Positions 1 to 64,000 of a stretch of 64,000 bases of DNA are shown one piece after another (positions within the stretch are counted from its first letter, which is position 1; each line of letters starts with the position of its first letter). The DNA comes from an uncultured Bacteriovoracaceae bacterium (GTDB lineage Bacteria; Bdellovibrionota; Bacteriovoracia; Bacteriovoracales; Bacteriovoracaceae). Location: positions 29,233-93,232 of the forward strand of contig CBIHNP010000009.1 of assembly GCA_966211875.1 (NCBI GenBank). Reading direction: 5' to 3'. Position numbers and translations under genes: made by a program. Under the pieces are notes generated by a model, which ran no database searches, was not told the origin of the DNA, and saw nothing but the letters and a program-made list of their open reading frames with translations.

Positions 1-1
1 G

Positions 2-1357
2 AAACAAGCTTTTGCAGATCTCGCTAAACCGAAACCAGCAACAATCGATCCGGAATTAAATGCAGCTTTCGATCAAATTGAATTGGAAGCAAAACTGAGA
101 GTAGAGGCCCAAACTCAGGCGGCCAAGGCTATTCCGACAACGACAGCTACAACAACGAAAGCTCCGGAAGTTCATTTATCAAAAGCTGAAACAACTCCAG
201 CGACAACAGCAACTCCGTCGCGAAATATTCTGGAAGAAAGAACTGCGAGCGCTCAAACTCCGACTTACGTAAATTCGTATGGTGTAGCGAAAGCGGATTT
301 GCAAACAGGCAGAGTTGTAAAAGTAAAAGTGAACACGATAGATGGAGTGAAAGAAGTTGAAGGAGAAATCATCAACGGAACACATATTGATCCTGTTTCA
401 GGCATGCCTAGAGTACAAGTGAAATATGCAGACGGCGTGATTACTGAAAAAGGAAATGTCCTGCAGGGAAAACCAAATTATCAAATTGCGAACGCTGATA
501 TCGATACAATTGAAGGCGTGAAAAAAGTTGAAGTGAAAGCTGTTGCTGAAGTAGGGCCTGTTGCTAAAAAACCTTTGGATCGTACAGCTCGTAAACCAGG
601 TGCAGATGCGGTTGATCCTGATTCCTATTCTGGGAATGCATTCAGAAAAACAGCTGACACTGAAGCTGCTGACATTTTATTAAAAGAGCACAGAGTGGGG
701 GAAAGATCTCATATTGATAAATTGAAAAAGCAAGTGGATGAAGATACATGGTTCCGTCGTGAAGCGACTTCAAACGACAGAGGTGTAAACGTAGCTTCGC
801 AAATGGGAAAATTTGATGATCCACGTTTCAATCCAAAAATCTATTATGCAACTCAGGCAGAAGAATACAATTCAGCAATAACTTCAGCGAGCAAGTTTTC
901 GACAAACGGAACATCGAGAGAGGCGGCAGAGTTGAGCTTTAAAGGTCGCATCGATTACGACAGCGCAGGTAATCCGATCAGAAGAGGTTCTGCGAGAGAT
1001 AAAATTAAAGAAACGATGACAAAGAAAGGTGCAACAGAAGCGCAAGTGAAAGAAATGGAAGCCTGGATGAATCGTTACGATGAAACGATTCCAAGAAAAA
1101 ATAATATTGATAAAGCGACAGCTGCTCAGCAGTCGTTTGAAAAATTAAAACCTAAACTGGAAAGTGCATTGAATGGAAGTGCGACTCAACCAATGGGGAA
1201 ATCGACTTTCGAAGAAATGTCACAACATCTGAACGATATGATGTTGAATCCTGAACAAAGAGAAGCGGCAGAAGTCGCTCTTAGAAAAATTAAATGTGCG
1301 AGACCGGAATGGGGAATTGGCGACAAATTCCGCGGTTTCAGTCTGAAGTGTGATTAA
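2..1357 (+). CDS. hypothetical protein, 5'-truncated by the window edge
   Basis: The frame of ORF 83..1357 stays open back to nt 2, so the gene starts upstream of the window. Thr/Ala-rich N-part and Lys/Glu-rich C-part. No family motif recognised. Confidence 0.55.
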   Translation, partial: KQAFADLAKPKPATIDPELNAAFDQIELEAKLRVEAQTQAAKAIPTTTATTTKAPEVHLSKAETTPATTATPSRNILEERTASAQTPTYVNSYGVAKADLQTGRVVKVKVNTIDGVKEVEGEIINGTHIDPVSGMPRVQVKYADGVITEKGNVLQGKPNYQIANADIDTIEGVKKVEVKAVAEVGPVAKKPLDRTARKPGADAVDPDSYSGNAFRKTADTEAADILLKEHRVGERSHIDKLKKQVDEDTWFRREATSNDRGVNVASQMGKFDDPRFNPKIYYATQAEEYNSAITSASKFSTNGTSREAAELSFKGRIDYDSAGNPIRRGSARDKIKETMTKKGATEAQVKEMEAWMNRYDETIPRKNNIDKATAAQQSFEKLKPKLESALNGSATQPMGKSTFEEMSQHLNDMMLNPEQREAAEVALRKIKCARPEWGIGDKFRGFSLKCD

Positions 1358-1359
1358 GC

Positions 1360-1818
1360 TTAGCCGCGAATAAAATCTTCGAGGATAATCGTTGCGGCCA
1401 CACAATCGATCATCGTCATATCAATTTTAAAATTAAACTGAGGAGAGTTCATCATTCTTTCCTCAGCCGCTTTTGTTGTGAGTGTTTCGTCTTGTTCGAA
1501 AAATTCGAGCGTCGGAAAATTCTGGCGAACGAGTTCACCGAAATTTCTTATGAGTTTTGTGGTCTCACTTTCTTTTCCATCCAGAAAATAGGGAACACCC
1601 AAAACGAGAATATCGACACCCTCATCATCGACAATTTTTTTGAGTGCGGTGATTGTGTCGGCTTGAGATTTGAAGATAATTTTTTCTGCGATGTAGGGAA
1701 AAGGGTCTCGGCCTGGACAAAAAAGGGCCGTGCCTGTGACTTTAAAACCGAAATCGATGGCCAGAATAGTTTTGCCCTCGAAGGTCTTAAAGCGCTTATA
1801 TGTTGAGAAATCTAGCAT
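1360..1818 (-). CDS. ruvX: Holliday-junction resolvase-like / pre-16S rRNA nuclease (YqgF/RuvX family)
   Basis: 152 aa. N-terminal ILAIDFG..GTA motif, with length and layout typical of the YqgF RNase H-like family. Confidence 0.8.
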   Translation of the reverse strand: MLDFSTYKRFKTFEGKTILAIDFGFKVTGTALFCPGRDPFPYIAEKIIFKSQADTITALKKIVDDEGVDILVLGVPYFLDGKESETTKLIRNFGELVRQNFPTLEFFEQDETLTTKAAEERMMNSPQFNFKIDMTMIDCVAATIILEDFIRG

Positions 1819-2044
1819 ATAGAGGGCTTATAGCGCAGAAAAAGAGGCGACACAAGACGTAAATTGAGGCTTATTTCTTGACAGAAACAGGTCTGAGGTT
1901 AATATAGAAGTATCTAAAAACGTTCCCCACCATTCGCCGAAAATAATCATTAAAAAGAGGTTTCAACAAATTCGGTATTTTTTCCTTTAGTTCCCAATTT
2001 TAATTTCAAAATATTTTTTTACACGCAACAGGAGTACTCATCAA

Positions 2045-3292
2045 ATGCATCTCAACGATCTCAGAGAAAAAGACATCGCCGAACTCACACAAATGGCCGA
2101 AGAAATTCAAATTGAGAACCCGAGTAATTTAAAAAAACACGAGCTCATTTTTGCCATTCTAAAAGCAACCGCTAAAGAGGATAAAGGAATTTACGGTAAC
2201 GGTGTTCTAGAGATTCTTCCAGATGGTTTCGGATTCCTAAGATCTCCACTCTATAACTACCTTCCTGGTGCCGATGATATTTACGTATCGCCATCACAAA
2301 TTAGAAAATTCGGTCTTCGTAAAGGGGACTCTGTAGAAGGCGAAATCAGACCACCAAAAGAAGGTGAAAGATATTTCGCTCTTGTTAAAGTAAACGAAAT
2401 CAACGGGCAGTCTCCTGAAAAACACAAGAAGACAGTTCTCTTCGATAACTTAACTCCGTTGTACCCAGAGAAAAAAATCAATCTTGAATACCACCCGACA
2501 AACTACTCAACTCGTTTGATCGATTTGTTTGTCCCACAAGGGTTCGGACAACGTTGTCTCATCGTAGCTCCACCAAAAGCTGGTAAGACAGTTCTTCTTC
2601 AAGATATCGCAAATGCTATTACAACAAATCATCCAGATGCAGTTCTGATCGTTCTTCTCATCGATGAGCGTCCAGAGGAAGTAACTGACATGAGAAGAAA
2701 CGTTAAAGCTGAAGTTGTTTCTTCGACATTCGATGAACCTGCTTCTCGCCACGTTCAAGTTGCAGAGATGGTTATCGAAAAAGCAAAACGTCTTACTGAA
2801 GCAGGAAAAGACGTTATTATTCTTCTCGACTCAATCACTCGTCTTGCTCGCGCCTACAACACAGTTGTTCCGCCATCAGGAAAAATTCTTTCGGGTGGGG
2901 TTGACTCAAACGCTCTTCACAAACCAAAAAGATTCTTCGGATCTGCTCGTAACATCGAAGGTGGTGGATCTCTTACAATCATCGCTACTTCTCTTATCGA
3001 TACAGGTTCAAGAATGGATGAAGTTATCTTTGAAGAATTCAAAGGTACTGGTAACTCGGAAATTCAACTCGACAGAAAACTTCTTGAGAAGAGAATTTTC
3101 CCTGCTCTTGATATCAACAAGTCTTCAACTCGTAAGGAAGATCTTCTTATGGCACCAGGCGATCTTCAACGTTCGTACTTGTTAAGAAAAGTTCTTCACG
3201 CGATGGCACCAATCGATGCTATGGAATTCGTTCTTTCTAAAGTTACGAAAACTAAATCGAATGCTGACTTCCTGGATTCAATGAATTCTTAG
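2045..3292 (+). CDS. rho: transcription termination factor Rho
   Basis: 415 aa. GFGFLR RNA-binding segment, Walker [19 protein letters not shown]. Long 5' leader (1819-2044) as usual for rho. Confidence 0.97.
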
Positions 3293-3306
3293 GCGAACTC
3301 ATAATT

Positions 3307-4437
3307 ATGAAAAAATCTTTGATGAATAAACTCATTCTACTCATTTCAAAACAATATGCTTCGATTGGCGGCCAGGCCGTCATCGAAGGTGTAATGATGA
3401 GATCGCCTAACGCCTTCGTCGTGGCCGTAAGAAAGCCAGATGGATCAATTCGCTTAAGACGCGATCAATGGTTTGGTCTCTCTCAGAAACTTTCTTTTTT
3501 AAAGAGACCCCTTCTTCGCGGAGTTCTCGTTCTTATTGAGACGATGGCCAACGGAGTTGTTTCTCTTAACTATTCTGCAAACATTGCAATGGATGAAGAG
3601 AACAAAAAAGAAGCTCTTAAGAAAGGAATGAGTGAAGCGGAATACGAAAAAGCAAAAAAATCAAAAGAGAAAGTCGGGTTTGAAACTTTTATTTCAATCG
3701 CTTTTTCTTTCGCTTTCGGTATCGGTCTTTTCGTTTTCCTTCCACACGCACTCACTGCTGTTATTGAAAAACTCAGCGGAGCGAAGTGGGACCTTCAAAG
3801 CTGGCAGTTCCATGCGATCGATGGATCAATCAAAGCATGTATCTTTCTTGCCTATATTTATTTGATCAGTTTTCTTCCTGACATTAAAAAAGTTTTCCAA
3901 TACCACGGAGCTGAACATAAATCGATTTCGACATTTGAAGCGGGAGAAGAACTCACGATTGAAAATGCGAAAAAATATCCTACGTTTCACCCTCGTTGTG
4001 GAACAACTTTTATTTTCTTTTTGATGTTCGTTTCGATCATTCTCTTCGCAGTTATTTTTGCTCTTGTTCCGATTGGAACTCATTCACCGACGGTCCTTAA
4101 GCACGTCTATGCGATGTTGTTTAAAGTGGCCCTCACACTTCCTATCGCTGGTATTTCTTACGAGCTTATTAAGTTCGTTGGAAAAGATCCGAATTCGACA
4201 GTGGGTGCGATCATGAGTTATCCGGGAAAACTTCTTCAGCAATTGACGACGAGAGAACCGGAAGATCACCAATTGGAAATCGCTCTTGCTTCAATCAAAG
4301 CAGTGCTTTTCTTAGAAGAAAAATACAACTTAAAAACAGCGACAGAAAAGACGATTACAGTTGATGAAATCGATTTCAAAAATCTCGCTGATATTGAAAA
4401 CAGTAATTTTAAACTTAAAGATTTTTTAGAAGGCTAA
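3307..4437 (+). CDS. DUF1385 (YqhQ-like) membrane protein
   Basis: GGQAVIEGVMMRSP signature and several hydrophobic helices. Sits in the conserved position upstream of prfA-prmC. Confidence 0.8.
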   Translation: MKKSLMNKLILLISKQYASIGGQAVIEGVMMRSPNAFVVAVRKPDGSIRLRRDQWFGLSQKLSFLKRPLLRGVLVLIETMANGVVSLNYSANIAMDEENKKEALKKGMSEAEYEKAKKSKEKVGFETFISIAFSFAFGIGLFVFLPHALTAVIEKLSGAKWDLQSWQFHAIDGSIKACIFLAYIYLISFLPDIKKVFQYHGAEHKSISTFEAGEELTIENAKKYPTFHPRCGTTFIFFLMFVSIILFAVIFALVPIGTHSPTVLKHVYAMLFKVALTLPIAGISYELIKFVGKDPNSTVGAIMSYPGKLLQQLTTREPEDHQLEIALASIKAVLFLEEKYNLKTATEKTITVDEIDFKNLADIENSNFKLKDFLEG

Positions 4438-4444
4438 TACTCCC

Positions 4445-5518
4445 ATGTCGATGTTTGATAAATTAGAAAACGTAGTTAATCGTTACGAGCAACTTACTGA
4501 GAAACTTGCTGACCCAACAATCTATGATCGCCAGAAAGAGTTCAGAGAAATTTCTTCTGAGCGTGCAAACATTGAAGAAGTTGTTATTGCCTATAGAGAA
4601 TACAAAAAAATGAAGGCCGATCTCGAAGGCTCTAAAGAAATTCTTCGCAACGAAAAAGACGAAGACCTTCGCGAAATGGCGAAAATGGAGCTTTCAGAAT
4701 TAGAAGCGCAAGTTGGGCCGATGGAAGAAAAACTAAAGGTTCTTCTTCTGCCAAAAGATCCTCTTGATGACCGCAACGTTATCATGGAAATGCGCGCTGG
4801 TGCCGGTGGAGATGAAGCTTCGATTTTCGTAGCTGATATGTTCCGTCTTTACCAAAACTATTTCCGTCACCTTGGATATAAAATTGAAGTTGATTCAATG
4901 TCAGAAGGAGATCAGGGATTAAAAGAAATTATTTTCACTGTTACAGGTGATAAAGTTTATTCAAAACTAAAATGGGAAGCGGGAGTTCACCGCGTACAAC
5001 GTGTTCCAAAAACAGAAACAATGGGACGCGTACATACTTCAACAATCACAATCGCTGTAATGCCGGAAGTTGATGAAGTTGAATTCGAACTCAACCCTAA
5101 CGATCTTCGTATCGACGTTTATCGCTCAGGTGGATCGGGTGGTCAGTCGGTAAACACGACGGACTCTGCAGTTCGTATCACACACATTCCAACAGGGATG
5201 TCGGTAGCTAACCAGGATCAGAAATCGCAGTTAAAAAACAAAGAAAAAGCGATGAAGATTCTTCGTTCGAGAATTTACGAACAAATGGTTAAAGCGCAAA
5301 AAGATGAAATCGATTCTGAACGCCGCGGACAAATTGGTGAAGGGGATCGTTCAGAAAAAATCAGAACATACAATTACCCTCAAAACAGAATTTCTGACCA
5401 CAGAATTGGTTTGACTGTTCACAACCTTGAAGGTGTTATGAACGGTGATTTAGGCGACATCACAGACGCTCTCATCGCACACCACCAGGCTGAACTGATG
5501 AAGGGTCAAGAGGAATAA
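4445..5518 (+). CDS. prfA: peptide chain release factor 1
   Basis: GGQ motif (SGGSGGQSVNTTDSAVRITHIPTG) and RF1-type P-x-T tripeptide (RVQRVPKTE). Confidence 0.97.
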   Translation: MSMFDKLENVVNRYEQLTEKLADPTIYDRQKEFREISSERANIEEVVIAYREYKKMKADLEGSKEILRNEKDEDLREMAKMELSELEAQVGPMEEKLKVLLLPKDPLDDRNVIMEMRAGAGGDEASIFVADMFRLYQNYFRHLGYKIEVDSMSEGDQGLKEIIFTVTGDKVYSKLKWEAGVHRVQRVPKTETMGRVHTSTITIAVMPEVDEVEFELNPNDLRIDVYRSGGSGGQSVNTTDSAVRITHIPTGMSVANQDQKSQLKNKEKAMKILRSRIYEQMVKAQKDEIDSERRGQIGEGDRSEKIRTYNYPQNRISDHRIGLTVHNLEGVMNGDLGDITDALIAHHQAELMKGQEE

Positions 5519-5559
5519 GAAGAGGAATAAAGAAGAGAAATAAAGAGAGGGGAAAAACG

Positions 5560-6453
5560 GTGACTATCAAGAGTCTAGGAGAGCATTTAAAGGGATTTTT
5601 TGAAGAAGAAAAAAAAGCGCTTCTCTCTAATTACCCAGGTCTTACTCTTCACCGTTTAAAAACCGATATCAAGTTGCACGCTTTCTTAAATGGCGTGGAC
5701 TCAGAAGAACTTTTTGAGTTTCCTTATCTTCCTCACAGAAGTAATCCGATCACATTATTTTTTGAAAAATTAAAAGAGGGCGTGCCTCTCGAGTACATCA
5801 CTGGATACGCTTATTTTTATCGTTCACTTTTCAAAGTGACCTCTGATGTTTTAATCCCACGTAGTGAAACAGAAATTCTTGTTGAACTCGCGGGCCAAGA
5901 GATTCAAAAAAACTATCGCAACAAACGCTGCCGGGTAATCGATGTCGGAACAGGGTCAGGCGTAATCGCTTTGACGCTCATGATGGAAGACTTTGCAGAG
6001 CTCGATGTAATGGCGACAGATATATCTGATAAGGCCTTAGTACTGGCGAAAGAAAACTTTTTTAATCTACGCTTCGCTATTTCTGCCAAGCACAATATTA
6101 CTTTTCAAAAATCGGATCGCCTTCAAAACGTTGAGGGTCATTTTGATATGATTCTTTCCAATCCGCCCTATATCAAAAGACGTTCGGATGCGGATTCCGT
6201 TCATCATCAAGTACTTAGTTATGAACCTGCCATGGCACTCTTTTTGGATGATGACGTCTATGATCTTTGGTTTGAAGATTTTTTCAGAAGCATTTACAGG
6301 AAGCTCAACGATACGGGCATGTGTTTAATGGAAGGTCACGAAAACCATCTCGAACATTTAAAGGAAATGGCCCATGCAATAGGATTTGCAAAAGCCGAAA
6401 TCATTAAAGATTATACCAACAGAAATCGCTTTTTAAGATTAAAGAAATTATAA
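5560..6453 (+). CDS. prmC: release-factor glutamine N5-methyltransferase
   Basis: SAM motif VIDVGTGSG and NPPY catalytic motif (SNPPYI). GTG start. Lies downstream of prfA. Confidence 0.9.
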   Translation: MTIKSLGEHLKGFFEEEKKALLSNYPGLTLHRLKTDIKLHAFLNGVDSEELFEFPYLPHRSNPITLFFEKLKEGVPLEYITGYAYFYRSLFKVTSDVLIPRSETEILVELAGQEIQKNYRNKRCRVIDVGTGSGVIALTLMMEDFAELDVMATDISDKALVLAKENFFNLRFAISAKHNITFQKSDRLQNVEGHFDMILSNPPYIKRRSDADSVHHQVLSYEPAMALFLDDDVYDLWFEDFFRSIYRKLNDTGMCLMEGHENHLEHLKEMAHAIGFAKAEIIKDYTNRNRFLRLKKL

Positions 6454-6479
6454 GCCAAACATAAGCAAGGATAAGCAAA

Positions 6480-7730
6480 ATGGATAAATTAATTATTAGC
6501 GGCCCATGCACTCTTTCTGGAACAGTTCGTATCTCTCGTGCGAAAAACGCTTATCTTCCGATTCTCGCTGCTGTTTTACTTTCAGATAAACCAATCCATT
6601 TAAAAAATATTCCTGAACTTCAGGACATTAAAACGATGATTAAACTTCTCTCGAATATGGGAGTTCAAGTTACAAAAAACGGAAACGTGACAACGTTTGA
6701 TGCTTCAACATTAAACTCTCACGAAGCGACTTATGATCTCGTTAAAACAATGAGAGCGAGTATCTTCGTTCTCGGACCTTTGCTTGCTCGTCTTGGGAAA
6801 GCAAAAGTTTCTCTTCCTGGTGGATGTGCTATCGGAACTCGTCCGATCGATCTTCACTTAACAAACTTAGAAAAGCTCGGATGTGAAATTACGTTGAATG
6901 CAGGATACGTTGAAGCGCATGTAACAAAAATGCAGCCGACAAATTTACGTTTAGATTTCCCTTCTGTTGGTGCTACTGAAAACTTAATCATGGCCGCTGT
7001 TTTCGCTGAAGGAACAACGACAATTGAAAACGCAGCTCTTGAACCGGAGATCGACGATCTTGCTCACTTCTTAAACGCAATGGGCGCGAACATCAAAGGT
7101 ATTGGAACTCAGAAAATCGAAATTACAGGAGTGAAGAGCTTTAAAGAAGTAACATATGAAGCGATCGGAGATCGCATTGAAGCTTCAACATATTTAATGG
7201 CCGCTCTCGCGACTCATTCAAATATTACAATCGAAGGTGTTGTTCCTCGCCATCTTCAATTTGTTATCGATGTTTTAAGAAAAATGGGAGCCAACATCGA
7301 AACAACTGATGATAAAATTATCGTGTACAAAAGTGATCTTAAAGGATGTCAGGTGGACACAGCTCCATTCCCAGGATTCCCAACAGATGCTCAAGCGCAA
7401 CTCATTGCTCTATGTACGCAAGTTAAAGGCATTTCAGTTATCACTGAAAATATTTTTGAAAACCGTTTCATGCACGTTCCAGAGCTTGTTCGCCTTGGAG
7501 CAGATATCACGTTAAGAGGGAAAATCGCCGTAATTGAAGGTGGAAATCCACTGACAGCAGCTCCAATCATGTGTACGGATTTAAGAGCGTCTGCCGCCCT
7601 TATTATCGCAGCTCTTGCGACGAAAGGAGAGACGGAACTTCAACGCGTTTACCACTTGGATCGCGGTTACGAAAAGCTGGAAGAAAAATTCTCTCAATTG
7701 GGAGCTAAGATTAAACGAGTGAAGGAATAA
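6480..7730 (+). CDS. murA: UDP-N-acetylglucosamine 1-carboxyvinyltransferase
   Basis: 416 aa. Active-site loop LPGGCAIGTRPIDLH and EPSP-synthase-fold length. Confidence 0.97.
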   Translation: MDKLIISGPCTLSGTVRISRAKNAYLPILAAVLLSDKPIHLKNIPELQDIKTMIKLLSNMGVQVTKNGNVTTFDASTLNSHEATYDLVKTMRASIFVLGPLLARLGKAKVSLPGGCAIGTRPIDLHLTNLEKLGCEITLNAGYVEAHVTKMQPTNLRLDFPSVGATENLIMAAVFAEGTTTIENAALEPEIDDLAHFLNAMGANIKGIGTQKIEITGVKSFKEVTYEAIGDRIEASTYLMAALATHSNITIEGVVPRHLQFVIDVLRKMGANIETTDDKIIVYKSDLKGCQVDTAPFPGFPTDAQAQLIALCTQVKGISVITENIFENRFMHVPELVRLGADITLRGKIAVIEGGNPLTAAPIMCTDLRASAALIIAALATKGETELQRVYHLDRGYEKLEEKFSQLGAKIKRVKE

Positions 7731-7731
7731 T

Positions 7732-8079
7732 ATGAGCGACAACTGCTTATTCTGCAAAATTTCTAAAGGAGAAATTCCTTCGAAGAAAATATTTGAAAAC
7801 GAACACGTTTTTGGATTTGAAGACATTCATCCACAAGCAAAAGTGCATCTTTTGTTTGTTCATAAAACACACACAGCTCATATCAATGAAATGAGCAAAG
7901 ACGTTAAGGCCATTGGAGAAATCTTTAAGGCCATCGCTGAATACACACACGATAAACCTCTAAGCACGGAAGGCTTTCGTGTTGTGACTAATCTTGGTCC
8001 TAATGCCGGTCAGACTGTTTTCCATACACATTTCCATGTTGTTGGTGGGGAACCGCTAGGGCATTTCGGTAAACGTTAA
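7732..8079 (+). CDS. HIT-family (histidine triad) nucleotide hydrolase
   Basis: 115 aa. C-terminal histidine triad HTHFHVVGG. The stop of murA is 1 nt upstream. Confidence 0.9.
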   Translation: MSDNCLFCKISKGEIPSKKIFENEHVFGFEDIHPQAKVHLLFVHKTHTAHINEMSKDVKAIGEIFKAIAEYTHDKPLSTEGFRVVTNLGPNAGQTVFHTHFHVVGGEPLGHFGKR

Positions 8080-8174
8080 TTCATTTATGAAATAAATTAA
8101 TTCGGGAAGGTTCGTCTTCTCGAATTTCTTGGATCTTCGTTTTAGAAATCTTCTATTCTTCAAAGGAGATTTCA

Positions 8175-9206
8175 ATGAAACGTCTGTTATTTTGTCTCAC
8201 TCTTCTCAATTTTATTTCTTGTAAAAAAGAAAATGTGACTCTTGGTGAAAAGAGAATGCCTTTTGATCACAAAAGTTATCTGTACGTCTCTCACGAAGAA
8301 GATCAATCTCTCTTAAGACAGAAACTATTAAATATCGCATTGACTGAAAGATTAAAAAAAGAAGACGAATCTAAAATTGAAGCTGGCGATGAATTCAAAA
8401 TGCTGGATGATTCATATTCTCTTGCAGGTAACGACAAAGCTGAATATCAAAAAATGCAAGGCGAGAGTGCTGAAATTATCATTTCATATAAAGACCACCT
8501 TGAATTTTATTTCGTACCTATGGGAATAAAAAAGGAAAATGCTTTAAAACAACTTGGGCTTGAAAAGGAAGTCGGAAACTCTTTATTTTGGGTAAAAGAA
8601 TCACCTGCGATATTAGAGAAAAAACACACATACTATTTAGTAGAAGCCTCTAATGACGAAATCAAAAATAATGACGTAAATTTTTATGAACAAACAATAA
8701 ATTCAGATCAGCTTACTAAATCTTCAATTACTTTTAAGAGTCATCAAATTGTTTTATTAGATTTTGAAATTAATTATTTAACGAAAGAAACAACTATCGC
8801 AGTAAAAAAAGGACCAACGAGATCATGTAAAAGAACAGAGGCCAATGAGTGTGAATGCTTTTATAAGATTGAAAATTTGACAGATGGATTGATTAAAACA
8901 TCATGGAAAAAAGACGACTTGGGACTTTATTTAAAATTAAATAATCAGGATTATCCTTTAAATAGTTTTGATTCATCTCTCTCTGGTGATGGACATTTAA
9001 AACTTAAAATAAATATGAACAACTATGGAGGAAATGATGTCGCAATGACGGTCCTTCCTTGGAGAATTTCTTCAAGGATTAAAGCAGTCGCTCCCTTTGA
9101 TAAAGATTCATCATGCGGAATTTTATCAAATGAAACTTTGGATTTGACTCCCATTATTCGTTCGAATTTGAAACTGACTGTAAAGGGACGATCATTAAAT
9201 TTCTAA
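8175..9206 (+). CDS. hypothetical lipoprotein
   Basis: Signal peptide with lipobox-like LLNFISC. AAGGAG-type SD upstream. No family recognised. Confidence 0.6.
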   Translation: MKRLLFCLTLLNFISCKKENVTLGEKRMPFDHKSYLYVSHEEDQSLLRQKLLNIALTERLKKEDESKIEAGDEFKMLDDSYSLAGNDKAEYQKMQGESAEIIISYKDHLEFYFVPMGIKKENALKQLGLEKEVGNSLFWVKESPAILEKKHTYYLVEASNDEIKNNDVNFYEQTINSDQLTKSSITFKSHQIVLLDFEINYLTKETTIAVKKGPTRSCKRTEANECECFYKIENLTDGLIKTSWKKDDLGLYLKLNNQDYPLNSFDSSLSGDGHLKLKINMNNYGGNDVAMTVLPWRISSRIKAVAPFDKDSSCGILSNETLDLTPIIRSNLKLTVKGRSLNF

Positions 9207-9223
9207 ATACTCTGGAAATAAAA

Positions 9224-9244
9224 AAGGGCCCTCTTCGGGCCCTT
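9224..9244. terminator. bidirectional rho-independent terminator
   Basis: GGGCCC-tcttc-GGGCCC hairpin flanked by an A-run and a T-rich run, between convergent genes. Confidence 0.65.
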
Positions 9245-9250
9245 ATTATT

Positions 9251-10000
9251 TTAGAGGTTCAAACCTTCAAAGAGTGAGTAGAGAAGAGATTTTTGCAGAC
9301 GAGTGAGTTGGTAAACATTCGCCATGATAAGCACCGGACTTTTTTTAATGTTTCCACAAATAACAAGTTGTCCTTTCTCTTTGTTGTAATCAGTGATTTC
9401 GAAAATATTCCCGAATTCTTTTTCGTAACTTTTTAAAACATGTTCATCCATTTCATCACAAGAAGCGAGTTCAGGATAACGTTCACCTTGGACTTTGACT
9501 TTCACTAATTTATTTTTTTCGTTTTCGTTTTTTGACTTAATCATGTCGTTGTAGATGAGCTTTAAATTAGCTGCACCTAGATTTGATTTTAGAATGAACC
9601 AAAGTTCTTCAAAAAATCCTGCGCGATCATTTGGCCAAAGGCCGAGAAGGTGATTGCGAACTTTGAAAATTTCTTCAATCAATGAAACGTTGTTTTGAAG
9701 AATCCAGTTTTCGCGGATCTTATCAAAGATTTTTTTTCCTTCTTCGTAAGAAAGTTTTTCGAAAGATTCAGTCGTCAGTCCAAATTCAGTATGCGAACGA
9801 ATGGGATAAAACTTAACTTCGTTTTCCAGGCCGGCCATGAAGTCTTCGCTTTTTAAATCTTCTGAAAAGATCAGACCTTGAATAGGGTATTGCTTGGCCT
9901 CTGCCAGATCGATAATTTTGCTTGTAGGCGTGCCGTTGGGCGAGAAGCTGCGAACTACACCTTGTTGCATATTCTTTGTGTACAGAAGAGTAAAATCCAT
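9251..10000 (-). CDS. hypothetical cytoplasmic protein
   Basis: 249-aa ORF with normal codon usage, no signal peptide and no motif recognised. Confidence 0.55.
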   Translation of the reverse strand: MDFTLLYTKNMQQGVVRSFSPNGTPTSKIIDLAEAKQYPIQGLIFSEDLKSEDFMAGLENEVKFYPIRSHTEFGLTTESFEKLSYEEGKKIFDKIRENWILQNNVSLIEEIFKVRNHLLGLWPNDRAGFFEELWFILKSNLGAANLKLIYNDMIKSKNENEKNKLVKVKVQGERYPELASCDEMDEHVLKSYEKEFGNIFEITDYNKEKGQLVICGNIKKSPVLIMANVYQLTRLQKSLLYSLFEGLNL

Positions 10001-10133
10001 TTTGGTCCTAGCGTCTAAATCCGAGAGTTTAAGTTAGTTAATAGTAGCTGAATTCTTTTTTTATGGGAATGGTCCTGCTAGGTAAAAATGAGCGGAATTC
10101 GCCTTTTTTTAAAGCTCGTATACACTGAAAACA

Positions 10134-10784
10134 ATGGGTAAATTCTTATTTTTACTTTTAATCGTCTTAGTGCCATGGAGGGCCATGCCCCAGGACGAGC
10201 GCTATTTCCGTCAAATCTTCTCTGGAGAGTTGACCAAAGATGAATTGAAACCCGACGACAAAAAGTATTCTTATTTTCTCCATACACCCTTTTATTCCGT
10301 CGATCTCAACCGCGATAAAAATCCCGAAGAAATTATCTTCGTTAAAAAAGACAGCGAAGACTGGATCGAGATTTTTGAAAATCATGCGGGAGTGAGAAAT
10401 AAAGTTTTCAGTTATCGTTTTGAGACAAAAGGATACGATTCAGAATTATTCAGAATCGAATTTAAAAAACTTTCCGACAGAACATCAGTGATGGTTTTGT
10501 ATTATTACGAAGGAATCAGCAAGTACACGGAGATGCAAAGCACTTCTCGCATTTATCTCGTGACGATCGATAATAATGATCTAAAAACAATGAAGGCCTT
10601 CAAAGGGCCTAGCGTATTTGAAGAACACAAGTCTCTTAAAGGGCATTACCATTTGAGAAACTACCAGGTTTATCTGCAAGATTTAAATAATGATGGCATC
10701 AAAGAAGTCATTGTTAAGTACCGCAACGTCTCACAAGTTTTACTGTATGACGGAGACGGAAAATGGAAAAGCTTCAGACAATAG
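10134..10784 (+). CDS. hypothetical secreted protein
   Basis: 216 aa with N-terminal signal-like MGKFLFLLLIVLVPWRAMP. Confidence 0.55.
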   Translation: MGKFLFLLLIVLVPWRAMPQDERYFRQIFSGELTKDELKPDDKKYSYFLHTPFYSVDLNRDKNPEEIIFVKKDSEDWIEIFENHAGVRNKVFSYRFETKGYDSELFRIEFKKLSDRTSVMVLYYYEGISKYTEMQSTSRIYLVTIDNNDLKTMKAFKGPSVFEEHKSLKGHYHLRNYQVYLQDLNNDGIKEVIVKYRNVSQVLLYDGDGKWKSFRQ

Positions 10785-10796
10785 AGTTCAAATTAA

Positions 10797-11249
10797 TTAA
10801 GAAGCGCGTGGAAGATCTTCGTCTTCGTCATCCATCATTTCAGCTTTTGGTGTATCACCTTTATACGGATTGAATTGAAAAGTTTTTGGATAGTATCCAA
10901 CTTTCTCAGGAGCATCTGCACTTTTCATTTTTTTAGAAACAACAATCCATAGGGCCACAGGAAGAGCGAATAAGAAAATCAACGGCCCGATATATGAATA
11001 GGGAGTTGATGGCGTTGAAGATTTTGTCGCGATATTTGCCGGAACTCTTTTTGTTTCAGGCGCAACTTTCGGAGTGTGCTGAGCTGTGAAGTCAAACCCC
11101 TTGTGATCAACCATTGGCTTTTCATCTTCGATCGACACTTCAGTCATTGGCTCTACAGAAGGACTTCTTTGAGCGAACGCTTGGTGGATAGTTAATCCAG
11201 CACTCATCAGTGTTAAAAGATATAAAGCAGAAAAAAGTGGTCTTTTCAT
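10797..11249 (-). CDS. hypothetical secreted/membrane-anchored protein
   Basis: 150 aa. Signal peptide (..HQAFA/Q), one internal TM (IGPLIFLFALPVALWIVV) and an acidic tail. Confidence 0.5.
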   Translation of the reverse strand: MKRPLFSALYLLTLMSAGLTIHQAFAQRSPSVEPMTEVSIEDEKPMVDHKGFDFTAQHTPKVAPETKRVPANIATKSSTPSTPYSYIGPLIFLFALPVALWIVVSKKMKSADAPEKVGYYPKTFQFNPYKGDTPKAEMMDDEDEDLPRAS

Positions 11250-11323
11250 TGGTCACTCCTAATGCAATCTTATCGTGAATTTTTGAAATTAATTAAGGAG
11301 TAAATTATTCCCTTATACTTTGA

Positions 11324-13222
11324 TCAAGTATTGCGGCTCTCGAGATCTTCGAGCTCTGCGTATAAAGCAAGTAGGCGTTCTTCCAGAACAGATTGAGCAT
11401 CTGTGAGAATTTTGAGTTCCTGATTTTTTGGATCGGCAAGTTTTGTAAAATCGAGATTGGCGATTTTTTCTTCGATGATTTTTGTTTTTTTCTCAGTCGA
11501 ATCGATTTCTTCATAAATTGTTTCGAGACGTTTTTTATCTTTGTTTGAAAGTTTTTGAACTTCCTTGATCGGAGCTTCAACTGGAGTTGGAGCAACCGGA
11601 GCTTCTTTACTTTCTTCAGCAATTTCGCGTTCGACTTCGAGGAGATCGAGATAAGGCGCAACTTGATCGTAACCGCCTTCGAAGTTTTGCAAGCCTTGGT
11701 TTTCAATCAACCAGACTTTGTTTGTCACTGTACTTAAGAAAGCGCGATCGTGAGAGATGAGAATAACAGCGCCTTGGAATTCGGCCAGTTTCTCTTCGAG
11801 AATTCCAATCGTTTCTAAATCGAGATCGTTGGTAGGCTCATCGAAAATGAGAATATCGCCGGTCTTTGTGAGGTTAAGAGCAAGTTGCAGACGGCTTTTT
11901 TCTCCACCTGAAAATGTTTTTAAAGGGCGATGAATATCATCGCGATGGAAAAGAAAACTTTCAAAATAAGAAACGACATGTTTTTTAGAACCGTCGGGAA
12001 GAGTGACAAAATCCGATCCATCACCGAGAAGCTGGTGAGGACTTATATCGATTTCAAGTTCGTCACGTTTTTGTGAAAAATATTGTATTTGTAAATTTTC
12101 AGCAGTCTTCATTTTTCCAGAGACAGGAAGAAGTTCTTCGCGAATCAGTTTAAGGAGAGTTGTTTTCCCCACACCATTTTTTCCGAGAAGACCAATCTTA
12201 TTTCCCTTCTGGATTTCGCCGGAAATATTTTCAAAAAGAGGGGCATGACCCGGATAAGCGAAAGTGAGATCGGAAAATGAAACCAACACTTTTGTCTGGC
12301 GATTCGATTTTTGAAGAGTGAGATCGAGATTTTTCTTCGCTTCACTTTTAATCGTTGAAACGCGTTCTTTTAAATCGAGAAAATTTTCTACGCGCTTTTT
12401 ACTGCGGGTTCCGCGCGCTTTAATCCCCTGGCGCATCCAGGCTTGTTCACGTTCGAGATTATTTTTGAGTTTATTTAACAAACTTAGTTTGGAAACTTCT
12501 TCGCGTTCTAAGAATGAAAGATAATCAGTATAAGACCCAGCGAAGCTTTCAATACGTCCGTGTTGAATATGGAAGATCTTGCGAGTGAGTTTTGAAAGTA
12601 GAAAACGATCATGGGTAATAAGCATGAATGCTTTTTGTGTCGAATTCAATTCATCTTCAAAGAGTTTAATTGTTTCTATATCAAGATGGTTTGTCGGCTC
12701 ATCCCAGAGAATGAGATTCGCTTTGCTCGAGAGACCTAAACTCAGAAGAATTTTTTTCTGCTCACCACCACTTAATGAACTCACGATTTTATTCAAATCT
12801 TCGAGCCCGAAATGTTTGAGATACGATTCGTAGTTCTGAATCAGTTCCCAGCCGCGCATTTCTTCAAATTGGTGAAGAGAGGTTTCATAGACTGTTTTTA
12901 ATTCAGGGTAAAAAACAAAAAAATAATCTTTGATGGAAAGCTGTTGATGACCGTCGAGAGGAAGCTCTTGTGGAACATAAAAAAGCGAGAAACGTTTGTT
13001 TTCATCGCCGTCGCCACGGGCCTTATTAAATTCGAAGGGAGGAGTCGTGTGGTCAGGAACGAGATCACCTGTGAGAATTTTAAAAAGAGTCGATTTTCCT
13101 TTTCCATTCAATCCAAGCAGACCGATACGATCTCCGACTGAAATAGAAAGTTGAGCATTATTAAAAATGACTTTTGGGCCGAAACTAAGGCGTATGTTTT
13201 TTAAAGTACACAGTAAGCTCAT
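11324..13222 (-). CDS. ABC-F family ATPase (Uup/YheS-like, no TM domain)
   Basis: Two ABC cassettes: Walker A GLNGKGKST and GKNGVGKTT, signatures LSGGEQKK and FSGGEKSR. C-terminal coiled-coil tail. Confidence 0.9.
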   Translation of the reverse strand: MSLLCTLKNIRLSFGPKVIFNNAQLSISVGDRIGLLGLNGKGKSTLFKILTGDLVPDHTTPPFEFNKARGDGDENKRFSLFYVPQELPLDGHQQLSIKDYFFVFYPELKTVYETSLHQFEEMRGWELIQNYESYLKHFGLEDLNKIVSSLSGGEQKKILLSLGLSSKANLILWDEPTNHLDIETIKLFEDELNSTQKAFMLITHDRFLLSKLTRKIFHIQHGRIESFAGSYTDYLSFLEREEVSKLSLLNKLKNNLEREQAWMRQGIKARGTRSKKRVENFLDLKERVSTIKSEAKKNLDLTLQKSNRQTKVLVSFSDLTFAYPGHAPLFENISGEIQKGNKIGLLGKNGVGKTTLLKLIREELLPVSGKMKTAENLQIQYFSQKRDELEIDISPHQLLGDGSDFVTLPDGSKKHVVSYFESFLFHRDDIHRPLKTFSGGEKSRLQLALNLTKTGDILIFDEPTNDLDLETIGILEEKLAEFQGAVILISHDRAFLSTVTNKVWLIENQGLQNFEGGYDQVAPYLDLLEVEREIAEESKEAPVAPTPVEAPIKEVQKLSNKDKKRLETIYEEIDSTEKKTKIIEEKIANLDFTKLADPKNQELKILTDAQSVLEERLLALYAELEDLESRNT

Positions 13223-13333
13223 GGGGCGATTATAGAGAGCAAACGCGATTTCGGCAAATATTTCCCCTTGTCTTTTTCAAGTTACCCCCTGTGATAGAAT
13301 TTTATTGACAAGGATCCCTGCAAAGGACCCGTA

Positions 13334-14017
13334 ATGAATTTTCCAGCTATCGCAAAACAGACGTATGATCTACTAAAAGGGCAACCGGCCTTTGCGAATA
13401 TCACTGAATTCATCAGCCGTCATTTAAAGAAAATTTCATCAGCTCACGAGCGTGCACGTTTTGTTCATAACGTAGTAGACGAATATAATCGCGAAGTTTT
13501 TTCCCATCCATTAGTTAAACAATTTTCTCCGTGTCGAGCTGGCTGTTCAGCTTGCTGTCACACTCAAGTGAGCGTAACAGAAGACGAAGCGAATCTGCTT
13601 GCCTCAAAAGTGAATGAGGGACTCAAAATCGATTACGATCGTTTGCAAAAACAAATGCAGGCGGGAAATAATGCCGATGAATTTTTTAAACTTTCATTCC
13701 AAGAGAGAAAGTGCGTTTTCCTTGGAGAAAATAATCTTTGCCAGGTTTACAACGATCGCCCTTCTGTCTGTAGAACGAACGCTGTTATAGGTGAGGCCAG
13801 TCAGTGTTCTACTCACGAAAAAGATGCTGATCATAATGACAGACAACCAATGCGTATTATAAAAACTTCTCAAGCGGATATGGCCATTATGGGGTCGTAT
13901 CTCAATTCAAATAATAGTGGTGCTTTACCTTTCATGATTGGGCAATTCATCTCAAAACCAATCGCGAAAAAGCCTGCTGCCAAGAAGAAATCCGTTTCCA
14001 ATGATATTGAACTATAG
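13334..14017 (+). CDS. YkgJ-family Cys-cluster (zinc/iron-chelating) protein
   Basis: CRAGCSACCH ... CVFL..NLCQVY..RPSVCR cysteine pattern. Confidence 0.7.
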   Translation: MNFPAIAKQTYDLLKGQPAFANITEFISRHLKKISSAHERARFVHNVVDEYNREVFSHPLVKQFSPCRAGCSACCHTQVSVTEDEANLLASKVNEGLKIDYDRLQKQMQAGNNADEFFKLSFQERKCVFLGENNLCQVYNDRPSVCRTNAVIGEASQCSTHEKDADHNDRQPMRIIKTSQADMAIMGSYLNSNNSGALPFMIGQFISKPIAKKPAAKKKSVSNDIEL

Positions 14018-14029
14018 TATCAACTGAGA

Positions 14030-14650
14030 GTGAACTGTTTACTTTGCTCCTTTGAAACATCTGTTTATGCCAGTGCTGCGTTTAAATGTACGCAATGTGA
14101 ACTTGTATTTAAAAATCCAGCACAATATCTGAATACCGAAGAAGATTTCAAACGTTATTCTTCTCACCAGAACCATTCGACAGACCCAGGTTATTTGAAG
14201 TTTTTAAATAAAGTGGCCGGGCCGTTGAGTGCCTTTTTGCCATCGTCGTTTACTTCGCTCGATTACGGATGTGGCCCGGGACCAACTTTGTCTCTTTTAC
14301 TTCGTGAGAAGGGAGGAGAAGTTCATAATTACGATCCGCTTTTTTTTGCAGATAAAAATTTATTGGGGCAACAATACGATGTTGTGACATCAACGGAAGT
14401 TGTTGAGCACTTCAAAGAACCGAAAACAGATTGGGACCAGCTGATTCATTTAATAAAGCCTCGCGGACTTCTGGCCGTCATGACTCAATTTTTAGTTGAG
14501 GACGTTGACTATCAAACGTGGTGGTATAAAAATGACCCGACTCATGTCGCTTTTTACAATGAAAACACTTTTGAGTTTCTTGCAAAAAAATACGGATTAG
14601 AAATACTATTCAACGATCATGTATCAGTGATTATCTTCAGGAAAAAATAA
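14030..14650 (+). CDS. class I SAM-dependent methyltransferase with N-terminal CxxC..CxxC ribbon
   Basis: LDYGCGPGP motif I, CLLC...CTQC zinc-ribbon-like N-terminus, GTG start. Confidence 0.75.
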   Translation: MNCLLCSFETSVYASAAFKCTQCELVFKNPAQYLNTEEDFKRYSSHQNHSTDPGYLKFLNKVAGPLSAFLPSSFTSLDYGCGPGPTLSLLLREKGGEVHNYDPLFFADKNLLGQQYDVVTSTEVVEHFKEPKTDWDQLIHLIKPRGLLAVMTQFLVEDVDYQTWWYKNDPTHVAFYNENTFEFLAKKYGLEILFNDHVSVIIFRKK

Positions 14651-14651
14651 T

Positions 14652-14993
14652 ATGCTTACGATGTATGCCATTCCCAATTGCGACACTGTAAAAAAAGCCC
14701 GCACTTTTTTAGACAAGAAAAAAATCAGTTACGAATTCGTCGATTTTAAAAAGACGCCACCGACAGCAGAACAGATTAAGCGTTGGGGAGAATTTTTCGG
14801 TGAACTTCCTGCAAACAAAAAGGGAATCACTTATAAAAAATTTAAAGAAGAGTACGAAGCTCTTGCACCAGCTGCTCAAATTAAATTTCTTATCGCAAAC
14901 ACTTCAATGATCAAGCGCCCGATTCTGGAAAAAAACGACAAGACGATTGCAATGGGCTTTGAAGAAGAAACATATAAGGGCCTTAAGTTGTAA
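14652..14993 (+). CDS. ArsC/Spx-family protein (YffB-like)
   Basis: 113 aa. N-terminal MYAIPNCDTVKKAR motif typical of the family. Confidence 0.8.
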   Translation: MLTMYAIPNCDTVKKARTFLDKKKISYEFVDFKKTPPTAEQIKRWGEFFGELPANKKGITYKKFKEEYEALAPAAQIKFLIANTSMIKRPILEKNDKTIAMGFEEETYKGLKL

Positions 14994-14995
14994 TT

Positions 14996-15775
14996 ATGGA
15001 CAAAGCGACTTACCTTCTCAAAAAACAAGAACAGAAAGAGAACGCGACAAAGTTTAAGCGCGAAGAATTTTGTTTTACTTGCTTTCGTTTGAAGATGACT
15101 TGCTTCTGCACTCTGATTAAACCGTTTGATACAAAAACGCATTTTGTTCTTCTCCTTCATCCGATGGAAGCGAAGAAAGAAAAAGCGACGGGCACGGGAA
15201 GATTAAGTCTTGCTTGTCTGAAAAATTCTCAAATGATTATGGGAATTGATTTCACTGAAGATCCTCAGGTCAATGCACTCATCGATGATCCGAAAAATTA
15301 TTGTATGGTTTTGTATCCTGGAGAAAAATCGATCAACGTTTCGAACGATGACATCACTCCCTTGCAAAATTTAGGAGATCGTCGTCTCGTTATTTTTCTC
15401 ATCGATGGAACATGGCCTTGTGCCAAGAAAATGATGAGGCTTTCAAAGAACATCAATACGCTTCCACGCATTTCTTTTACGGCCACTCACGAATCATTAT
15501 TTGTAATCAAAGAACAACCGGCCGAGTTTTGTTTGTCGACGATTGAATCGATTCATTTTTTCTTAAGCGAATGTGACCGTCGAAAATTAGAAGACCTTGG
15601 AAAAAAGCAGGACAATATGCTGGATGTTTTTAAGGCGATGGTCGACTTTCAAATCAAGTGTGCTTCAGATCCTGCATTGCCTTCTTATCGCAATTCTAAA
15701 GGCGGTTATTCCCGCAAGACAGAGCGAAGAAAGAGTAAAAAGTGGGGAACTAATCGAATCGTTTATAAAGATTAA
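14996..15775 (+). CDS. DTW-domain protein (tRNA-uridine aminocarboxypropyltransferase family)
   Basis: N-terminal Cys cluster (CFTC..C.C) and the LIDGTWPCAKKM DTW motif. Confidence 0.8.
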   Translation: MDKATYLLKKQEQKENATKFKREEFCFTCFRLKMTCFCTLIKPFDTKTHFVLLLHPMEAKKEKATGTGRLSLACLKNSQMIMGIDFTEDPQVNALIDDPKNYCMVLYPGEKSINVSNDDITPLQNLGDRRLVIFLIDGTWPCAKKMMRLSKNINTLPRISFTATHESLFVIKEQPAEFCLSTIESIHFFLSECDRRKLEDLGKKQDNMLDVFKAMVDFQIKCASDPALPSYRNSKGGYSRKTERRKSKKWGTNRIVYKD

Positions 15776-15966
15776 AGAGCAGAGGAAATACGTTTCCACG
15801 TTTCTTTTAAATCATTAAATGACACCTGAAGTTCTTCTAAAATCTCTTCGTTAATTTTTTCATCGTTCTCCTGAAGATCAAAAAGCTCATCAACGGAAAA
15901 ATTAAGTCTGCCAATGAGTCCATTCATATGATGGATTTCTTCTTTTAGTTCAACTTTTTTACTCAT
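15772..15966 (-). CDS. small acidic hypothetical protein
   Basis: 64-aa ORF whose start overlaps the stop of the upstream sigma-54 regulator by 8 nt. No homology recognised. Confidence 0.35.
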   Translation of the reverse strand: MSKKVELKEEIHHMNGLIGRLNFSVDELFDLQENDEKINEEILEELQVSFNDLKETWKRISSAL

Positions 15967-17305
15967 GGTTTAGTCCTTTTTGAATGCGATAAAAAATGGT
16001 TTTAGAAATTTTTAAATCTTCAATGGCAGAAACTTGTTTGCCCTGAAATTTAGCAAGAGATTTTTTGAGGGCTTCTTGTTCGGCGAGTTCAACAAACTTT
16101 CCCAAACCAATTTGTTGAATCAATTCCAGTTGAGATGAAGTTAGTAAATCACCATCAACGTGAGTGCTGACATCTGAAAAAATATTTTTTGGTAATTGAT
16201 CTTTTGTAATATAGCTATTCTTGTATGACTGAAATGAAGTGATGATCTTTTGTAGCTCACGGACATTTCCAGGCCATGAGTAGCTGAGTAGAGCTTCACG
16301 GGCTTCATCATCAATTAAGATTTTCTTGATTGATTTTTTAAGGAAATGATTCATTAACAGATTGATGTCATCTTTTCTCTCGCGCAGAGGAGGAATGAGT
16401 AAATTCATTCCCATGATACGATAGAAGAGGTCTTCGCGAAATTTATTCGCCTTTACAAGTTGAAGAAGATCTTCTTTTGTCGCACAGATCAGGCGGAATT
16501 GAGAATGTTGTTCTTCATCTGATCCTAGTGGGTAAAATTTCTTTTCTTCGATTGCCACAAGAAGTTTTTCCTGTGCACGTTTAGAAATATTTCCAATTTC
16601 GTCGAGAAAAAGAGTTCCGTTATGAGCGAGCTTTAATTTTCCGACTTTTCTAGAATCCGCTCCGGTGAATGCTCCCTTCACGTGACCAAAAAGTTCAGAG
16701 TCAATAAGCTGATCTTCGACTTGTCCGCAGTTCACATGAACAAATGGTCCTTTCACTCCGGAAATATGGTGAATCATCTTAGCGACTTCAGTTTTCCCAA
16801 CTCCCGTTTCTCCACCGATAAAGAGAGACTTCTGTAGAAACGAATTGCTGGCGATACTGACAATTTCTTGTTTCAATTCGTTAGAAGTCGTAAGGAAATC
16901 TTTTTGAAAAAGAGAATCAAATTCGTTCGTTTCAGAAAGATTGGCAATATTTTCGATGATGTCTTCAATATGTTTATTAAAATTGCTTTTAGGATAAAAT
17001 GTATTGATCCCAAGCCTGAAAAAGCTCAATGCTGTTTCATCATCTTCTTGTCCGGTAACAATAGCGAAATTTTCAATTTTACTTTTTAAGCAAAATTTCG
17101 CCAGATTGAGACCGTGAACTTCACCATTTAAATTGTGATCGATGATAACGTAGTTGTATTTTTTGCGGGATAGAAAACTCAAGGCCGTTTCATATTCCGA
17201 AGCCTCATCAACTTCTATACCTTTATCCAAAAACTTTTTTGCGACTTTTTTTCTAAAAAGAGCGTCGTCTTCAATAAGTAGAATGTGGGCCTTGTTTATA
17301 TTCAT
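15959..17305 (-). CDS. sigma-54-dependent response regulator (NtrC family)
   Basis: Receiver (ILLIEDD), AAA+ core (GETGVGKT, ELFGH.KGAFTGA, LFLDEI) and a C-terminal HTH. ATG at 17305 with a GGAG SD is preferred over TTG at 17317. Confidence 0.9.
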   Translation of the reverse strand: MNINKAHILLIEDDALFRKKVAKKFLDKGIEVDEASEYETALSFLSRKKYNYVIIDHNLNGEVHGLNLAKFCLKSKIENFAIVTGQEDDETALSFFRLGINTFYPKSNFNKHIEDIIENIANLSETNEFDSLFQKDFLTTSNELKQEIVSIASNSFLQKSLFIGGETGVGKTEVAKMIHHISGVKGPFVHVNCGQVEDQLIDSELFGHVKGAFTGADSRKVGKLKLAHNGTLFLDEIGNISKRAQEKLLVAIEEKKFYPLGSDEEQHSQFRLICATKEDLLQLVKANKFREDLFYRIMGMNLLIPPLRERKDDINLLMNHFLKKSIKKILIDDEAREALLSYSWPGNVRELQKIITSFQSYKNSYITKDQLPKNIFSDVSTHVDGDLLTSSQLELIQQIGLGKFVELAEQEALKKSLAKFQGKQVSAIEDLKISKTIFYRIQKGLNHE

Positions 17306-17573
17306 AAATTTCTCCAACGGCTTTAGTTTAAATGAAAAAAAAAGAGTTGGAAATAGACCATGAAGGTTTGTATTTAAACCTTTCCTTAAGACTTGTGAGA
17401 AAGGGCTTTTGCTTTGGTCTTAAAAGACCTCAAATAGTGGGCACTCGACAATCTTTATAAAGGCAAAATATCCGACTGAAATTCTTTGAAAGGGCCATTC
17501 TTTCCATCCATCTTTTAAGCCCTTAAACACTTATAATGTAAAATAGATTTATAACATTATGGTGGGTAGCTCT

Positions 17574-19688
17574 ATGCTCAAACTTTTATATAAAACACTT
17601 CTCGTATCTATAATGTGCGGTTCACTGTCAATCGCGAACATGACTCCTGTTTATGCTCAAGATACTAAAGGACAAGTCACACGCAATTCAGACGGCAGTT
17701 TAAGTAAGACTGACACTTATAGTTTTAAAGGAACGAAAGGTGAAGATGATAACGCCCTTAACGTTATTACTATGCTTGCAGTTGGGGTGATTGGAACAAA
17801 ACTTCTTACGTATAAAAAGTGGACGACAGATATGACCGTTGTCGCCGCTGCTAGTGCGGCTTATATTGCTGCTGAAATTATCAACATCATGAATTTGAAA
17901 AAGCAAATTTCTGATATGAATGTCGAGGTCACAAAAAATAGTAATGGGAAAATGGATCAAACCCAGATCGATACACTTCAAAAATTAAAAGAATCTTATA
18001 CGGCCGTGAAGTCATCAATTAAAACGAGAAAGATGCTACAGATGGCCGCAGCAGCAGCGTTTGGTATTGCAACGGGAATTGCAGCTTATCAACGTATTAG
18101 TGACGAAGGTAAATTTTCCAGCTGCATGGCCGCAGTTGAAAGTGGGCAAGCTAAACTTGCAAGTTGTATTTCCTCAGGGGCAACTGGTGTTGGTGCCTCA
18201 GAAGCAGGATTTTGTACTTCATGTAATATCCAAGTTTCAGCTCTCGCTACAAAAATTCCAGAGACTAAAACCATTGCAGATATGTCTAAAACATCTTCAA
18301 TGCTGACGAATGCAACTATTACGAAAAAAGATTTAGTAGATGAAGCACAAATCAAAACGCCATGTGGTGGTGTAATCGCAGCCGGTGTTAAAACATCGAT
18401 TCAGGGAGCCTGTGAAACTTATAAAATATCTAAAAAAGCGAACCAAGCTTTTGGCGATTTTGCGACAACTTCAACAACATTTAATAAGTCGTCATTACTG
18501 GACAATGTTCTCTACGCCAAACTTCAACCGAATGTACCAATGTCAATCGATTCTTCTTTAAAGCAAAGAAGTTTATTGCAAAAAGCTCTTGATACTCTTT
18601 TTCCTCGAGCTGAGGCGGGAATGGTTTCTCTTCTTGGTCTTGGAGCAGGTGCTGCTGCCGCTTTCTTTACTGCTGAAAAAGGAATTGGTTTAACTATAGA
18701 TAAATATCTTTTTACTCCTGGTGGAAGAATTATCGCATGGGGGATTTTGACAGGAGCTGCTCTTTTGGGAGCGAAGGCTTCTCAAAGTGAAATGGATAAG
18801 ATTGATGGTTATATTTCAAAGATTGATCAAATCTTAAAAGACATGAACAATCTCCAACAAGGGATTAAAGCAAACGCTGTTAATGAGCAACAAATTAAGC
18901 TTGCAAGTTTCAATGCAAATGCTGCTCAAGATTTACAACTTAACCCTTCAGCAAAAGCGAAAACGGATTGTCTTGCAGGAGTAAGTTCATCTTCGTCTTC
19001 GACATGTGCTTCTTTAGCTGATCAATTAAAAAGTATTCCAGGGTATTCAGAACTTCCAAGCTCATATCAAACACTCGCTTCTCAAGCGGCTCATTTAGGT
19101 GATGGTCTAAGTGGAACCAATACTGTTTCGGCAGGAACAGTTACAGCAGCAGGAAATCTTGCTGGTAACCAAAATGCTATTGGTAAATTAGTTGCTACAA
19201 CGAAAGAAAAATTAAACGATACATTAGCTAAAAATGGTCAGCCGAAAGTTGATTTCGAGAAAGATGAAAAAGATCTTCTTAATCAATTAAAAGTTTCTAC
19301 AGCGAAGGCGCTAGGGAATTCAGGAATGAGTGCTGGAGCTTTCCTTGCGAGCACGGGATTAAGTCCATTCCCAACTGCGAGTGCTTCAGTGGCCGATTCA
19401 ACTGCTAAAAAACCAGCGACAACAGCGCTGGCAAATGTAGCTGCTCCAACAGCTGGAAGCGGAAAAGAAAAAGACAAAGGATTTGAACTCGAACTGAAAG
19501 ACAACGGAGTAAATGCCATTGGGGTTGCGGGTGCTGGCGGTGGAAAAGAAGAAAAATATGATATCGGTGCAAATGATATCAGCACTAATACTGGCGACTC
19601 GATCTTCAAATTAATTTCTGATCGTTATATTAAATCGGGTTACCCAAGATTGTTAGATGAGATACCGGCAACACCGGTGAAAAAATAG
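17574..19688 (+). CDS. large Cys/Ala/Ser-rich membrane or secreted protein, paralog A (unknown function)
   Basis: ~704 aa. Aligns along its whole length with the next gene. Hydrophobic helices and conserved termini. Alternative start at 17559. Confidence 0.75.
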   Translation: MLKLLYKTLLVSIMCGSLSIANMTPVYAQDTKGQVTRNSDGSLSKTDTYSFKGTKGEDDNALNVITMLAVGVIGTKLLTYKKWTTDMTVVAAASAAYIAAEIINIMNLKKQISDMNVEVTKNSNGKMDQTQIDTLQKLKESYTAVKSSIKTRKMLQMAAAAAFGIATGIAAYQRISDEGKFSSCMAAVESGQAKLASCISSGATGVGASEAGFCTSCNIQVSALATKIPETKTIADMSKTSSMLTNATITKKDLVDEAQIKTPCGGVIAAGVKTSIQGACETYKISKKANQAFGDFATTSTTFNKSSLLDNVLYAKLQPNVPMSIDSSLKQRSLLQKALDTLFPRAEAGMVSLLGLGAGAAAAFFTAEKGIGLTIDKYLFTPGGRIIAWGILTGAALLGAKASQSEMDKIDGYISKIDQILKDMNNLQQGIKANAVNEQQIKLASFNANAAQDLQLNPSAKAKTDCLAGVSSSSSSTCASLADQLKSIPGYSELPSSYQTLASQAAHLGDGLSGTNTVSAGTVTAAGNLAGNQNAIGKLVATTKEKLNDTLAKNGQPKVDFEKDEKDLLNQLKVSTAKALGNSGMSAGAFLASTGLSPFPTASASVADSTAKKPATTALANVAAPTAGSGKEKDKGFELELKDNGVNAIGVAGAGGGKEEKYDIGANDISTNTGDSIFKLISDRYIKSGYPRLLDEIPATPVKK

Positions 19689-19720
19689 ATCTTAGTTTTT
19701 TTGTGAACAACGAGGCACGT

Positions 19721-21838
19721 ATGTTGAAATTATTTTATAAAACACTTTTAGTGTCGATTTTATCGGGCTCACTTCTTATGCTCGATTTCAGCTACAAAGG
19801 CGCTATTGTTCAACTCAATTCTGTTCAAGCTGAAAGTCTAAAAACAGGATCATCGAAAAGTGATAACGACTTAATGTCGACACTGACGATGACTGGAGTT
19901 GGTCTTCTTACTCAGAGATTGTATACATGTAAAATGACTACAGACATGATGATTGCAGCAGCAGGGGGAGCAGCTTTTCTCGCGGGTGAAGTTACCTCAT
20001 TCTTGTCACAAAAAAATGCACAGAAAGAATTAGAGACTCAAATTGAACGCGATAAAAATGGAAATCCAACTCAACAACAAATTGAAATTCTAAAAAAATT
20101 AAAAGAATCGTATGAGGCCGCAAGAAAAACAGCGAACATGAAAAAGATGTTTCAAATGGCAGCTGCAGCAGCTTTTGCAGCTGCTGCGATAGCAGCCTAT
20201 ATGGAAGAGGCGAAAGAGCAAGCGGTTTTTAAAGCTTGCGATGCAGCTGCGAAAGCAGCGGGACAGGCATGTACAGAACTTCAAGGAGCTGCACAAGCTC
20301 AATCAGCTTTGGTTCAAACATTACAATCGACACGAATGATACCTAAACCTTCAGCTGCAGGAGAGGCTGCCTCTACTGCGACTCAAGGAGAACTCGTTAC
20401 TGCAGCAATGTCGGCCGTGTCTCAAGGGGCATCTTATACAGCAGCATCGGCACCTATCTGTGATGACCCTTACACGACCAATCCTTATAACTGTAAAGAA
20501 GAAGCGAACTGTGCTCCATCTGGAGAAAGCATGAGTACCGCATGTCAACCAATCATGCCGACGCTAAAAACGACAGAAGGTTTTTGTCCGGCCCCAATCA
20601 CACTTGGACAAAATTCTTCTAGTTCAAGTAAACAATTTTATGCTGGTATGAATGGACGTTTGAATATTGTATTCTTAAATGTTCTGGGAAAAATGCTAAT
20701 GCCTGAAGCAAAGGCAGATTTATTTTCACCATTGGGAATTGCTTCAAGTCTTGCTATTTCATATCTACTAATGACTTCAAAAACGTTGGGAGCGACAATC
20801 GATTCTTACTTACTTGCTCCAATTAACAGAGCAATCATCTGGGGAATTCTTGGAGGATTAGCGTATGCAGCTTCTTCAGCAACAGACAGTCAAATTTCTC
20901 AAATTAATAGCGACATTCAAAAAATCGATGCGATCTTAAATTCGATGAACACTCTTAGCAATGGAGTTGCAGTAGAACAAACTCCGTCAGTACAAAATCC
21001 GAAAATTGAAAAAACACTTGTTCCAGAAGTAAAAGTTGGTGTGAATAATTATCAAACACCAGCTCCGGTAGACTTTAGTGCTGCAGGCGGAAAACTTCCC
21101 TGTATGACTGGTGATAAATCATGTCCAGCATTCAGCACTCAATTCAATGCTCTTGCAGCACCAGGTTCAACACCAGGATTAACACAAGCTCAATTGGGCG
21201 CTCTTACTACAATGGCTGATGGAGTAAACGGAACGAGCTCTATCTCGAGCGGTACAATTAAGAGTGCTGAAACTCTCGCTTCACAAGCTGTGGCCTTGAG
21301 ATCTGAAATGGAAAAACAAAAGAAAAAAGCTCAAGACAATTTAAAAGCAAGTGGAAGCAAACAAGATCTTTCAAAAGCTGAAAGCGATTTAGATCGCATG
21401 ATGCGAGAAGCGATGGAAAAAGAACTTAAATCGAGAAACATGAGTGCAGGAGCAATGCTTGCAAGTATGGGAAGTGGTTTCGGTTCTGGTTCAGCTTCGG
21501 GAAGTGCATCAGCCGCAGTTGCAACAGATGCTAACAAAAACGCAAAAGCAACGGCTGCAAAAAAACCTGTGATTGCCCCTGTTGGTGTTGTTGATATGTC
21601 ATCATCGCTCAATGGAAGCAACAAAGGATTCAATAACGGTCTTACTCTTGATGCCAATAAAAAAGACGATGCGACTTTAACTGCTGATGCTGCTAAAGCT
21701 GGTGCAGCTGGAGCGACGATGGATGATTACGTATTGAAAAACGATATCACGCAAGACAAAGACTCTTCACTTTTTGATTTGATCTCGAATCGTTACCAGA
21801 AATCAGGTTACCCAAGACTCTTCAAAAAAATTAAGTAA
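19721..21838 (+). CDS. large Cys/Ala/Ser-rich membrane or secreted protein, paralog B (unknown function)
   Basis: ~705 aa. Shares MLKL.YKTLLVSI N-terminus, LKESY..MAAAAAF block, ID.YL..P..R.I.WGIL block and the [FL]ISxRYxKSGYPRL C-terminus with paralog A. GAGG SD before ATG 19721; GTG alternative at 19703. Confidence 0.75.
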   Translation: MLKLFYKTLLVSILSGSLLMLDFSYKGAIVQLNSVQAESLKTGSSKSDNDLMSTLTMTGVGLLTQRLYTCKMTTDMMIAAAGGAAFLAGEVTSFLSQKNAQKELETQIERDKNGNPTQQQIEILKKLKESYEAARKTANMKKMFQMAAAAAFAAAAIAAYMEEAKEQAVFKACDAAAKAAGQACTELQGAAQAQSALVQTLQSTRMIPKPSAAGEAASTATQGELVTAAMSAVSQGASYTAASAPICDDPYTTNPYNCKEEANCAPSGESMSTACQPIMPTLKTTEGFCPAPITLGQNSSSSSKQFYAGMNGRLNIVFLNVLGKMLMPEAKADLFSPLGIASSLAISYLLMTSKTLGATIDSYLLAPINRAIIWGILGGLAYAASSATDSQISQINSDIQKIDAILNSMNTLSNGVAVEQTPSVQNPKIEKTLVPEVKVGVNNYQTPAPVDFSAAGGKLPCMTGDKSCPAFSTQFNALAAPGSTPGLTQAQLGALTTMADGVNGTSSISSGTIKSAETLASQAVALRSEMEKQKKKAQDNLKASGSKQDLSKAESDLDRMMREAMEKELKSRNMSAGAMLASMGSGFGSGSASGSASAAVATDANKNAKATAAKKPVIAPVGVVDMSSSLNGSNKGFNNGLTLDANKKDDATLTADAAKAGAAGATMDDYVLKNDITQDKDSSLFDLISNRYQKSGYPRLFKKIK

Positions 21839-21848
21839 AAATATCGCT

Positions 21849-21890
21849 GGCGACGTTTGAATTTATTTTTCAAACGTTGCCTTTCTTTTT
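21849..21890 (+). terminator. rho-independent terminator
   Basis: ggcgacgtttgaa / ttcaaacgttgcc 13-bp stem (one G-U pair) followed by ctttcttttt. Confidence 0.65.
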
Positions 21891-21901
21891 ATAAATAGAG
21901 G

Positions 21902-23023
21902 ATGAAAAAAATCCTGCTATTTATTCCCGGCTACTACGGCTCGACATTAGTTGAAACAAAATCATCCAAAGTCAGATGGGTGAGAGTGAGAGATTTTTTC
22001 TTCAGTCAAAAAGGAATTCCCACGTCTGTTCCAGGAACATCGATTGTTGCAAACCCCGAATTGCGTCCTGGTGAAATTTTAAAACACGTCACACTCTTTC
22101 CTTTTGTTTATAAGATCGATTCTTACGGACAGACATTAAAACATCTTTCTCATTTTGCTAAAAAACATGACATGCAAATCGAAACGGCGATCTACGATTG
22201 GCGAGATGACTTTATCAACAGCTTGAAGTTGATTGATCAAAAAATAAAAAGTTTAAATCTCGCGGAGAATGATGAACTCACTATCGTCGCTCACAGCACA
22301 GGGGCCCTGCTCGCTTCTTATTATCTTCGTTATGGCGCTCAGGATGTTGAGCATGCAAAAGAAAGTTGGGAAGGAGCAAAGCTTGTTAAAAAAGCTGCAT
22401 TGATCGCAGCGCCTTTTCACGGTCTCATGGTTCTCTTGCGAGATATGGAAGCGGGAACAGTTCAAGGTTGGAATAAAAACCTCATGTCCGCTCGCGATTA
22501 TTCGAGTTTTAAATCTTCTTATATGTTTCTTCCTCCTGCAGGAGAAGACGTCGCTTTAAAAAAGGAAGATAAAACGCTCACGACACTTAATCTGCACGAG
22601 ATTGATACGTGGGAAAAAAATAAGTGGGGAGTGTTTAAATTTTTAAGAGCAGAAGAAGCTGAGGCGGGAAAAAAATTTATTCAAACTTATATGGATCGCT
22701 CGCAAAAATTTCACAATCTTCTACGCGCTCCAATTCTAAACGAACCGCCAAAAAATTTTCCGTTGTTTTATAGCTGGGGAAAAGGTCACAAGACAGTCCA
22801 GCTCGGACTTCTTTCTCCTGAGAGCGATCGAATGAAAATCGATTTTACTGCACATGAAAGTTTTGTCGATGGCGATGGAACAGTGACACTCGAGTCAGGA
22901 AGACCCTTGGAATATTTTAAAGCTTTTGAATTGGAAGCGAGATTAGTTGAATGTTCGCATTTGGATATTCTGGCGAATCGTGAAAATCAAAAAATCATTC
23001 AGGAATTTTTAGCGAAAAAATAA
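21902..23023 (+). CDS. LCAT-like alpha/beta-hydrolase lipase/acyltransferase
   Basis: YDWRDD motif and nucleophile elbow AHSTG, typical of the lecithin:cholesterol acyltransferase-like family. Confidence 0.65.
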   Translation: MKKILLFIPGYYGSTLVETKSSKVRWVRVRDFFFSQKGIPTSVPGTSIVANPELRPGEILKHVTLFPFVYKIDSYGQTLKHLSHFAKKHDMQIETAIYDWRDDFINSLKLIDQKIKSLNLAENDELTIVAHSTGALLASYYLRYGAQDVEHAKESWEGAKLVKKAALIAAPFHGLMVLLRDMEAGTVQGWNKNLMSARDYSSFKSSYMFLPPAGEDVALKKEDKTLTTLNLHEIDTWEKNKWGVFKFLRAEEAEAGKKFIQTYMDRSQKFHNLLRAPILNEPPKNFPLFYSWGKGHKTVQLGLLSPESDRMKIDFTAHESFVDGDGTVTLESGRPLEYFKAFELEARLVECSHLDILANRENQKIIQEFLAKK

Positions 23024-23046
23024 GCTGGAGAATTTCTTCTCCAGCT
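23023..23046. terminator. bidirectional terminator hairpin
   Basis: agctggagaa-tttc-ttctccagct perfect 10-bp stem, with an A-run after it, between convergent genes. Confidence 0.6.
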
Positions 23047-23055
23047 AAAAAAATC

Positions 23056-23673
23056 TTAAGCGAGCGCCTGTTCCATTAGTTGAGTAGCTTTTGCGATTGA
23101 AGTCGCTTGAGCTGCAGGATCATTAACTCCTTCTGCTCGAATCAAAGTGACATCAGTCATTCCGATAAAACCTAAAAATGTTTTTAAGTACGGAACAAGC
23201 ATGTCGTAAGAAGCGTAAGGTCCTTCTGAGAAAACACTTCCACTGCTAGTCACGATAAAAACTTTCTTTCCTGTAGCAAGACCTTTTAATCCTTCCGGCC
23301 CATAAGAAAAAGTTTTTCCCGCGCGTGAAACGTTGTCGATCCATGCTTTAAGCACAGAAGGAATTCCAAAGTTCCACATTGGTGCTGCTAAAATAATTGT
23401 ATCGGCCGCTAAAAGTTCATCAGTGAGAGTGTCAGAGAGAAGAACTGCTTTTGCGAGTTCAGGTGAATGGTTTGCAGGGGGAGTGAAAAAAGCTTGAATG
23501 TTGATTTCCTCGAGATGAGGTACTGGATTGCGAGTGAGATCTCTCGTGACAATATTCGCACCTGGGTTTTTCGCTTTTAGTTTTTCGACAAATTGTTTAG
23601 TGAGTTGGCGAGTAACAGAGGCCTCTCCTCTTGGGCTACTTTCGACAACCAGAATGTTTTTCATAGAGCTCAT
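23056..23673 (-). CDS. azoR: FMN-dependent NADH-azoreductase
   Basis: 205 aa. ILVVESSPRG..S N-terminus and flavodoxin-like layout. Divergent from an HxlR regulator, the usual arrangement. Confidence 0.8.
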   Translation of the reverse strand: MSSMKNILVVESSPRGEASVTRQLTKQFVEKLKAKNPGANIVTRDLTRNPVPHLEEINIQAFFTPPANHSPELAKAVLLSDTLTDELLAADTIILAAPMWNFGIPSVLKAWIDNVSRAGKTFSYGPEGLKGLATGKKVFIVTSSGSVFSEGPYASYDMLVPYLKTFLGFIGMTDVTLIRAEGVNDPAAQATSIAKATQLMEQALA

Positions 23674-23749
23674 TTTGGACTTCCTTTTATTAGGTTACTT
23701 TTGTATACTCGATATTATTATAAAACCTACTCTAAAAAAAGAAGGCACT

Positions 23750-24217
23750 ATGAAATTAGATAGTTACACAGAGAGAACCGAGTCTCAACCAACAAAACCC
23801 ATTGATAATAAAGAGTTTTTTTCAGGCCAGGGCGACGGCAAGAAAAAGGAACACGATGGTGTTTGCCCTTTACGCGAGCTTTTAACGCGTTTAGGGGATA
23901 AATGGAGCGTTTTACTCATCCTTACTCTGGCGAGAATGCCCGAGAACCGCGGACGCTTTTCTGAGCTTAAAAAGAGTATTCCAGGGATCTCGCAAAGAAT
24001 GCTGACGGCGACTCTTAGAAATTTAGAGCGTGATGGAATTTTAAAGAGAGAGATGTTTGCTGAAGTTCCGCCAAGAGTTGAATATGAACTAACTGATCTT
24101 GGAACGAGTATTCTTAATCCGATGAGAGAAATTGTTATTTGGATTGAAGGAAACTGGTCAACTATCCGCACGTCGAGAGAACAATTCGACAATCGCAATA
24201 ATAATTCACAAAACTAA
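23750..24217 (+). CDS. HxlR-family transcriptional regulator
   Basis: CPLRELLTRLGDKWSVLLI ... PPRVEYELT winged-helix signature. The track ORF (23528) is over-extended into azoR; the in-frame ATG at 23750 was chosen. Confidence 0.85.
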   Translation: MKLDSYTERTESQPTKPIDNKEFFSGQGDGKKKEHDGVCPLRELLTRLGDKWSVLLILTLARMPENRGRFSELKKSIPGISQRMLTATLRNLERDGILKREMFAEVPPRVEYELTDLGTSILNPMREIVIWIEGNWSTIRTSREQFDNRNNNSQN

Positions 24218-24302
24218 AGAAAAATTAATAGAGAACCTTCTCAAAGTTTCGATAAGGAATTTTTATACAAAATTTCTAATGCAATTTTGAGAAGGAGTAT
24301 CT

Positions 24303-25856
24303 GTGATTCGCTTTAAAGACCTTTCTATGAAAACAAAGATTGTGGTTTCTCTAGTACCCATGATCGCTTGTTCACTTTTAGTTTCATTCCACATTTATAA
24401 AACCGGACTTAATGAAGATACGACATTAGAACGTGCCATTGCAATTACTGATACAGTTGCTCTTCAAGAGTTGGAGATGGTGACGATGTCTGAAGCTCTT
24501 CGCGGTTACATTCTTGAGCCAAAAAATACAAAAGAATACGAACGTAAAAAAGAAGCTGACAAGCTTTATGGCCAGTACTCTGAAGTTTTGGCAGGACTGA
24601 CAAAAGAAAACAAAGAAATTCACGATCTCAACGAAGCAATGGCCAAGCTCGATGAAGATGAACTGGATAAAAAAGAAACAAAAGTTGCAGAAATGGTGAA
24701 CGAAGATCGTGCAAAAGTTCTGGAGTACTTTGCCAATGAATATATGCCTGTTCGTGAAAAACAAAACGTAAACTTTAAAAAATTAAAGGAGCTTTCTACC
24801 AAATACAGTAAAGAGATTATTGCAGAAATCAACCACAAGAAAAGAGTAGAGGCAATGTGGACTATCATTCTCGTACTAAGTGGAACATTCCTTGGAGCTT
24901 TTATTATTTACTATGTGAACTATTCTGTGAATAAAGATGCATCTTCTATTTTTGATTCGATTTATATGCTTTCTGATCGTTTAACCGAAACGGCGAAAAA
25001 TCTTTCTCTGAAGAGTCAGGAGCTTTCAGAAGCAACGACAGAAGAGGCTTCAGCAATTCAAGAAACAGCTTCATCTCTTCATGAGGTGACAGCAATGGTT
25101 CAACGTAATACGGACAATGCAAACAAGTCGCGTGATTTATCTCTCGCGAGTAGAGATGCTTCTCACCACGGTCTTGAATCTGTTCAAAAAATGTTGACGG
25201 CGATGGAAGATATCAACACTACACAAGGAGATATTATTAATCGCGTAGACGACGGTAATAAAAAAATCAGCGACATCGTTAATGTTATTTCGGCAATTGG
25301 TGAAAAAACAAAAGTTATCAATGATATCGTTTTCCAGACAAAACTTCTTTCTTTCAATGCTTCAGTTGAGGCCGCAAGAGCGGGAGAGCAGGGAAAAGGA
25401 TTTGCGGTTGTTGCTGAAGAGGTTGGGAATCTTGCTACGATGAGTGGTAAAGCTGCTCAGGAAATTACAGAAATGCTTGACGAAAGTATCAAACGCGTTT
25501 CTAGTATTGTAGATGAAACAAAAACCAATGTTGAAAAGATCGTTTACCAAGGTAAAGATAAAATCTCAAGTGGTACTCAGATCGCCAGCGATTGTGCTCA
25601 CAGTTTGGAAGATGTTGTGAAAAAGATCGAAGAAGTTGATAAAACGATTGGCGATATTACGGTTGCTTCTAAGGAACAATCGCAGGGGATTGCAGAAATC
25701 AATTCAGCCGTTAGTCAGCTCGATCAGACGACTCAGCAGAACAGTGCGATTGCAAACGAAACATTCAAATCGTCGAAAGAGTTGAGTGAAAAATCTGATG
25801 ATCTGAGAAAAATGGTGGATTCATTGGTTGTTATTTTTAGAGGAACAAAGGCCTGA
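24303..25856 (+). CDS. methyl-accepting chemotaxis protein
   Basis: Two TM segments and the highly conserved signalling hairpin [31 protein letters not shown]. Confidence 0.9.
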
Positions 25857-26329
25857 TGCTCGATAAAAAACTTATTCTAGAAAAGCTCATTGAAAATTTA
25901 CGTAAAGAATTAGCGGAAGTTGAATCGGCCGCTAATTCTACAAAAAATCTTGCAACAGCTGATGATTTAAAATCTGAAGGAAAGTACGATACTCGTGCAA
26001 TTGAAGCTTCGTATCTTGCGGGCGCTCAACAAAAGCGAGTAGAGGAAATTAAACTTGATATTCAAATGTTGGAAGAAATTGAAGTGCAGTCTTCACCACA
26101 ATTGCAAATGGGATCACTCGCACTCATTGAATACAACAAACAAAGTCGCTATTATTTTTTAACTTCGACATCCGGTGGAACGATGCTGACGATTGATGGC
26201 CATCCCGTTTTGGTTATCTCAGTATTTTCTCCATTGGGAAATGAAGCTCTTGGATTAAAAAAAGGAGAGATCTTTGAAGTTGAAACGCCAAAAGAAACTC
26301 GAGAATATAAAATCCTAGAAGTTTATTAA
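25856..26329 (+). CDS. GreA/GreB C-terminal-domain family protein
   Basis: N-terminal coiled coil. The C-terminus ISVFSPLGNEALGLKKGEIFEVE...YKILEV matches the GreA/B C-domain pattern. Start overlaps the MCP stop by 1 nt. Confidence 0.6.
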   Translation: MLDKKLILEKLIENLRKELAEVESAANSTKNLATADDLKSEGKYDTRAIEASYLAGAQQKRVEEIKLDIQMLEEIEVQSSPQLQMGSLALIEYNKQSRYYFLTSTSGGTMLTIDGHPVLVISVFSPLGNEALGLKKGEIFEVETPKETREYKILEVY

Positions 26330-27052
26330 AATTTTCTGAAGCGAGCGATCGCTCTGAATTTTTTTCAAAAGAGAGTTAATTTCTTTAACTGAAATGGGAG
26401 ATGTTTTTCTTACGAGAACGGTGTGCTTGTAGACCTGATCCATTTTTTGAGAAACCAAAAGATTTTTTATAGCTCCTGGATGTTTCTTCAAATAAATGTC
26501 GAGATATTCTTTGGTAACAATCGCGAGATTCGATCGACCTTCTAAGACGGCTACAATATTTCCCTCGTGGGAATTAGTGAGTTCCATATTGAATTGTTTT
26601 AAGACGTCCGGATCAGTTGAGAAATTTGCGAACTGATAGTGGTATCCTAAAATTCCTCTGATTGTTTTATTTTTGAGATTATTAAAATAGTTTTGGCTTT
26701 TTCTGAAGTCACTTTTAGTGATGAAAACTTCTCCACCGATTAAGAAAACATTCGAAACGTTAACGTCTTCCTGGGTCCACCCCCAATGAATGCTCTCAAA
26801 AAAAATAATATCGTAAACTTTATTATGAAGATCTTCATAACGACGGTTAGGTGAGGTTTCTACTAATTCAAAAATATATTTAATTTGCTCTCGATTGAGA
26901 AGATCAGTTAAAGAAACCATAATCCCGTTTGGCTTGCCGGAATTCCATTCGATAAAAGGAGGAAAATCGTAGCCCCCGATTTTAACTCGTATTTTTTCTG
27001 CATAAGCATTGAGTGAGAGAAAAATAAAAGTGAATAACACTAATTTTTTCAT
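26315..27052 (-). CDS. periplasmic substrate-binding protein (family-3 SBP-like)
   Basis: Signal peptide. Size and GYDFPPF pattern fit amino-acid-type SBPs. Lies 6 nt downstream of the histidine kinase. Confidence 0.6.
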   Translation of the reverse strand: MKKLVLFTFIFLSLNAYAEKIRVKIGGYDFPPFIEWNSGKPNGIMVSLTDLLNREQIKYIFELVETSPNRRYEDLHNKVYDIIFFESIHWGWTQEDVNVSNVFLIGGEVFITKSDFRKSQNYFNNLKNKTIRGILGYHYQFANFSTDPDVLKQFNMELTNSHEGNIVAVLEGRSNLAIVTKEYLDIYLKKHPGAIKNLLVSQKMDQVYKHTVLVRKTSPISVKEINSLLKKIQSDRSLQKILINF

Positions 27053-27058
27053 AATCTT

Positions 27059-28513
27059 TTATCCCTGAGCATGTGGAGCTTTTGGAAGAAGAATAACGAA
27101 TTGAGTATTTTTTGAATCGCGATTATAAAAAATGTCACCACCGTGACGAGCGATAATACCGTGGCTGATACTTAAACCTAAACCAGTTCCTTTTCCTAAT
27201 TCTTTCGTTGTGAAGAAAGGATTCATGATTTTATCGAGAATGTTTGTATTAATACCAGGTCCACTGTCTGTTACAGTGATACGTGAAGTGTTGTTTAGTG
27301 TTTCGAATTTAACTTCAATCCATTTTTCGTCGAGAAATTCTACAGCATCAATCGAGTTATTGATGAGATTGATAAGAACCTGACCTAGTTGAGTAATGTT
27401 CGCGAAAATTTTTTCCTCTGGATGAAAAACAAATTTAAGGGCGATTTGTTTTTCATTGGCACGGTTCATACAAAGACTGGTTAGATCTTCAACAAAAGTT
27501 TCAATGTTGCTGACCTCTGCCGGATCTCCCGTCCCATCGCGAGAAAAAGCCTTTAGACCTTTAATGATCTTTGCAATTCTTTCACTCGTTTCATGAATTT
27601 TTTCTGCTTTTTGAGCGAGTTCTGGTTGATTCGTTCTTAGCAGACTGGACTTGAGCAAAGTCGAGTGCCCCTGAATAATAGTCAGTGGGTTATTGATTTC
27701 GTGAGCGATTGCTCCGGCCATTTCTCCAAGAGAGGCTAGACGGCTTGCTTGAAAACTTTTTAATTGTTCCTGGTCGCGCTCTTTCGTGCGTTTATCAACG
27801 AGTTCTTCGAGTTGAGAATTTTGCTCATGGAGTTGATGATCTCGTTCACGAATTGCTTCAAGTGTTTCATTGAATGCGGCGGTTACGACATTGAGCTCAC
27901 CAACATAATCAGTTTTAAATTGAACAGTGTGATCTCCATGTCCCACGCGTCCGGCATCGGTCGCGATTTCAAAAAGCGGGTGAGTTAACCAGCGACGTAA
28001 GAAATAGATCATTCCGCTGGCAACGGCGATACCCATACTGATAGTGATAATAAAAATAACCCCACCGAGATTTCTAAAAGCATTGGAAAATTGAGCTGTC
28101 GAATAATAAACTTCGATCTGTCCTAAGTTGCGTCCACGGTATGTAATGGTGTCCTTGAGAATATCGATTTCTTTTTGTTGAACCATCTCATGCAAATTTT
28201 TATCGCGATAACTTTTGCTGACAACTTGATATGTGTGAAGCAAATCAGAGCTGATTACTTTTGCAGCAACAACTGTATCGAGTTTTTCATCAAGAAAGGA
28301 ATTGAGAACTTCTTGAATATAAACTTCATCGTAGTTCCACAAAGGAAGAACAATCGCTTGTTTCGCGATAACGAGTGCGTGAGCTTTTTCGTTTTGAAGG
28401 TGATTGTTTACCAGGCGTTCGATAAGGCTGTACGTAGAGATGGCAACAAAGCCAACCCCGATTAAGGTTGCAACGAAGGTCGCGATAGCTGTGAGAGTTG
28501 ATAGCTTTTTCAT
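27059..28513 (-). CDS. sensor histidine kinase
   Basis: Two TM segments with a periplasmic domain, HAMP, H-box AHEINNPL, and N/G boxes (NLINNSIDA, DSGPGI, GTGLGLS). Confidence 0.9.
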   Translation of the reverse strand: MKKLSTLTAIATFVATLIGVGFVAISTYSLIERLVNNHLQNEKAHALVIAKQAIVLPLWNYDEVYIQEVLNSFLDEKLDTVVAAKVISSDLLHTYQVVSKSYRDKNLHEMVQQKEIDILKDTITYRGRNLGQIEVYYSTAQFSNAFRNLGGVIFIITISMGIAVASGMIYFLRRWLTHPLFEIATDAGRVGHGDHTVQFKTDYVGELNVVTAAFNETLEAIRERDHQLHEQNSQLEELVDKRTKERDQEQLKSFQASRLASLGEMAGAIAHEINNPLTIIQGHSTLLKSSLLRTNQPELAQKAEKIHETSERIAKIIKGLKAFSRDGTGDPAEVSNIETFVEDLTSLCMNRANEKQIALKFVFHPEEKIFANITQLGQVLINLINNSIDAVEFLDEKWIEVKFETLNNTSRITVTDSGPGINTNILDKIMNPFFTTKELGKGTGLGLSISHGIIARHGGDIFYNRDSKNTQFVILLPKAPHAQG

Positions 28514-28580
28514 GAATACTGCTTTAATTCTACTTTCTTACTCGAAAATTTACTAGAATTATAAGCAGTATTCTTTTTTT
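28514..28580 (+). other. long hairpin followed by a T7 run (terminator-like on the + strand) abutting the kinase start codon
   Basis: 28514-28533 pairs with 28551-28573: 11 bp + 1 bp + a 1-nt bulge + 7 bp. This is followed by ttttttt at 28574-28580. Confidence 0.45.
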
Positions 28581-28585
28581 AACTC

Positions 28586-29014
28586 TTATTGAGCTTGTTG
28601 CTCGAACATTTTTGCGTAAGCGATTTTATTGTCGCTTGTAATACAAACTTTTTCGAAAAGATTAACTTTGCGATTTAGTTGATTAATTAAGTAAGTGAAG
28701 TCTTGATTATCAGCTGAAATAATGGCTTTCTTTCCAATTAAAGGACGGTTTAAACCCAAAACAATGTTAATTGTCGGTTGAACTAAAACTTCGCGCGAAT
28801 CAAAATTGATTTCCATATCCTGAAATGAAAGTCCGTAAGCATCTTTGATTGAAACAACAACTTCACCTGCTTTTACTTTTACCTTTCCGTTATCATCAGC
28901 AGGGACAACTTTATAAAGTGTACATCCAGTATCTGCGTCTCGTGTTTTTACAACAGCAGCAAAGCTCGAAGTAGAAATAAGCGCCACTAGACCAAGAATA
29001 AGAGTTTTCTTCAT
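28586..29014 (-). CDS. hypothetical secreted protein
   Basis: Signal peptide MKKTLILGLVALISTSSFA. No family recognised. Confidence 0.55.
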   Translation of the reverse strand: MKKTLILGLVALISTSSFAAVVKTRDADTGCTLYKVVPADDNGKVKVKAGEVVVSIKDAYGLSFQDMEINFDSREVLVQPTINIVLGLNRPLIGKKAIISADNQDFTYLINQLNRKVNLFEKVCITSDNKIAYAKMFEQQAQ

Positions 29015-29112
29015 ACACATCTCTTTTAAGTTAAGGTTGATGGTTAAAGTCTAGCATTCCTAATAGGGCCCGCAAGTCTGATCCTTGAAGTGTGTAAAAA
29101 ATATAGCGAAAT

Positions 29113-29241
29113 TTAAAGTTCTCGTTTGTCAGTAAAGAGAGAAACGGGATCACTTATCCTGATTTCATCGAGAATGAGAGAAGAGGATTCGCTGACATTG
29201 ATCGGGTTGTTTGTTTCTTCGATTCTTTCTTTAGAACTCAT
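29113..29241 (-). CDS. possible 42-aa small protein
   Basis: ATG preceded by a strong GGGAGG SD. Translation read by hand: MSSKERIEETNNPINVSESSSLILDEIRISDPVSLFTDKREL. Too short for the ORF track. Confidence 0.3.
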   Translation of the reverse strand: MSSKERIEETNNPINVSESSSLILDEIRISDPVSLFTDKREL

Positions 29242-29402
29242 AATTTTATCCTCCCGGTTTGCCTATTCCATAAGACATTTAGTTCAAAAGCAAATCGAAT
29301 GCCGTTTGTAGGTTATTTGAATTTGAACTGCACTTGCTTGAGTGTTGCTTTTTGACCGCGAGAAGGTGTTAGATGGGAAAGGATTTTTCATTGGAGGGAA
29401 CG

Positions 29403-29798
29403 ATGTTCGTAAAAATGGATTCAAAAAAATTATTTTATTATTTCATTTTTCTTTTGATCGTTGGTGGATGTGCTTCTCACAGTAGACCCACTCTCTATCC
29501 CAATGAAACTTTAAAACAAAAAGGACAAGCAAAGGCCGATGAAGACATCAATCAATGTTTGAAAGAAGCCGATGAATACTTTAAAACACCGGAGGGAAAG
29601 AAGGTCGCAAACGGAAGCAGTGGATCTGGAGCGATGGTAGGCACAGGTGTCGGCTTTGGAGTCGGACCTTCAACTTCATTAGGTGTCGGAGTCGGATATG
29701 GCACCATTGATCGGGGAGTGAGCGGAACAGAAGTTAGACGTGGCTACGTCAACCAATGTCTGGTGAACAAAGGATATCAAGTGCTCACATGGGATTAA
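29403..29798 (+). CDS. lipoprotein with Gly-zipper-like segment
   Basis: GGAGGG SD before ATG 29403. Lipobox LIVGGC. GSGAMVGTGVGFGVGPSTSLGVGVGYG glycine-rich stretch. Confidence 0.6.
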   Translation: MFVKMDSKKLFYYFIFLLIVGGCASHSRPTLYPNETLKQKGQAKADEDINQCLKEADEYFKTPEGKKVANGSSGSGAMVGTGVGFGVGPSTSLGVGVGYGTIDRGVSGTEVRRGYVNQCLVNKGYQVLTWD

Positions 29799-30457
29799 TT
29801 GTCTTGAGCGAGTTTTATACTTAGATTTTTCGCGAGAGCGAGCATTTTAAGACGAATTTCTAAACGATGAAGATATTCTTTTTTATAGTGTTTCGTATTT
29901 GAATGATAACGGGCGTACCATTTTCTGTCTTTCTTGGAATAACGCCTTTTTATAACTTCTAAAATTTCTGCCATTTTCGTGATTGCATATTCTTGATCGA
30001 CCTTAACTCTCTCTTTGTCGATAAGTCCTAATTTCATTCTCGTGAATTCTTTATTCCAAACCTCAACATTAATTTGTGCAATGGAAACGTCACCGGTCGA
30101 CGAAATTTTATCTGATTGAAAATTACTTTCAGTATCAATGATAGCAACTACAACTTGCGGTTCGATTTTATGTTTTTGCAAGGCCTTCGACATCTGAATC
30201 GCAACTTCATCGCGATCGTCACTATCCATTTCTGGTTGAACGATACTGATCATGTTTGCGATAACGAAAGCTTCATTAGGAAAAGGTTTACGATCGAAAT
30301 TTTCGAAGTTCGGCGGCAAGTTGCTTTTATGTTTCTTCGCAACTTTTTTGACTTCTTTTTTAGGAGCAGAACGAAGACTCGAACAGCTCTGTACAAAAAG
30401 AATCGACAACAAAACGATGAGCACTCTAAAGAGAGTTCTTATTGTGGTTTTATCCAT
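29795..30457 (-). CDS. lytic transglycosylase (SLT domain) lipoprotein
   Basis: Catalytic-type segment AIIDTESNFQ ... GDVSIAQIN. Lipobox VQSC. The track start at 30490 is TTG, so ATG 30457 is preferred. Confidence 0.65.
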   Translation of the reverse strand: MDKTTIRTLFRVLIVLLSILFVQSCSSLRSAPKKEVKKVAKKHKSNLPPNFENFDRKPFPNEAFVIANMISIVQPEMDSDDRDEVAIQMSKALQKHKIEPQVVVAIIDTESNFQSDKISSTGDVSIAQINVEVWNKEFTRMKLGLIDKERVKVDQEYAITKMAEILEVIKRRYSKKDRKWYARYHSNTKHYKKEYLHRLEIRLKMLALAKNLSIKLAQDN

Positions 30458-30758
30458 GGAAGGATTATAGCCCAGGAAAAGACCTTGCAATCAGAACAGG
30501 TTATTTTTACAGTGTAAACAAAGAGAATAGATTCTAAACCCTTGAAGTTAATTGCTAACTTAAGGATTTTTGATTGGGAAAAAGTATTTTCATTTACTAA
30601 TAGAAAACCAAAAAACTTGGCCCCATTTTTTGCCAGCACTTCGTGAAGTTGATAAAAAAAGAGGGGTGAGTAATTCACCTTACTTAGAAGTTCTATTTTA
30701 AGTGCGCCACAGTTCTTCGTCACCGACATAAGGATGTGCTGACCATAAGAAGAGGCAT

Positions 30759-31315
30759 TCAGAGATATTCCTTCTTAAATTTCTTTGCGAGGTTTTTGTG
30801 TTCTCCAGAGATCATAAAAATTCCATCGCCAGTGTAGTGAAACGTTTTTGGATATTTGGGTGATGAAGGAGCATGTGCTTTCACTACTTCAAAGATAAAA
30901 AAATTATATTTTTGAACGAGCTTAGATTCGACAAGTTTGCATTCGAGATTTGCAAAACATTCTTTAATGAGCGGAGTTTTGACCTTCGACGCTTTTTCTT
31001 TGGTTAAATGGAACTCTTCAAATTTATCAATCTCACTTCCAGTCGTATTGCCGATGCCGACAGCTTCTTCGATAAGATCAATTGTAGGAATATTAATTAC
31101 GCATTCTTTGCTTTTTTTGATCAACTCAAAACTATAGTTAGAAGAAGTGATCATACAACCGACGAGTGAAGGTGCGAATTCGAGAACTGTATGCCACCCC
31201 ATAGTCATGATATCTGTTTGATCTTTATAATGGGAACGACAAGAACGATAGGGCCAGGTTCGAGAAAGCGTCTGACTTTAGAAACGGGAAAATCTTTTTT
31301 TTGATAGTATCTCAT
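30759..31315 (-). pseudogene. flavin reductase-family gene split by a frameshift
   Basis: ORF 30759..31208 begins inside the conserved IMTMGWHT block. The missing N-terminus MRYYQKKDFPVSKVRRFLEPGPIVLVV is encoded from 31315 in another frame and stops at 31205. The frames switch near 31232-31237. Confidence 0.7.
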
Positions 31316-31369
31316 TGCATTCTCCTTTGAATAGAGAATGCAATTTGACACCCATATTAGAAAATTAAA

Positions 31370-31756
31370 TTAGTATTTTAATCCACATCTCTTAGCAGCG
31401 TTTACTGCATCGATATGTCCGAACATTTCCGGAATCGTAAGCATTGCCTCAACATCTGAGCGAGTAAGATTGCAGTAGATGCTGCTGTTGTATGCTTGAA
31501 GCGAATCAGCTACGCATTGGTATTGTGTTTCTTCGTTTTGTTTTTCGTTACATCTTTTTTCTGCTTCGATAGCGTCGATGTGTCCCATCATTTCCGGGAT
31601 TGTAATCATTGCATCGATATCTGTTGATGAAAGATTGTAGTAGATGCTGCTGTTATAAGCTTGAAGAGAGTCAGCAATACACTGATAGTTGCGATCAGCG
31701 GCCATTGCCTGTGAACCAATAACTAGAAAAAGTGCAGAGACTAAAAGTGCTTTCAT
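31370..31756 (-). CDS. secreted protein made of two ~46-aa Cys-bounded repeats
   Basis: GGAG SD before ATG 31756 and signal peptide MKALLVSALFLVIGSQAMA. Units YQC[IV]ADSLQAYNSSIY...KRC occur twice, with 34 of 46 positions identical by hand count. Confidence 0.6.
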   Translation of the reverse strand: MKALLVSALFLVIGSQAMAADRNYQCIADSLQAYNSSIYYNLSSTDIDAMITIPEMMGHIDAIEAEKRCNEKQNEETQYQCVADSLQAYNSSIYCNLTRSDVEAMLTIPEMFGHIDAVNAAKRCGLKY

Positions 31757-31835
31757 ATTTTTTCTCCAATAAAAATTTGAGTTCTTATGGAGGGGTTCTA
31801 ACATTGTTCTCTAAAAAATCCTTGTCAGGATTTTG

Positions 31836-32927
31836 TTATTTAAAATTTTTACAGAGTTTTTCCAAGAGTTCCTGGGCTTCGGCCGCCAGTTTTAAAGTAA
31901 TATTTGTTGATGAGTCTTCATGGCAAAGAGCGGCCGCTTGACCTGACCACAACGACATAAAGTCTCCGGAACCTTGAGGCTCTGTCTTTTGCTTAAGAGG
32001 GGCGAGAGCAGCTCCTGCAAGCGGGAAATCGGGAGCGAGCTCGCTTATCGGTCCTACTTCCTTTGTCATTCGATTAGATATTCCTCGAGCAGGACGGCCA
32101 CTGAAAACATTTGTAAGAACTGTTTCGTTATCTTTTACTTTTTTAAGAGCAGCACGATGAACAGCAGAGATCGTTGCTTCAGAAGAATAGAGATAAGCCG
32201 TTCCTAATTGGACAGCAGAAGCTCCGAGTGCGAGAGCGGCGACAACTCCGCGAGCATCACAGATACCTCCGCTTGCGATTACTGGAACCTTTACAGCATC
32301 GACCATTTGAGGAACGAGGGCCATCGTTCCCACTTGAGTTGTAATATCATTCGAAAGAAAAATTCCACGATGGCCTCCTGCTTCGAACCCCTGAGCGATG
32401 ATGGCATCGCAACCATGTTCTTCGAGGAAGCGCGCTTCATCGACAGTTGTTGCAGAGGCAATCACTTTGATTTTTGCCTGCTTTAATTTTTCCATCAAAC
32501 TTTTTTCCGGCAATCCAAAATGAAAACTTACGACTTCAGGTTTTACTTCTAAAACAACATCGCAAACTTCCTGGTCGAAAGGTCGTCTGTTTGCACTCGG
32601 AGCTGTGGCGTTGAGATCGATTCCAAATTCCATATAGTATTTTTCCAATCGCTTTTTCCATTGCATTTCTTTTTCAGGATTAGCTTTAGGATTTTGATGA
32701 CAGAAGAAATTGAGGCTGATGGGATTTTTTATTTGTGCGCGAATTTTTGCAACTTCAGTTTTAATTTGTTCTGTTGATAACATTGCACAGGGAAGAGAGC
32801 CGAGTCCGCCGGCCTTAGAAACGGCGATGACCATATCTGCTCCGTTGGCGCCTGCCATAGGTGCTTGAATGATAGGGAGTTCAATTCCAAAAAGTTTTAC
32901 GATTGCGTTTTCTTTCCAATGATTCAT
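31836..32927 (-). CDS. NAD(P)H-dependent flavin oxidoreductase (nitronate monooxygenase / FabK-like)
   Basis: PIIQAPMAG..G N-terminal motif and TIM-barrel FMN family length (363 aa). Confidence 0.85.
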   Translation of the reverse strand: MNHWKENAIVKLFGIELPIIQAPMAGANGADMVIAVSKAGGLGSLPCAMLSTEQIKTEVAKIRAQIKNPISLNFFCHQNPKANPEKEMQWKKRLEKYYMEFGIDLNATAPSANRRPFDQEVCDVVLEVKPEVVSFHFGLPEKSLMEKLKQAKIKVIASATTVDEARFLEEHGCDAIIAQGFEAGGHRGIFLSNDITTQVGTMALVPQMVDAVKVPVIASGGICDARGVVAALALGASAVQLGTAYLYSSEATISAVHRAALKKVKDNETVLTNVFSGRPARGISNRMTKEVGPISELAPDFPLAGAALAPLKQKTEPQGSGDFMSLWSGQAAALCHEDSSTNITLKLAAEAQELLEKLCKNFK

Positions 32928-32992
32928 GCTTGCCTCAATGAACGTTCAATGTCTCATTGATCTTAAAACAATTCTTTAAATCAAGCAAAACG

Positions 32993-33304
32993 CTACTTGG
33001 CTTTTACTTCAACTCCGCTCGCATCTTCGGATGTGCCAGCTCCCTTAGAATAAATGACATTTTCTTTTGTGTAGTATGAACATGCTTTTTTACGAGCATG
33101 TTTTACACACCAGTTTGAAAGCTGGTCTCCGCAAAGAGATTTTCCGGGAGCGATTTCAGCACAGTTTGAATCGTTGCTTGATTGTACATTGCTGACTTCA
33201 TCATTCAACGTATTGCCTGTGAGATGGTTTGAAGTTGGTGTCGTTACATTTGTTTGTGCGTGAACATTGAGCGTGAAGAGAAATGGTAAAATAAAATATT
33301 TCAT
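32993..33304 (-). CDS. hypothetical small secreted protein
   Basis: 103 aa with signal peptide MKYFILPFLFTLNVHA and 4 Cys. Confidence 0.5.
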   Translation of the reverse strand: MKYFILPFLFTLNVHAQTNVTTPTSNHLTGNTLNDEVSNVQSSNDSNCAEIAPGKSLCGDQLSNWCVKHARKKACSYYTKENVIYSKGAGTSEDASGVEVKAK

Positions 33305-33506
33305 AATGTCTCCTTATCTAGAGAAGCTCTTATTCTCAAATCATATTTGAAGAAAGCGAGTGATGACAAATTTTAAAAATAGTGATGAGTAGTGATGCAG
33401 TAAAGAAATGGTGCATTTCCTGTGAAAAATTATGCCTAGATGAAATTGCACTCTGGTTAAATTAGGACGAAATTTTAATAAAGGGTTTATTAACAAGGAG
33501 GATTCT

Positions 33507-33740
33507 ATGTTAAACAGATATATTATCGAAAGAAAAATCCCTGGCGTTGGTGAAAGTTCAGAGGAAGATTATTCAAAACTAGCAGGAAAATCGAATGAAG
33601 CCCGGCGGACACAGTATCAAAAGTTGTTCACGTTTGTGATCCAACAACTGCAAGTGAATTCGATGTTTCAAAAGCTTCTGCTCAAAAATCATCAGCAGCA
33701 CAGGAAAAATCGATGCACTCTTAAAGTGAAATCCGACTAA
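33507..33740 (+). pseudogene. decayed DUF4242-family gene (internal deletion plus frame change)
   Basis: The first ~32 aa (MLNRYIIERKIPGVGESSEEDYSKLAGKSNEA) match the DUF4242 N-terminus. A C-terminal-like segment PADTVSKVVHVCDPTTASE is readable only in another frame directly after it. The middle of the family is absent. Confidence 0.45.
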
Positions 33741-33795
33741 AATAGGAGGGGAAAGATTGTTAAAGTCAATCCTCTTCTTTTCCGATAATTAGAGT

Positions 33796-34233
33796 ATGAA
33801 AATGTTTTTTATTTCATTTCTTTTGTTAAACCTTTTTGTCGTTCAGATTGCTGAAGCAAAATTGGAAGGAGATTACGATCTTCTTTCTGGATCTCCAGAA
33901 GATTGTCCATCAGGTGTTTTGCAAACAAAAGTGACAGATAAAAAAACGGGCGAAAGGGTTCTTCTTTTCGGTAGTCGACATACATGGACGATGGATGCCA
34001 AGGATAAATCTGAAGTGAAAGAGGACGTAGAAGGTGGATGTCACTACATCTCCTCATATGAAAAGAGTGATAAAAAATTTACGAGCAAGACAACGAGGTC
34101 TCACTGTCCTTCAGAAAAAGAAAATGGAGTGATTGATGAAGAACTTTCTTTAGCTGAAGGAAAACTTGCTTATACTTTTTCTTCGAATACAAAAAAATTC
34201 AAATGTATCTATAGTCAGGTTCTTTCCAAATGA
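33796..34233 (+). CDS. hypothetical secreted protein
   Basis: 145 aa with signal peptide MKMFFISFLLLNLFVVQIAEA. Its stop overlaps the next start by 4 nt. Confidence 0.55.
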   Translation: MKMFFISFLLLNLFVVQIAEAKLEGDYDLLSGSPEDCPSGVLQTKVTDKKTGERVLLFGSRHTWTMDAKDKSEVKEDVEGGCHYISSYEKSDKKFTSKTTRSHCPSEKENGVIDEELSLAEGKLAYTFSSNTKKFKCIYSQVLSK

Positions 34234-34997
34234 AAATGATCATCACTTTCTTCTTTATGATTTTATCATTTCATTCATTCGCTAATGAATTGAGTGATGA
34301 TGAGCATGCGCTTATTTCAATGAAAAGTTCGATGAATGATTTTAATGATCTTAAAACAAGGGGAGTTCCATTTGCTTCTGGATGCGACAATTATTTACCG
34401 GTAACTCCAAAATATTATCCGCCTCTAGACCCGGTCTTTTTGGATGGTGGAACTCAATGCCACAAGTTTATTTCAACATCAGATGAAGGACATGGAACTT
34501 ACGGTCCCTGGGGCCAGGTCGTGGTTTCTTATCTTCGAGAGAAGGGGCAGGGGGCAGAATTTTTAAAAGATGATATCGCAAAGATTGATAAGATCTGCCC
34601 GAGTTGGAAAAAACTCACGCGTAAACAAAGGGAGTTCGCTTGGGTATGGACAATTGCTTCGATTGCAAAAGTAGAATCAACTTGCAATCCAAAAGCGAGA
34701 AATGGAAACGCAACCAATGGTGCAGCAGTCGGACTTCTTCAATTAGAAGAAAAAAAAGCGGCGAGAAGCTGGAGAGGCGATGCCTGTAAAATGCCTTCAG
34801 TCCTGCTTCCGGAAAATAATATTAAATGCGGAATGGATATCATGGAGGAAATTCTAAAAGGAAAAGAAGGAGACTATAAATCCAGCGGCGCGATCTATGG
34901 AAAAGATTCACATTCTTACTGGCAACATCTTCGTAAAAGTGATGGTGGTGGTATTATCGATCTGATGAGTTTAAATCCTCTCTGTCATAAAAAATAA
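34230..34997 (+). CDS. secreted SLT-like transglycosylase-domain protein
   Basis: Signal peptide. IAKVESTCNP ... AVGLLQLEE resembles the E-S ... GLMQ core of SLT domains. Confidence 0.5.
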   Translation: MKMIITFFFMILSFHSFANELSDDEHALISMKSSMNDFNDLKTRGVPFASGCDNYLPVTPKYYPPLDPVFLDGGTQCHKFISTSDEGHGTYGPWGQVVVSYLREKGQGAEFLKDDIAKIDKICPSWKKLTRKQREFAWVWTIASIAKVESTCNPKARNGNATNGAAVGLLQLEEKKAARSWRGDACKMPSVLLPENNIKCGMDIMEEILKGKEGDYKSSGAIYGKDSHSYWQHLRKSDGGGIIDLMSLNPLCHKK

Positions 34998-35005
34998 TCG
35001 CAACT

Positions 35006-35677
35006 TCAAACAAAACTTTCCTGTTGATTGTCGTGATTATATTCATCGAGATTTCTCAAAAGCCAATCAGTGGCCAATTTCACAACTTCTGCGAGCGTTC
35101 CAGGTTCTTCAAATAAATGAGTTGCACCGGGAACAAGAGCGAGTTTGGCATCCGATAATTCGTTAAGGGCAAGTTCATTTAAACGAATCACTTCAGTATC
35201 ATGATTTCCGACGATCAAAAGAGTGGGAACAAAAACTTTGTTGAGAAATTCTGCTCCAGCAAGATCGGGCCTTCCACCTCTGCTTATTACGGCAAACATC
35301 GGAACAGTATCACTATTTTTTGCAGCCGCCATAAGGGCAGCGCCTGCACCTGTGCTTGCTCCGAAATACGCTATCGGTTCTTTTTGATAATATTTACTTT
35401 TCATCAACCAGCTTGTGGCTTCCATAAGACGTTTAGCGAGCAGATTAATATCGAAACGATTTCTATAAATTTCGTCTTCTTTCTGTGTGAGAAGATCGAA
35501 AAGCATGACTCCAAAACCTTTACTCACGAGTTCGTTGGCGACCCATTGATTGCGCGAACTCAAACGTGAGCTGCCGCTTCCATGAGCGAAGATGACCCAT
35601 GCTTTAGGCGTACCTGCGCTTCTTAAAATTGCGAGAAATTCGTTGTCATCATATTTCATTTTTACTTCTTCATTCAT
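35006..35677 (-). CDS. dienelactone-hydrolase-like alpha/beta hydrolase
   Basis: WVIFAHGSGSSR, nucleophile region FGASTGAG, and HLFEEPG near the C-terminus. Start moved to ATG 35677 to remove the overlap with the upstream gene. Confidence 0.7.
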   Translation of the reverse strand: MNEEVKMKYDDNEFLAILRSAGTPKAWVIFAHGSGSSRLSSRNQWVANELVSKGFGVMLFDLLTQKEDEIYRNRFDINLLAKRLMEATSWLMKSKYYQKEPIAYFGASTGAGAALMAAAKNSDTVPMFAVISRGGRPDLAGAEFLNKVFVPTLLIVGNHDTEVIRLNELALNELSDAKLALVPGATHLFEEPGTLAEVVKLATDWLLRNLDEYNHDNQQESFV

Positions 35678-35744
35678 AGCTTTTTCCTTTTTATAGTTTT
35701 TTAAAGCTAAAAATGAATTTGCGAAAAACGTGCCGAGATTAATT

Positions 35745-36077
35745 TTAGTGAAGAAGTACTTGAACCCAAGAAGCGCTATATGGTTCGCCGTTATCAATTT
35801 GATAGCAAGAAGGTTTACTTAAAAGTGTTCCTACTGCTTTATTGTTAAGATAAAGCTCCTGACCAACTACAGTAAAGGAAGCATCTTCGCTATCCACACG
35901 ACATTCACCACCATTCGCATAAGCCTGATTGACAAATGCACCTTGTGAGTAATCCGGGGTCTCTCCATTACATGGAACTACGATTTCTGTATAAACTTTT
36001 GCTGAAGCCGTGAAAGGGCATGCGTGAGCAAATGAAGTTGATGCGATCATTGAAAGAGTAATCAATGCTAATTTCAT
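35745..36077 (-). CDS. hypothetical small secreted protein
   Basis: AAGGAG SD before ATG 36077 and signal peptide MKLALITLSMIASTSFAHA. Confidence 0.55.
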   Translation of the reverse strand: MKLALITLSMIASTSFAHACPFTASAKVYTEIVVPCNGETPDYSQGAFVNQAYANGGECRVDSEDASFTVVGQELYLNNKAVGTLLSKPSCYQIDNGEPYSASWVQVLLH

Positions 36078-36187
36078 AATGAAATCTCCTTGAATTTGTG
36101 ACAACGGCGTTTGTAGCACAAATGCAGAGAAAACTTTGTCAGGTTTTTGTTGGTAATTATTTCTTAATAAAAAAGTGGTTTGTTTAT

Positions 36188-36832
36188 TTAGAATGAGCCG
36201 GTTCGAATTTCACCATCACGCTTGTAATGCATAAGCGACATTCCCGTCTCTGAAATCACTGAACGAATCAGTTTAAATGATCTCGGTTTACTATTCTCAT
36301 CAAAGAGTCGTTTGCCATGACCTAAAACAATCGGTGCAATGTAGAGATGTAATTCATCGACAAGATCGTGGACAAGCAGAGTGTGCGCGAGATTGGAACT
36401 TCCAACGACTAAAAGGGTTTTGCCATCTTCTTTTTTTAGCGCTTCTAATTTTTGAACAATATCTGTTCCGAGTGATTCAGAGTTTTTCCATTTCAAGGTT
36501 TCCGGTGAATGAGTCGCTACATATTTTATGCAAGCATTGAAGTCATTTGCAAAATCGATCTCCGATTGGTCGACAGCTTTTCCTTTGTTTTTTTCTGCGA
36601 CTTCCGGCCAGTAAGCGGCAAAGATGTCGTAAGTTTTTCTTCCTAATAAAAGATCGTAAGGTTGTCCGTAAGAAATTTTCAGAGCATCGTTTAAAGATTG
36701 ATCGCCGTAAGGAACAAGCCAGCCACCAAATTGAAATCCACCGGAAGTATCTTCGCCAGGAGCACCTGGTGCCTGAGTCACTCCATCCAAACTGATAAAT
36801 TCGACAACGACGATTTTTCTCATTTCATTCAC
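36188..36832 (-). CDS. dihydrofolate-reductase-like (RibD C-terminal domain) protein
   Basis: KIVVVEFISLDGV..APG...GGW N-terminus typical of the YwjB/RibD_C family. Confidence 0.8.
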   Translation of the reverse strand: MNEMRKIVVVEFISLDGVTQAPGAPGEDTSGGFQFGGWLVPYGDQSLNDALKISYGQPYDLLLGRKTYDIFAAYWPEVAEKNKGKAVDQSEIDFANDFNACIKYVATHSPETLKWKNSESLGTDIVQKLEALKKEDGKTLLVVGSSNLAHTLLVHDLVDELHLYIAPIVLGHGKRLFDENSKPRSFKLIRSVISETGMSLMHYKRDGEIRTGSF

Positions 36833-36966
36833 CTCGCGGAAACATTTTTATATGATGTACTCAAAAATTCAATTTCATTTGTGAAAAAGAATAAAATTAA
36901 ATGGATCGTATTGTTTTAAAACTTCAATACTCTCATTAAATTGGCTCCAATGCTTACGAGGAGGCA

Positions 36967-37650
36967 ATGATGAAAAAATTAGTATTAACAAGTTTGCTTT
37001 TAACGGTCTTATGTAGTTGTGGGAAATCTTCAAAATCTAGTGGAGACGAAGCGTCTTCGACGAATAAAGTTGATTCAATAAGTAATGAAGATGGTTTTGC
37101 ACTCCCAGATAAAAATTATCAGAGTTCTTTTACTATTGATTCAAGTATTTCTTCTTTCTATGAGGGGATTACGGTGAATCCTATGAAACATGGCAAAGTT
37201 CTTGGTGATGAAGCTTTTTATGTAGATGTAAACAGTGAGGTTTATCCGGATTACGAATATTTTAAGCTCGAATTTTATAATACTACAAAGGTCTTAACAG
37301 TTCGCTATTTGGATTTAAAAAATACTTCTCTTCCGCCGGAAAATATTACGTTTGAAAAACTTCCTTCTTTCAAATTAAAGGAAATTGCCAATTTTAAAGT
37401 CGATAATTTCTCCTGGGGAAAGCGTTTAATCGATAATCAAGAATACGACATGCTCAATAAAGCTTTCATGATTCAGACACAGGTAGTGGATAGAAAAGAA
37501 AATAAAGAATTTAACGCAACTTCAACTTATCTTGTCTGGTTTGAATGTAAGGGAAATATTTCAACCGTTAATGATTTTGCTTATGCTTGTGGAAAATTGA
37601 ATTTGAAATTTCATTACAAGCTTCTTGATTATAATCTTGCTAAAAACTGA
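36967..37650 (+). CDS. hypothetical lipoprotein
   Basis: GAGGAGG SD and lipobox LLTVLCSCG. Confidence 0.6.
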   Translation: MMKKLVLTSLLLTVLCSCGKSSKSSGDEASSTNKVDSISNEDGFALPDKNYQSSFTIDSSISSFYEGITVNPMKHGKVLGDEAFYVDVNSEVYPDYEYFKLEFYNTTKVLTVRYLDLKNTSLPPENITFEKLPSFKLKEIANFKVDNFSWGKRLIDNQEYDMLNKAFMIQTQVVDRKENKEFNATSTYLVWFECKGNISTVNDFAYACGKLNLKFHYKLLDYNLAKN

Positions 37651-37834
37651 TATTTAATTTTTTAAGGAGCTCGACCGAGGGCTCCTTTGATTCTTTTTTA
37701 AGTTCCACGATGGGATTTATCGACAAAATAATTACAAGAGCATTAAGAGTTCAAATGTCATTTTTTTTAAGATGAATTAAAAACGAGATTGGGACAGCAT
37801 TTTAGTTGCTGTAATTTTCATGGAGGAAATTATT

Positions 37835-38707
37835 ATGAAAAATAAAATGCTGTTTTCTGCTGCTGTTATTATGTCTCTTTCTCTTTCTAGTTCATTTGCT
37901 TGCGATATTCATGGAAATACAGGTTTCATGCCTAAAAACAATCGTTGGATTTCAAAAGAAGATAAAGAAACAAACGGTATGACACAAGAAAAGTTCAACG
38001 CCATTATTGAACGTGTTGAAGCTGTCTATAAGCCGATTGTTGCTGCTAAAGGTGGGAATTACGTTGTTGTAAGAAATTGGGATGACGGTACAGTAAACGC
38101 TTATGCAGATAGAAACGATGGTAACTGGAACGTTAACATGTTTGGTGGTCTTGCTCGTAGTCCTGAAGTGACTGACGATGGTTTCATGCTAGTTGTTTGC
38201 CATGAGACAGGTCACCATCTTGGTGGAGCTCCAAGATATAGTGGCAACTGGGCCGCAAACGAAGGTCAAGCAGATTATTTTGGAACGCTTAAATGTATGA
38301 GACGTGTTTTAGGAAATGATGACAACGTTTCAATTGTTTCTAAAATGAATATTGATCAAGAAGTAAAAGATAAATGTCAGCTTGTTTACAAATCAGACAG
38401 TGAAGTGGCCCTTTGTGAAAGAATTGCAATGGCCGGAAAAAGTTTAGCGCTTCTTCTTGCTGATCTTGGTGGATCAGGTTCAGTTGCTTTCACTACTCCA
38501 GATAAGTCTGTTGTAAAGAAAACATTTGATGCCCACCCACAAGCACAATGTCGTTTGGATACATATTTTCAAGGTGGATTATGTGATAAATCAGTTGATG
38601 AAGAAAACTCAGCAACTGATCCGAAGCCAGGAACATGTGTGAAGTCAGAAGGATTTACAGTCGGGACAAGACCTCTTTGTTGGTACAAGCCAGCTAAAGG
38701 CGAATAA
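37835..38707 (+). CDS. secreted HExxH zinc-metalloprotease-like protein
   Basis: GGAGG SD before ATG 37835, a signal peptide, the VVCHETGHHLGG zincin motif and multiple Cys. Confidence 0.6.
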   Translation: MKNKMLFSAAVIMSLSLSSSFACDIHGNTGFMPKNNRWISKEDKETNGMTQEKFNAIIERVEAVYKPIVAAKGGNYVVVRNWDDGTVNAYADRNDGNWNVNMFGGLARSPEVTDDGFMLVVCHETGHHLGGAPRYSGNWAANEGQADYFGTLKCMRRVLGNDDNVSIVSKMNIDQEVKDKCQLVYKSDSEVALCERIAMAGKSLALLLADLGGSGSVAFTTPDKSVVKKTFDAHPQAQCRLDTYFQGGLCDKSVDEENSATDPKPGTCVKSEGFTVGTRPLCWYKPAKGE

Positions 38708-38733
38708 GTTTTTTCCCGTTTCATAAACAGGAT

Positions 38734-38765
38734 AAAAAAAGGGAGTGCTTGCACTCCTTTTTTTA
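38734..38765 (+). terminator. rho-independent terminator
   Basis: A-run, then ggagtgc-tt-gcactcc hairpin, then a T8 run. This is the last signal before the AT-rich island begins. Confidence 0.7.
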
Positions 38766-38790
38766 TTTGTTTAAATCGCGTAGAGATTTA

Positions 38791-38837
38791 AATGGTCTTC
38801 TAGAGGAATTGAACCTCATTTTGATAACCGTAGATTC
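38791..38837. repeat. degenerate tRNA-Arg 3'-half-like remnant (candidate outer att site)
   Basis: aatggtcttctagaggaattgaacctcattttgataaccgtagattc versus the tRNA region aatggcgcactcgagaggattcgaacctctgacctaccgcttaga. The T-arm 17-mer matches at 14 of 17 positions. Confidence 0.5.
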
Positions 38838-38860
38838 GAAAAAATATATGAGGTTAAAAA

Positions 38861-39280
38861 ATGATTAATCGAGAGCATTCATCTTCTTTGGTTTTAATGC
38901 TTAGTGGATTAGCACTATTAACTTATTTCGTGGCAGACTTTAAAAAGAAAACTAGGGTTGGAAACTATGAGAAGAAGAGCAAAAAATCAATTGAGAAAAA
39001 ATTTCGATTTTCGCATGTAACATTTTATAATTGGAGTTCAAACGGTGGGAAGCTTGGTCTGTCAGTCAATTTAGGAATGTATGGGATTTTAAACTCAACT
39101 CGTACATTGAAAATCACTACAATTGAAAGCTTAAGTAATTTATTTGATACTGTAGAAGTTGATGAGCTACCAGATAGAAAATTTTATACTTTAAAAAAGT
39201 CTAAAATAAATTTTGGTTCAATTGAAATGGAAAATTTACTAAAAGAATTTGATTGTATTATGGTCAAAGAAGACGAATAG
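38861..39280 (+). CDS. hypothetical membrane-anchored protein
   Basis: 139 aa with a GAGG SD and one N-terminal TM (SSLVLMLSGLALLTYFVA). Confidence 0.5.
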   Translation: MINREHSSSLVLMLSGLALLTYFVADFKKKTRVGNYEKKSKKSIEKKFRFSHVTFYNWSSNGGKLGLSVNLGMYGILNSTRTLKITTIESLSNLFDTVEVDELPDRKFYTLKKSKINFGSIEMENLLKEFDCIMVKEDE

Positions 39281-39712
39281 AATGATCTGTTTCACCTAGT
39301 TTAACTGTTGAATGCTACTGAACTCCAAATTGATCCATCACTATTCCCAAATAGCCTCCTCAAGGTTGCATAGACAAAGGTACTTATGAGTCCTCCTTAT
39401 GGACTTTCAAAAAGCTCTCGTGCAAAGACAATGTCCTGCAGTTCAATTAAGAGAGCCCCACCCTTCTTTAGCTGTAAAAAGAATTGATATCGATATCATT
39501 GTTGTCTTGATAAATTTCAGGTTGATTTGCCGGAACAGAGGAAGGAAATTCTTCTTTGGCGATAAATTTAAATCTAATCATTTGGTTCTCGTTTGAATCG
39601 CCAATTTGTAAATAAAAGCTCAGCAGAATTTTTCTACGTGGTGTTTTGTAAAAAAAATGTAGTGGCTTTTAATCGAGAGGGCGAACTTCTGATCTACCTC
39701 TCAGAGGCGCCC

Positions 39713-39747
39713 AATGGCGATCCTTGCGAACATTTTCAGTAGAGATG
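39713..39747. repeat. weaker tRNA-3'-half/att-like remnant
   Basis: aatggcgatccttgcgaacattttcagtagagatg shares aatggcg with the tRNA end. It shares ttg.gaac / cattttNa / gtaga blocks with the 38791 remnant. The alignment is gapped. Confidence 0.3.
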
Positions 39748-39777
39748 TTCTCAAGTTTTTATAATTTCGTTCTAGAT

Positions 39778-40473
39778 TTAATTTCCTGAATTTTTCTCAG
39801 TGATTGATAAAAGTTGAGCTAGCTGAATTCTAGTTGCTTCATTGTTTATCTGTTTTTTACAAATAGAAATAGATAGGCAGTTATAAAACGACAAATATTT
39901 AATTTGATCAAATTGTTTTAAGTTTGAATTTGTTGTAGCAAGGAAAATAAAGAGTGATTGGGCGTACTTTTCAGATTCTGGTTTTATATTAATACTTGAA
40001 ATAAAATCTGTTCGATAAAACTCAAATAATTTTATTAGCTCATCGATATCTAATTTGTTGCTTTGGTCACGATCATAATCATGAAAGATAGATTCAATAT
40101 TAATTAGAGAAAAAACAATTTGATTCATCTCATTTTTATTTAAACTTGTCTTATCATTGGAGTTCAATTTTAGATCAGCTTCGATTTCTTCAAGATAAAT
40201 TTCGCCATTATTATCTTCACCTAAAAATGCTTTTAAAGATGAGAGTGATTCTTTTAAGGCCCATTTATCGAGCAACATAGGCAAAAGGAGATTGTTAAGG
40301 CATTTACGTTCAATCCTTTCTTGATCAATATTATCTCGGCATACAGAAGTTAAAGTTGCCGTGACTTCATTCAGTTTTAAAAACTTTTCTGTATTTAAAG
40401 CGCTTAAAGAATTACTTGCATAAGATGAGATACTCGCTAGGAATAATACACAAAGGACAATCATTTTTTTCAT
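39778..40473 (-). CDS. secreted EF-hand-like calcium-binding protein
   Basis: Signal peptide. Canonical 12-residue loop DRDQSNKLDIDE (positions 1,3,5,9,12 = D,D,S,D,E) plus a weaker DNNGEIYLEEIE loop. Confidence 0.55.
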   Translation of the reverse strand: MKKMIVLCVLFLASISSYASNSLSALNTEKFLKLNEVTATLTSVCRDNIDQERIERKCLNNLLLPMLLDKWALKESLSSLKAFLGEDNNGEIYLEEIEADLKLNSNDKTSLNKNEMNQIVFSLINIESIFHDYDRDQSNKLDIDELIKLFEFYRTDFISSINIKPESEKYAQSLFIFLATTNSNLKQFDQIKYLSFYNCLSISICKKQINNEATRIQLAQLLSITEKNSGN

Positions 40474-40687
40474 AACAACCTTCATAAAATAAAAATTCTT
40501 TTAATAGTACTGAATATTTAGGCTAGAGTGGAGAGAGGGTTGTAAGGGATATAGAGGTGTCTAGGATTTAGACACTTTTTTAGAAAGTTATCTTAAATTT
40601 ACAGCTGCTTACCATCTTGACCATAACTTGATTATTCAACCTTTTAGATTTTGTAAGAGGAAGTCGAAGAGCCTTGATCAAGGCTTT

Positions 40688-43687
40688 ATGCAATTTAAAA
40701 TAGCAATCAAAGTATTCCAAATTTCGTTCTTTTTTATAATTCCTTCAATATTGAAGGGTGAAGTCTTGTATAGCAATCGAGGAGTTTCTAAGTCAAATGA
40801 ATCATCTAATCTTCTTGAGCGAATACAGAGTATCCCAAAGTTTTCGAAACTAGTTGATCTGACTGGTGATCTTGCCAGTGAAAAGAATTGTTCTAGTACT
40901 CTGGAAGATGTTGGGAAAATGGTGAATGGGTTCAATGGCTGTAGTGGCTATTTATCTAATGAAGAGAACATTAATAAAAGTTCAGAGGCCATTAAAACTC
41001 GAGAGGATTATATTAAAGAGCTTGGGTTTAAAAAATCTGATTCGTTTATAGAGTTAGTCAAAAATCATGAATATGAAAGAGCATATCAATTTCTTCAAAT
41101 ATATTATGATGACGACGTTCTTTTTAAAAAGGATAAAAATGGGGATACCGTATTTCATGTTCTTGCTCGCGAGTGCCAAGACCCTCAAGCTCAAAAGTTT
41201 TTGCTATTGTTGTTTGCCCCAGGATATCAAACTGGTTTTATAGCTCCTTTAAAAATTAAAACATCTGAAGCAGACAATAAAAGAATTCAAAAGAAATGCT
41301 CGAGCATGACACCTGAGGAAGCCATGACTAAAATATGGCCACAAAAAATATTACCATTTTCAAATAAAAATGGAACAAATGTTTTAGACAGTATGCCGAA
41401 TAATTGCCAAGGGACTTTAATATATCAAACCCTTTCTGGCGAATTTGATACTCATCTTGGAGAATATTTATCTCGAAAAGATTTTACGCCAGCTAAGCTT
41501 AAAAGTTTATTTCCCGATTCTTATGAAAACAAAATGGCTCTTATAATGTCTACGCAGCCTATAGATAAAGTACAAAATTTTTTTGGTGATTATAATTTTT
41601 CAAATTTAGATTTTGGAAAATACTTTGAAAGATTTTTGCCAAAAACAGATGAGGAACAATATCAAGCTAATAATGATTTTATTGTTTCCAAGCTTACTCT
41701 TAGTTCAATACAAAAAGCTAAAGAAGGAAGATTAGATGATCCAACAGTTGAGCTCCTTTTAACTGCAGGTAATTTTGTACAGAAAGATGCTGATGGTGAT
41801 ACGCTTTTAGATTCAGTTCGAAAGAATAATCAGAGTTCTAAATATTTCCCCAAACTTCAAGTAGCTTTGAATAATCCTGTTTTAAGAGCAATTAATAACG
41901 AAGATAGTTCAGATCCATATTTAAATGAATTTCTTAAAAATGGAGACACTCAGAAAGGTATCGGTATCTCAATTCCTTTTTTCAAATATGTTGGCAATAG
42001 TAAGAATGAAGAATTTAAAAAGAAAATTTTTGATTACTACAGAGTATCAGTAGATTCAGATGATGGTTTTGTTAATCAGATAAATGAATTATTTTCCAAA
42101 ACCCAAGAGGTCATCGCCCCAGATCAGCTTAAGTCACTTGTTCACGATTTATGTATGATCTCTGAAAAAGTTAATAATCAGATTGATTGTGAGAAATTCG
42201 AAAAAAATATGATTTCAAACATTCAGAAATATGGAATGAATGTTGGTTTTATCACTCCTGTTTTGAATTTAATAGACCAAGCAAGCTTGTATGGACAAAC
42301 CACAATAGCTTATTTTCTAAATTCTCTTGTAAATAGAGTAAATCCCCAATTGGCAGAAGCAATAGCTTCTAGAAAAAACTTTACTACTAATATTGATCCA
42401 GCATTGTTTGAGAAAATGGTTCCATATGTACTTGATAAAATCAACCAAGGAGATGTTGAATATTCTCCAGATAGATATAGATTAAGAGAATTTGTTGCAA
42501 AAGCATTTCAAGATTCAATAGAAGAAAAATCTCCAATTATTGGTTTAGGAGTTATACAGCCAGCTCCATTGAATAGCGCCCACCTTTACGGTATTTCAGA
42601 AAAAGGAGAACCGATCTATATTAAAAGTATGATAGATAATAATCTAAGGAGCGATGGAAAAATTACTTTAAAGTCATTGCCATCTACTTTAGGAAATAAG
42701 GTGGTAGATTTGGTAAAATGCAATGATTTTTCTAGCTGCAGTACTGTTGCGATTAAGTTGACTGACCTTGCAATTGGAGGCGCTGAAAATGCAACGATTA
42801 AAGGAGCAAAAATTATAACCTCTGACGAAGATGTCAGATCTTTGATCACGTCGAGTAATTTAAATACTTGCCGGGCTGTCTGTGGTTCCTTACTTTTTAC
42901 AGATATCGCACTAGGAAGTACCTCTGAAGTGCTCTCAATTGTTAATATAGATGGTGTTGCGACCAAGGTTGCTAAGGCGAGAATTGCATCAAATGCTCTT
43001 ATTAAAGGAACCAATGTCTTCGAGTCCATAGAAGGTTTTTTTATTGAATCTGAAGAAGATTTTGTTAGAGCAAATGAATGTTCAACAAATTGCATTGTAC
43101 AAGATACATTCAATAAGGTTGCAGACAAAGAAAAATTAATAAAAATCAAAAAAGATGCGATTACATTTTTAGATTCTAAAAGTATGAAAATGGCTCAACT
43201 ACAAAAATCATTAGATTCTATTAGGGCCCTTGCAGGTAACAATGCAACCAATTTGGGAATGAGAGATTTAATAGGAGCTTTAAACAATGAGGTTAAATCA
43301 AGCATTATTCCCCAATTTCAAAATTATGTAGAAAAATTTAATATTAGCAGTTCGATAATTATGAATTCAAAAGATTCGAAAACAATCCAAAATGAAGAAT
43401 TGAACATAGCGTTAGCTGAAAATTCATTGATGAATAAAATTATTTCATTGGGCAATAGTTACAGTCAGCGAATTTATCAGCTTAATAGAGTTATTGCTAG
43501 AGAAGAAGCAATGAATAGTAGAGGAGATCCTACAGGGGCAGGAGGTCATGGACGCCCTATTGGACCACCACCGACTACAATTCCATCGATTCCTGACCCT
43601 GTTAGTACTCCTGTTGCTGGTCCATCACCATCAGTACCTAGCTCAACCTCACCCAGTGGTCTAAATATTTCCATTCCAACCTGGTAA
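40688..43687 (+). CDS. ~1000-aa protein of unknown function with an N-terminal TM/signal, two ankyrin-like segments and a Pro-rich tail
   Basis: ATG 40688 is preferred over the TTG at 40628. KDKNGDTVFHVLAREC and KDADGDTLLDSVRKN resemble ANK repeat cores (weak). The C-terminus is GRPIGPPPTTIPSIPDPVSTPVAGPSPSVPSSTSPSG. Confidence 0.7.
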   Translation: MQFKIAIKVFQISFFFIIPSILKGEVLYSNRGVSKSNESSNLLERIQSIPKFSKLVDLTGDLASEKNCSSTLEDVGKMVNGFNGCSGYLSNEENINKSSEAIKTREDYIKELGFKKSDSFIELVKNHEYERAYQFLQIYYDDDVLFKKDKNGDTVFHVLARECQDPQAQKFLLLLFAPGYQTGFIAPLKIKTSEADNKRIQKKCSSMTPEEAMTKIWPQKILPFSNKNGTNVLDSMPNNCQGTLIYQTLSGEFDTHLGEYLSRKDFTPAKLKSLFPDSYENKMALIMSTQPIDKVQNFFGDYNFSNLDFGKYFERFLPKTDEEQYQANNDFIVSKLTLSSIQKAKEGRLDDPTVELLLTAGNFVQKDADGDTLLDSVRKNNQSSKYFPKLQVALNNPVLRAINNEDSSDPYLNEFLKNGDTQKGIGISIPFFKYVGNSKNEEFKKKIFDYYRVSVDSDDGFVNQINELFSKTQEVIAPDQLKSLVHDLCMISEKVNNQIDCEKFEKNMISNIQKYGMNVGFITPVLNLIDQASLYGQTTIAYFLNSLVNRVNPQLAEAIASRKNFTTNIDPALFEKMVPYVLDKINQGDVEYSPDRYRLREFVAKAFQDSIEEKSPIIGLGVIQPAPLNSAHLYGISEKGEPIYIKSMIDNNLRSDGKITLKSLPSTLGNKVVDLVKCNDFSSCSTVAIKLTDLAIGGAENATIKGAKIITSDEDVRSLITSSNLNTCRAVCGSLLFTDIALGSTSEVLSIVNIDGVATKVAKARIASNALIKGTNVFESIEGFFIESEEDFVRANECSTNCIVQDTFNKVADKEKLIKIKKDAITFLDSKSMKMAQLQKSLDSIRALAGNNATNLGMRDLIGALNNEVKSSIIPQFQNYVEKFNISSSIIMNSKDSKTIQNEELNIALAENSLMNKIISLGNSYSQRIYQLNRVIAREEAMNSRGDPTGAGGHGRPIGPPPTTIPSIPDPVSTPVAGPSPSVPSSTSPSGLNISIPTW

Positions 43688-43689
43688 GT

Positions 43690-44421
43690 ATGAAAATTAA
43701 AACTAAAATTTGGCTATCTTTCGCAATAGACGCTTTTATTGATACATTTCTGTTTTTAATGTTATTAGCGATATTGGGCGATTACTTAAAAACAGAAATA
43801 TTAGTTAGGTGGTGGTTTTGTATTCCTCTGTTTATAATTTTTTTTCTGACTGTTTCCATAATTTCGATTGGTACGACAGCATATACATTTGGTTTTTATT
43901 TTGTTGGTTTACGCTTTATTGATTATAGAATGATTAACTATAAAAATTTTTTTCTGTTTAACGTTGAAAATTTTTCGAGGGAAAATTTAAAGCTTTCACA
44001 AACTGATGTTTTAAGGAAAAGATTATCAGGAAGATCCCAAGGTATTGTGATAGCAGGAGAGGCTTTTTTAGTAATTGCCTTAACGAAGGGACTAAGTATT
44101 ACTCTTCATTATTATTTTCCACATTTTCAACAAAAATACATTCCAGTTAATAGTGAGATTTTCATTGTGCTTTTCTTATTTCATTTTTTGTTTCCTGTAT
44201 TTTTTGGAGCTGGACCATATTCTGTTTTAACAAAAAATTACTTGTTGGATAAGAAAGGTGAGCAAGCTAGTTGGTGGAAGTTTTTTATTCGGGTTATTTT
44301 GATGATATCGACACTCGGGCTTGCTCCATATATTATAATAGATAAGAAGAAAAAAATATATTTAGACGATTGGGTTTCACAGTCGTTTTACGTTTGTCTT
44401 GTAGAGCAGAAGAATGAGTGA
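43690..44421 (+). CDS. polytopic membrane protein (weak RDD-like N-terminus)
   Basis: 243 aa with about 5-6 hydrophobic helices. Starts 2 nt after the stop of the large gene. Confidence 0.6.
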   Translation: MKIKTKIWLSFAIDAFIDTFLFLMLLAILGDYLKTEILVRWWFCIPLFIIFFLTVSIISIGTTAYTFGFYFVGLRFIDYRMINYKNFFLFNVENFSRENLKLSQTDVLRKRLSGRSQGIVIAGEAFLVIALTKGLSITLHYYFPHFQQKYIPVNSEIFIVLFLFHFLFPVFFGAGPYSVLTKNYLLDKKGEQASWWKFFIRVILMISTLGLAPYIIIDKKKKIYLDDWVSQSFYVCLVEQKNE

Positions 44422-44788
44422 AAAATTTAAACTATTTTTTGATTATTTATTTGATACAAAGAAAAAGTTAACGCGCAAATTTTTTTTAATACATTTCTTT
44501 TTGGACACATTAATAATTCTCATTCTAACTTTGGCAATTTCTTGGCCAATTGCTTTTTTTATTCTTTTAATCACCAATGCTCCTATCACTGTAGATGGCA
44601 TTCATATGAAAATGGGACTTTTTACTGGCATTTTACTTACCTTATTAATTGTACTTAACAAGTTATCAGTTATTATAAGGCGCTTAAATGATTTGAAGTT
44701 GAATCGATGGCTTTCTGTGCTTCTATTTGTTCCAATCGTAAATTTAATATTTAATCTCTTTCTTTTTTTTAAAAAAAGTGAGGATTAA
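44414..44788 (+). CDS. DUF805 (YhaH-like) inner-membrane protein
   Basis: RRLNDLKLNRWLSVLLFVPIVN matches the DUF805 RRLHD..S.WW motif. There are 3 TM segments. Overlaps the upstream gene by 8 nt. Confidence 0.7.
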   Translation: MSEKFKLFFDYLFDTKKKLTRKFFLIHFFLDTLIILILTLAISWPIAFFILLITNAPITVDGIHMKMGLFTGILLTLLIVLNKLSVIIRRLNDLKLNRWLSVLLFVPIVNLIFNLFLFFKKSED

Positions 44789-44847
44789 CTATTTATTCAT
44801 CTCAATTTGAAATTATTTTATTCGGACAGAATTTTTCTTGAGCTTAA

Positions 44848-44857
44848 AATGGCGCAC
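44848..44857. repeat. left copy of the 10-nt direct repeat aatggcgcac (candidate attL core), followed by tRNA-like ...tttcgaac...
   Basis: Identical to 56195-56204, which covers the CCA end of tRNA-Arg. Lies in the gap between convergent genes. Confidence 0.5.
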
Positions 44858-44937
44858 CCACGTAGTGGAGTTTCGAACTTCTTGTATGCTTAATGAACAA
44901 AATCAGCAACTTTATGGTTAAACCTAGTTAACTCTGA

Positions 44938-45666
44938 TTAGCTTTTTCCAGTATTAAGCTTTTTTTGCTCTTCAATCTCTTTTTCTTTCAGTTCATCTGC
45001 CTTTATAGAATCTTCAATCTCGCTATTTGCATCCTTTGACTGAACCTTTGCAAGAGCTGTTAATACAGGCCTTACAAGTGATCCTGTGTATTTGATAATG
45101 TTGAATAGGTTTGCAAGATTAACCATTAGGAGCGAATAAAAAATTACCACGATTACATTCATTACATGCTTTGCTCTTAGGGCAGAATAATAATTTCCTA
45201 CGTGAATATTATCGACAAAACTATAGTCTACAAAAGTTAGCAGACAAAAAATAATTCCAAAAACACTTAACATTAGCGAAAATATAATTACTGAATATGA
45301 AATCACCATTAATTGGATTCTAAGTGAATTAATTGCGCTAAGCTTTTTGTCAGTCAGGTCGGCTATTACATTATTCGCTGCTAATTCATAGAATGGGACG
45401 AGTGATGAAATTAATAAACCTGTTACGATTGCCAAGATTTGAATTATGTTTGATCTAAATCCATCTGTTGGAGTTGAATATTTACAAAAGCAAACAAATG
45501 CGATTCCTATTGGTATGCAAACTACCCAAACATAAAAACCCCAAGGATAGCCTTTCGCCTCTTCAGTTTCTGCCTGATGTAGCTTTACAAGCGTATCCCA
45601 AACAGTAAGTCCTTTTAATTTTTCAGCGCAGAATCTTTTAAGATTCTTGTACGAACTTGATAACAT
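44938..45666 (-). CDS. 4-TM membrane protein with a charged coiled-coil tail (unknown function)
   Basis: 242 aa with four long hydrophobic helices. Its start overlaps the upstream 395-aa gene by 29 nt. Confidence 0.65.
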   Translation of the reverse strand: MLSSSYKNLKRFCAEKLKGLTVWDTLVKLHQAETEEAKGYPWGFYVWVVCIPIGIAFVCFCKYSTPTDGFRSNIIQILAIVTGLLISSLVPFYELAANNVIADLTDKKLSAINSLRIQLMVISYSVIIFSLMLSVFGIIFCLLTFVDYSFVDNIHVGNYYSALRAKHVMNVIVVIFYSLLMVNLANLFNIIKYTGSLVRPVLTALAKVQSKDANSEIEDSIKADELKEKEIEEQKKLNTGKS

Positions 45667-46825
45667 CTAGTGCTTCCCTTTTAAAACTCGATTTAATAGG
45701 ACGTCCATCATCGTCTAGTTTAAGCTTATCAGTCACATCAATTCCCATTGAGAACTCAAGCTTCTCTCTTACTAGCAAAGTCCTTGTAACTCCATTTACC
45801 TTAATGGTTAGTGACATCTTTTTTTCTAAAGAGGTGTCGAGGTCTTTTAAAGCATAAAAGTGCTTTAACTTTGTTTCAACATACCCCTGTTTGTCAGAAG
45901 AATTTACAAAATCATTCCATGAAAATGAACCATAAGGTAAATGCATTGATCCTGAAAAAGATTGAGGTCGCGCAATCTTTCCTACTGATCCGGCCTTTGA
46001 TCCCTTAGTGACTGTAGTTGGTGATTCTAAAACCTCAACATTAATATTTGTTACCTGAGGCATAAATCCTTCTTTAGATTTTACAAAGCATGGGGCAATC
46101 CACATTTTTACCATTAAGCCTTGAAGACGAAAGTAGTTATTAATTGCCTTCTTAAAAACTGAAATAGGACTTTTACTACCTATTTCCTGTGTAATTAAAT
46201 ATCCAAGTGTAGATCCTGGTTCAAGCGCCATGAAGTATGAATAGTCCAAAACATAACTCTCTTCTTTTGACACTGCATACTTTGAAGTCGGTTTACCTTT
46301 TTCAAGATCTTCAATTATTTCTCCTGGTATTCCAGAAGTCCCCAACTTAACAACACCATATATAGAATGCGAAACCTTGTCTGTATTAGCAAATTTATAA
46401 GCTCTATATGGTTCTTTCTTTTTTGTAGGACGCTTTATAATAACATCATCATTTAAGTCCTTATACTCAGCACAGTGCTCAGTCATAAATGCAACCATTA
46501 GATCTAGGAAGTTAACTTCAACATCTTCATATTTAATCTTGTTTGAGTTTCCTGTATAAGTTTTATGAGAGATGGTATTCATTTTATCAATTACCAAATA
46601 ATCTAAGTCTTCAAGATCACCTCTATTTGTTTCTTCCTCTGGCTCCTCTGTAACTACTTCAGATTCTCCATCCTCAACTGCATCTGCTTTGGCAGATTCA
46701 GCTTCATCCTTTTTTCTTGAATAATCAATTTTTGTAAAAGCTACTTTATATGCATTTAGAAATAATCTACTACCACTCAAAACGATCTCCCTTGTTATGA
46801 TCAATGGAATATCGGTTTTTAACAT
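45638..46825 (-). CDS. 395-aa hypothetical protein with an acidic linker (unknown function)
   Basis: No motif recognised. Residues ~40-75 are strongly acidic (DEAESAKADAVEDGESEVVTEEPEEE). First gene of a two-gene unit. Confidence 0.65.
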   Translation of the reverse strand: MLKTDIPLIITREIVLSGSRLFLNAYKVAFTKIDYSRKKDEAESAKADAVEDGESEVVTEEPEEETNRGDLEDLDYLVIDKMNTISHKTYTGNSNKIKYEDVEVNFLDLMVAFMTEHCAEYKDLNDDVIIKRPTKKKEPYRAYKFANTDKVSHSIYGVVKLGTSGIPGEIIEDLEKGKPTSKYAVSKEESYVLDYSYFMALEPGSTLGYLITQEIGSKSPISVFKKAINNYFRLQGLMVKMWIAPCFVKSKEGFMPQVTNINVEVLESPTTVTKGSKAGSVGKIARPQSFSGSMHLPYGSFSWNDFVNSSDKQGYVETKLKHFYALKDLDTSLEKKMSLTIKVNGVTRTLLVREKLEFSMGIDVTDKLKLDDDGRPIKSSFKREALDVIKFVQES

Positions 46826-46880
46826 ATCTATATAAATTTTTTTGTCATCTTGTTTTTAAATTGTCATTGGAGTTTGCAAT

Positions 46881-47081
46881 CTAGTTTTGAAACACATCTG
46901 TAGGCATGAATAGTTCCTTCAACATTTTTATATGTGGGAAAAACCATTTTTCAATTTCTTTTTGGCGTAAATAGATTTGAGAGCAGTTGTGGTTACCAAA
47001 TTTCTCTTTTGTATGTTGATAGCTCGGTTGAGAATTGAACTCATATCCGTAATGAATAAGATTACTTTCCCTAGAGGTCAT
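46881..47081 (-). CDS. 66-aa ORF, possibly the tail of a decayed gene
   Basis: The same frame stays open ~130 nt further upstream (..SYDFEQFHWEICDLRGFSFKDQDNNFFIFRKV-M..) without any ATG/GTG/TTG. Confidence 0.25.
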   Translation of the reverse strand: MTSRESNLIHYGYEFNSQPSYQHTKEKFGNHNCSQIYLRQKEIEKWFFPHIKMLKELFMPTDVFQN

Positions 47082-47453
47082 AACTTTTCTAAAAATAAAA
47101 AAATTATTATCCTGATCCTTAAAAGAAAACCCTCGTAAATCACAAATCTCCCAATGAAATTGTTCAAAATCATAGGACGATTTTTCACCAAAACTGCCAT
47201 GTCTACTTCAAAAGAAGCTTAAAAATATACCCTTATTTAACCCACGAATAAGGAAAAAACTTCCCAATAAATTCAAAAATCAGGCATGTGATATAAATTA
47301 ATGTAGAGCAAATAAGTCTCCTATTATTGTCGACTAATAGAAGTCAAGGCAAAAGCCCCTTGGCTCGCTGCACATTACGGGAGTCCGGAATGAGACTGCT
47401 TAAGCTTCAATTTAGATATTATTATCAATGGAAAGATAGAAAAGGAGTTTATC

Positions 47454-47582
47454 GTGTTTGAAATTTTAGAAAGAATAATAGGTGTAATTGGTGAGGTGGT
47501 TGTATGGGCCTCTCGTCACCCAGATGTCATTAAAAAAGGATTTATATTTGTTAAGGCATTAATTGAAGCCACCAAGGCTTGA
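47454..47582 (+). CDS. possible 42-aa small protein
   Basis: AAGGAG SD 6 nt before the GTG. Reads VFEILERIIGVIGEVVVWASRHPDVIKKGFIFVKALIEATKA. Convergent with the operon end. Confidence 0.25.
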   Translation: MFEILERIIGVIGEVVVWASRHPDVIKKGFIFVKALIEATKA

Positions 47583-47590
47583 ATTATAAT

Positions 47591-47842
47591 TCATTCAAAG
47601 TTGTCATTGCATTCGTTGATTCGAGCAAGAAGACACAGAATAATATATCCATTAAGGCAGTAAGCTTCAGCATAATTATCCTTGGACTTAAAAGCTCCTG
47701 GATTCTCTTCTATGTATCTATGGACGGTCAATTGCTCTTGATAGAGGTCTTCGTAGACCTCCTTTGCAACGTCGTAGCGATTAACCAGCTCTTCGACCTT
47801 ATTGGATAGTTCTTTTAATTGTTCAAGGCTAACTGAATTCAT
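47591..47842 (-). CDS. 83-aa helical hypothetical protein (last gene of the XRE-led operon)
   Basis: ORF lies 14 nt downstream of the previous gene. No motif recognised. Confidence 0.45.
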   Translation of the reverse strand: MNSVSLEQLKELSNKVEELVNRYDVAKEVYEDLYQEQLTVHRYIEENPGAFKSKDNYAEAYCLNGYIILCLLARINECNDNFE

Positions 47843-47856
47843 TTAATGCTTATCCA

Positions 47857-48216
47857 TTAAGACTTATGAAGATATGACTTTTTGTATGCTTCAAATTCAT
47901 CAGGTGAAATAAGCTTTTCGTCTAAAAGCTTTTTCATCTCCAATAATGATTTCACATTTCCAACCTTAGCTGTTTCAGATTCACCAACATCTTTTCTCAT
48001 TTGTGAAACTTCTTTCTTAAGAGTTCTGATTACGAAATACCCAAGGGAGACTATGAACAGAAGAGTTCCAAGTGCCATGGAGCCAATTTGAAATAATTTA
48101 ACAACTATTGATTGACCGTTAAATAAGCAAAAAGCCGCAAGCATTAGACATACACCCAGTACACCTGAAACAATAAACATCTTTTTAACGGTTGGGTTTT
48201 CATTGGTAATTAACAT
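47857..48216 (-). CDS. 2-TM protein with a C-terminal SHOCT domain
   Basis: GGAG SD before ATG 48216. C-terminus LLEMKKLLDEKLISPDEFEAYKKSYL fits the SHOCT pattern. Confidence 0.6.
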   Translation of the reverse strand: MLITNENPTVKKMFIVSGVLGVCLMLAAFCLFNGQSIVVKLFQIGSMALGTLLFIVSLGYFVIRTLKKEVSQMRKDVGESETAKVGNVKSLLEMKKLLDEKLISPDEFEAYKKSYLHKS

Positions 48217-48217
48217 A

Positions 48218-48625
48218 CTACACTCCAAGGATTGATTTCTTGGCTTTTGAGAACTCCTCTTCTGTAATTACTCCTTCAGTTCTTAAGAGATCAAGCTCTC
48301 TGATCTTGTCAGCAGGAGAAACTGCATCAGCTTTGCTTAAAATGCTTTGAAGCTTGTTTGCAACTTGAATTTCAATAGCTGGTTTCAGATTAGCAACTGT
48401 ATCAATTCCGCTAAGAATCTTTCTCTTAGATTCATTTTCAACTGCAACATCTTCAGCTTCTTCGGTCTTTGATCTGATACGCTTATAAAAAGCATGACCA
48501 CCAACTCCTACAATAAGTGCAAGTCCCAAAAATAGAACTTTTCCAACAGGATTCGTATTTACCAATGACAAAACTGCAAAAGTTACCATTAGCACCCGAG
48601 AAATGATTAAGACAAAGCGATTCAT
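48218..48625 (-). CDS. 2-TM protein with a C-terminal SHOCT domain
   Basis: AGGAGAG SD. C-terminus IRELDLLRTEGVITEEEFSKAKKSIL fits the SHOCT pattern. Confidence 0.6.
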   Translation of the reverse strand: MNRFVLIISRVLMVTFAVLSLVNTNPVGKVLFLGLALIVGVGGHAFYKRIRSKTEEAEDVAVENESKRKILSGIDTVANLKPAIEIQVANKLQSILSKADAVSPADKIRELDLLRTEGVITEEEFSKAKKSILGV

Positions 48626-48661
48626 TTAAACTCTCCTGCTTCTTAATATGAAACTGCTGCT

Positions 48662-49114
48662 TTAGTGAACTAATCGGAAGGAAGCATAGTATGTTGTTTG
48701 ACCAAGAAATTTATCTTGCCTGAAATAACAATAAGCCACTTCGTACTTAATCTGAGTTTCAGATGTTGCAATCATTCTAGTTATATTGGAATTTGCCTTT
48801 TGAACCCGTTTGATATCCCAAGATGCTTTGGAGTTATAAAAATAATCAAGAGCTGCTTTAAGGTCATCTGCCCTAACGGTAATGACCTCTTCTGGATTTG
48901 ATACTTTATTTTCAAAACAACTCAATTCACTATTTCTAACGATAGCTAAGAATGGTTTTTTAGATTCATAAGTAATGTCGTCTTTAATGACGACTTCTTT
49001 GAAGTAAATTTCTTCTCTATGCCCAAATCTCTCAAGTGAAGAAGAACTACATGAGCATACACTAATGCCAATTACCATTAGTAAAAAGAGCATTAATGTA
49101 TGCTTGCAATTCAA
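48662..49114 (-). CDS. hypothetical lipoprotein
   Basis: Lipobox GISVCSC and a TTG start. ATG 49093 is an alternative. Confidence 0.5.
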   Translation of the reverse strand: MNCKHTLMLFLLMVIGISVCSCSSSSLERFGHREEIYFKEVVIKDDITYESKKPFLAIVRNSELSCFENKVSNPEEVITVRADDLKAALDYFYNSKASWDIKRVQKANSNITRMIATSETQIKYEVAYCYFRQDKFLGQTTYYASFRLVH

Positions 49115-49123
49115 CTTTAAATC

Positions 49124-49774
49124 CTAATGAGCAGAGCTTGTTGTTTCTGTTACATTGGAAGATTGCGGCTCAAGCACCTTGTCCATCAATTGCTTCTTTA
49201 GCAAATCCTGAATGGCACTTTGCTCTTTCACGCCGTACTTCTTATCGAGCGTATATTTGTACGCCTTCATCAGGTCAGAAGCGGGAACTCTTACAATAAC
49301 TCTGCATTCTTTAGTGTAGTCGTAATTCAGATTATGATTTGGAGTTGCATATTTCACACACTGTGCATCTTTAAAGTTACTAGTTAAGCCTGTTAAAGCT
49401 TTTACCTCTGTAACGGTTATGCCTATATTCTCAACGTTGCCGTTATCACCAGTAGAAGTTGATATTGCACTTTGAATAATCTTTTTAAATTCTGTAGGTG
49501 CGCTATTTAATAATCTTGAGCGAGCGTCAGCTTCAGCGAGAGTCTGCATTTGCTTTTCATTCTTATCAACAACATCAGTTACTGAAGCAATGGCAACAAA
49601 ATCAGATCCTACTAAGCCGTCTTTTTCAAACCTAGAATCAAAATCATTACCAATTACTTTGCGTGGCTTATTCATGTGTTCAACCACTAGATCGTTTTGT
49701 TCATCAGTTTTACTCTTTGGAACAGAAGAGCATGAGGCCAATGTAACCAATCCAATAATTAATAAATATTTCAT
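49124..49774 (-). CDS. hypothetical lipoprotein (LPP20-like, weak)
   Basis: AAGGAG SD and lipobox LVTLASCSS. Confidence 0.55.
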   Translation of the reverse strand: MKYLLIIGLVTLASCSSVPKSKTDEQNDLVVEHMNKPRKVIGNDFDSRFEKDGLVGSDFVAIASVTDVVDKNEKQMQTLAEADARSRLLNSAPTEFKKIIQSAISTSTGDNGNVENIGITVTEVKALTGLTSNFKDAQCVKYATPNHNLNYDYTKECRVIVRVPASDLMKAYKYTLDKKYGVKEQSAIQDLLKKQLMDKVLEPQSSNVTETTSSAH

Positions 49775-49797
49775 TTTGTCTCCTTTATATGGAAAGA

Positions 49798-50094
49798 TTA
49801 TTCATCTTCCCCATCTTTTTTAACAAGTTTTGTAATTGATATTTTATAGTGGCCACTGTGGATCAGTGCCTCTGTAAATAACTCTTCAACAGACGCTTTG
49901 GGCTTACGACCAAAAGCCAGCTCATCAACCGTTAGCTTAAAATAACTCGCAACCTTTTCAAGTTGATAAATATTAGGAGCTGTCCCTGCAATCCACTGCT
50001 GAATTGTGCTTCTTGGAACATCAACTCTATTTGCAAGTTCTGCAACAGAGAGATTGTGAGATTTCAATAAAGCCTTCAGCTTCTTATCGAGCAT
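49798..50094 (-). CDS. XRE-family helix-turn-helix regulator
   Basis: LSVAELANRVDVPRSTIQQWIAG HTH. ATG 50094 is preferred over the GTG at 50103. Confidence 0.8.
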   Translation of the reverse strand: MLDKKLKALLKSHNLSVAELANRVDVPRSTIQQWIAGTAPNIYQLEKVASYFKLTVDELAFGRKPKASVEELFTEALIHSGHYKISITKLVKKDGEDE

Positions 50095-50321
50095 AAAAAA
50101 CACCTACCTGTATTTTATTATCGGACACATTGAACCTGTTTATAGACAAAGCTTTACTTGCGGCTGACATAGCCATGATTAAAGCAAAACCAAGAGATAC
50201 TGCCATGATTACGACACGGTCTTTATTTTAAATTAACAATCAATGACAACTTTTTGAGTGAGCTTACGTCAGTAAACATATGGATAATGAGCGTGACCAT
50301 GCCACTCAGAATGGCTAATGG

Positions 50322-50909
50322 TCAGGGCTTTTTTGAGTGCTTCTTTATTGCTGTTGAAATTGATCCTTGTGAGATATTTAGCAGCTCACTAATTTCTTTG
50401 TATGTGTATCCTTCATTTCTTAATTTCAAAATAAGTTCGTAATTAATTATCGAAGGTCTTCCAATCTGTTTTCCTTTGGCGCGAGCATTGGTGATACCAT
50501 TGCGAACTCTCTCTGAGATTAGGTCTCTTTCAAGCATTGCTATTGCGGAAATGATAGTGAACATTGCTTTTCCGATTGCGCTAGAGAGGTCAACATTTTC
50601 GCTGAGACTAATAAAGTTAACCTTTAGTCGTCCAAACTCTTCAAGTGTATCAAGTAAGAATTTTGTACTTCTAGCGAATCTGCTAAATGAATACACAATC
50701 ACTGTATCAATTGTACCTGCTCTGACTTCTATCATTAGCTTATCCAACTCTGGTCTTGATGATTTTGTTCCTGATACTCCTGAGTCTTCAAAAGATTTAA
50801 TAACAGTAATGTCTCGCGCTTTACAATATTCCTCTAGTGCTCTCTTTTGTGACTGTAATCCATTTTGCTGTTTATCAGTACTTGTTCTGCAATATGTACA
50901 AGCTTTCAT
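50322..50909 (-). CDS. small serine recombinase (resolvase/invertase family)
   Basis: N-terminal catalytic YCRTSTDKQ, a resolvase core and a C-terminal HTH GYTYKEISELLNISQGSI. Confidence 0.9.
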   Translation of the reverse strand: MKACTYCRTSTDKQQNGLQSQKRALEEYCKARDITVIKSFEDSGVSGTKSSRPELDKLMIEVRAGTIDTVIVYSFSRFARSTKFLLDTLEEFGRLKVNFISLSENVDLSSAIGKAMFTIISAIAMLERDLISERVRNGITNARAKGKQIGRPSIINYELILKLRNEGYTYKEISELLNISQGSISTAIKKHSKKP

Positions 50910-51022
50910 GAATCTCCTTAATGTTAATTATAGAGATGAGCCGTAGGCGACTCATCCCCATTGGCAGTTAAGCCATTAATTAAAAATCGTTAGATTTTGT
51001 ATTGCGATAGCAAGTTGAAGCG

Positions 51023-52354
51023 TTAGCTGAAACTTACTCCTTTACGAGAGTGCATCTTTGCACGGTTGCGGAGTAGATTATTTTTCAATAAATGATAAAT
51101 GTCCTTTTTATCTGAATTGATTCTGAATCCTGAATAACCCCAAAGCACACGAAATAATTCTTCCAGCTCTGAATAACCAATTAAGTGAAAATCGACAAAT
51201 TCTCCATTATTAATTTTATTAATTAATTCAATTATCGGTGTTTGATGTGTCTTAATGGTTGCAAATGAATCTTTTGTCACTAGAGCTTTGATTTGCAAAT
51301 AGATATTCAGTTTATCGATTTTCAAAATATGTTTATCTGTTAAAAACATTACCTGTCTAAGAAGTTCGATGTCTTGCTGAAAAATATAATCCAAATCAAT
51401 CGGCCCATCATTAATTCTTGCTATTAATCGAATTGCTTGAGAGTACTTATCACTAAAAAGATTCTTACTTTTTACTTTAATTCTTTCCTTAATCTCAATT
51501 AGGCGTAAGTTTTGATTTTCAAGCTCTTCCAATTCTAGGTCACGCAAGCGTTCATGAGTATATTGCCAATGTCCAATTGCTGATCTTCCAAAGTTTGGAA
51601 ATGTGCCATATAGAATATTCTCTTGAATTTCTGATTCTATAAAATCAAAAATGCTATCTCTCTCAGTTTCATTTTCAGAAAACGAAGGTATTGCAAGCAT
51701 GATATTATTGTACTCATCGTTTAATGGAACAAGCTCTTTGGCTTCACCTGGCTGATAAATCTTTTCACCTACAACTTGGGCCAATGGCTCACCGTAAAAG
51801 CAAACCCTGATAATTGGTGACCACTTAAACCCTAAAGCTTCTACTTGTTTTGCAATTCCTTCAGGTGAACTGAGTTCATCTACGTTAACTAGTAGGGAGC
51901 TATTTGTTGACTTCCATTTGATTACTGTATTGCCTCTGACATCTACTTGTTCAGAATGATAAATCTGTACAAATCCCTTTATTATATTTGGGACAGAGGT
52001 GTCCTCGTCCAAATAATATTGTTTTGGATTTTCAAAATATTCTTCAGCGATATCCATTAGAAGATCAAACTCATCTATATCAGGCGCGCCTTCATTTAAT
52101 ATAAAAAAATCATTCGCTTCTCTTTGTTGAATATCAAACTCTGTGTCTAGATTGTAAATTGAGCTTCCTTCTAAGTACTGAATTGATTCCTTGTCCTCCT
52201 CAACAAAGAAAACTTCAGAAAGAACTTCGTCCCAAAGATTTAATAACTCTAAATCATCAGTGTCATGTGTGTTGTCAGTGTCATCACTTGCAAACTTGAA
52301 ACGAAATTCTCCATCTTCATAGCGAATAGAAACATTTCTCTTTACCTGTGACAT
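51023..52354 (-). CDS. 443-aa acidic hypothetical protein
   Basis: TAGGAG SD. No motif recognised. The N-terminal half is rich in D/E. Confidence 0.6.
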   Translation of the reverse strand: MSQVKRNVSIRYEDGEFRFKFASDDTDNTHDTDDLELLNLWDEVLSEVFFVEEDKESIQYLEGSSIYNLDTEFDIQQREANDFFILNEGAPDIDEFDLLMDIAEEYFENPKQYYLDEDTSVPNIIKGFVQIYHSEQVDVRGNTVIKWKSTNSSLLVNVDELSSPEGIAKQVEALGFKWSPIIRVCFYGEPLAQVVGEKIYQPGEAKELVPLNDEYNNIMLAIPSFSENETERDSIFDFIESEIQENILYGTFPNFGRSAIGHWQYTHERLRDLELEELENQNLRLIEIKERIKVKSKNLFSDKYSQAIRLIARINDGPIDLDYIFQQDIELLRQVMFLTDKHILKIDKLNIYLQIKALVTKDSFATIKTHQTPIIELINKINNGEFVDFHLIGYSELEELFRVLWGYSGFRINSDKKDIYHLLKNNLLRNRAKMHSRKGVSFS

Positions 52355-52993
52355 AGAAAACTCCTAAGATGACCCCCGGGTACCTCGAAATGAGGTTCCA
52401 TAAACGCGTTTCCGAGCAGTCGTCACCTGGTCTACATAGGCAGTTTTTTTTGGTAAAGGTTTTGCACTTCTTAATGGTTAAATGGATTAAGAGACGATAA
52501 TTATGGATTTTTTATTTTTTTTATTTTTCTATAGCAATTCCATGTTAGAAATTAAGTACAGCATGCCTAGCATGCAAGTAATTATCTAGAGGTTTTAACT
52601 GGAACAGGTACTAACAAATATCAACAAGATTTCACAAGGGAGAGACAGAAAACTTCCAAAGATCATGCTTCCCCATGAGAGCCTACTTCTCATGTTTGAG
52701 CAAATGTCGAAAGCGCTACCTGATTTACCTTCTGCACTTCTTGAGTTTTCAAATCGTTTAAATCAATCTAAACAATTAATCGCCAAACAAGTTATTCAAC
52801 TTGGACATCTTAGAATTTCTCAACAGGTCACTTACTTCAAAACCGGCACTCCTTCAGAACTTTTGTTCGCTTCTCACTAATAATCCTTATTCTTGTCTAG
52901 TTTTTAAGTCATTGCATCTCTAGTGAGAGGCAATCCTTAATCCATTAATGAAAAAAATGAGAGTATCTAGAAATACTCTAAAAAGGATTATTT

Positions 52994-54472
52994 ATGTCAC
53001 CAAGCTTATTACAAACAGCAATGCTATATATGGACTTACGTAAATTACTCAGTGAAGTTGGAAATAACAAAATGTTATATCACAAGAAATCATTTTGGAT
53101 TTACAAGAACCGCAAATGGATAAAGCATTACTCCTCTGACATATTCAATGACATCATCTCACTAGCTAAAGCTGATCCTACGTTTTTAACCGATACAAGT
53201 GAATACAAGGTAAAGAATATAGTTAAAAACCTTCAAGCTATATGCTCAGTAGACAATTTAGAGTTCGGTACATTTATTGGTGTTGAAAAATCAGCTAATG
53301 ATAACTTTATTCCATTGCAAAATGGAATATTGAGAATCAGAAGAATGCAGAATAAGATTGAATATGTGTTATTGCCTCATACACATGAGTTTTTCTCTCC
53401 GTACATATTACCTTATGAATATAATCCAGATGCAAAAGGAAAAATCTTTCTAGATTTATTGTCTGAAATCCTTGAGCCAGATCAGGTGAAATTACTTAGA
53501 CAGTGGTTTGGCTACTGCTTAATACCTGTAACTCTCGCAGAGAAATTTTTTATTGCCCATGGTGGGGGGTCCAACGGAAAATCAGTCATTCTTATTTTGC
53601 TTGCACTTCTTGTTGGTGAAGAAAATGTATCACGTGTTCTTTTGCAAGGATTTGTTGCAGATTCAGACTTCACTGCCGCTGACACCGTTAATAAGTTAAT
53701 CAACATCGTTCACGAAGTTGATGAAATGGATGCTATCCCTACTGGTTTCTTAAAAGAATTTGTTTCAGGTGAACAAATGCGCTGTAATGAAAAGTTTAAG
53801 CCAGCATATCTATTCAAGCCAACTGCAAGATTGATGTTTTCAACAAACAAAATCCCAATGTTTAAAGATAATTCATACGGATTTTTAAAACGACTTATTA
53901 TTTTAGAATTTCCTAAACAATTCGTTGGTGCCCAAAAAGATACTAGATTTAAGAGAGCTGATTTCTGGATTAGTTCTGGCGAACTACCTGCAATTTTCAA
54001 CTGGGCACTAGAAGGTTTAAATGAATTGATTATGAATGATTGGGAATTTGATATTCCTGAAAGTGTAAATAAGGCCATTGAGAGTTTTAAAGAATCTGTT
54101 GAACCAGCGTTGGAATTCCTAAAGGATAATATTGAAGCTTCTCCCGGAAGCGAAATGACAGCTAATGAACTATACAAGAGCTACAAAAGTTACTGTGCTA
54201 TGTATGGATATAACAAAGCAACAGCAAGAGAATTCTCCAAAACAGTTAGAAAAGCATTTCCTCAAGCAGTTCGTACTGAAAATGCTCATGTCCGTCGTGG
54301 TGTAAGATCGCGTTTGTGGTTAAATATTAGATTCATTCAAAACAATCCTTCAGAGTCTCAAGCTTTAACACCTCAGACACCTGAAACACAGACTATTTCT
54401 TCTGAATTAATTAACACACACTCAGAAATTCAATCAGAGGAGGTTTTGCGTGCAAGCATTAAAGCCTCATAA
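52994..54472 (+). CDS. phage/plasmid primase, P4-family C-terminal (D5-type NTPase) protein
   Basis: Walker A context FIAHGGGSNGKSVILILLALLVGEEN and overall TIGR01613-like layout. Confidence 0.8.
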   Translation: MSPSLLQTAMLYMDLRKLLSEVGNNKMLYHKKSFWIYKNRKWIKHYSSDIFNDIISLAKADPTFLTDTSEYKVKNIVKNLQAICSVDNLEFGTFIGVEKSANDNFIPLQNGILRIRRMQNKIEYVLLPHTHEFFSPYILPYEYNPDAKGKIFLDLLSEILEPDQVKLLRQWFGYCLIPVTLAEKFFIAHGGGSNGKSVILILLALLVGEENVSRVLLQGFVADSDFTAADTVNKLINIVHEVDEMDAIPTGFLKEFVSGEQMRCNEKFKPAYLFKPTARLMFSTNKIPMFKDNSYGFLKRLIILEFPKQFVGAQKDTRFKRADFWISSGELPAIFNWALEGLNELIMNDWEFDIPESVNKAIESFKESVEPALEFLKDNIEASPGSEMTANELYKSYKSYCAMYGYNKATAREFSKTVRKAFPQAVRTENAHVRRGVRSRLWLNIRFIQNNPSESQALTPQTPETQTISSELINTHSEIQSEEVLRASIKAS

Positions 54473-54638
54473 TAAAAAGCTTGTTGAAATTAAATTATCT
54501 GAGGATGAATTAAAATCTTTAGTAGAGCTTTTCTACTGGTTAAAAACTATTCGCGATAATAACACCCAAGTAGATACTCTCGAACCAAATTATTTCTTGA
54601 ATTATACCGATAATGAGATAGAAAGATTGGTGGGGTAA
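54450..54638 (+). CDS. 62-aa hypothetical protein
   Basis: GTG start with a strong GGAGG SD 7 nt upstream. Overlaps the primase end and ends 4 nt before the recombinase. Confidence 0.45.
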   Translation: MQALKPHNKKLVEIKLSEDELKSLVELFYWLKTIRDNNTQVDTLEPNYFLNYTDNEIERLVG

Positions 54639-54642
54639 TTTT

Positions 54643-56196
54643 ATGAATCCAAATATTTTGTATAACAATAAAGATGCAACAGTAATTATTAGAATTTCAA
54701 GTGGGAGGCAAGCTGATGGCTTGTCTCCTGATGTACAACGAGATGAAATACAGTCTTACTGTAAAAAACTTGGTCTTAATCCAGTTAAAGAGTTTTGCAT
54801 TATTGAGAGTGCTAAGGATTCAAAGAATAGAGTTAAGTATAACGATGCCCTTCGCTACACAGAAAAGAATAAAATTGGAAATATTATCTTCTACATGATG
54901 GATAGAGAAGCGCGAAACTTTACTGACCTTGAAGCTAATGAAGCTAAAGTTATGAAAGGAGTTTTTAATATCCACTACGCTAAGGAAAATTACATTTTAC
55001 ATCGTGATACCTCCGACTCTGATCTACTAACAAGAAGCTTTTCTGGGATAATGAATAAGCAGTACTCCAAAATCCTAAGTACTAAAGTTAATGATGGTAT
55101 GACTAAGAAAGCTGAGGGGGGTTGGTATCCAAGTAATAACCCTCCACTTGGTTATGTCTGTCAAAAAGCAACTGATACCGATAGTGGGAGAATAAAAAAC
55201 AGAGGTGGAACCATTGTTCTTGATCCTAATGAACTTAATAGAAAAATTGTCTCTCGTGAATTTGAACTCAGAGCTAATGGTTTATCATTTGAGAAAATCA
55301 GAGAACAAGTTATTTCAGATGGATTAATCAGTGGTAATGCCATAAAAAAATACAGAGCATGTTCGATTCAGCGTAGATTGCAAAATCCATTTTATCGAGG
55401 TCAGTTTACTTGGAAAGATACTTTGTACGATGGAAAACATGAAATCTTTATTCCTAAGCATATTCTTATAAAGGTTGATGAGTCTTTTGGATTAAGAGCT
55501 AGTGCTGTTAGAAGAGACAAGAATGAGTATACTGCTTTGACTGGTGGGTGGTTAAAGTGCGCGTGTGGCTGTCATATTGTTTATGATCCAAAGAAAAAGA
55601 TTAATCGTAAGACACAAGAGTCCCGAACCTATCACTACTATCATTGCACTAATGGTAAAAGGGTGCATGATTCGCTTTCAGGCATGAATGTTACTAACGA
55701 TCAAATTTGGATTCAACTTGGTACAGCGGTGAATGACATTCACATTTCGGAACAACTTGCTAAGGACATTTCAGAAGCTCTTAATCAGGTTGAGTCCAAG
55801 GCTCATGTTACTACGAAGAAACAAATTGAGCTTCTCCAAGTGGAAGAAGCTCTCTTTCAAACTCGTGAAGATCGACTTATTACAATGCGTATGGATGGTG
55901 AACTTGATAAGCATATTTTCGATGTACAGTTAAAGCGTATTAGAAATGATAGACAGTCTGTTATTGAGCAAATTGAAGTTCTGCAATTGAGTTTAACATC
56001 AGCAGTTGTTGAAACAGTTCAATCTGTTCTCGAACTCGCTAAGAATGCACAATCATTCTGGAATTCTCAATCCGTTAGTGAGAGGAAGAAAGTCTTAGAC
56101 ATGATTCTCTCGAACCCAGTACTTAATGGTCTAAATGTCGAATATAAATTAAAAAGACCTTTTGAGTTGTTGAAAGAAATGAAGGGAAATACAGAA

Positions 56197-56226
<30 letters not shown>
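54643..56226 (+). CDS. large serine recombinase (integrase)
   Basis: Catalytic VIIRISSGRQ, a recombinase domain, zinc-ribbon LKCACGCH...YYHCTNG and a C-terminal coiled coil. The last 30 nt overlap tRNA-Arg. Confidence 0.9.
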
Positions 56227-56273
<47 letters not shown>

Positions 56274-56409
56274 AGAAAATAATCGGTGAAGTGAAAAGTA
56301 ATGGTTCAGCACCTTAATGTCAAGCGAAAGATTGCCTTTTAGGTCCTCTAAGCCCCTGGAATTTTAAATAAATCTTTGCTGATTGCAAGTTCCGGCCTAG
56401 ACTGTAGCC

Positions 56410-57726
56410 ATGACACAAGAAAAGACGAAAAGCTTTTATTCATGGGAAGAGGTGAAGGGCCATATTAAAGCGGGAACGCCGACGCTTTATCATTCTTCGC
56501 AAACTTCAACAGTCATTCCATTCGAGCATCTCGCAAAAGAATTGAATCCAACAACTGTGTTGGGAAATCTTTCGACGATTAAAGGCTCGCTTGAATTTAC
56601 AGCGGAAAAAAATTTGCTTGTGAAAGGTTTTGTGACATGGAAAGAGGCAAAGGAATTTTGTCGTTCTCACGGACGCGAGATCATGACGTCGCCGACGGAA
56701 GAACTCGCAGGAGTGCTTGCGGGAATTGCAACGAGCTGTACAGGTGAACGTTCGTTTGGATTTAAAAATCTTCGCTCGCAAATTGTGGAGCTGACTTATA
56801 TCGATCACGATGGCGCTGAAAAAAAATTATCAGCAGATAAAAAATTAAATCTCCCGATCGATCTTTCAAAATACCAACACGATTTTCTTCCATATAAAAA
56901 TTTTAAAAATGCGCCTTATCCACGTCTAGAAGTTGAAACAGATTTGATGACAGGAACAGAAGGGCAGTTGGGAATTATTTCATCGGCCGTGATTAAAACA
57001 ATTCCTTACGAAGAAGAAACGTATTTGTTTATCCTTCTTCCTAAGTGGGAAGAAAATTTTGAACCTCACCTGGAAATTTTCCACGCGGTTCAATCTTTCA
57101 GAGAACAAATTCGGGCCGTGGAATTCATCGATGCGAATTCGCTTTCGTATTTGCCACCGGAAAAAAATCCTGGGAAAAATCAAGACGTTGTTTTTCTCGA
57201 AGTTCGCAAAAAAGATTTTGAAATGATTTATGAAAATCTTTTGGCGAAACTTACGCTTGTAAACGAAGAAAATATTTTTGAAATGAATTCATCGAAATGT
57301 CGCGATCTGCGCGTAAGTGTTCCTCGCGCGATTTTCGAAATGAATACTCGTATGGGAGTAACGAAGAAGGGAACGGATGTTCAGGTGACTCCGGAAAAAT
57401 TTAGAGAGTTGATGACATTCTATCGTTCCTACACAAAACTCGGAGTTGATTATAATCTCTTCGGCCATTTCGGTGACGCTCACTTGCATTTTAATTTTAT
57501 GCCGACGCCAGATAAAAATGATTTCTGCAATAAAGAACTCGAGCGTTTGTACGCCGAAGTTTTGAAATGGCATGGATCTCCTTTTGCTGAGCACGGAATT
57601 GGTCTATTAAAGAAAAAATTTATCGCCCCTTTCTACAGCGAAAATGAGCGCATCGTTTTCAGAGAACTCAAAAAAATCTTCGACCCCAAAAAACAATTTT
57701 TCCCAGAAGGATTTATGTCATGCTAA
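56410..57726 (+). CDS. FAD-linked oxidase (GlcD/D-lactate dehydrogenase family)
   Basis: GTEGQLGIISSAVIK FAD-domain motif and C-terminal FAEHGIGLLKKKF. Confidence 0.75.
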   Translation: MTQEKTKSFYSWEEVKGHIKAGTPTLYHSSQTSTVIPFEHLAKELNPTTVLGNLSTIKGSLEFTAEKNLLVKGFVTWKEAKEFCRSHGREIMTSPTEELAGVLAGIATSCTGERSFGFKNLRSQIVELTYIDHDGAEKKLSADKKLNLPIDLSKYQHDFLPYKNFKNAPYPRLEVETDLMTGTEGQLGIISSAVIKTIPYEEETYLFILLPKWEENFEPHLEIFHAVQSFREQIRAVEFIDANSLSYLPPEKNPGKNQDVVFLEVRKKDFEMIYENLLAKLTLVNEENIFEMNSSKCRDLRVSVPRAIFEMNTRMGVTKKGTDVQVTPEKFRELMTFYRSYTKLGVDYNLFGHFGDAHLHFNFMPTPDKNDFCNKELERLYAEVLKWHGSPFAEHGIGLLKKKFIAPFYSENERIVFRELKKIFDPKKQFFPEGFMSC

Positions 57727-58667
57727 AAGCGCGTGTCTTTAAATCTGCTAAGCGAGAATTCGATTGTAAGTTTGTCGAAAGCGGAAAGACTGTTGTTGCC
57801 ACTGCGTTGGGAAATCTTTTAAAAGGTGATGAAAATTCCATCGTCGTTGGAGACTACGTTATGATTGATGACAAAAATGTCATCGTCGAAGTTCTTCCGC
57901 GCATGAATGAAATTTATCGCCTGATTATTCGCGAACAAAAGAAAAAAGTGACAGCATCGAATTGCGATTTGATGGTCATCGTGAGTTCTGTTTCTCGTCC
58001 GGAATACAAAAGAGGAATCGTTGATCGTTTTCTCGTTCGCGCTCACCAATGGGGAATTCGCCCGTTAATTGTTTTCAATAAAATGGATGAATACAATCCA
58101 AGCGAACTCGATATTCAATTTGAATACGATCGCATGAATAATTTAGGCATCGAATGTTTTGAATTATCTGCGGCCGATCCTGATTATAAACCGCGTTTTC
58201 TTTCTCTTGGTTTCGACGATTTAAAACAAAGACTCGAACACAAAACATCTATCTTCCTGGGCCAGTCGGGAGTGGGAAAGAGTAAACTCATCACTCAAGT
58301 TTCCGAGGGAAAAATCACTCTTCTTTCTAATGAAGTAGGGAAAGTCGGAAAGGGAAAACATACGACAACGTGGAGTGAGATTGTTGATAGCGATCGTATG
58401 TCTTTAATCGATTCTCCAGGAATCAGATCATTCGGTGTTGAAGATTTACAGGAAGAAGAATTAATAACGTACTTTCCGGATATCGAAGAAGGCGCAGTTC
58501 AATGTAAGTTCTCGAATTGTACTCATACAGAAGATTCGAAAGGTTGCTATTTCTATACAAAACTTGACCAAAACGATCCTAAAACTCAATTAATCATGTC
58601 TAGACTTGAATCTTATCTTCGAATGAAAGAAGAAATTTCCGAGACCCCAAGTTACCTTAAAAGATAG
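57720..58667 (+). CDS. rsgA: ribosome small-subunit-dependent GTPase A
   Basis: Circularly permuted GTPase: NKMD precedes GQSGVGKSKL. C-terminal zinc knuckle CKFSNCTHTEDSKGC. Confidence 0.9.
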   Translation: MLKARVFKSAKREFDCKFVESGKTVVATALGNLLKGDENSIVVGDYVMIDDKNVIVEVLPRMNEIYRLIIREQKKKVTASNCDLMVIVSSVSRPEYKRGIVDRFLVRAHQWGIRPLIVFNKMDEYNPSELDIQFEYDRMNNLGIECFELSAADPDYKPRFLSLGFDDLKQRLEHKTSIFLGQSGVGKSKLITQVSEGKITLLSNEVGKVGKGKHTTTWSEIVDSDRMSLIDSPGIRSFGVEDLQEEELITYFPDIEEGAVQCKFSNCTHTEDSKGCYFYTKLDQNDPKTQLIMSRLESYLRMKEEISETPSYLKR

Positions 58668-58725
58668 CTAAAAAATAAAATTTATCTTCCGAGAAGTTCT
58701 TTAGTCAAAACTTGGGAGAACAAGC

Positions 58726-59187
58726 ATGTCTGATTTTAAAGTACTCGATTTCAACAAGAAAAAAGCAGAAACAGTCGAAATGAAGAGAAGAGCTTTCAAT
58801 CGTATTGTATTCCAAAATTTTCTGGGTGCTTATTCTGTTATCGATGATAATGGAACAATCTATCCAGTAACATTAGTAGATATTGCAGGGGACGGATGCT
58901 CATTTCAAGTTCCTTGGAACCCACAAAAAGATAAAAAACTAGCGGCTGATTTTGAAGTTCACATGAGAATGTATTTCACGAATGCTTCTTACATCCCAGT
59001 GATTATGAACGTGCGTCATGCAAAAGAAGTGATCGCCCAAGACGGTACAACTCATATTCAATACGGTTGTGAGTTCGATAAGAGCGTTCCTACGTTTGAA
59101 GCTATGCAAAGTTTCATCGATTTCATCTATAAATTCGCTGAACACTCTGCAATCGATAAAGGTGACACTAAAGTGTATTTCAAATAG
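58726..59187 (+). CDS. PilZ-domain-like protein
   Basis: KRRAFNR plus DIAGDGCSF resemble the RxxxR / D.S..G c-di-GMP-binding motifs. Confidence 0.5.
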   Translation: MSDFKVLDFNKKKAETVEMKRRAFNRIVFQNFLGAYSVIDDNGTIYPVTLVDIAGDGCSFQVPWNPQKDKKLAADFEVHMRMYFTNASYIPVIMNVRHAKEVIAQDGTTHIQYGCEFDKSVPTFEAMQSFIDFIYKFAEHSAIDKGDTKVYFK

Positions 59188-59236
59188 TTCCTACTTATGA
59201 TAGCTTTGTACTCCACTTACCTGGGGTACAAAGACT

Positions 59237-60436
59237 ATGAAATTGGCCATTATCGGCTCGGGTCCTCTCGCCATTTTATGCGCACAATATTTTGATCAAA
59301 TCGGAGCAGAGGTGACGCTGTTTCAAAAAAACGCGCTCGGTGGAAATCTTCGTTTCATGCTCGATCACTTTCCACAAATGCAAGTGACTGCTGAAGGCTC
59401 GTCAAAAACAATCGCGCAAATTTGGGAAGAAGGTTTAGTCCCCGCAATCAATACTCTCGAAGAAAAAAGATTAACGAAGGCCGGAGAAGTTCTGCGCATT
59501 CATAAACGTTTTCTCCATCGCGAAGAAAAAATCGAAGGACGAACACGTCTGCACGATTTGTTTCGCGTGATTTTTTCTGTGAATCCACGTGAAGCGATTT
59601 TAAAACAAGTCGAAGAAAATCCGGAAATGTTCAAACAACTGGGTGAGCAGGTTGTGAACTCGCTTCACATGCCGGTAGAAAGTTTTGAAGACTTTGATAT
59701 CGTCATCGAAGCAACGGGAAGAGGAACAACTCCGCAAGCAATGGGAGCTTCAAATACTCTTGCTCTAAACGAACTCAATATCCGCGAAAGCGCCGCGCTT
59801 TTTTACGAGCGCGATATGTTCACTAAATTCGATCTGCAAGGAAAGTCTCAACTCGTTCTTGTCGGTAACGATGAATCAGCAGCTCTGATGCTTTTAAAGT
59901 GCCGTGATTGGCTTTTTAGCGATCCAAAACATACTCTTGCGTGGGTTACTTCAACTCCAGCGCAAAAGCCGTTTAAGAGCGAATGGCTGAATCATGAAAT
60001 AAAAAATCTTCTGAAATTCTCCAACGAACATTTTGAAGCAGAAAAAGCAGTCTTTGAAACAAAGATTCGCGAATGGCGCGATCTCGAAGATTACGTCAAA
60101 GTCAAAATTCCAAAACCAATTGAGCCGGAAGCGAAATTAAAAATTTACGAAGGCTACGACGTGACATCTGTCGATCGCTTGCTCGATCGAACTGGTGTGT
60201 TTGCAACGATTGAATCACCTGATTTTAGAAAATATGCTCCGGAAAATGATTTAAAAACTCTTCCAGCTGAAGCTATTTTAGTTGGAGCGGGAGTAGAGAA
60301 TTATTCTCTTGGAAAAGGACTGGTAGAAGATGAACCAGGTTACTATTGTCTGAAAGCCGATAATCTCGATGAAGGTTTTGCGATGATTAAAACAATCGAA
60401 GAAAAAATTCTCGCTTTCTTTTCGAGGGCAGAATGA
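59237..60436 (+). CDS. NAD(P)/FAD-binding Rossmann-fold protein (function unknown)
   Basis: N-terminal KLAIIGSGPLA...E dinucleotide-binding fingerprint. Confidence 0.55.
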   Translation: MKLAIIGSGPLAILCAQYFDQIGAEVTLFQKNALGGNLRFMLDHFPQMQVTAEGSSKTIAQIWEEGLVPAINTLEEKRLTKAGEVLRIHKRFLHREEKIEGRTRLHDLFRVIFSVNPREAILKQVEENPEMFKQLGEQVVNSLHMPVESFEDFDIVIEATGRGTTPQAMGASNTLALNELNIRESAALFYERDMFTKFDLQGKSQLVLVGNDESAALMLLKCRDWLFSDPKHTLAWVTSTPAQKPFKSEWLNHEIKNLLKFSNEHFEAEKAVFETKIREWRDLEDYVKVKIPKPIEPEAKLKIYEGYDVTSVDRLLDRTGVFATIESPDFRKYAPENDLKTLPAEAILVGAGVENYSLGKGLVEDEPGYYCLKADNLDEGFAMIKTIEEKILAFFSRAE

Positions 60437-61167
60437 AAATTATCATTGGTTTCATGCTTCTCACACTCATTGGCTGTGCAGACACGGGATTAAAGCCTCG
60501 CACTGTTGAGGATTATTATACTTCCAGCGGAGTTGAAAAATATTTTCTCACTGATCTTCCGACCTGGGCGAACTTTGATCAAAGAGGAAGTTGTTATCGT
60601 TCATCGACGTTACGCTACTTTGATCTCAATGCCTTGATGAAAAGTTACAGCATCAATTACTCTCAAGCAGTTCAGGTGCAGGCAACTTTTAATGAAGAAA
60701 CTGCACTCTACAAAGGAAACAATCTCACTCACGTCACAACTTTGAAAGAAGATGAATTGTTGTTTTATAAAGTGAGTGAAAAAGTTTTCAGCAAACTTAT
60801 TTTCTTCGATCCTCCAACTTACAAGCGAGTAAACTTAGTTCTTCTCGACGAAATTTTAAACGACACTAAAAAAGAAAAAAAACTTAAAGCGTTTCTTTCT
60901 TCTAAAGTGATGGATGAAGGTGTTCCACTCTTAGTGAGTTTCTGTTTGACGAGAGCAGAAGTAGAAAAACGCTATCCGGATCTCAATGCGAAAATGATTA
61001 CGGCAGAAATGTTTTCAGTGTTTACTAAAACAGGAGACAAAGAGCCTCGCTTTCAAATTGATCTGAGCGAGTTCTTTACACCAACTCAAAAAATTTATTT
61101 TTATTCTCAGAATCCAGTTTCAATCAACGGCGAAATTAAAGGTTTATATAAAACACAGAACTATTAA
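60433..61167 (+). CDS. hypothetical lipoprotein
   Basis: Lipobox LTLIGC. Start overlaps the upstream stop by 4 nt. Confidence 0.55.
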   Translation: MKIIIGFMLLTLIGCADTGLKPRTVEDYYTSSGVEKYFLTDLPTWANFDQRGSCYRSSTLRYFDLNALMKSYSINYSQAVQVQATFNEETALYKGNNLTHVTTLKEDELLFYKVSEKVFSKLIFFDPPTYKRVNLVLLDEILNDTKKEKKLKAFLSSKVMDEGVPLLVSFCLTRAEVEKRYPDLNAKMITAEMFSVFTKTGDKEPRFQIDLSEFFTPTQKIYFYSQNPVSINGEIKGLYKTQNY

Positions 61168-61188
61168 AAATTTATTTAAGGAGATTTT

Positions 61189-61725
61189 ATGTTCGGATTA
61201 GGTGGCGTGAAAAAAAGTGAATACAAAGAAGATCTAGATCGTTTAACAGCGGTTTTTAAAACAAACATGGGAGAGTTCGAAGTAGAACTTTTTGCAAAAG
61301 AATGCCCGGAGACAGTATGGAACTTTGTGAACCTTGCAGAGGGAAGACAAGAAACTTCAAAGCAAGGACCATTCTATGATGGTCTAGTTTTTCACCGTGT
61401 GATCGACAATTTTATGATTCAAGGTGGATGTCCTGAAGGAACGGGAAGAGGTGGACCTGGATACCGTTTTAAAGACGAGTTTAACCCAGTTCTTCGTCAC
61501 AGCAGCCCGGGGATTCTTTCAATGGCCAATGCTGGCCCAGGAACAAACGGCTCGCAATTCTTCATCACACTTGTTCCAACTCCACACCTTGACGGACGAC
61601 ACACTGTATTCGGAAAAGTGACAAAAGGAATGGATGTTGTTTCTAAAATCGGAAAGACATCAACAGGTCCTATGGATCGTCCAGTGAAGGATGTTGTGAT
61701 CGAAAAAGTAACTATCGTTAGATAA
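61189..61725 (+). CDS. cyclophilin-type peptidyl-prolyl cis-trans isomerase
   Basis: [39 protein letters not shown]. Confidence 0.95.
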
Positions 61726-61818
61726 TTTTTCCCATTCCTTCGATAAGAAAAAGTTTGACGTGGCAAACTTTCAGTTATTCAATACTGAGTACAAATTTAA
61801 CTTATCGAAGGAGATTAA

Positions 61819-62883
61819 ATGAAAAAGTTAAGTGCGGTAGCATTAGCAGCTACTTTAATTTCAGCAAGTGCATTTGCTGGGGATCACACTATCAATGCTG
61901 TTGGTAGAGCAGGATGGATTTACAAAGATAACGATAAAGTAGCTTCAAATTCAAGCTCGTTCAATATCGATTACCTAAGAACAACTTTTGCTGGAGCTGT
62001 AACTCCATCGGTAAAGTACTTCTTAACAGCTGACCTTCTTGGAAACGCAGGAAGTGCTGATCACGATAAAGTGGATAATACATCATCGTATATTGACGAA
62101 GTTTTCGTCACAAAAACTTTCTCATTCGGAACATCTCTTACTGTTGGTAAGAAAGCTGTTCTAGTTGGTGGTAGAGAATACGATTACGCTGATTACGATC
62201 GTTACACTTCTTCATACTTCAAACAAGCAACTCCAGGAAACCAAGTTGGTGCAACTGTTTCTCACGACATTGCAGGACAAACAATTACAGCTCAATACTT
62301 CAACGGTAACAAGCTAAACGGAAAGACTGAAAACTCTCAATCTAAATTTGGATGGGCAGTTGGTTGGTACGGTGACATCGCTCACGGAATGATTAAGCCA
62401 ATCGTAGCTTATACTGTAGCTCCTGAGGCAGCAGGTGATGCTACAACTATTTCTGGTAGCGCTCGTGTTAACAAAGGAAACGATCAGTTCCTAGGTACAG
62501 GTCTTCAATTCAACCTTCCAATGGGGTTGACGGTTGAAGGTGACTACAACCTATTAACTGAAAAAGATGCTGCTGGAACAATCACAGCTAAGAAGGATCT
62601 TAAAACAACTTCTATCGTTGCTTTAGTTCGTTACTCTACAGACAGATTTGCTCCATTTGTTAAATTCATTTCTGATTCAAAAAAGAACGACTCTGTTAAA
62701 ACTAACAAGAGAACAGCTTATGATATCGGCGTTGAATTCAAAGAAGCAAAAGACGATGCAATCAGATACCACGTTGTTTACTCTGGTGCGACAGTTAAAG
62801 ATAACCTAGACACTGCAGAAACAAAATCTTCACCAAAATCAATCCTAGTTGGATTGAAATTTGACGCTGCTATCTTGAAATAA
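61819..62883 (+). CDS. outer-membrane porin-like beta-barrel protein
   Basis: Signal peptide ..SASAFA. Alternating beta-strand pattern, aromatic girdle residues, 354 aa. Confidence 0.6.
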   Translation: MKKLSAVALAATLISASAFAGDHTINAVGRAGWIYKDNDKVASNSSSFNIDYLRTTFAGAVTPSVKYFLTADLLGNAGSADHDKVDNTSSYIDEVFVTKTFSFGTSLTVGKKAVLVGGREYDYADYDRYTSSYFKQATPGNQVGATVSHDIAGQTITAQYFNGNKLNGKTENSQSKFGWAVGWYGDIAHGMIKPIVAYTVAPEAAGDATTISGSARVNKGNDQFLGTGLQFNLPMGLTVEGDYNLLTEKDAAGTITAKKDLKTTSIVALVRYSTDRFAPFVKFISDSKKNDSVKTNKRTAYDIGVEFKEAKDDAIRYHVVYSGATVKDNLDTAETKSSPKSILVGLKFDAAILK

Positions 62884-62902
62884 TTTTGATCTAAAACTTG
62901 AT

Positions 62903-62926
62903 CGCCTAGAATCCAAATTCTAGGCG
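62903..62926. terminator. bidirectional terminator hairpin overlapping the recJ stop codon
   Basis: cgcctagaat-ccaa-attctaggcg perfect 10-bp stem between convergent genes. Confidence 0.55.
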
Positions 62927-64000
62927 GTCAATCATCAGCTGAATCGATTCATTTCCGTTAAAACGATTAAGACCCAACGTAAAAAACACAGATAAATCTT
63001 CTTTCTTCAAATTCTGAGTCGAAAAGATTTCTTCCGGCGACGTCGCTTCATATTTGCCGACGTAATTGAAGCTTATTCCCTTTAATTTGGTTTTTTCTTT
63101 CGAAAGACTCCACTTAACATGGGCCTCTTTTAAAATGTCGTAGGAATCGAGTTTAACGCCTTTAATTTTGAAAATAGGTTTTTCGTTTCCCATTCCGAAT
63201 GGCTCGAGCAGATCGAGATCGCGCATAAGTTTTGGATTGATTTCTCCGGCATCTATTTCGAGGTCGTAGAATTCCATACGCATGCGTTCAATCGCAGGAA
63301 CATCTTTTAACAAAGTGTTCATGTTTTTAATGAACTCTTGTAGATTTTCTTTTTTCATCGACAGTCCGGCCGCAGCTCTGTGTCCGCCGAATTTAATGAA
63401 AAGGTGCTCGTTCTTTTTTAAAAGAGCGAAGATATCAAGCGTTCCCGCACTTCTGCAAGAAGCTTTGATAATTCCCTGATGTTCAGAATCAGTGAAGATG
63501 ATTGCCGGGGCTTTAAATGTCTCAACTAATTTTGAAGCGACAATACCAATAACGCCTTCGTGCCATTCAGGTTGATACACAATCGTGATCAGATGTTCTT
63601 TGTTGTATCCTAAACTTTTTAGTTCGCGCAGAACTTGATCGCGCGCTTCTTTAAAAACTTCGTTCTGAATAAATTTTCTTTCCTGATTACATGTCACAAG
63701 ATGTTCGTAACATTCGCGAGCACGCTCCGGAGTTTTTGCAATCAAAAGTTGCAGGGCAAGTTCAGGGTGATCGAGACGTCCTTTTGAATTGATCAAAGGG
63801 CCGACGTGAAAAGCGAGTTTTTCCGACGGAATTGTTTTCGCTCGCAATTCTTCAGCAGTGAAGAAAGCGCGGAGCCCTGGATACTCAGTGTCTTTTAAAA
63901 GTTTTAATCCATGGCGAACAAGTTTTAAATTCACTGGACTCAAATGAGCGAGATCGCAAATTGTTCCGATCGCTACAAATTGCAGAAGAGGGTAGAGAGT
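62906..64000 (-). CDS. recJ: single-stranded-DNA-specific exonuclease RecJ, C-terminal part (5' end beyond the window)
   Basis: DHHA1 region (GGH.AAAG: FGGHRAAAGLS). The frame stays open from 63943 to the window edge (..FVAIGTICDLAHLSPVN). Confidence 0.85.
   Translation of the reverse strand, partial: TLYPLLQFVAIGTICDLAHLSPVNLKLVRHGLKLLKDTEYPGLRAFFTAEELRAKTIPSEKLAFHVGPLINSKGRLDHPELALQLLIAKTPERARECYEHLVTCNQERKFIQNEVFKEARDQVLRELKSLGYNKEHLITIVYQPEWHEGVIGIVASKLVETFKAPAIIFTDSEHQGIIKASCRSAGTLDIFALLKKNEHLFIKFGGHRAAAGLSMKKENLQEFIKNMNTLLKDVPAIERMRMEFYDLEIDAGEINPKLMRDLDLLEPFGMGNEKPIFKIKGVKLDSYDILKEAHVKWSLSKEKTKLKGISFNYVGKYEATSPEEIFSTQNLKKEDLSVFFTLGLNRFNGNESIQLMIDRLEFGF

What the first reader, a model, noticed from the sequence alone, without database searches (positions are those of the whole stretch)
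44938..46825. Overlapping two-gene module (395-aa protein plus 4-TM protein) at the integrase-distal end of the element: candidate defence or abortive-infection system
These are the first genes inside the left repeat of the 11.4-kb element. The 395-aa protein has a short N-domain, a strongly acidic ~35-residue linker and a ~300-aa C-domain with no motif I recognise. Its last 29 nt overlap the start of a 242-aa protein with four long TM helices and a charged coiled-coil tail. A soluble sensor-like protein coupled to a small membrane effector, sitting at the cargo position of a satellite-like element, is the architecture of several known anti-phage systems. The order and sizes do not obviously fit any that I can name. 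For example, Kiwa has the membrane gene first.
Basis: inference. Interest (0 to 1): 0.7.

Follow-up and report, generated by a model that had tools for sequence, protein, structure and literature searches.

The report
Divergent RexAB-like phage-exclusion gene pair
Two overlapping, unannotated genes at the end of a tRNA-integrated mobile element most likely form a very divergent relative of phage lambda's RexA/RexB system, in which a cytoplasmic sensor triggers a small four-helix membrane protein to shut down an infected cell; no standard database recognises the family.

Summary
Gene A (45638-46825, minus strand) overlaps gene B (44938-45666, four hydrophobic helices) by 29 nt, just inside a tRNA-Arg-integrated element. 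Gene A is 395 aa from the ATG but probably 380 aa from a TTG at 46780.

Neither protein matches Pfam, PADLOC, PHROGs or NCBIfam. An exhaustive search still found 12 distant relatives of A. Two more turned up on Acinetobacter plasmids. In all 11 distinct loci with enough downstream DNA, a membrane-protein gene follows directly:
- Nine partners are homologues of B.
- Two partners are AbiC/AbiP-like abortive-infection proteins.

A and B divergence is correlated (Mantel r 0.77). Several loci lie among defence genes or on plasmids.

That is wrong. Soluble gene first, then a small 4-TM gene, carried on a mobile element, is the layout of lambda RexAB and the validated actinophage pairs Butters gp30/31, Sbash gp30/31 and Toast gp42/41.

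Homology to these is suggested but not proven:
- The full-length alignments are collinear and share motifs.
- Shuffle-tested Smith-Waterman alignments give p of about 1e-3.
- The best fold match is a kinetochore chain, inferred to be Chl4, a reported structural relative of RexA.
- hhalign and HMMER are not significant.

Verdict: probably a deep-branching Rex-type abortive-infection module, a new variant of a known kind. Function is untested.

The parts
45638..46825 (-). Gene A: a soluble protein, 395 aa from the ATG at 46825 but probably 380 aa from the TTG at 46780. It is a RexA-like candidate sensor and founds a family with no database entry.
   Evidence: The ORF is. It has no Pfam, PADLOC, PHROGs or NCBIfam hit. 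It has 12 relatives, aligned.
46787..46793 (-). Shine-Dalgarno AAGGGAG, 6 nt upstream of the TTG at 46780 (the probable real start of gene A).
   Evidence: Read from the sequence. The N-termini of all relatives align to this point. One contig's gene call gives a 380-aa product.
46598..46705 (-). Codons for the acidic insert of A (residues 41-76 in the 395-aa numbering; residues 41-80 carry a net charge of -15). It is specific to this locus.
   Evidence: Charge profile. It is absent from all relatives. It is modelled as disordered, with pLDDT below 50 for residues 52-95.
44938..45666 (-). Gene B: a 242-aa protein with four hydrophobic helices, a RexB-like candidate effector. Its first 29 nt overlap the end of gene A.
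   Evidence: The ORF is and the hydropathy analysis. Homologues follow A relatives in nine other loci. It has no database hit.
45673..45680 (-). Shine-Dalgarno AAGGGAAG for gene B, lying inside the 3' end of gene A (translational coupling).
   Evidence: Read from the sequence. L006 has the same 29-nt overlap.
44848..44897 (.). Degenerate copy of the 3' part of tRNA-Arg. It marks the integrase-distal (left) end of the element.
   Evidence: Sequence. Local alignment to 56195-56240.
56197..56273 (-). tRNA-Arg(TCT), the integration target at the right end of the element.
   Evidence: ARAGORN and Rfam, 72.5 bits.
54643..56226 (+). Large serine recombinase (527 aa). Its 3' end overlaps the tRNA gene.
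   Evidence: Pfam Resolvase plus Recombinase domains. ORF.
47345..47362 (-). Terminator-like hairpin after the upstream 83-aa gene. It suggests that A and B form their own transcription unit.
   Evidence: This is a consensus scan only and is weak evidence.

Best explanation
The pair is most likely a RexAB-type two-component phage-exclusion (abortive-infection) module, carried as cargo by a tRNA-Arg-integrated, primase-encoding element.

**Proposed mechanism.**
- Gene A encodes a cytoplasmic RexA-like protein with a basic alpha/beta core. It is the sensor and recognises a product of phage infection, either phage DNA or replication intermediates or a phage protein.
- Gene B is translationally coupled to A. 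It encodes a RexB-like inner-membrane protein with four helices and probably both termini in the cytoplasm.
- When activated by A, B oligomerises into a channel or pore. It depolarises or permeabilises the membrane and stops growth of the infected cell before phage progeny are made.

**Shown here.**
- The genes, their overlap and their ribosome-binding sites.
- The four hydrophobic helices of B.
- Conservation and co-divergence of the pair.
- Exchange of B for an AbiC/AbiP-type partner in two loci.
- Location on mobile elements and beside defence genes.
- An architecture identical to validated Rex-type pairs.

**Inferred.**
- Homology to RexA and RexB.
- Which protein senses and which one acts.
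- The trigger.
- Membrane depolarisation.
- Any phenotype at all.
For: 1. **The pair is conserved.** An A homologue is directly followed by a membrane-protein gene in L005, L006, L008, L009, L010, L011, L012, L014 and L017 and on two Acinetobacter plasmids. The junctions range from a 29-nt overlap to a 67-nt gap. No locus with readable downstream DNA is an exception.
2. **Nine partners belong to one 4-TM family with B**. Pairwise identities of A and B correlate across eight of these loci (Mantel r 0.77, p about 2e-4).
3. **Two partners (L011, L014) are instead 2-TM proteins** that match Pfam putAbiC PF16872 and PADLOC AbiP. AbiC/AbiP are experimentally known lactococcal abortive-infection proteins (PMC13064643). 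This is the swapping of parts typical of defence systems.
4. **Context.**
   - The window's pair lies in an integrative element.
   - L005 holds a PDC-S41/AbiO/Nhi-like helicase and mREase_II-like and PDC-M09A-like genes.
   - L008 has PDC-S42 directly upstream, E 9e-30.
   - The plasmid copies lie three genes from a BrnT/BrnA toxin-antitoxin pair.
   - L006 has an XRE-type HTH gene directly upstream, as lambda has cI before rexA-rexB and Toast has its repressor gp43 before gp42-gp41.
5. **Same architecture as validated Rex-type systems** (PMC11077077, PMC6426596, PMC7542560, PMC12894663).
6. **Hints of homology.**
   - Foldseek of the better model (P0009, pLDDT 78, pTM 0.70) gives 8ovw chain N as its only probability-1.00 PDB hit (E 1.5e-3). 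I infer this chain is Chl4/CENP-N. The RexA structure paper lists Chl4, Iml3 and RdgC as structural relatives of RexA (PMC11077077).
   - Smith-Waterman with shuffles gives P0012 vs Toast gp42 p 7e-4, P0010 vs Toast gp42 p 1.2e-3 and the Acinetobacter B protein vs Toast gp41 p 3e-4.
   - Joint alignments of A with gp42 and gp30, and of B with gp41 and gp31, are collinear end to end with shared motifs.
   - Toast gp42 is the first non-family hit of the A profile.
7. **No conserved catalytic-type residue constellation is evident in A**, and most family members are basic. That fits a binding or sensor protein, like the DNA-binding RexA.
Against: - No experiment exists for this family.
- Sequence-profile tests of homology are not significant. 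hhalign of A1 against lambda RexA gives probability 0.2%. Against Butters gp30 plus Toast gp42 the best result is E 0.053 over 60 columns. The B profile against RexB or gp31/gp41 shows nothing. HMMER gives E 0.14 and 1.2 in a tiny database.
- RexA itself (8TWQ) is in the PDB sequence copy but is not among the top 50 Foldseek hits of either model. The Chl4 match covers only 156 columns at TM 0.25.
- The Smith-Waterman p-values are the best of about 75 comparisons. After correction they are only about 0.01-0.03 each.
- Only about 2 of the 5 larger metagenomic loci have strong defence neighbours. L006 has none.
- The family is rare, so no enrichment statistics could be computed.
- Nothing here decides whether A is the sensor and B the effector, or the reverse.
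Confidence: 0.55

Rival explanations
1. Kiwa-like logic with the roles reversed. The membrane protein B senses envelope or membrane disturbance caused by phage attachment or DNA injection. The soluble protein A is the effector: it binds incoming DNA and blocks replication or late transcription without killing the cell.
For: - Kiwa pairs a 4-TM protein with a soluble DNA-binding protein and works this way (10.1101/2023.02.26.530102).
- A has a basic core and no evident conserved catalytic-type residue constellation.
- Its best fold match is a subunit of a DNA-bound kinetochore complex (the 8ovw entry).
- RexA and its homologues bind DNA non-specifically (PMC11077077).
Against: - No PADLOC KwaA or KwaB hit, and no Pfam hit of any kind, for any of the 13 A-family or 9 partner proteins scanned.
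- The gene order is opposite to Kiwa's.
- KwaA builds a six-stranded cytoplasmic beta-barrel from its intracellular loop and C-terminus. B-family proteins have a short loop and mostly end about 10 residues after TM4.
- KwaB has a Rossmann-like N-domain. The A models show antiparallel hairpins instead.
- Replacement of B by AbiC/AbiP-type proteins, which are themselves sufficient for abortive infection, fits B-as-effector better (PMC13064643).
Confidence: 0.15
2. A toxin-antitoxin or addiction-like module, or a regulator of the element's own lifestyle. B would be a membrane toxin held in check by A. The pair would stabilise the element, or, like RexA in lambda, bias the element's own switch between maintenance and induction. 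Phage defence would be at most a side effect.
For: - The layout is that of translationally coupled pairs, with the neutraliser first and the toxin second.
- The pair sits on an integrative element and on small plasmids three genes from the BrnT/BrnA toxin-antitoxin pair.
- Lambda RexA acts independently of RexB on the lysis-lysogeny switch (PMC11077077; abstract seen).
Against: - A is 300-395 aa, far larger than typical antitoxins, and has no detectable DNA-binding HTH or RHH domain.
- The pair also occurs in apparently chromosomal contexts with no mobility genes in the region examined (L006, L017).
- Exchange for AbiC/AbiP-type partners points to phage exclusion.
- Toxin-antitoxin behaviour and abortive infection are not mutually exclusive, so this is partly a matter of emphasis.
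Confidence: 0.12
3. An unrelated, non-defence function. Examples are a lysis or holin-like cassette of a degraded phage or satellite, or a membrane transport or regulatory pair that happens to travel on mobile DNA.
For: - B is a small multi-helix membrane protein, as many holins are.
- The only significant structural matches of the window A model are three uncharacterised proteins from uncultured phage or prophage contigs in BFVD, with E from 2e-10 to 5e-5.
- No function has been demonstrated for any family member.
Against: - Neither A nor B has a PHROGs hit of any significance.
- A matches no lysin or enzyme family.
- tblastn of six A-family proteins finds nothing in 50,697 phage genomes.
- The pair occurs without any phage structural or lysis genes around it.
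- Its neighbours are defence genes rather than lysis genes.
Confidence: 0.08

Closest known systems
Bacteriophage lambda RexA/RexB exclusion system (Pfam PF15969 / PF15968)
   Same: - A soluble protein gene is followed directly by a small 4-TM inner-membrane protein gene on the same strand.
- It is carried by a mobile element (a prophage) and sits downstream of a repressor gene. L006 has an XRE HTH gene in the equivalent position.
- RexA is a basic, non-enzymatic DNA-binding dimer. The A family likewise shows no evident conserved catalytic-type residue constellation and is mostly basic.
- The best fold match of an A-family model is Chl4 (inferred identity), which the RexA paper lists as a structural relative of RexA (PMC11077077).
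   Different: - No sequence or profile similarity to RexA or RexB.
- RexA (8TWQ) is not among the Foldseek hits.
- A is 300-395 aa against 279 aa, and B is 160-242 aa against 144 aa.
- The genes overlap here, whereas lambda has a 15-nt gap.
Actinobacteriophage Rex-like pairs: Butters gp30/gp31, Sbash gp30/gp31, CarolAnn gp44/gp45, Toast gp42/gp41
   Same: - Sizes and layout are nearly identical. Butters gp30 is 403 aa and gp31 is 187 aa with four hydrophobic segments and an 8-nt overlap.
- They are experimentally shown prophage defence systems (PMC7542560, PMC6426596).
- Like A and B, Butters gp30 and gp31 have no significant Pfam hit.
- Weak but consistent similarity exists. Smith-Waterman p is about 1e-3 for A-family proteins against Toast gp42, and 3e-4 for a B-family protein against Toast gp41. 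The alignments are collinear with shared motifs.
- Butters gp30 also carries an acidic insert, at a different position.
   Different: - Profile methods do not reach significance.
- The hosts and elements differ: high-GC actinophages against a bacterium of about 38% G+C with a tRNA-integrated satellite-like element.
- No AbiC/AbiP-type partner variant has been reported for the actinophage systems, as far as the papers read here show.
Pseudomonas putida prophage RexABpp (PP_5643/PP_5644)
   Same: - It has a 4-TM partner whose activation by overexpression of the soluble protein permeabilises the membrane (PMC12894663).
- That is the mechanism proposed here.
   Different: - I did not have its sequences to compare.
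Lactococcal AbiC/AbiP group (Pfam putAbiC PF16872, PADLOC AbiP)
   Same: In two loci (L011, L014) the gene after the A homologue is a membrane-anchored AbiC/AbiP-type protein. So the A family is physically linked to a proven abortive-infection effector family.
   Different: - The window's B protein does not match AbiC/AbiP.
- AbiC and AbiP are described as single-gene systems (PMC13064643), whereas here they have an upstream partner.
Kiwa (KwaA/KwaB)
   Same: It is a two-gene system of a 4-TM protein and a soluble protein of about 315 aa (10.1101/2023.02.26.530102).
   Different: - The gene order is opposite.
- There is no PADLOC KwaA/KwaB hit and no Pfam DUF4868 hit.
- B lacks room for KwaA's cytoplasmic beta-barrel.
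- The A models show no Rossmann-like N-domain.

Membership tests
RexAB-type two-component exclusion systems | Two adjacent, co-oriented genes: a soluble protein gene first, then a small membrane protein gene | tested here: met
   The window has a 29-nt overlap. The same layout occurs in all 11 distinct related loci. Compare lambda, Butters and Toast.
RexAB-type two-component exclusion systems | Membrane component with four transmembrane helices | tested here: met
   Hydropathy shows four segments in B and in nine homologues. RexB, gp31 and gp41 align collinearly over all four segments. A dedicated topology predictor was not available.
RexAB-type two-component exclusion systems | Sequence membership in Pfam RexA (PF15969) / RexB (PF15968) or DUF4747 | tested here: not met
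   None of the 13 A-family proteins and none of the 8 B-type 4-TM proteins scanned hits these families. The validated Butters gp30 and gp31 fail this test too, so it is not a strict requirement of the class.
RexAB-type two-component exclusion systems | Soluble component has the RexA/RdgC-like two-domain fold | tested here: inconclusive
   The top Foldseek PDB hit of the P0009 model is 8ovw_N (inferred to be Chl4/CENP-N; E 1.5e-3, probability 1.00). PMC11077077 lists Chl4 as a structural relative of RexA. However, 8TWQ itself is not in the top 50.
RexAB-type two-component exclusion systems | Detectable homology to a validated member (Toast gp42/gp41, Butters gp30/gp31) | tested here: inconclusive
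   Smith-Waterman with shuffles gives p from 3e-4 to 1.2e-3 for three pairs, and the MSAs are collinear. hhalign gives E 0.053 and HMMER E 0.14, neither significant.
RexAB-type two-component exclusion systems | Carried by a prophage or mobile element, often just downstream of an immunity-repressor-type gene | tested here: met
   The window's pair is in a tRNA-Arg-integrated element with a serine recombinase and a D5/P4-type primase. Two copies are on Acinetobacter plasmids. L006 and L007 have an XRE HTH gene directly upstream. In the window the HTH gene (49798-50103) lies 3 kb upstream, not adjacent.
RexAB-type two-component exclusion systems | Phage exclusion with membrane depolarisation or permeabilisation that depends on both proteins, and a physical A-B interaction | not testable with these tools
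   This needs experiments. Co-divergence of A and B (Mantel r 0.77) is only indirect support for an interaction.
Kiwa | KwaB with a DUF4868 domain and KwaA with a 4-TM region plus a cytoplasmic beta-barrel; membrane gene first | tested here: not met
   There are no PADLOC or Pfam hits. The order is reversed. The cytoplasmic loop is short and most B homologues have no C-terminal domain (compared).
AbiC/AbiP group | Membrane-anchored protein matching putAbiC PF16872 or PADLOC AbiP | tested here: not met
   The window's B protein has no hit. The feature is met only by the partners in L011 and L014.
Phage holin / lysis cassette | Holin-family membrane protein next to an endolysin, within a phage lysis module | tested here: not met
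   There is no PHROGs or Pfam holin or lysin hit. No phage structural or lysis genes lie in the element or in the related loci.

The most novel reading that the evidence does not exclude
The A family would be a previously unrecognised, very deep branch of RexA-like sensors that can plug into alternative membrane effectors: either a RexB-like 4-TM protein or an AbiC/AbiP-type protein. That would tie the long-known 'single-gene' AbiC/AbiP abortive-infection proteins to the Rex paradigm. It would also show that Rex-type immunity is a widespread, modular class spread across distant hosts, yet invisible to current defence-finding tools. In this particular element, the 40-residue insert (net charge -15) in an otherwise basic, putatively nucleic-acid-binding protein would act as a built-in nucleic-acid mimic that keeps the sensor off until infection. 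Butters gp30 carries an analogous acidic insert at a different position.
Probability: 0.25. Interest if true: 0.7.

Novelty: new variant of a known kind. Interest (0 to 1): 0.5.

Why it matters
Rex is the oldest known abortive-infection system, and its mechanism is still unsettled. Only a few very divergent versions are known (lambda, some actinophages, one Pseudomonas prophage), and each was found by chance.

This locus adds a family that Pfam, PADLOC, PHROGs and NCBIfam all miss. It shows the same two-gene logic in unrelated hosts and vehicles: a tRNA-integrated element, Acinetobacter plasmids, defence islands in metagenomic contigs, and one NCBI genome assembly.

The natural exchange of the 4-TM partner for an AbiC/AbiP-type protein is a useful handle:
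- It argues that the soluble protein is the conserved sensor and the membrane protein the interchangeable executioner.
- It suggests that some AbiC/AbiP proteins work with a partner.

If confirmed, profiles built from alignments A1 and A2 could be added to defence-finder databases. The diversity of the family would also help define which features of RexA-like and RexB-like proteins are essential.

Tried and rejected
**Library scans.** Both proteins, and later 13 A-family and 9 partner proteins, were scanned against Pfam, PADLOC, PHROGs and NCBIfam. A and B had no meaningful hit. The Drt5 'hit' of A (E 0.011, 14.7 bits against a cut-off of 550) is noise.

**Homologue searches.**
- The word-indexed search found only the proteins themselves, and little more with a profile.
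- Scans of genome contigs (twice), viral contigs (twice) and metagenome contigs (twice) with sub-alignments of A or B, or with P0014, found no relatives.
- tblastn of six A-family proteins against phage genomes, and of the window's A against plasmids, found nothing. Only P0010 hit two Acinetobacter plasmids.

**Structure.**
- The first AF2 model, of the window protein, was mediocre (pLDDT 62) and gave no PDB match.
There is therefore no model of B.
- PDB sequence-profile searches were empty.

**Other checks.**
- An RNA component (retron- or ToxI-like) in the 760-bp upstream spacer was considered. Rfam found nothing there.
- Kiwa, holin/lysis and classical toxin-antitoxin readings were considered and ranked lower, as set out under the rivals.
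- A guessed accession for phage Sbash turned out to be another phage.
- The host organism could not be identified with the tools. The flanks are ordinary chromosomal genes: rsgA, a PPIase gene and recJ.
Full report
**1. What is in the sequence**

- Gene A runs 45638-46825 on the minus strand (395 aa from an ATG).
- Gene B runs 44938-45666 on the minus strand (242 aa).
- They overlap by 29 nt.
- B has four strongly hydrophobic segments, at about residues 40-66, 71-97, 114-154 and 164-192, and a charged C-terminal tail.
- A has a basic N-terminal segment and a very acidic stretch: residues 41-80 carry a net charge of -15. Its C-terminal part of about 315 residues is basic, with pI 9.0.

The element is real.
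- tRNA-Arg(TCT) lies at 56197-56273.
- The end of a 527-aa large serine recombinase gene overlaps it.
- A degenerate copy of the tRNA 3' part lies at 44848-44897, about 40 nt beyond the stop of gene B.
- The element also encodes a D5/P4-type primase-helicase, a second small serine recombinase, an XRE-type regulator, two SHOCT-domain membrane proteins and two putative lipoproteins. It has no virion genes.
- The right flank is ordinary chromosome: rsgA, a PPIase gene and recJ.

Two corrections apply.
- A probably starts at the TTG at 46780, giving 380 aa. That codon has a strong Shine-Dalgarno (AAGGGAG plus 6 nt), and the ATG has none. All relatives begin at the equivalent position. One gene call also chose it.
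- B's start has its own Shine-Dalgarno inside the end of A.

**2. Both proteins are invisible to standard resources but are not orphans**

Neither A nor B matches Pfam, PADLOC, PHROGs or NCBIfam. The word-indexed search of 5.8 billion proteins returned only the proteins themselves. All exact copies come from the same element in a few related samples.

The exhaustive phmmer search of 1.84 billion cluster representatives found 12 relatives of A. They are 155-365 aa long (two are fragments), are 24-55% identical to A over the matched stretches, and have E-values down to 4e-67. They are only 14-30% identical to each other apart from three closer pairs at 37-55%. They share these motifs:
- an N-terminal strand with an invariant Tyr;
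- R-x-I-x-G-x-I-x-x-G-x-x-G;
- F-x-F-x-x-x-P-x5-G-x-L-I-x4-G;
- a conserved Pro;
- G-x-F-x-W;
- N-G-x-x-R-T;
- D-V-T;
- D-x-D-G-x-P-x3-S-L-x-x-E-A.

No set of conserved residues suggestive of an active site is evident. None of the 13 proteins hits Pfam or, meaningfully, PADLOC.

**3. The pair is a conserved, co-diverging module with a swappable membrane partner**

I looked up the contigs encoding ten relatives. Every locus with enough downstream DNA has a gene that starts within a few bases of the A-homologue's stop, or overlaps it.

| Locus | Partner length | Junction |
|---|---|---|
| L005 | 161 aa | 4-nt overlap |
| L006 | 207 aa | 29-nt overlap, as in the window |
| L008 | 201 aa | 4-nt overlap |
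| L009 | 182 aa | abutting |
| L010 | 190 aa | 4-nt overlap |
| L011 | 291 aa | 4-nt overlap |
| L012 | 172 aa | 1-nt overlap |
| L014 | 307 aa | 20-nt overlap |
| L017 | 199 aa | abutting |

- Seven of these partners have four hydrophobic segments and are homologous to B. They share a conserved TM2 motif, G-x-L-I-A-S-x-x-P-F, and a cytoplasmic motif just before TM1.
- B's charged tail is unique to the window.
- tblastn with P0010 then found two Acinetobacter plasmids. Each has an A-like gene (286 or 305 aa) followed by a 176-aa 4-TM gene, and a BrnT/BrnA toxin-antitoxin pair lies three genes further on.
- Across the eight loci with a B-type partner tested, pairwise identities of the A and B proteins correlate (Mantel r 0.77, p about 2e-4). 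The two genes have therefore diverged together.
- In L011 and L014 the partner is instead a 2-TM protein with a soluble domain. It matches Pfam putAbiC (E 3.5e-9 and 9e-13) and PADLOC AbiP. AbiC and AbiP are experimentally established lactococcal abortive-infection proteins, now grouped as AbiC/P (PMC13064643).

**4. Context**
- L005 carries a PDC-S41/AbiO/Nhi-like helicase with a MazG-like gene, an mREase_II-like gene and a PDC-M09A-like gene.
- L008 has a PDC-S42 gene directly upstream (E 9e-30) and a DUF5677 gene.
- L010 has an IS21-type transposase pair and an Stk2-like kinase.
- L017, from an NCBI genome assembly, has an HNH/HRDC gene next door.
- L006 has no recognisable defence neighbour. 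It does have an XRE-type HTH gene immediately upstream of the pair.
- This is moderate, not statistical, support for an association with defence islands or mobile elements. The family is too rare for an enrichment test with the searches available.

**5. What it resembles**

Lambda has exactly this order: cI, then rexA (279 aa, soluble), then rexB (144 aa, 4 TM) (PMC11077077). The same layout holds for these experimentally validated pairs:
- Butters gp30 (403 aa) and gp31 (187 aa, four hydrophobic segments, 8-nt overlap) (PMC7542560);
- Sbash gp30/gp31 (PMC6426596);
- Toast gp42/gp41, directly after the immunity repressor;

Butters gp30 and gp31 have no significant Pfam hit either. The negative database results for A and B therefore say little.

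**6. Is it homologous to Rex?**

The evidence is suggestive but short of proof.

Against:
- hhalign of the A profile against lambda RexA, Butters gp30, or Butters gp30 plus Toast gp42 is not significant. The best result is E 0.053 over 60 columns.
- The B profile against RexB or gp31/gp41 shows nothing.
- In a small local database, Toast gp42 is the first non-family hit of the A HMM, but at E 0.14.
- RexA (8TWQ) is in the PDB sequence copy but is not among the top 50 Foldseek hits.

For:
- A second AF2 model, built on the compact family member P0009, is decent (pLDDT 78, pTM 0.70). Its only probability-1.00 PDB match is chain N of 8OVW, the yeast inner kinetochore (E 1.5e-3, 156 columns).
- From the depositors' lettering and the chain length, this chain is Chl4/CENP-N. 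That identification is my inference. The RexA structure paper names Chl4, Iml3 and RdgC as the structural relatives of RexA.
- Smith-Waterman alignments tested against 1,500 composition-preserving shuffles give these values:

| Pair | p | Note |
|---|---|---|
| P0012 vs Toast gp42 | 7e-4 | |
| P0010 vs Toast gp42 | 1.2e-3 | residues 1-140 against 1-146, collinear |
| Acinetobacter B protein vs Toast gp41 | 3e-4 | |

- These are the best of about 75 comparisons. Each is only about 0.01-0.03 after correction. Even so, both components point independently to the same reference system.
- Joint alignments are collinear end to end and line up the family motifs:
  - the N-terminal S-Y...Y strand;
  - P-x5-G-x-L-x-V-E-x-x-G;
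  - P-L;
  - G..W;
  - D-x-R-P;
  - in the membrane proteins, an N-terminal R-[FI]-N-I motif, the TM2 motif L-L...G-x-L-x-S, and the TM4 motif L-M-I-[LM]-x-R.
- The window model's only significant structural matches are three uncharacterised proteins of 277-322 aa from uncultured phage or prophage contigs.

**7. Mechanism proposed**

By analogy with Rex-type systems, A is the cytoplasmic sensor. It has a basic core, and relatives of the inferred fold bind or clamp DNA. B is the effector and collapses membrane integrity or potential when activated. Exchange of B for AbiC/AbiP-type proteins supports 'conserved sensor, interchangeable executioner'.

The acidic insert is peculiar to the window's A. 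Butters gp30 has an analogous insert at a different position. It could be an autoinhibitory nucleic-acid mimic, but this is speculation.

The main rival is the Kiwa logic, in which the membrane protein senses and the soluble protein acts on DNA. The sequence data cannot exclude the logic. Membership of Kiwa itself, however, is rejected:
- there are no KwaA, KwaB or DUF4868 hits;
- the gene order is opposite;
- B has no room for KwaA's beta-barrel;
- A has no Rossmann-like N-domain.

A toxin-antitoxin or element-stabilisation role and a non-defence role rank lower.

**8. Verdict**

- The interpretation as a candidate abortive-infection pair is supported computationally.
- The claim that it fits nothing known is wrong.
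- It is best described as a deep-branching, unannotated variant of the RexAB class, with a new twist in the alternative AbiC/AbiP-type partner.
- Function remains untested, and homology to Rex is probable but unproven.
- Interest is moderate.

Noticed in passing
window 47857-49774 (minus strand): Between the regulator gene and the A/B pair, the element carries four small envelope-protein genes. Two encode membrane proteins with C-terminal SHOCT-like domains (123 and 135 aa; the Pfam SHOCT match for the 135-aa protein is E 1.3e-5, just below the cut-off). Two encode putative lipoproteins with a Cys shortly after a hydrophobic leader (150 and 216 aa). They could be further exclusion or surface-modifying cargo.
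   Followed up: partly
window 50322-50909 (minus strand) and 54643-56226 (plus strand): The element has two serine recombinases. One is a 527-aa large integrase overlapping the tRNA. The other is a 195-aa resolvase/invertase-type enzyme that matches the catalytic domains of CcrB and XisF and Mpi-type invertases. The role of the small one (excision control or inversion) is unknown.
   Followed up: partly
window 51023-52354 (minus strand): A 443-aa acidic protein with no hit in Pfam, PADLOC, PHROGs or NCBIfam lies divergently upstream of the D5/P4-type primase gene (52994-54472). It is another orphan of the element.
   Followed up: no
window 37000-45000: G+C drops to 0.30-0.34 from about 37 kb. 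This is well to the left of the element's left end at 44.85 kb. The low-G+C region includes a 1019-aa protein (40628-43687) with a Pro-rich C-terminus and no family hit, a 243-aa membrane protein and a DUF805 protein. The left flank may itself be another island.
   Followed up: no
window 46826-47590: An unusually long spacer of about 760 bp lies upstream of gene A. It contains a called 66-aa ORF (46881-47081, minus strand) and a G+C-rich hairpin at about 47345-47362. Rfam finds no match there. The promoter and any regulator of the pair presumably lie in this spacer.
   Followed up: partly
L011 1193-2068 and L014 2130-3053: AbiC/AbiP-type (putAbiC) membrane proteins are encoded immediately after, and overlapping, A-family genes. 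This suggests that some members of this 'single-gene' abortive-infection family work with an upstream partner.
   Followed up: partly
L005 2118-6103: The contig with the P0008 pair looks like a defence island. It has a 622-aa PDC-S41/AbiO/Nhi-like helicase with an overlapping MazG-like gene, a DUF6998/mREase_II-like gene and a PDC-M09A-like gene.
   Followed up: partly
L022 6498-6986 and L023 6498-6986 (Acinetobacter plasmids NZ_CP026418, NZ_CP048683): A conserved 162-aa hypothetical gene follows the A-like and 4-TM pair on both plasmids, just before BrnT/BrnA. It might be a third component or a separate toxin.
   Followed up: no
L021 2689-3900 (Butters gp30, residues about 82-108): The validated Rex-like protein Butters gp30 carries its own strongly acidic insert (EEGDSDESADVDDHESVDDDAEQQ). 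It is at a different position from the acidic insert of the window's protein A. So acidic inserts recur in this class of proteins.
   Followed up: partly
L006 11761-17062: Downstream of the closest relative pair lie four genes that match no PADLOC model: 208 aa on the plus strand, and 282, 613 and 660 aa on the minus strand. The first three also have no recorded Pfam hit, and the 660-aa protein has a HATPase_c domain. This may be an unrecognised system next to the pair.
   Followed up: partly
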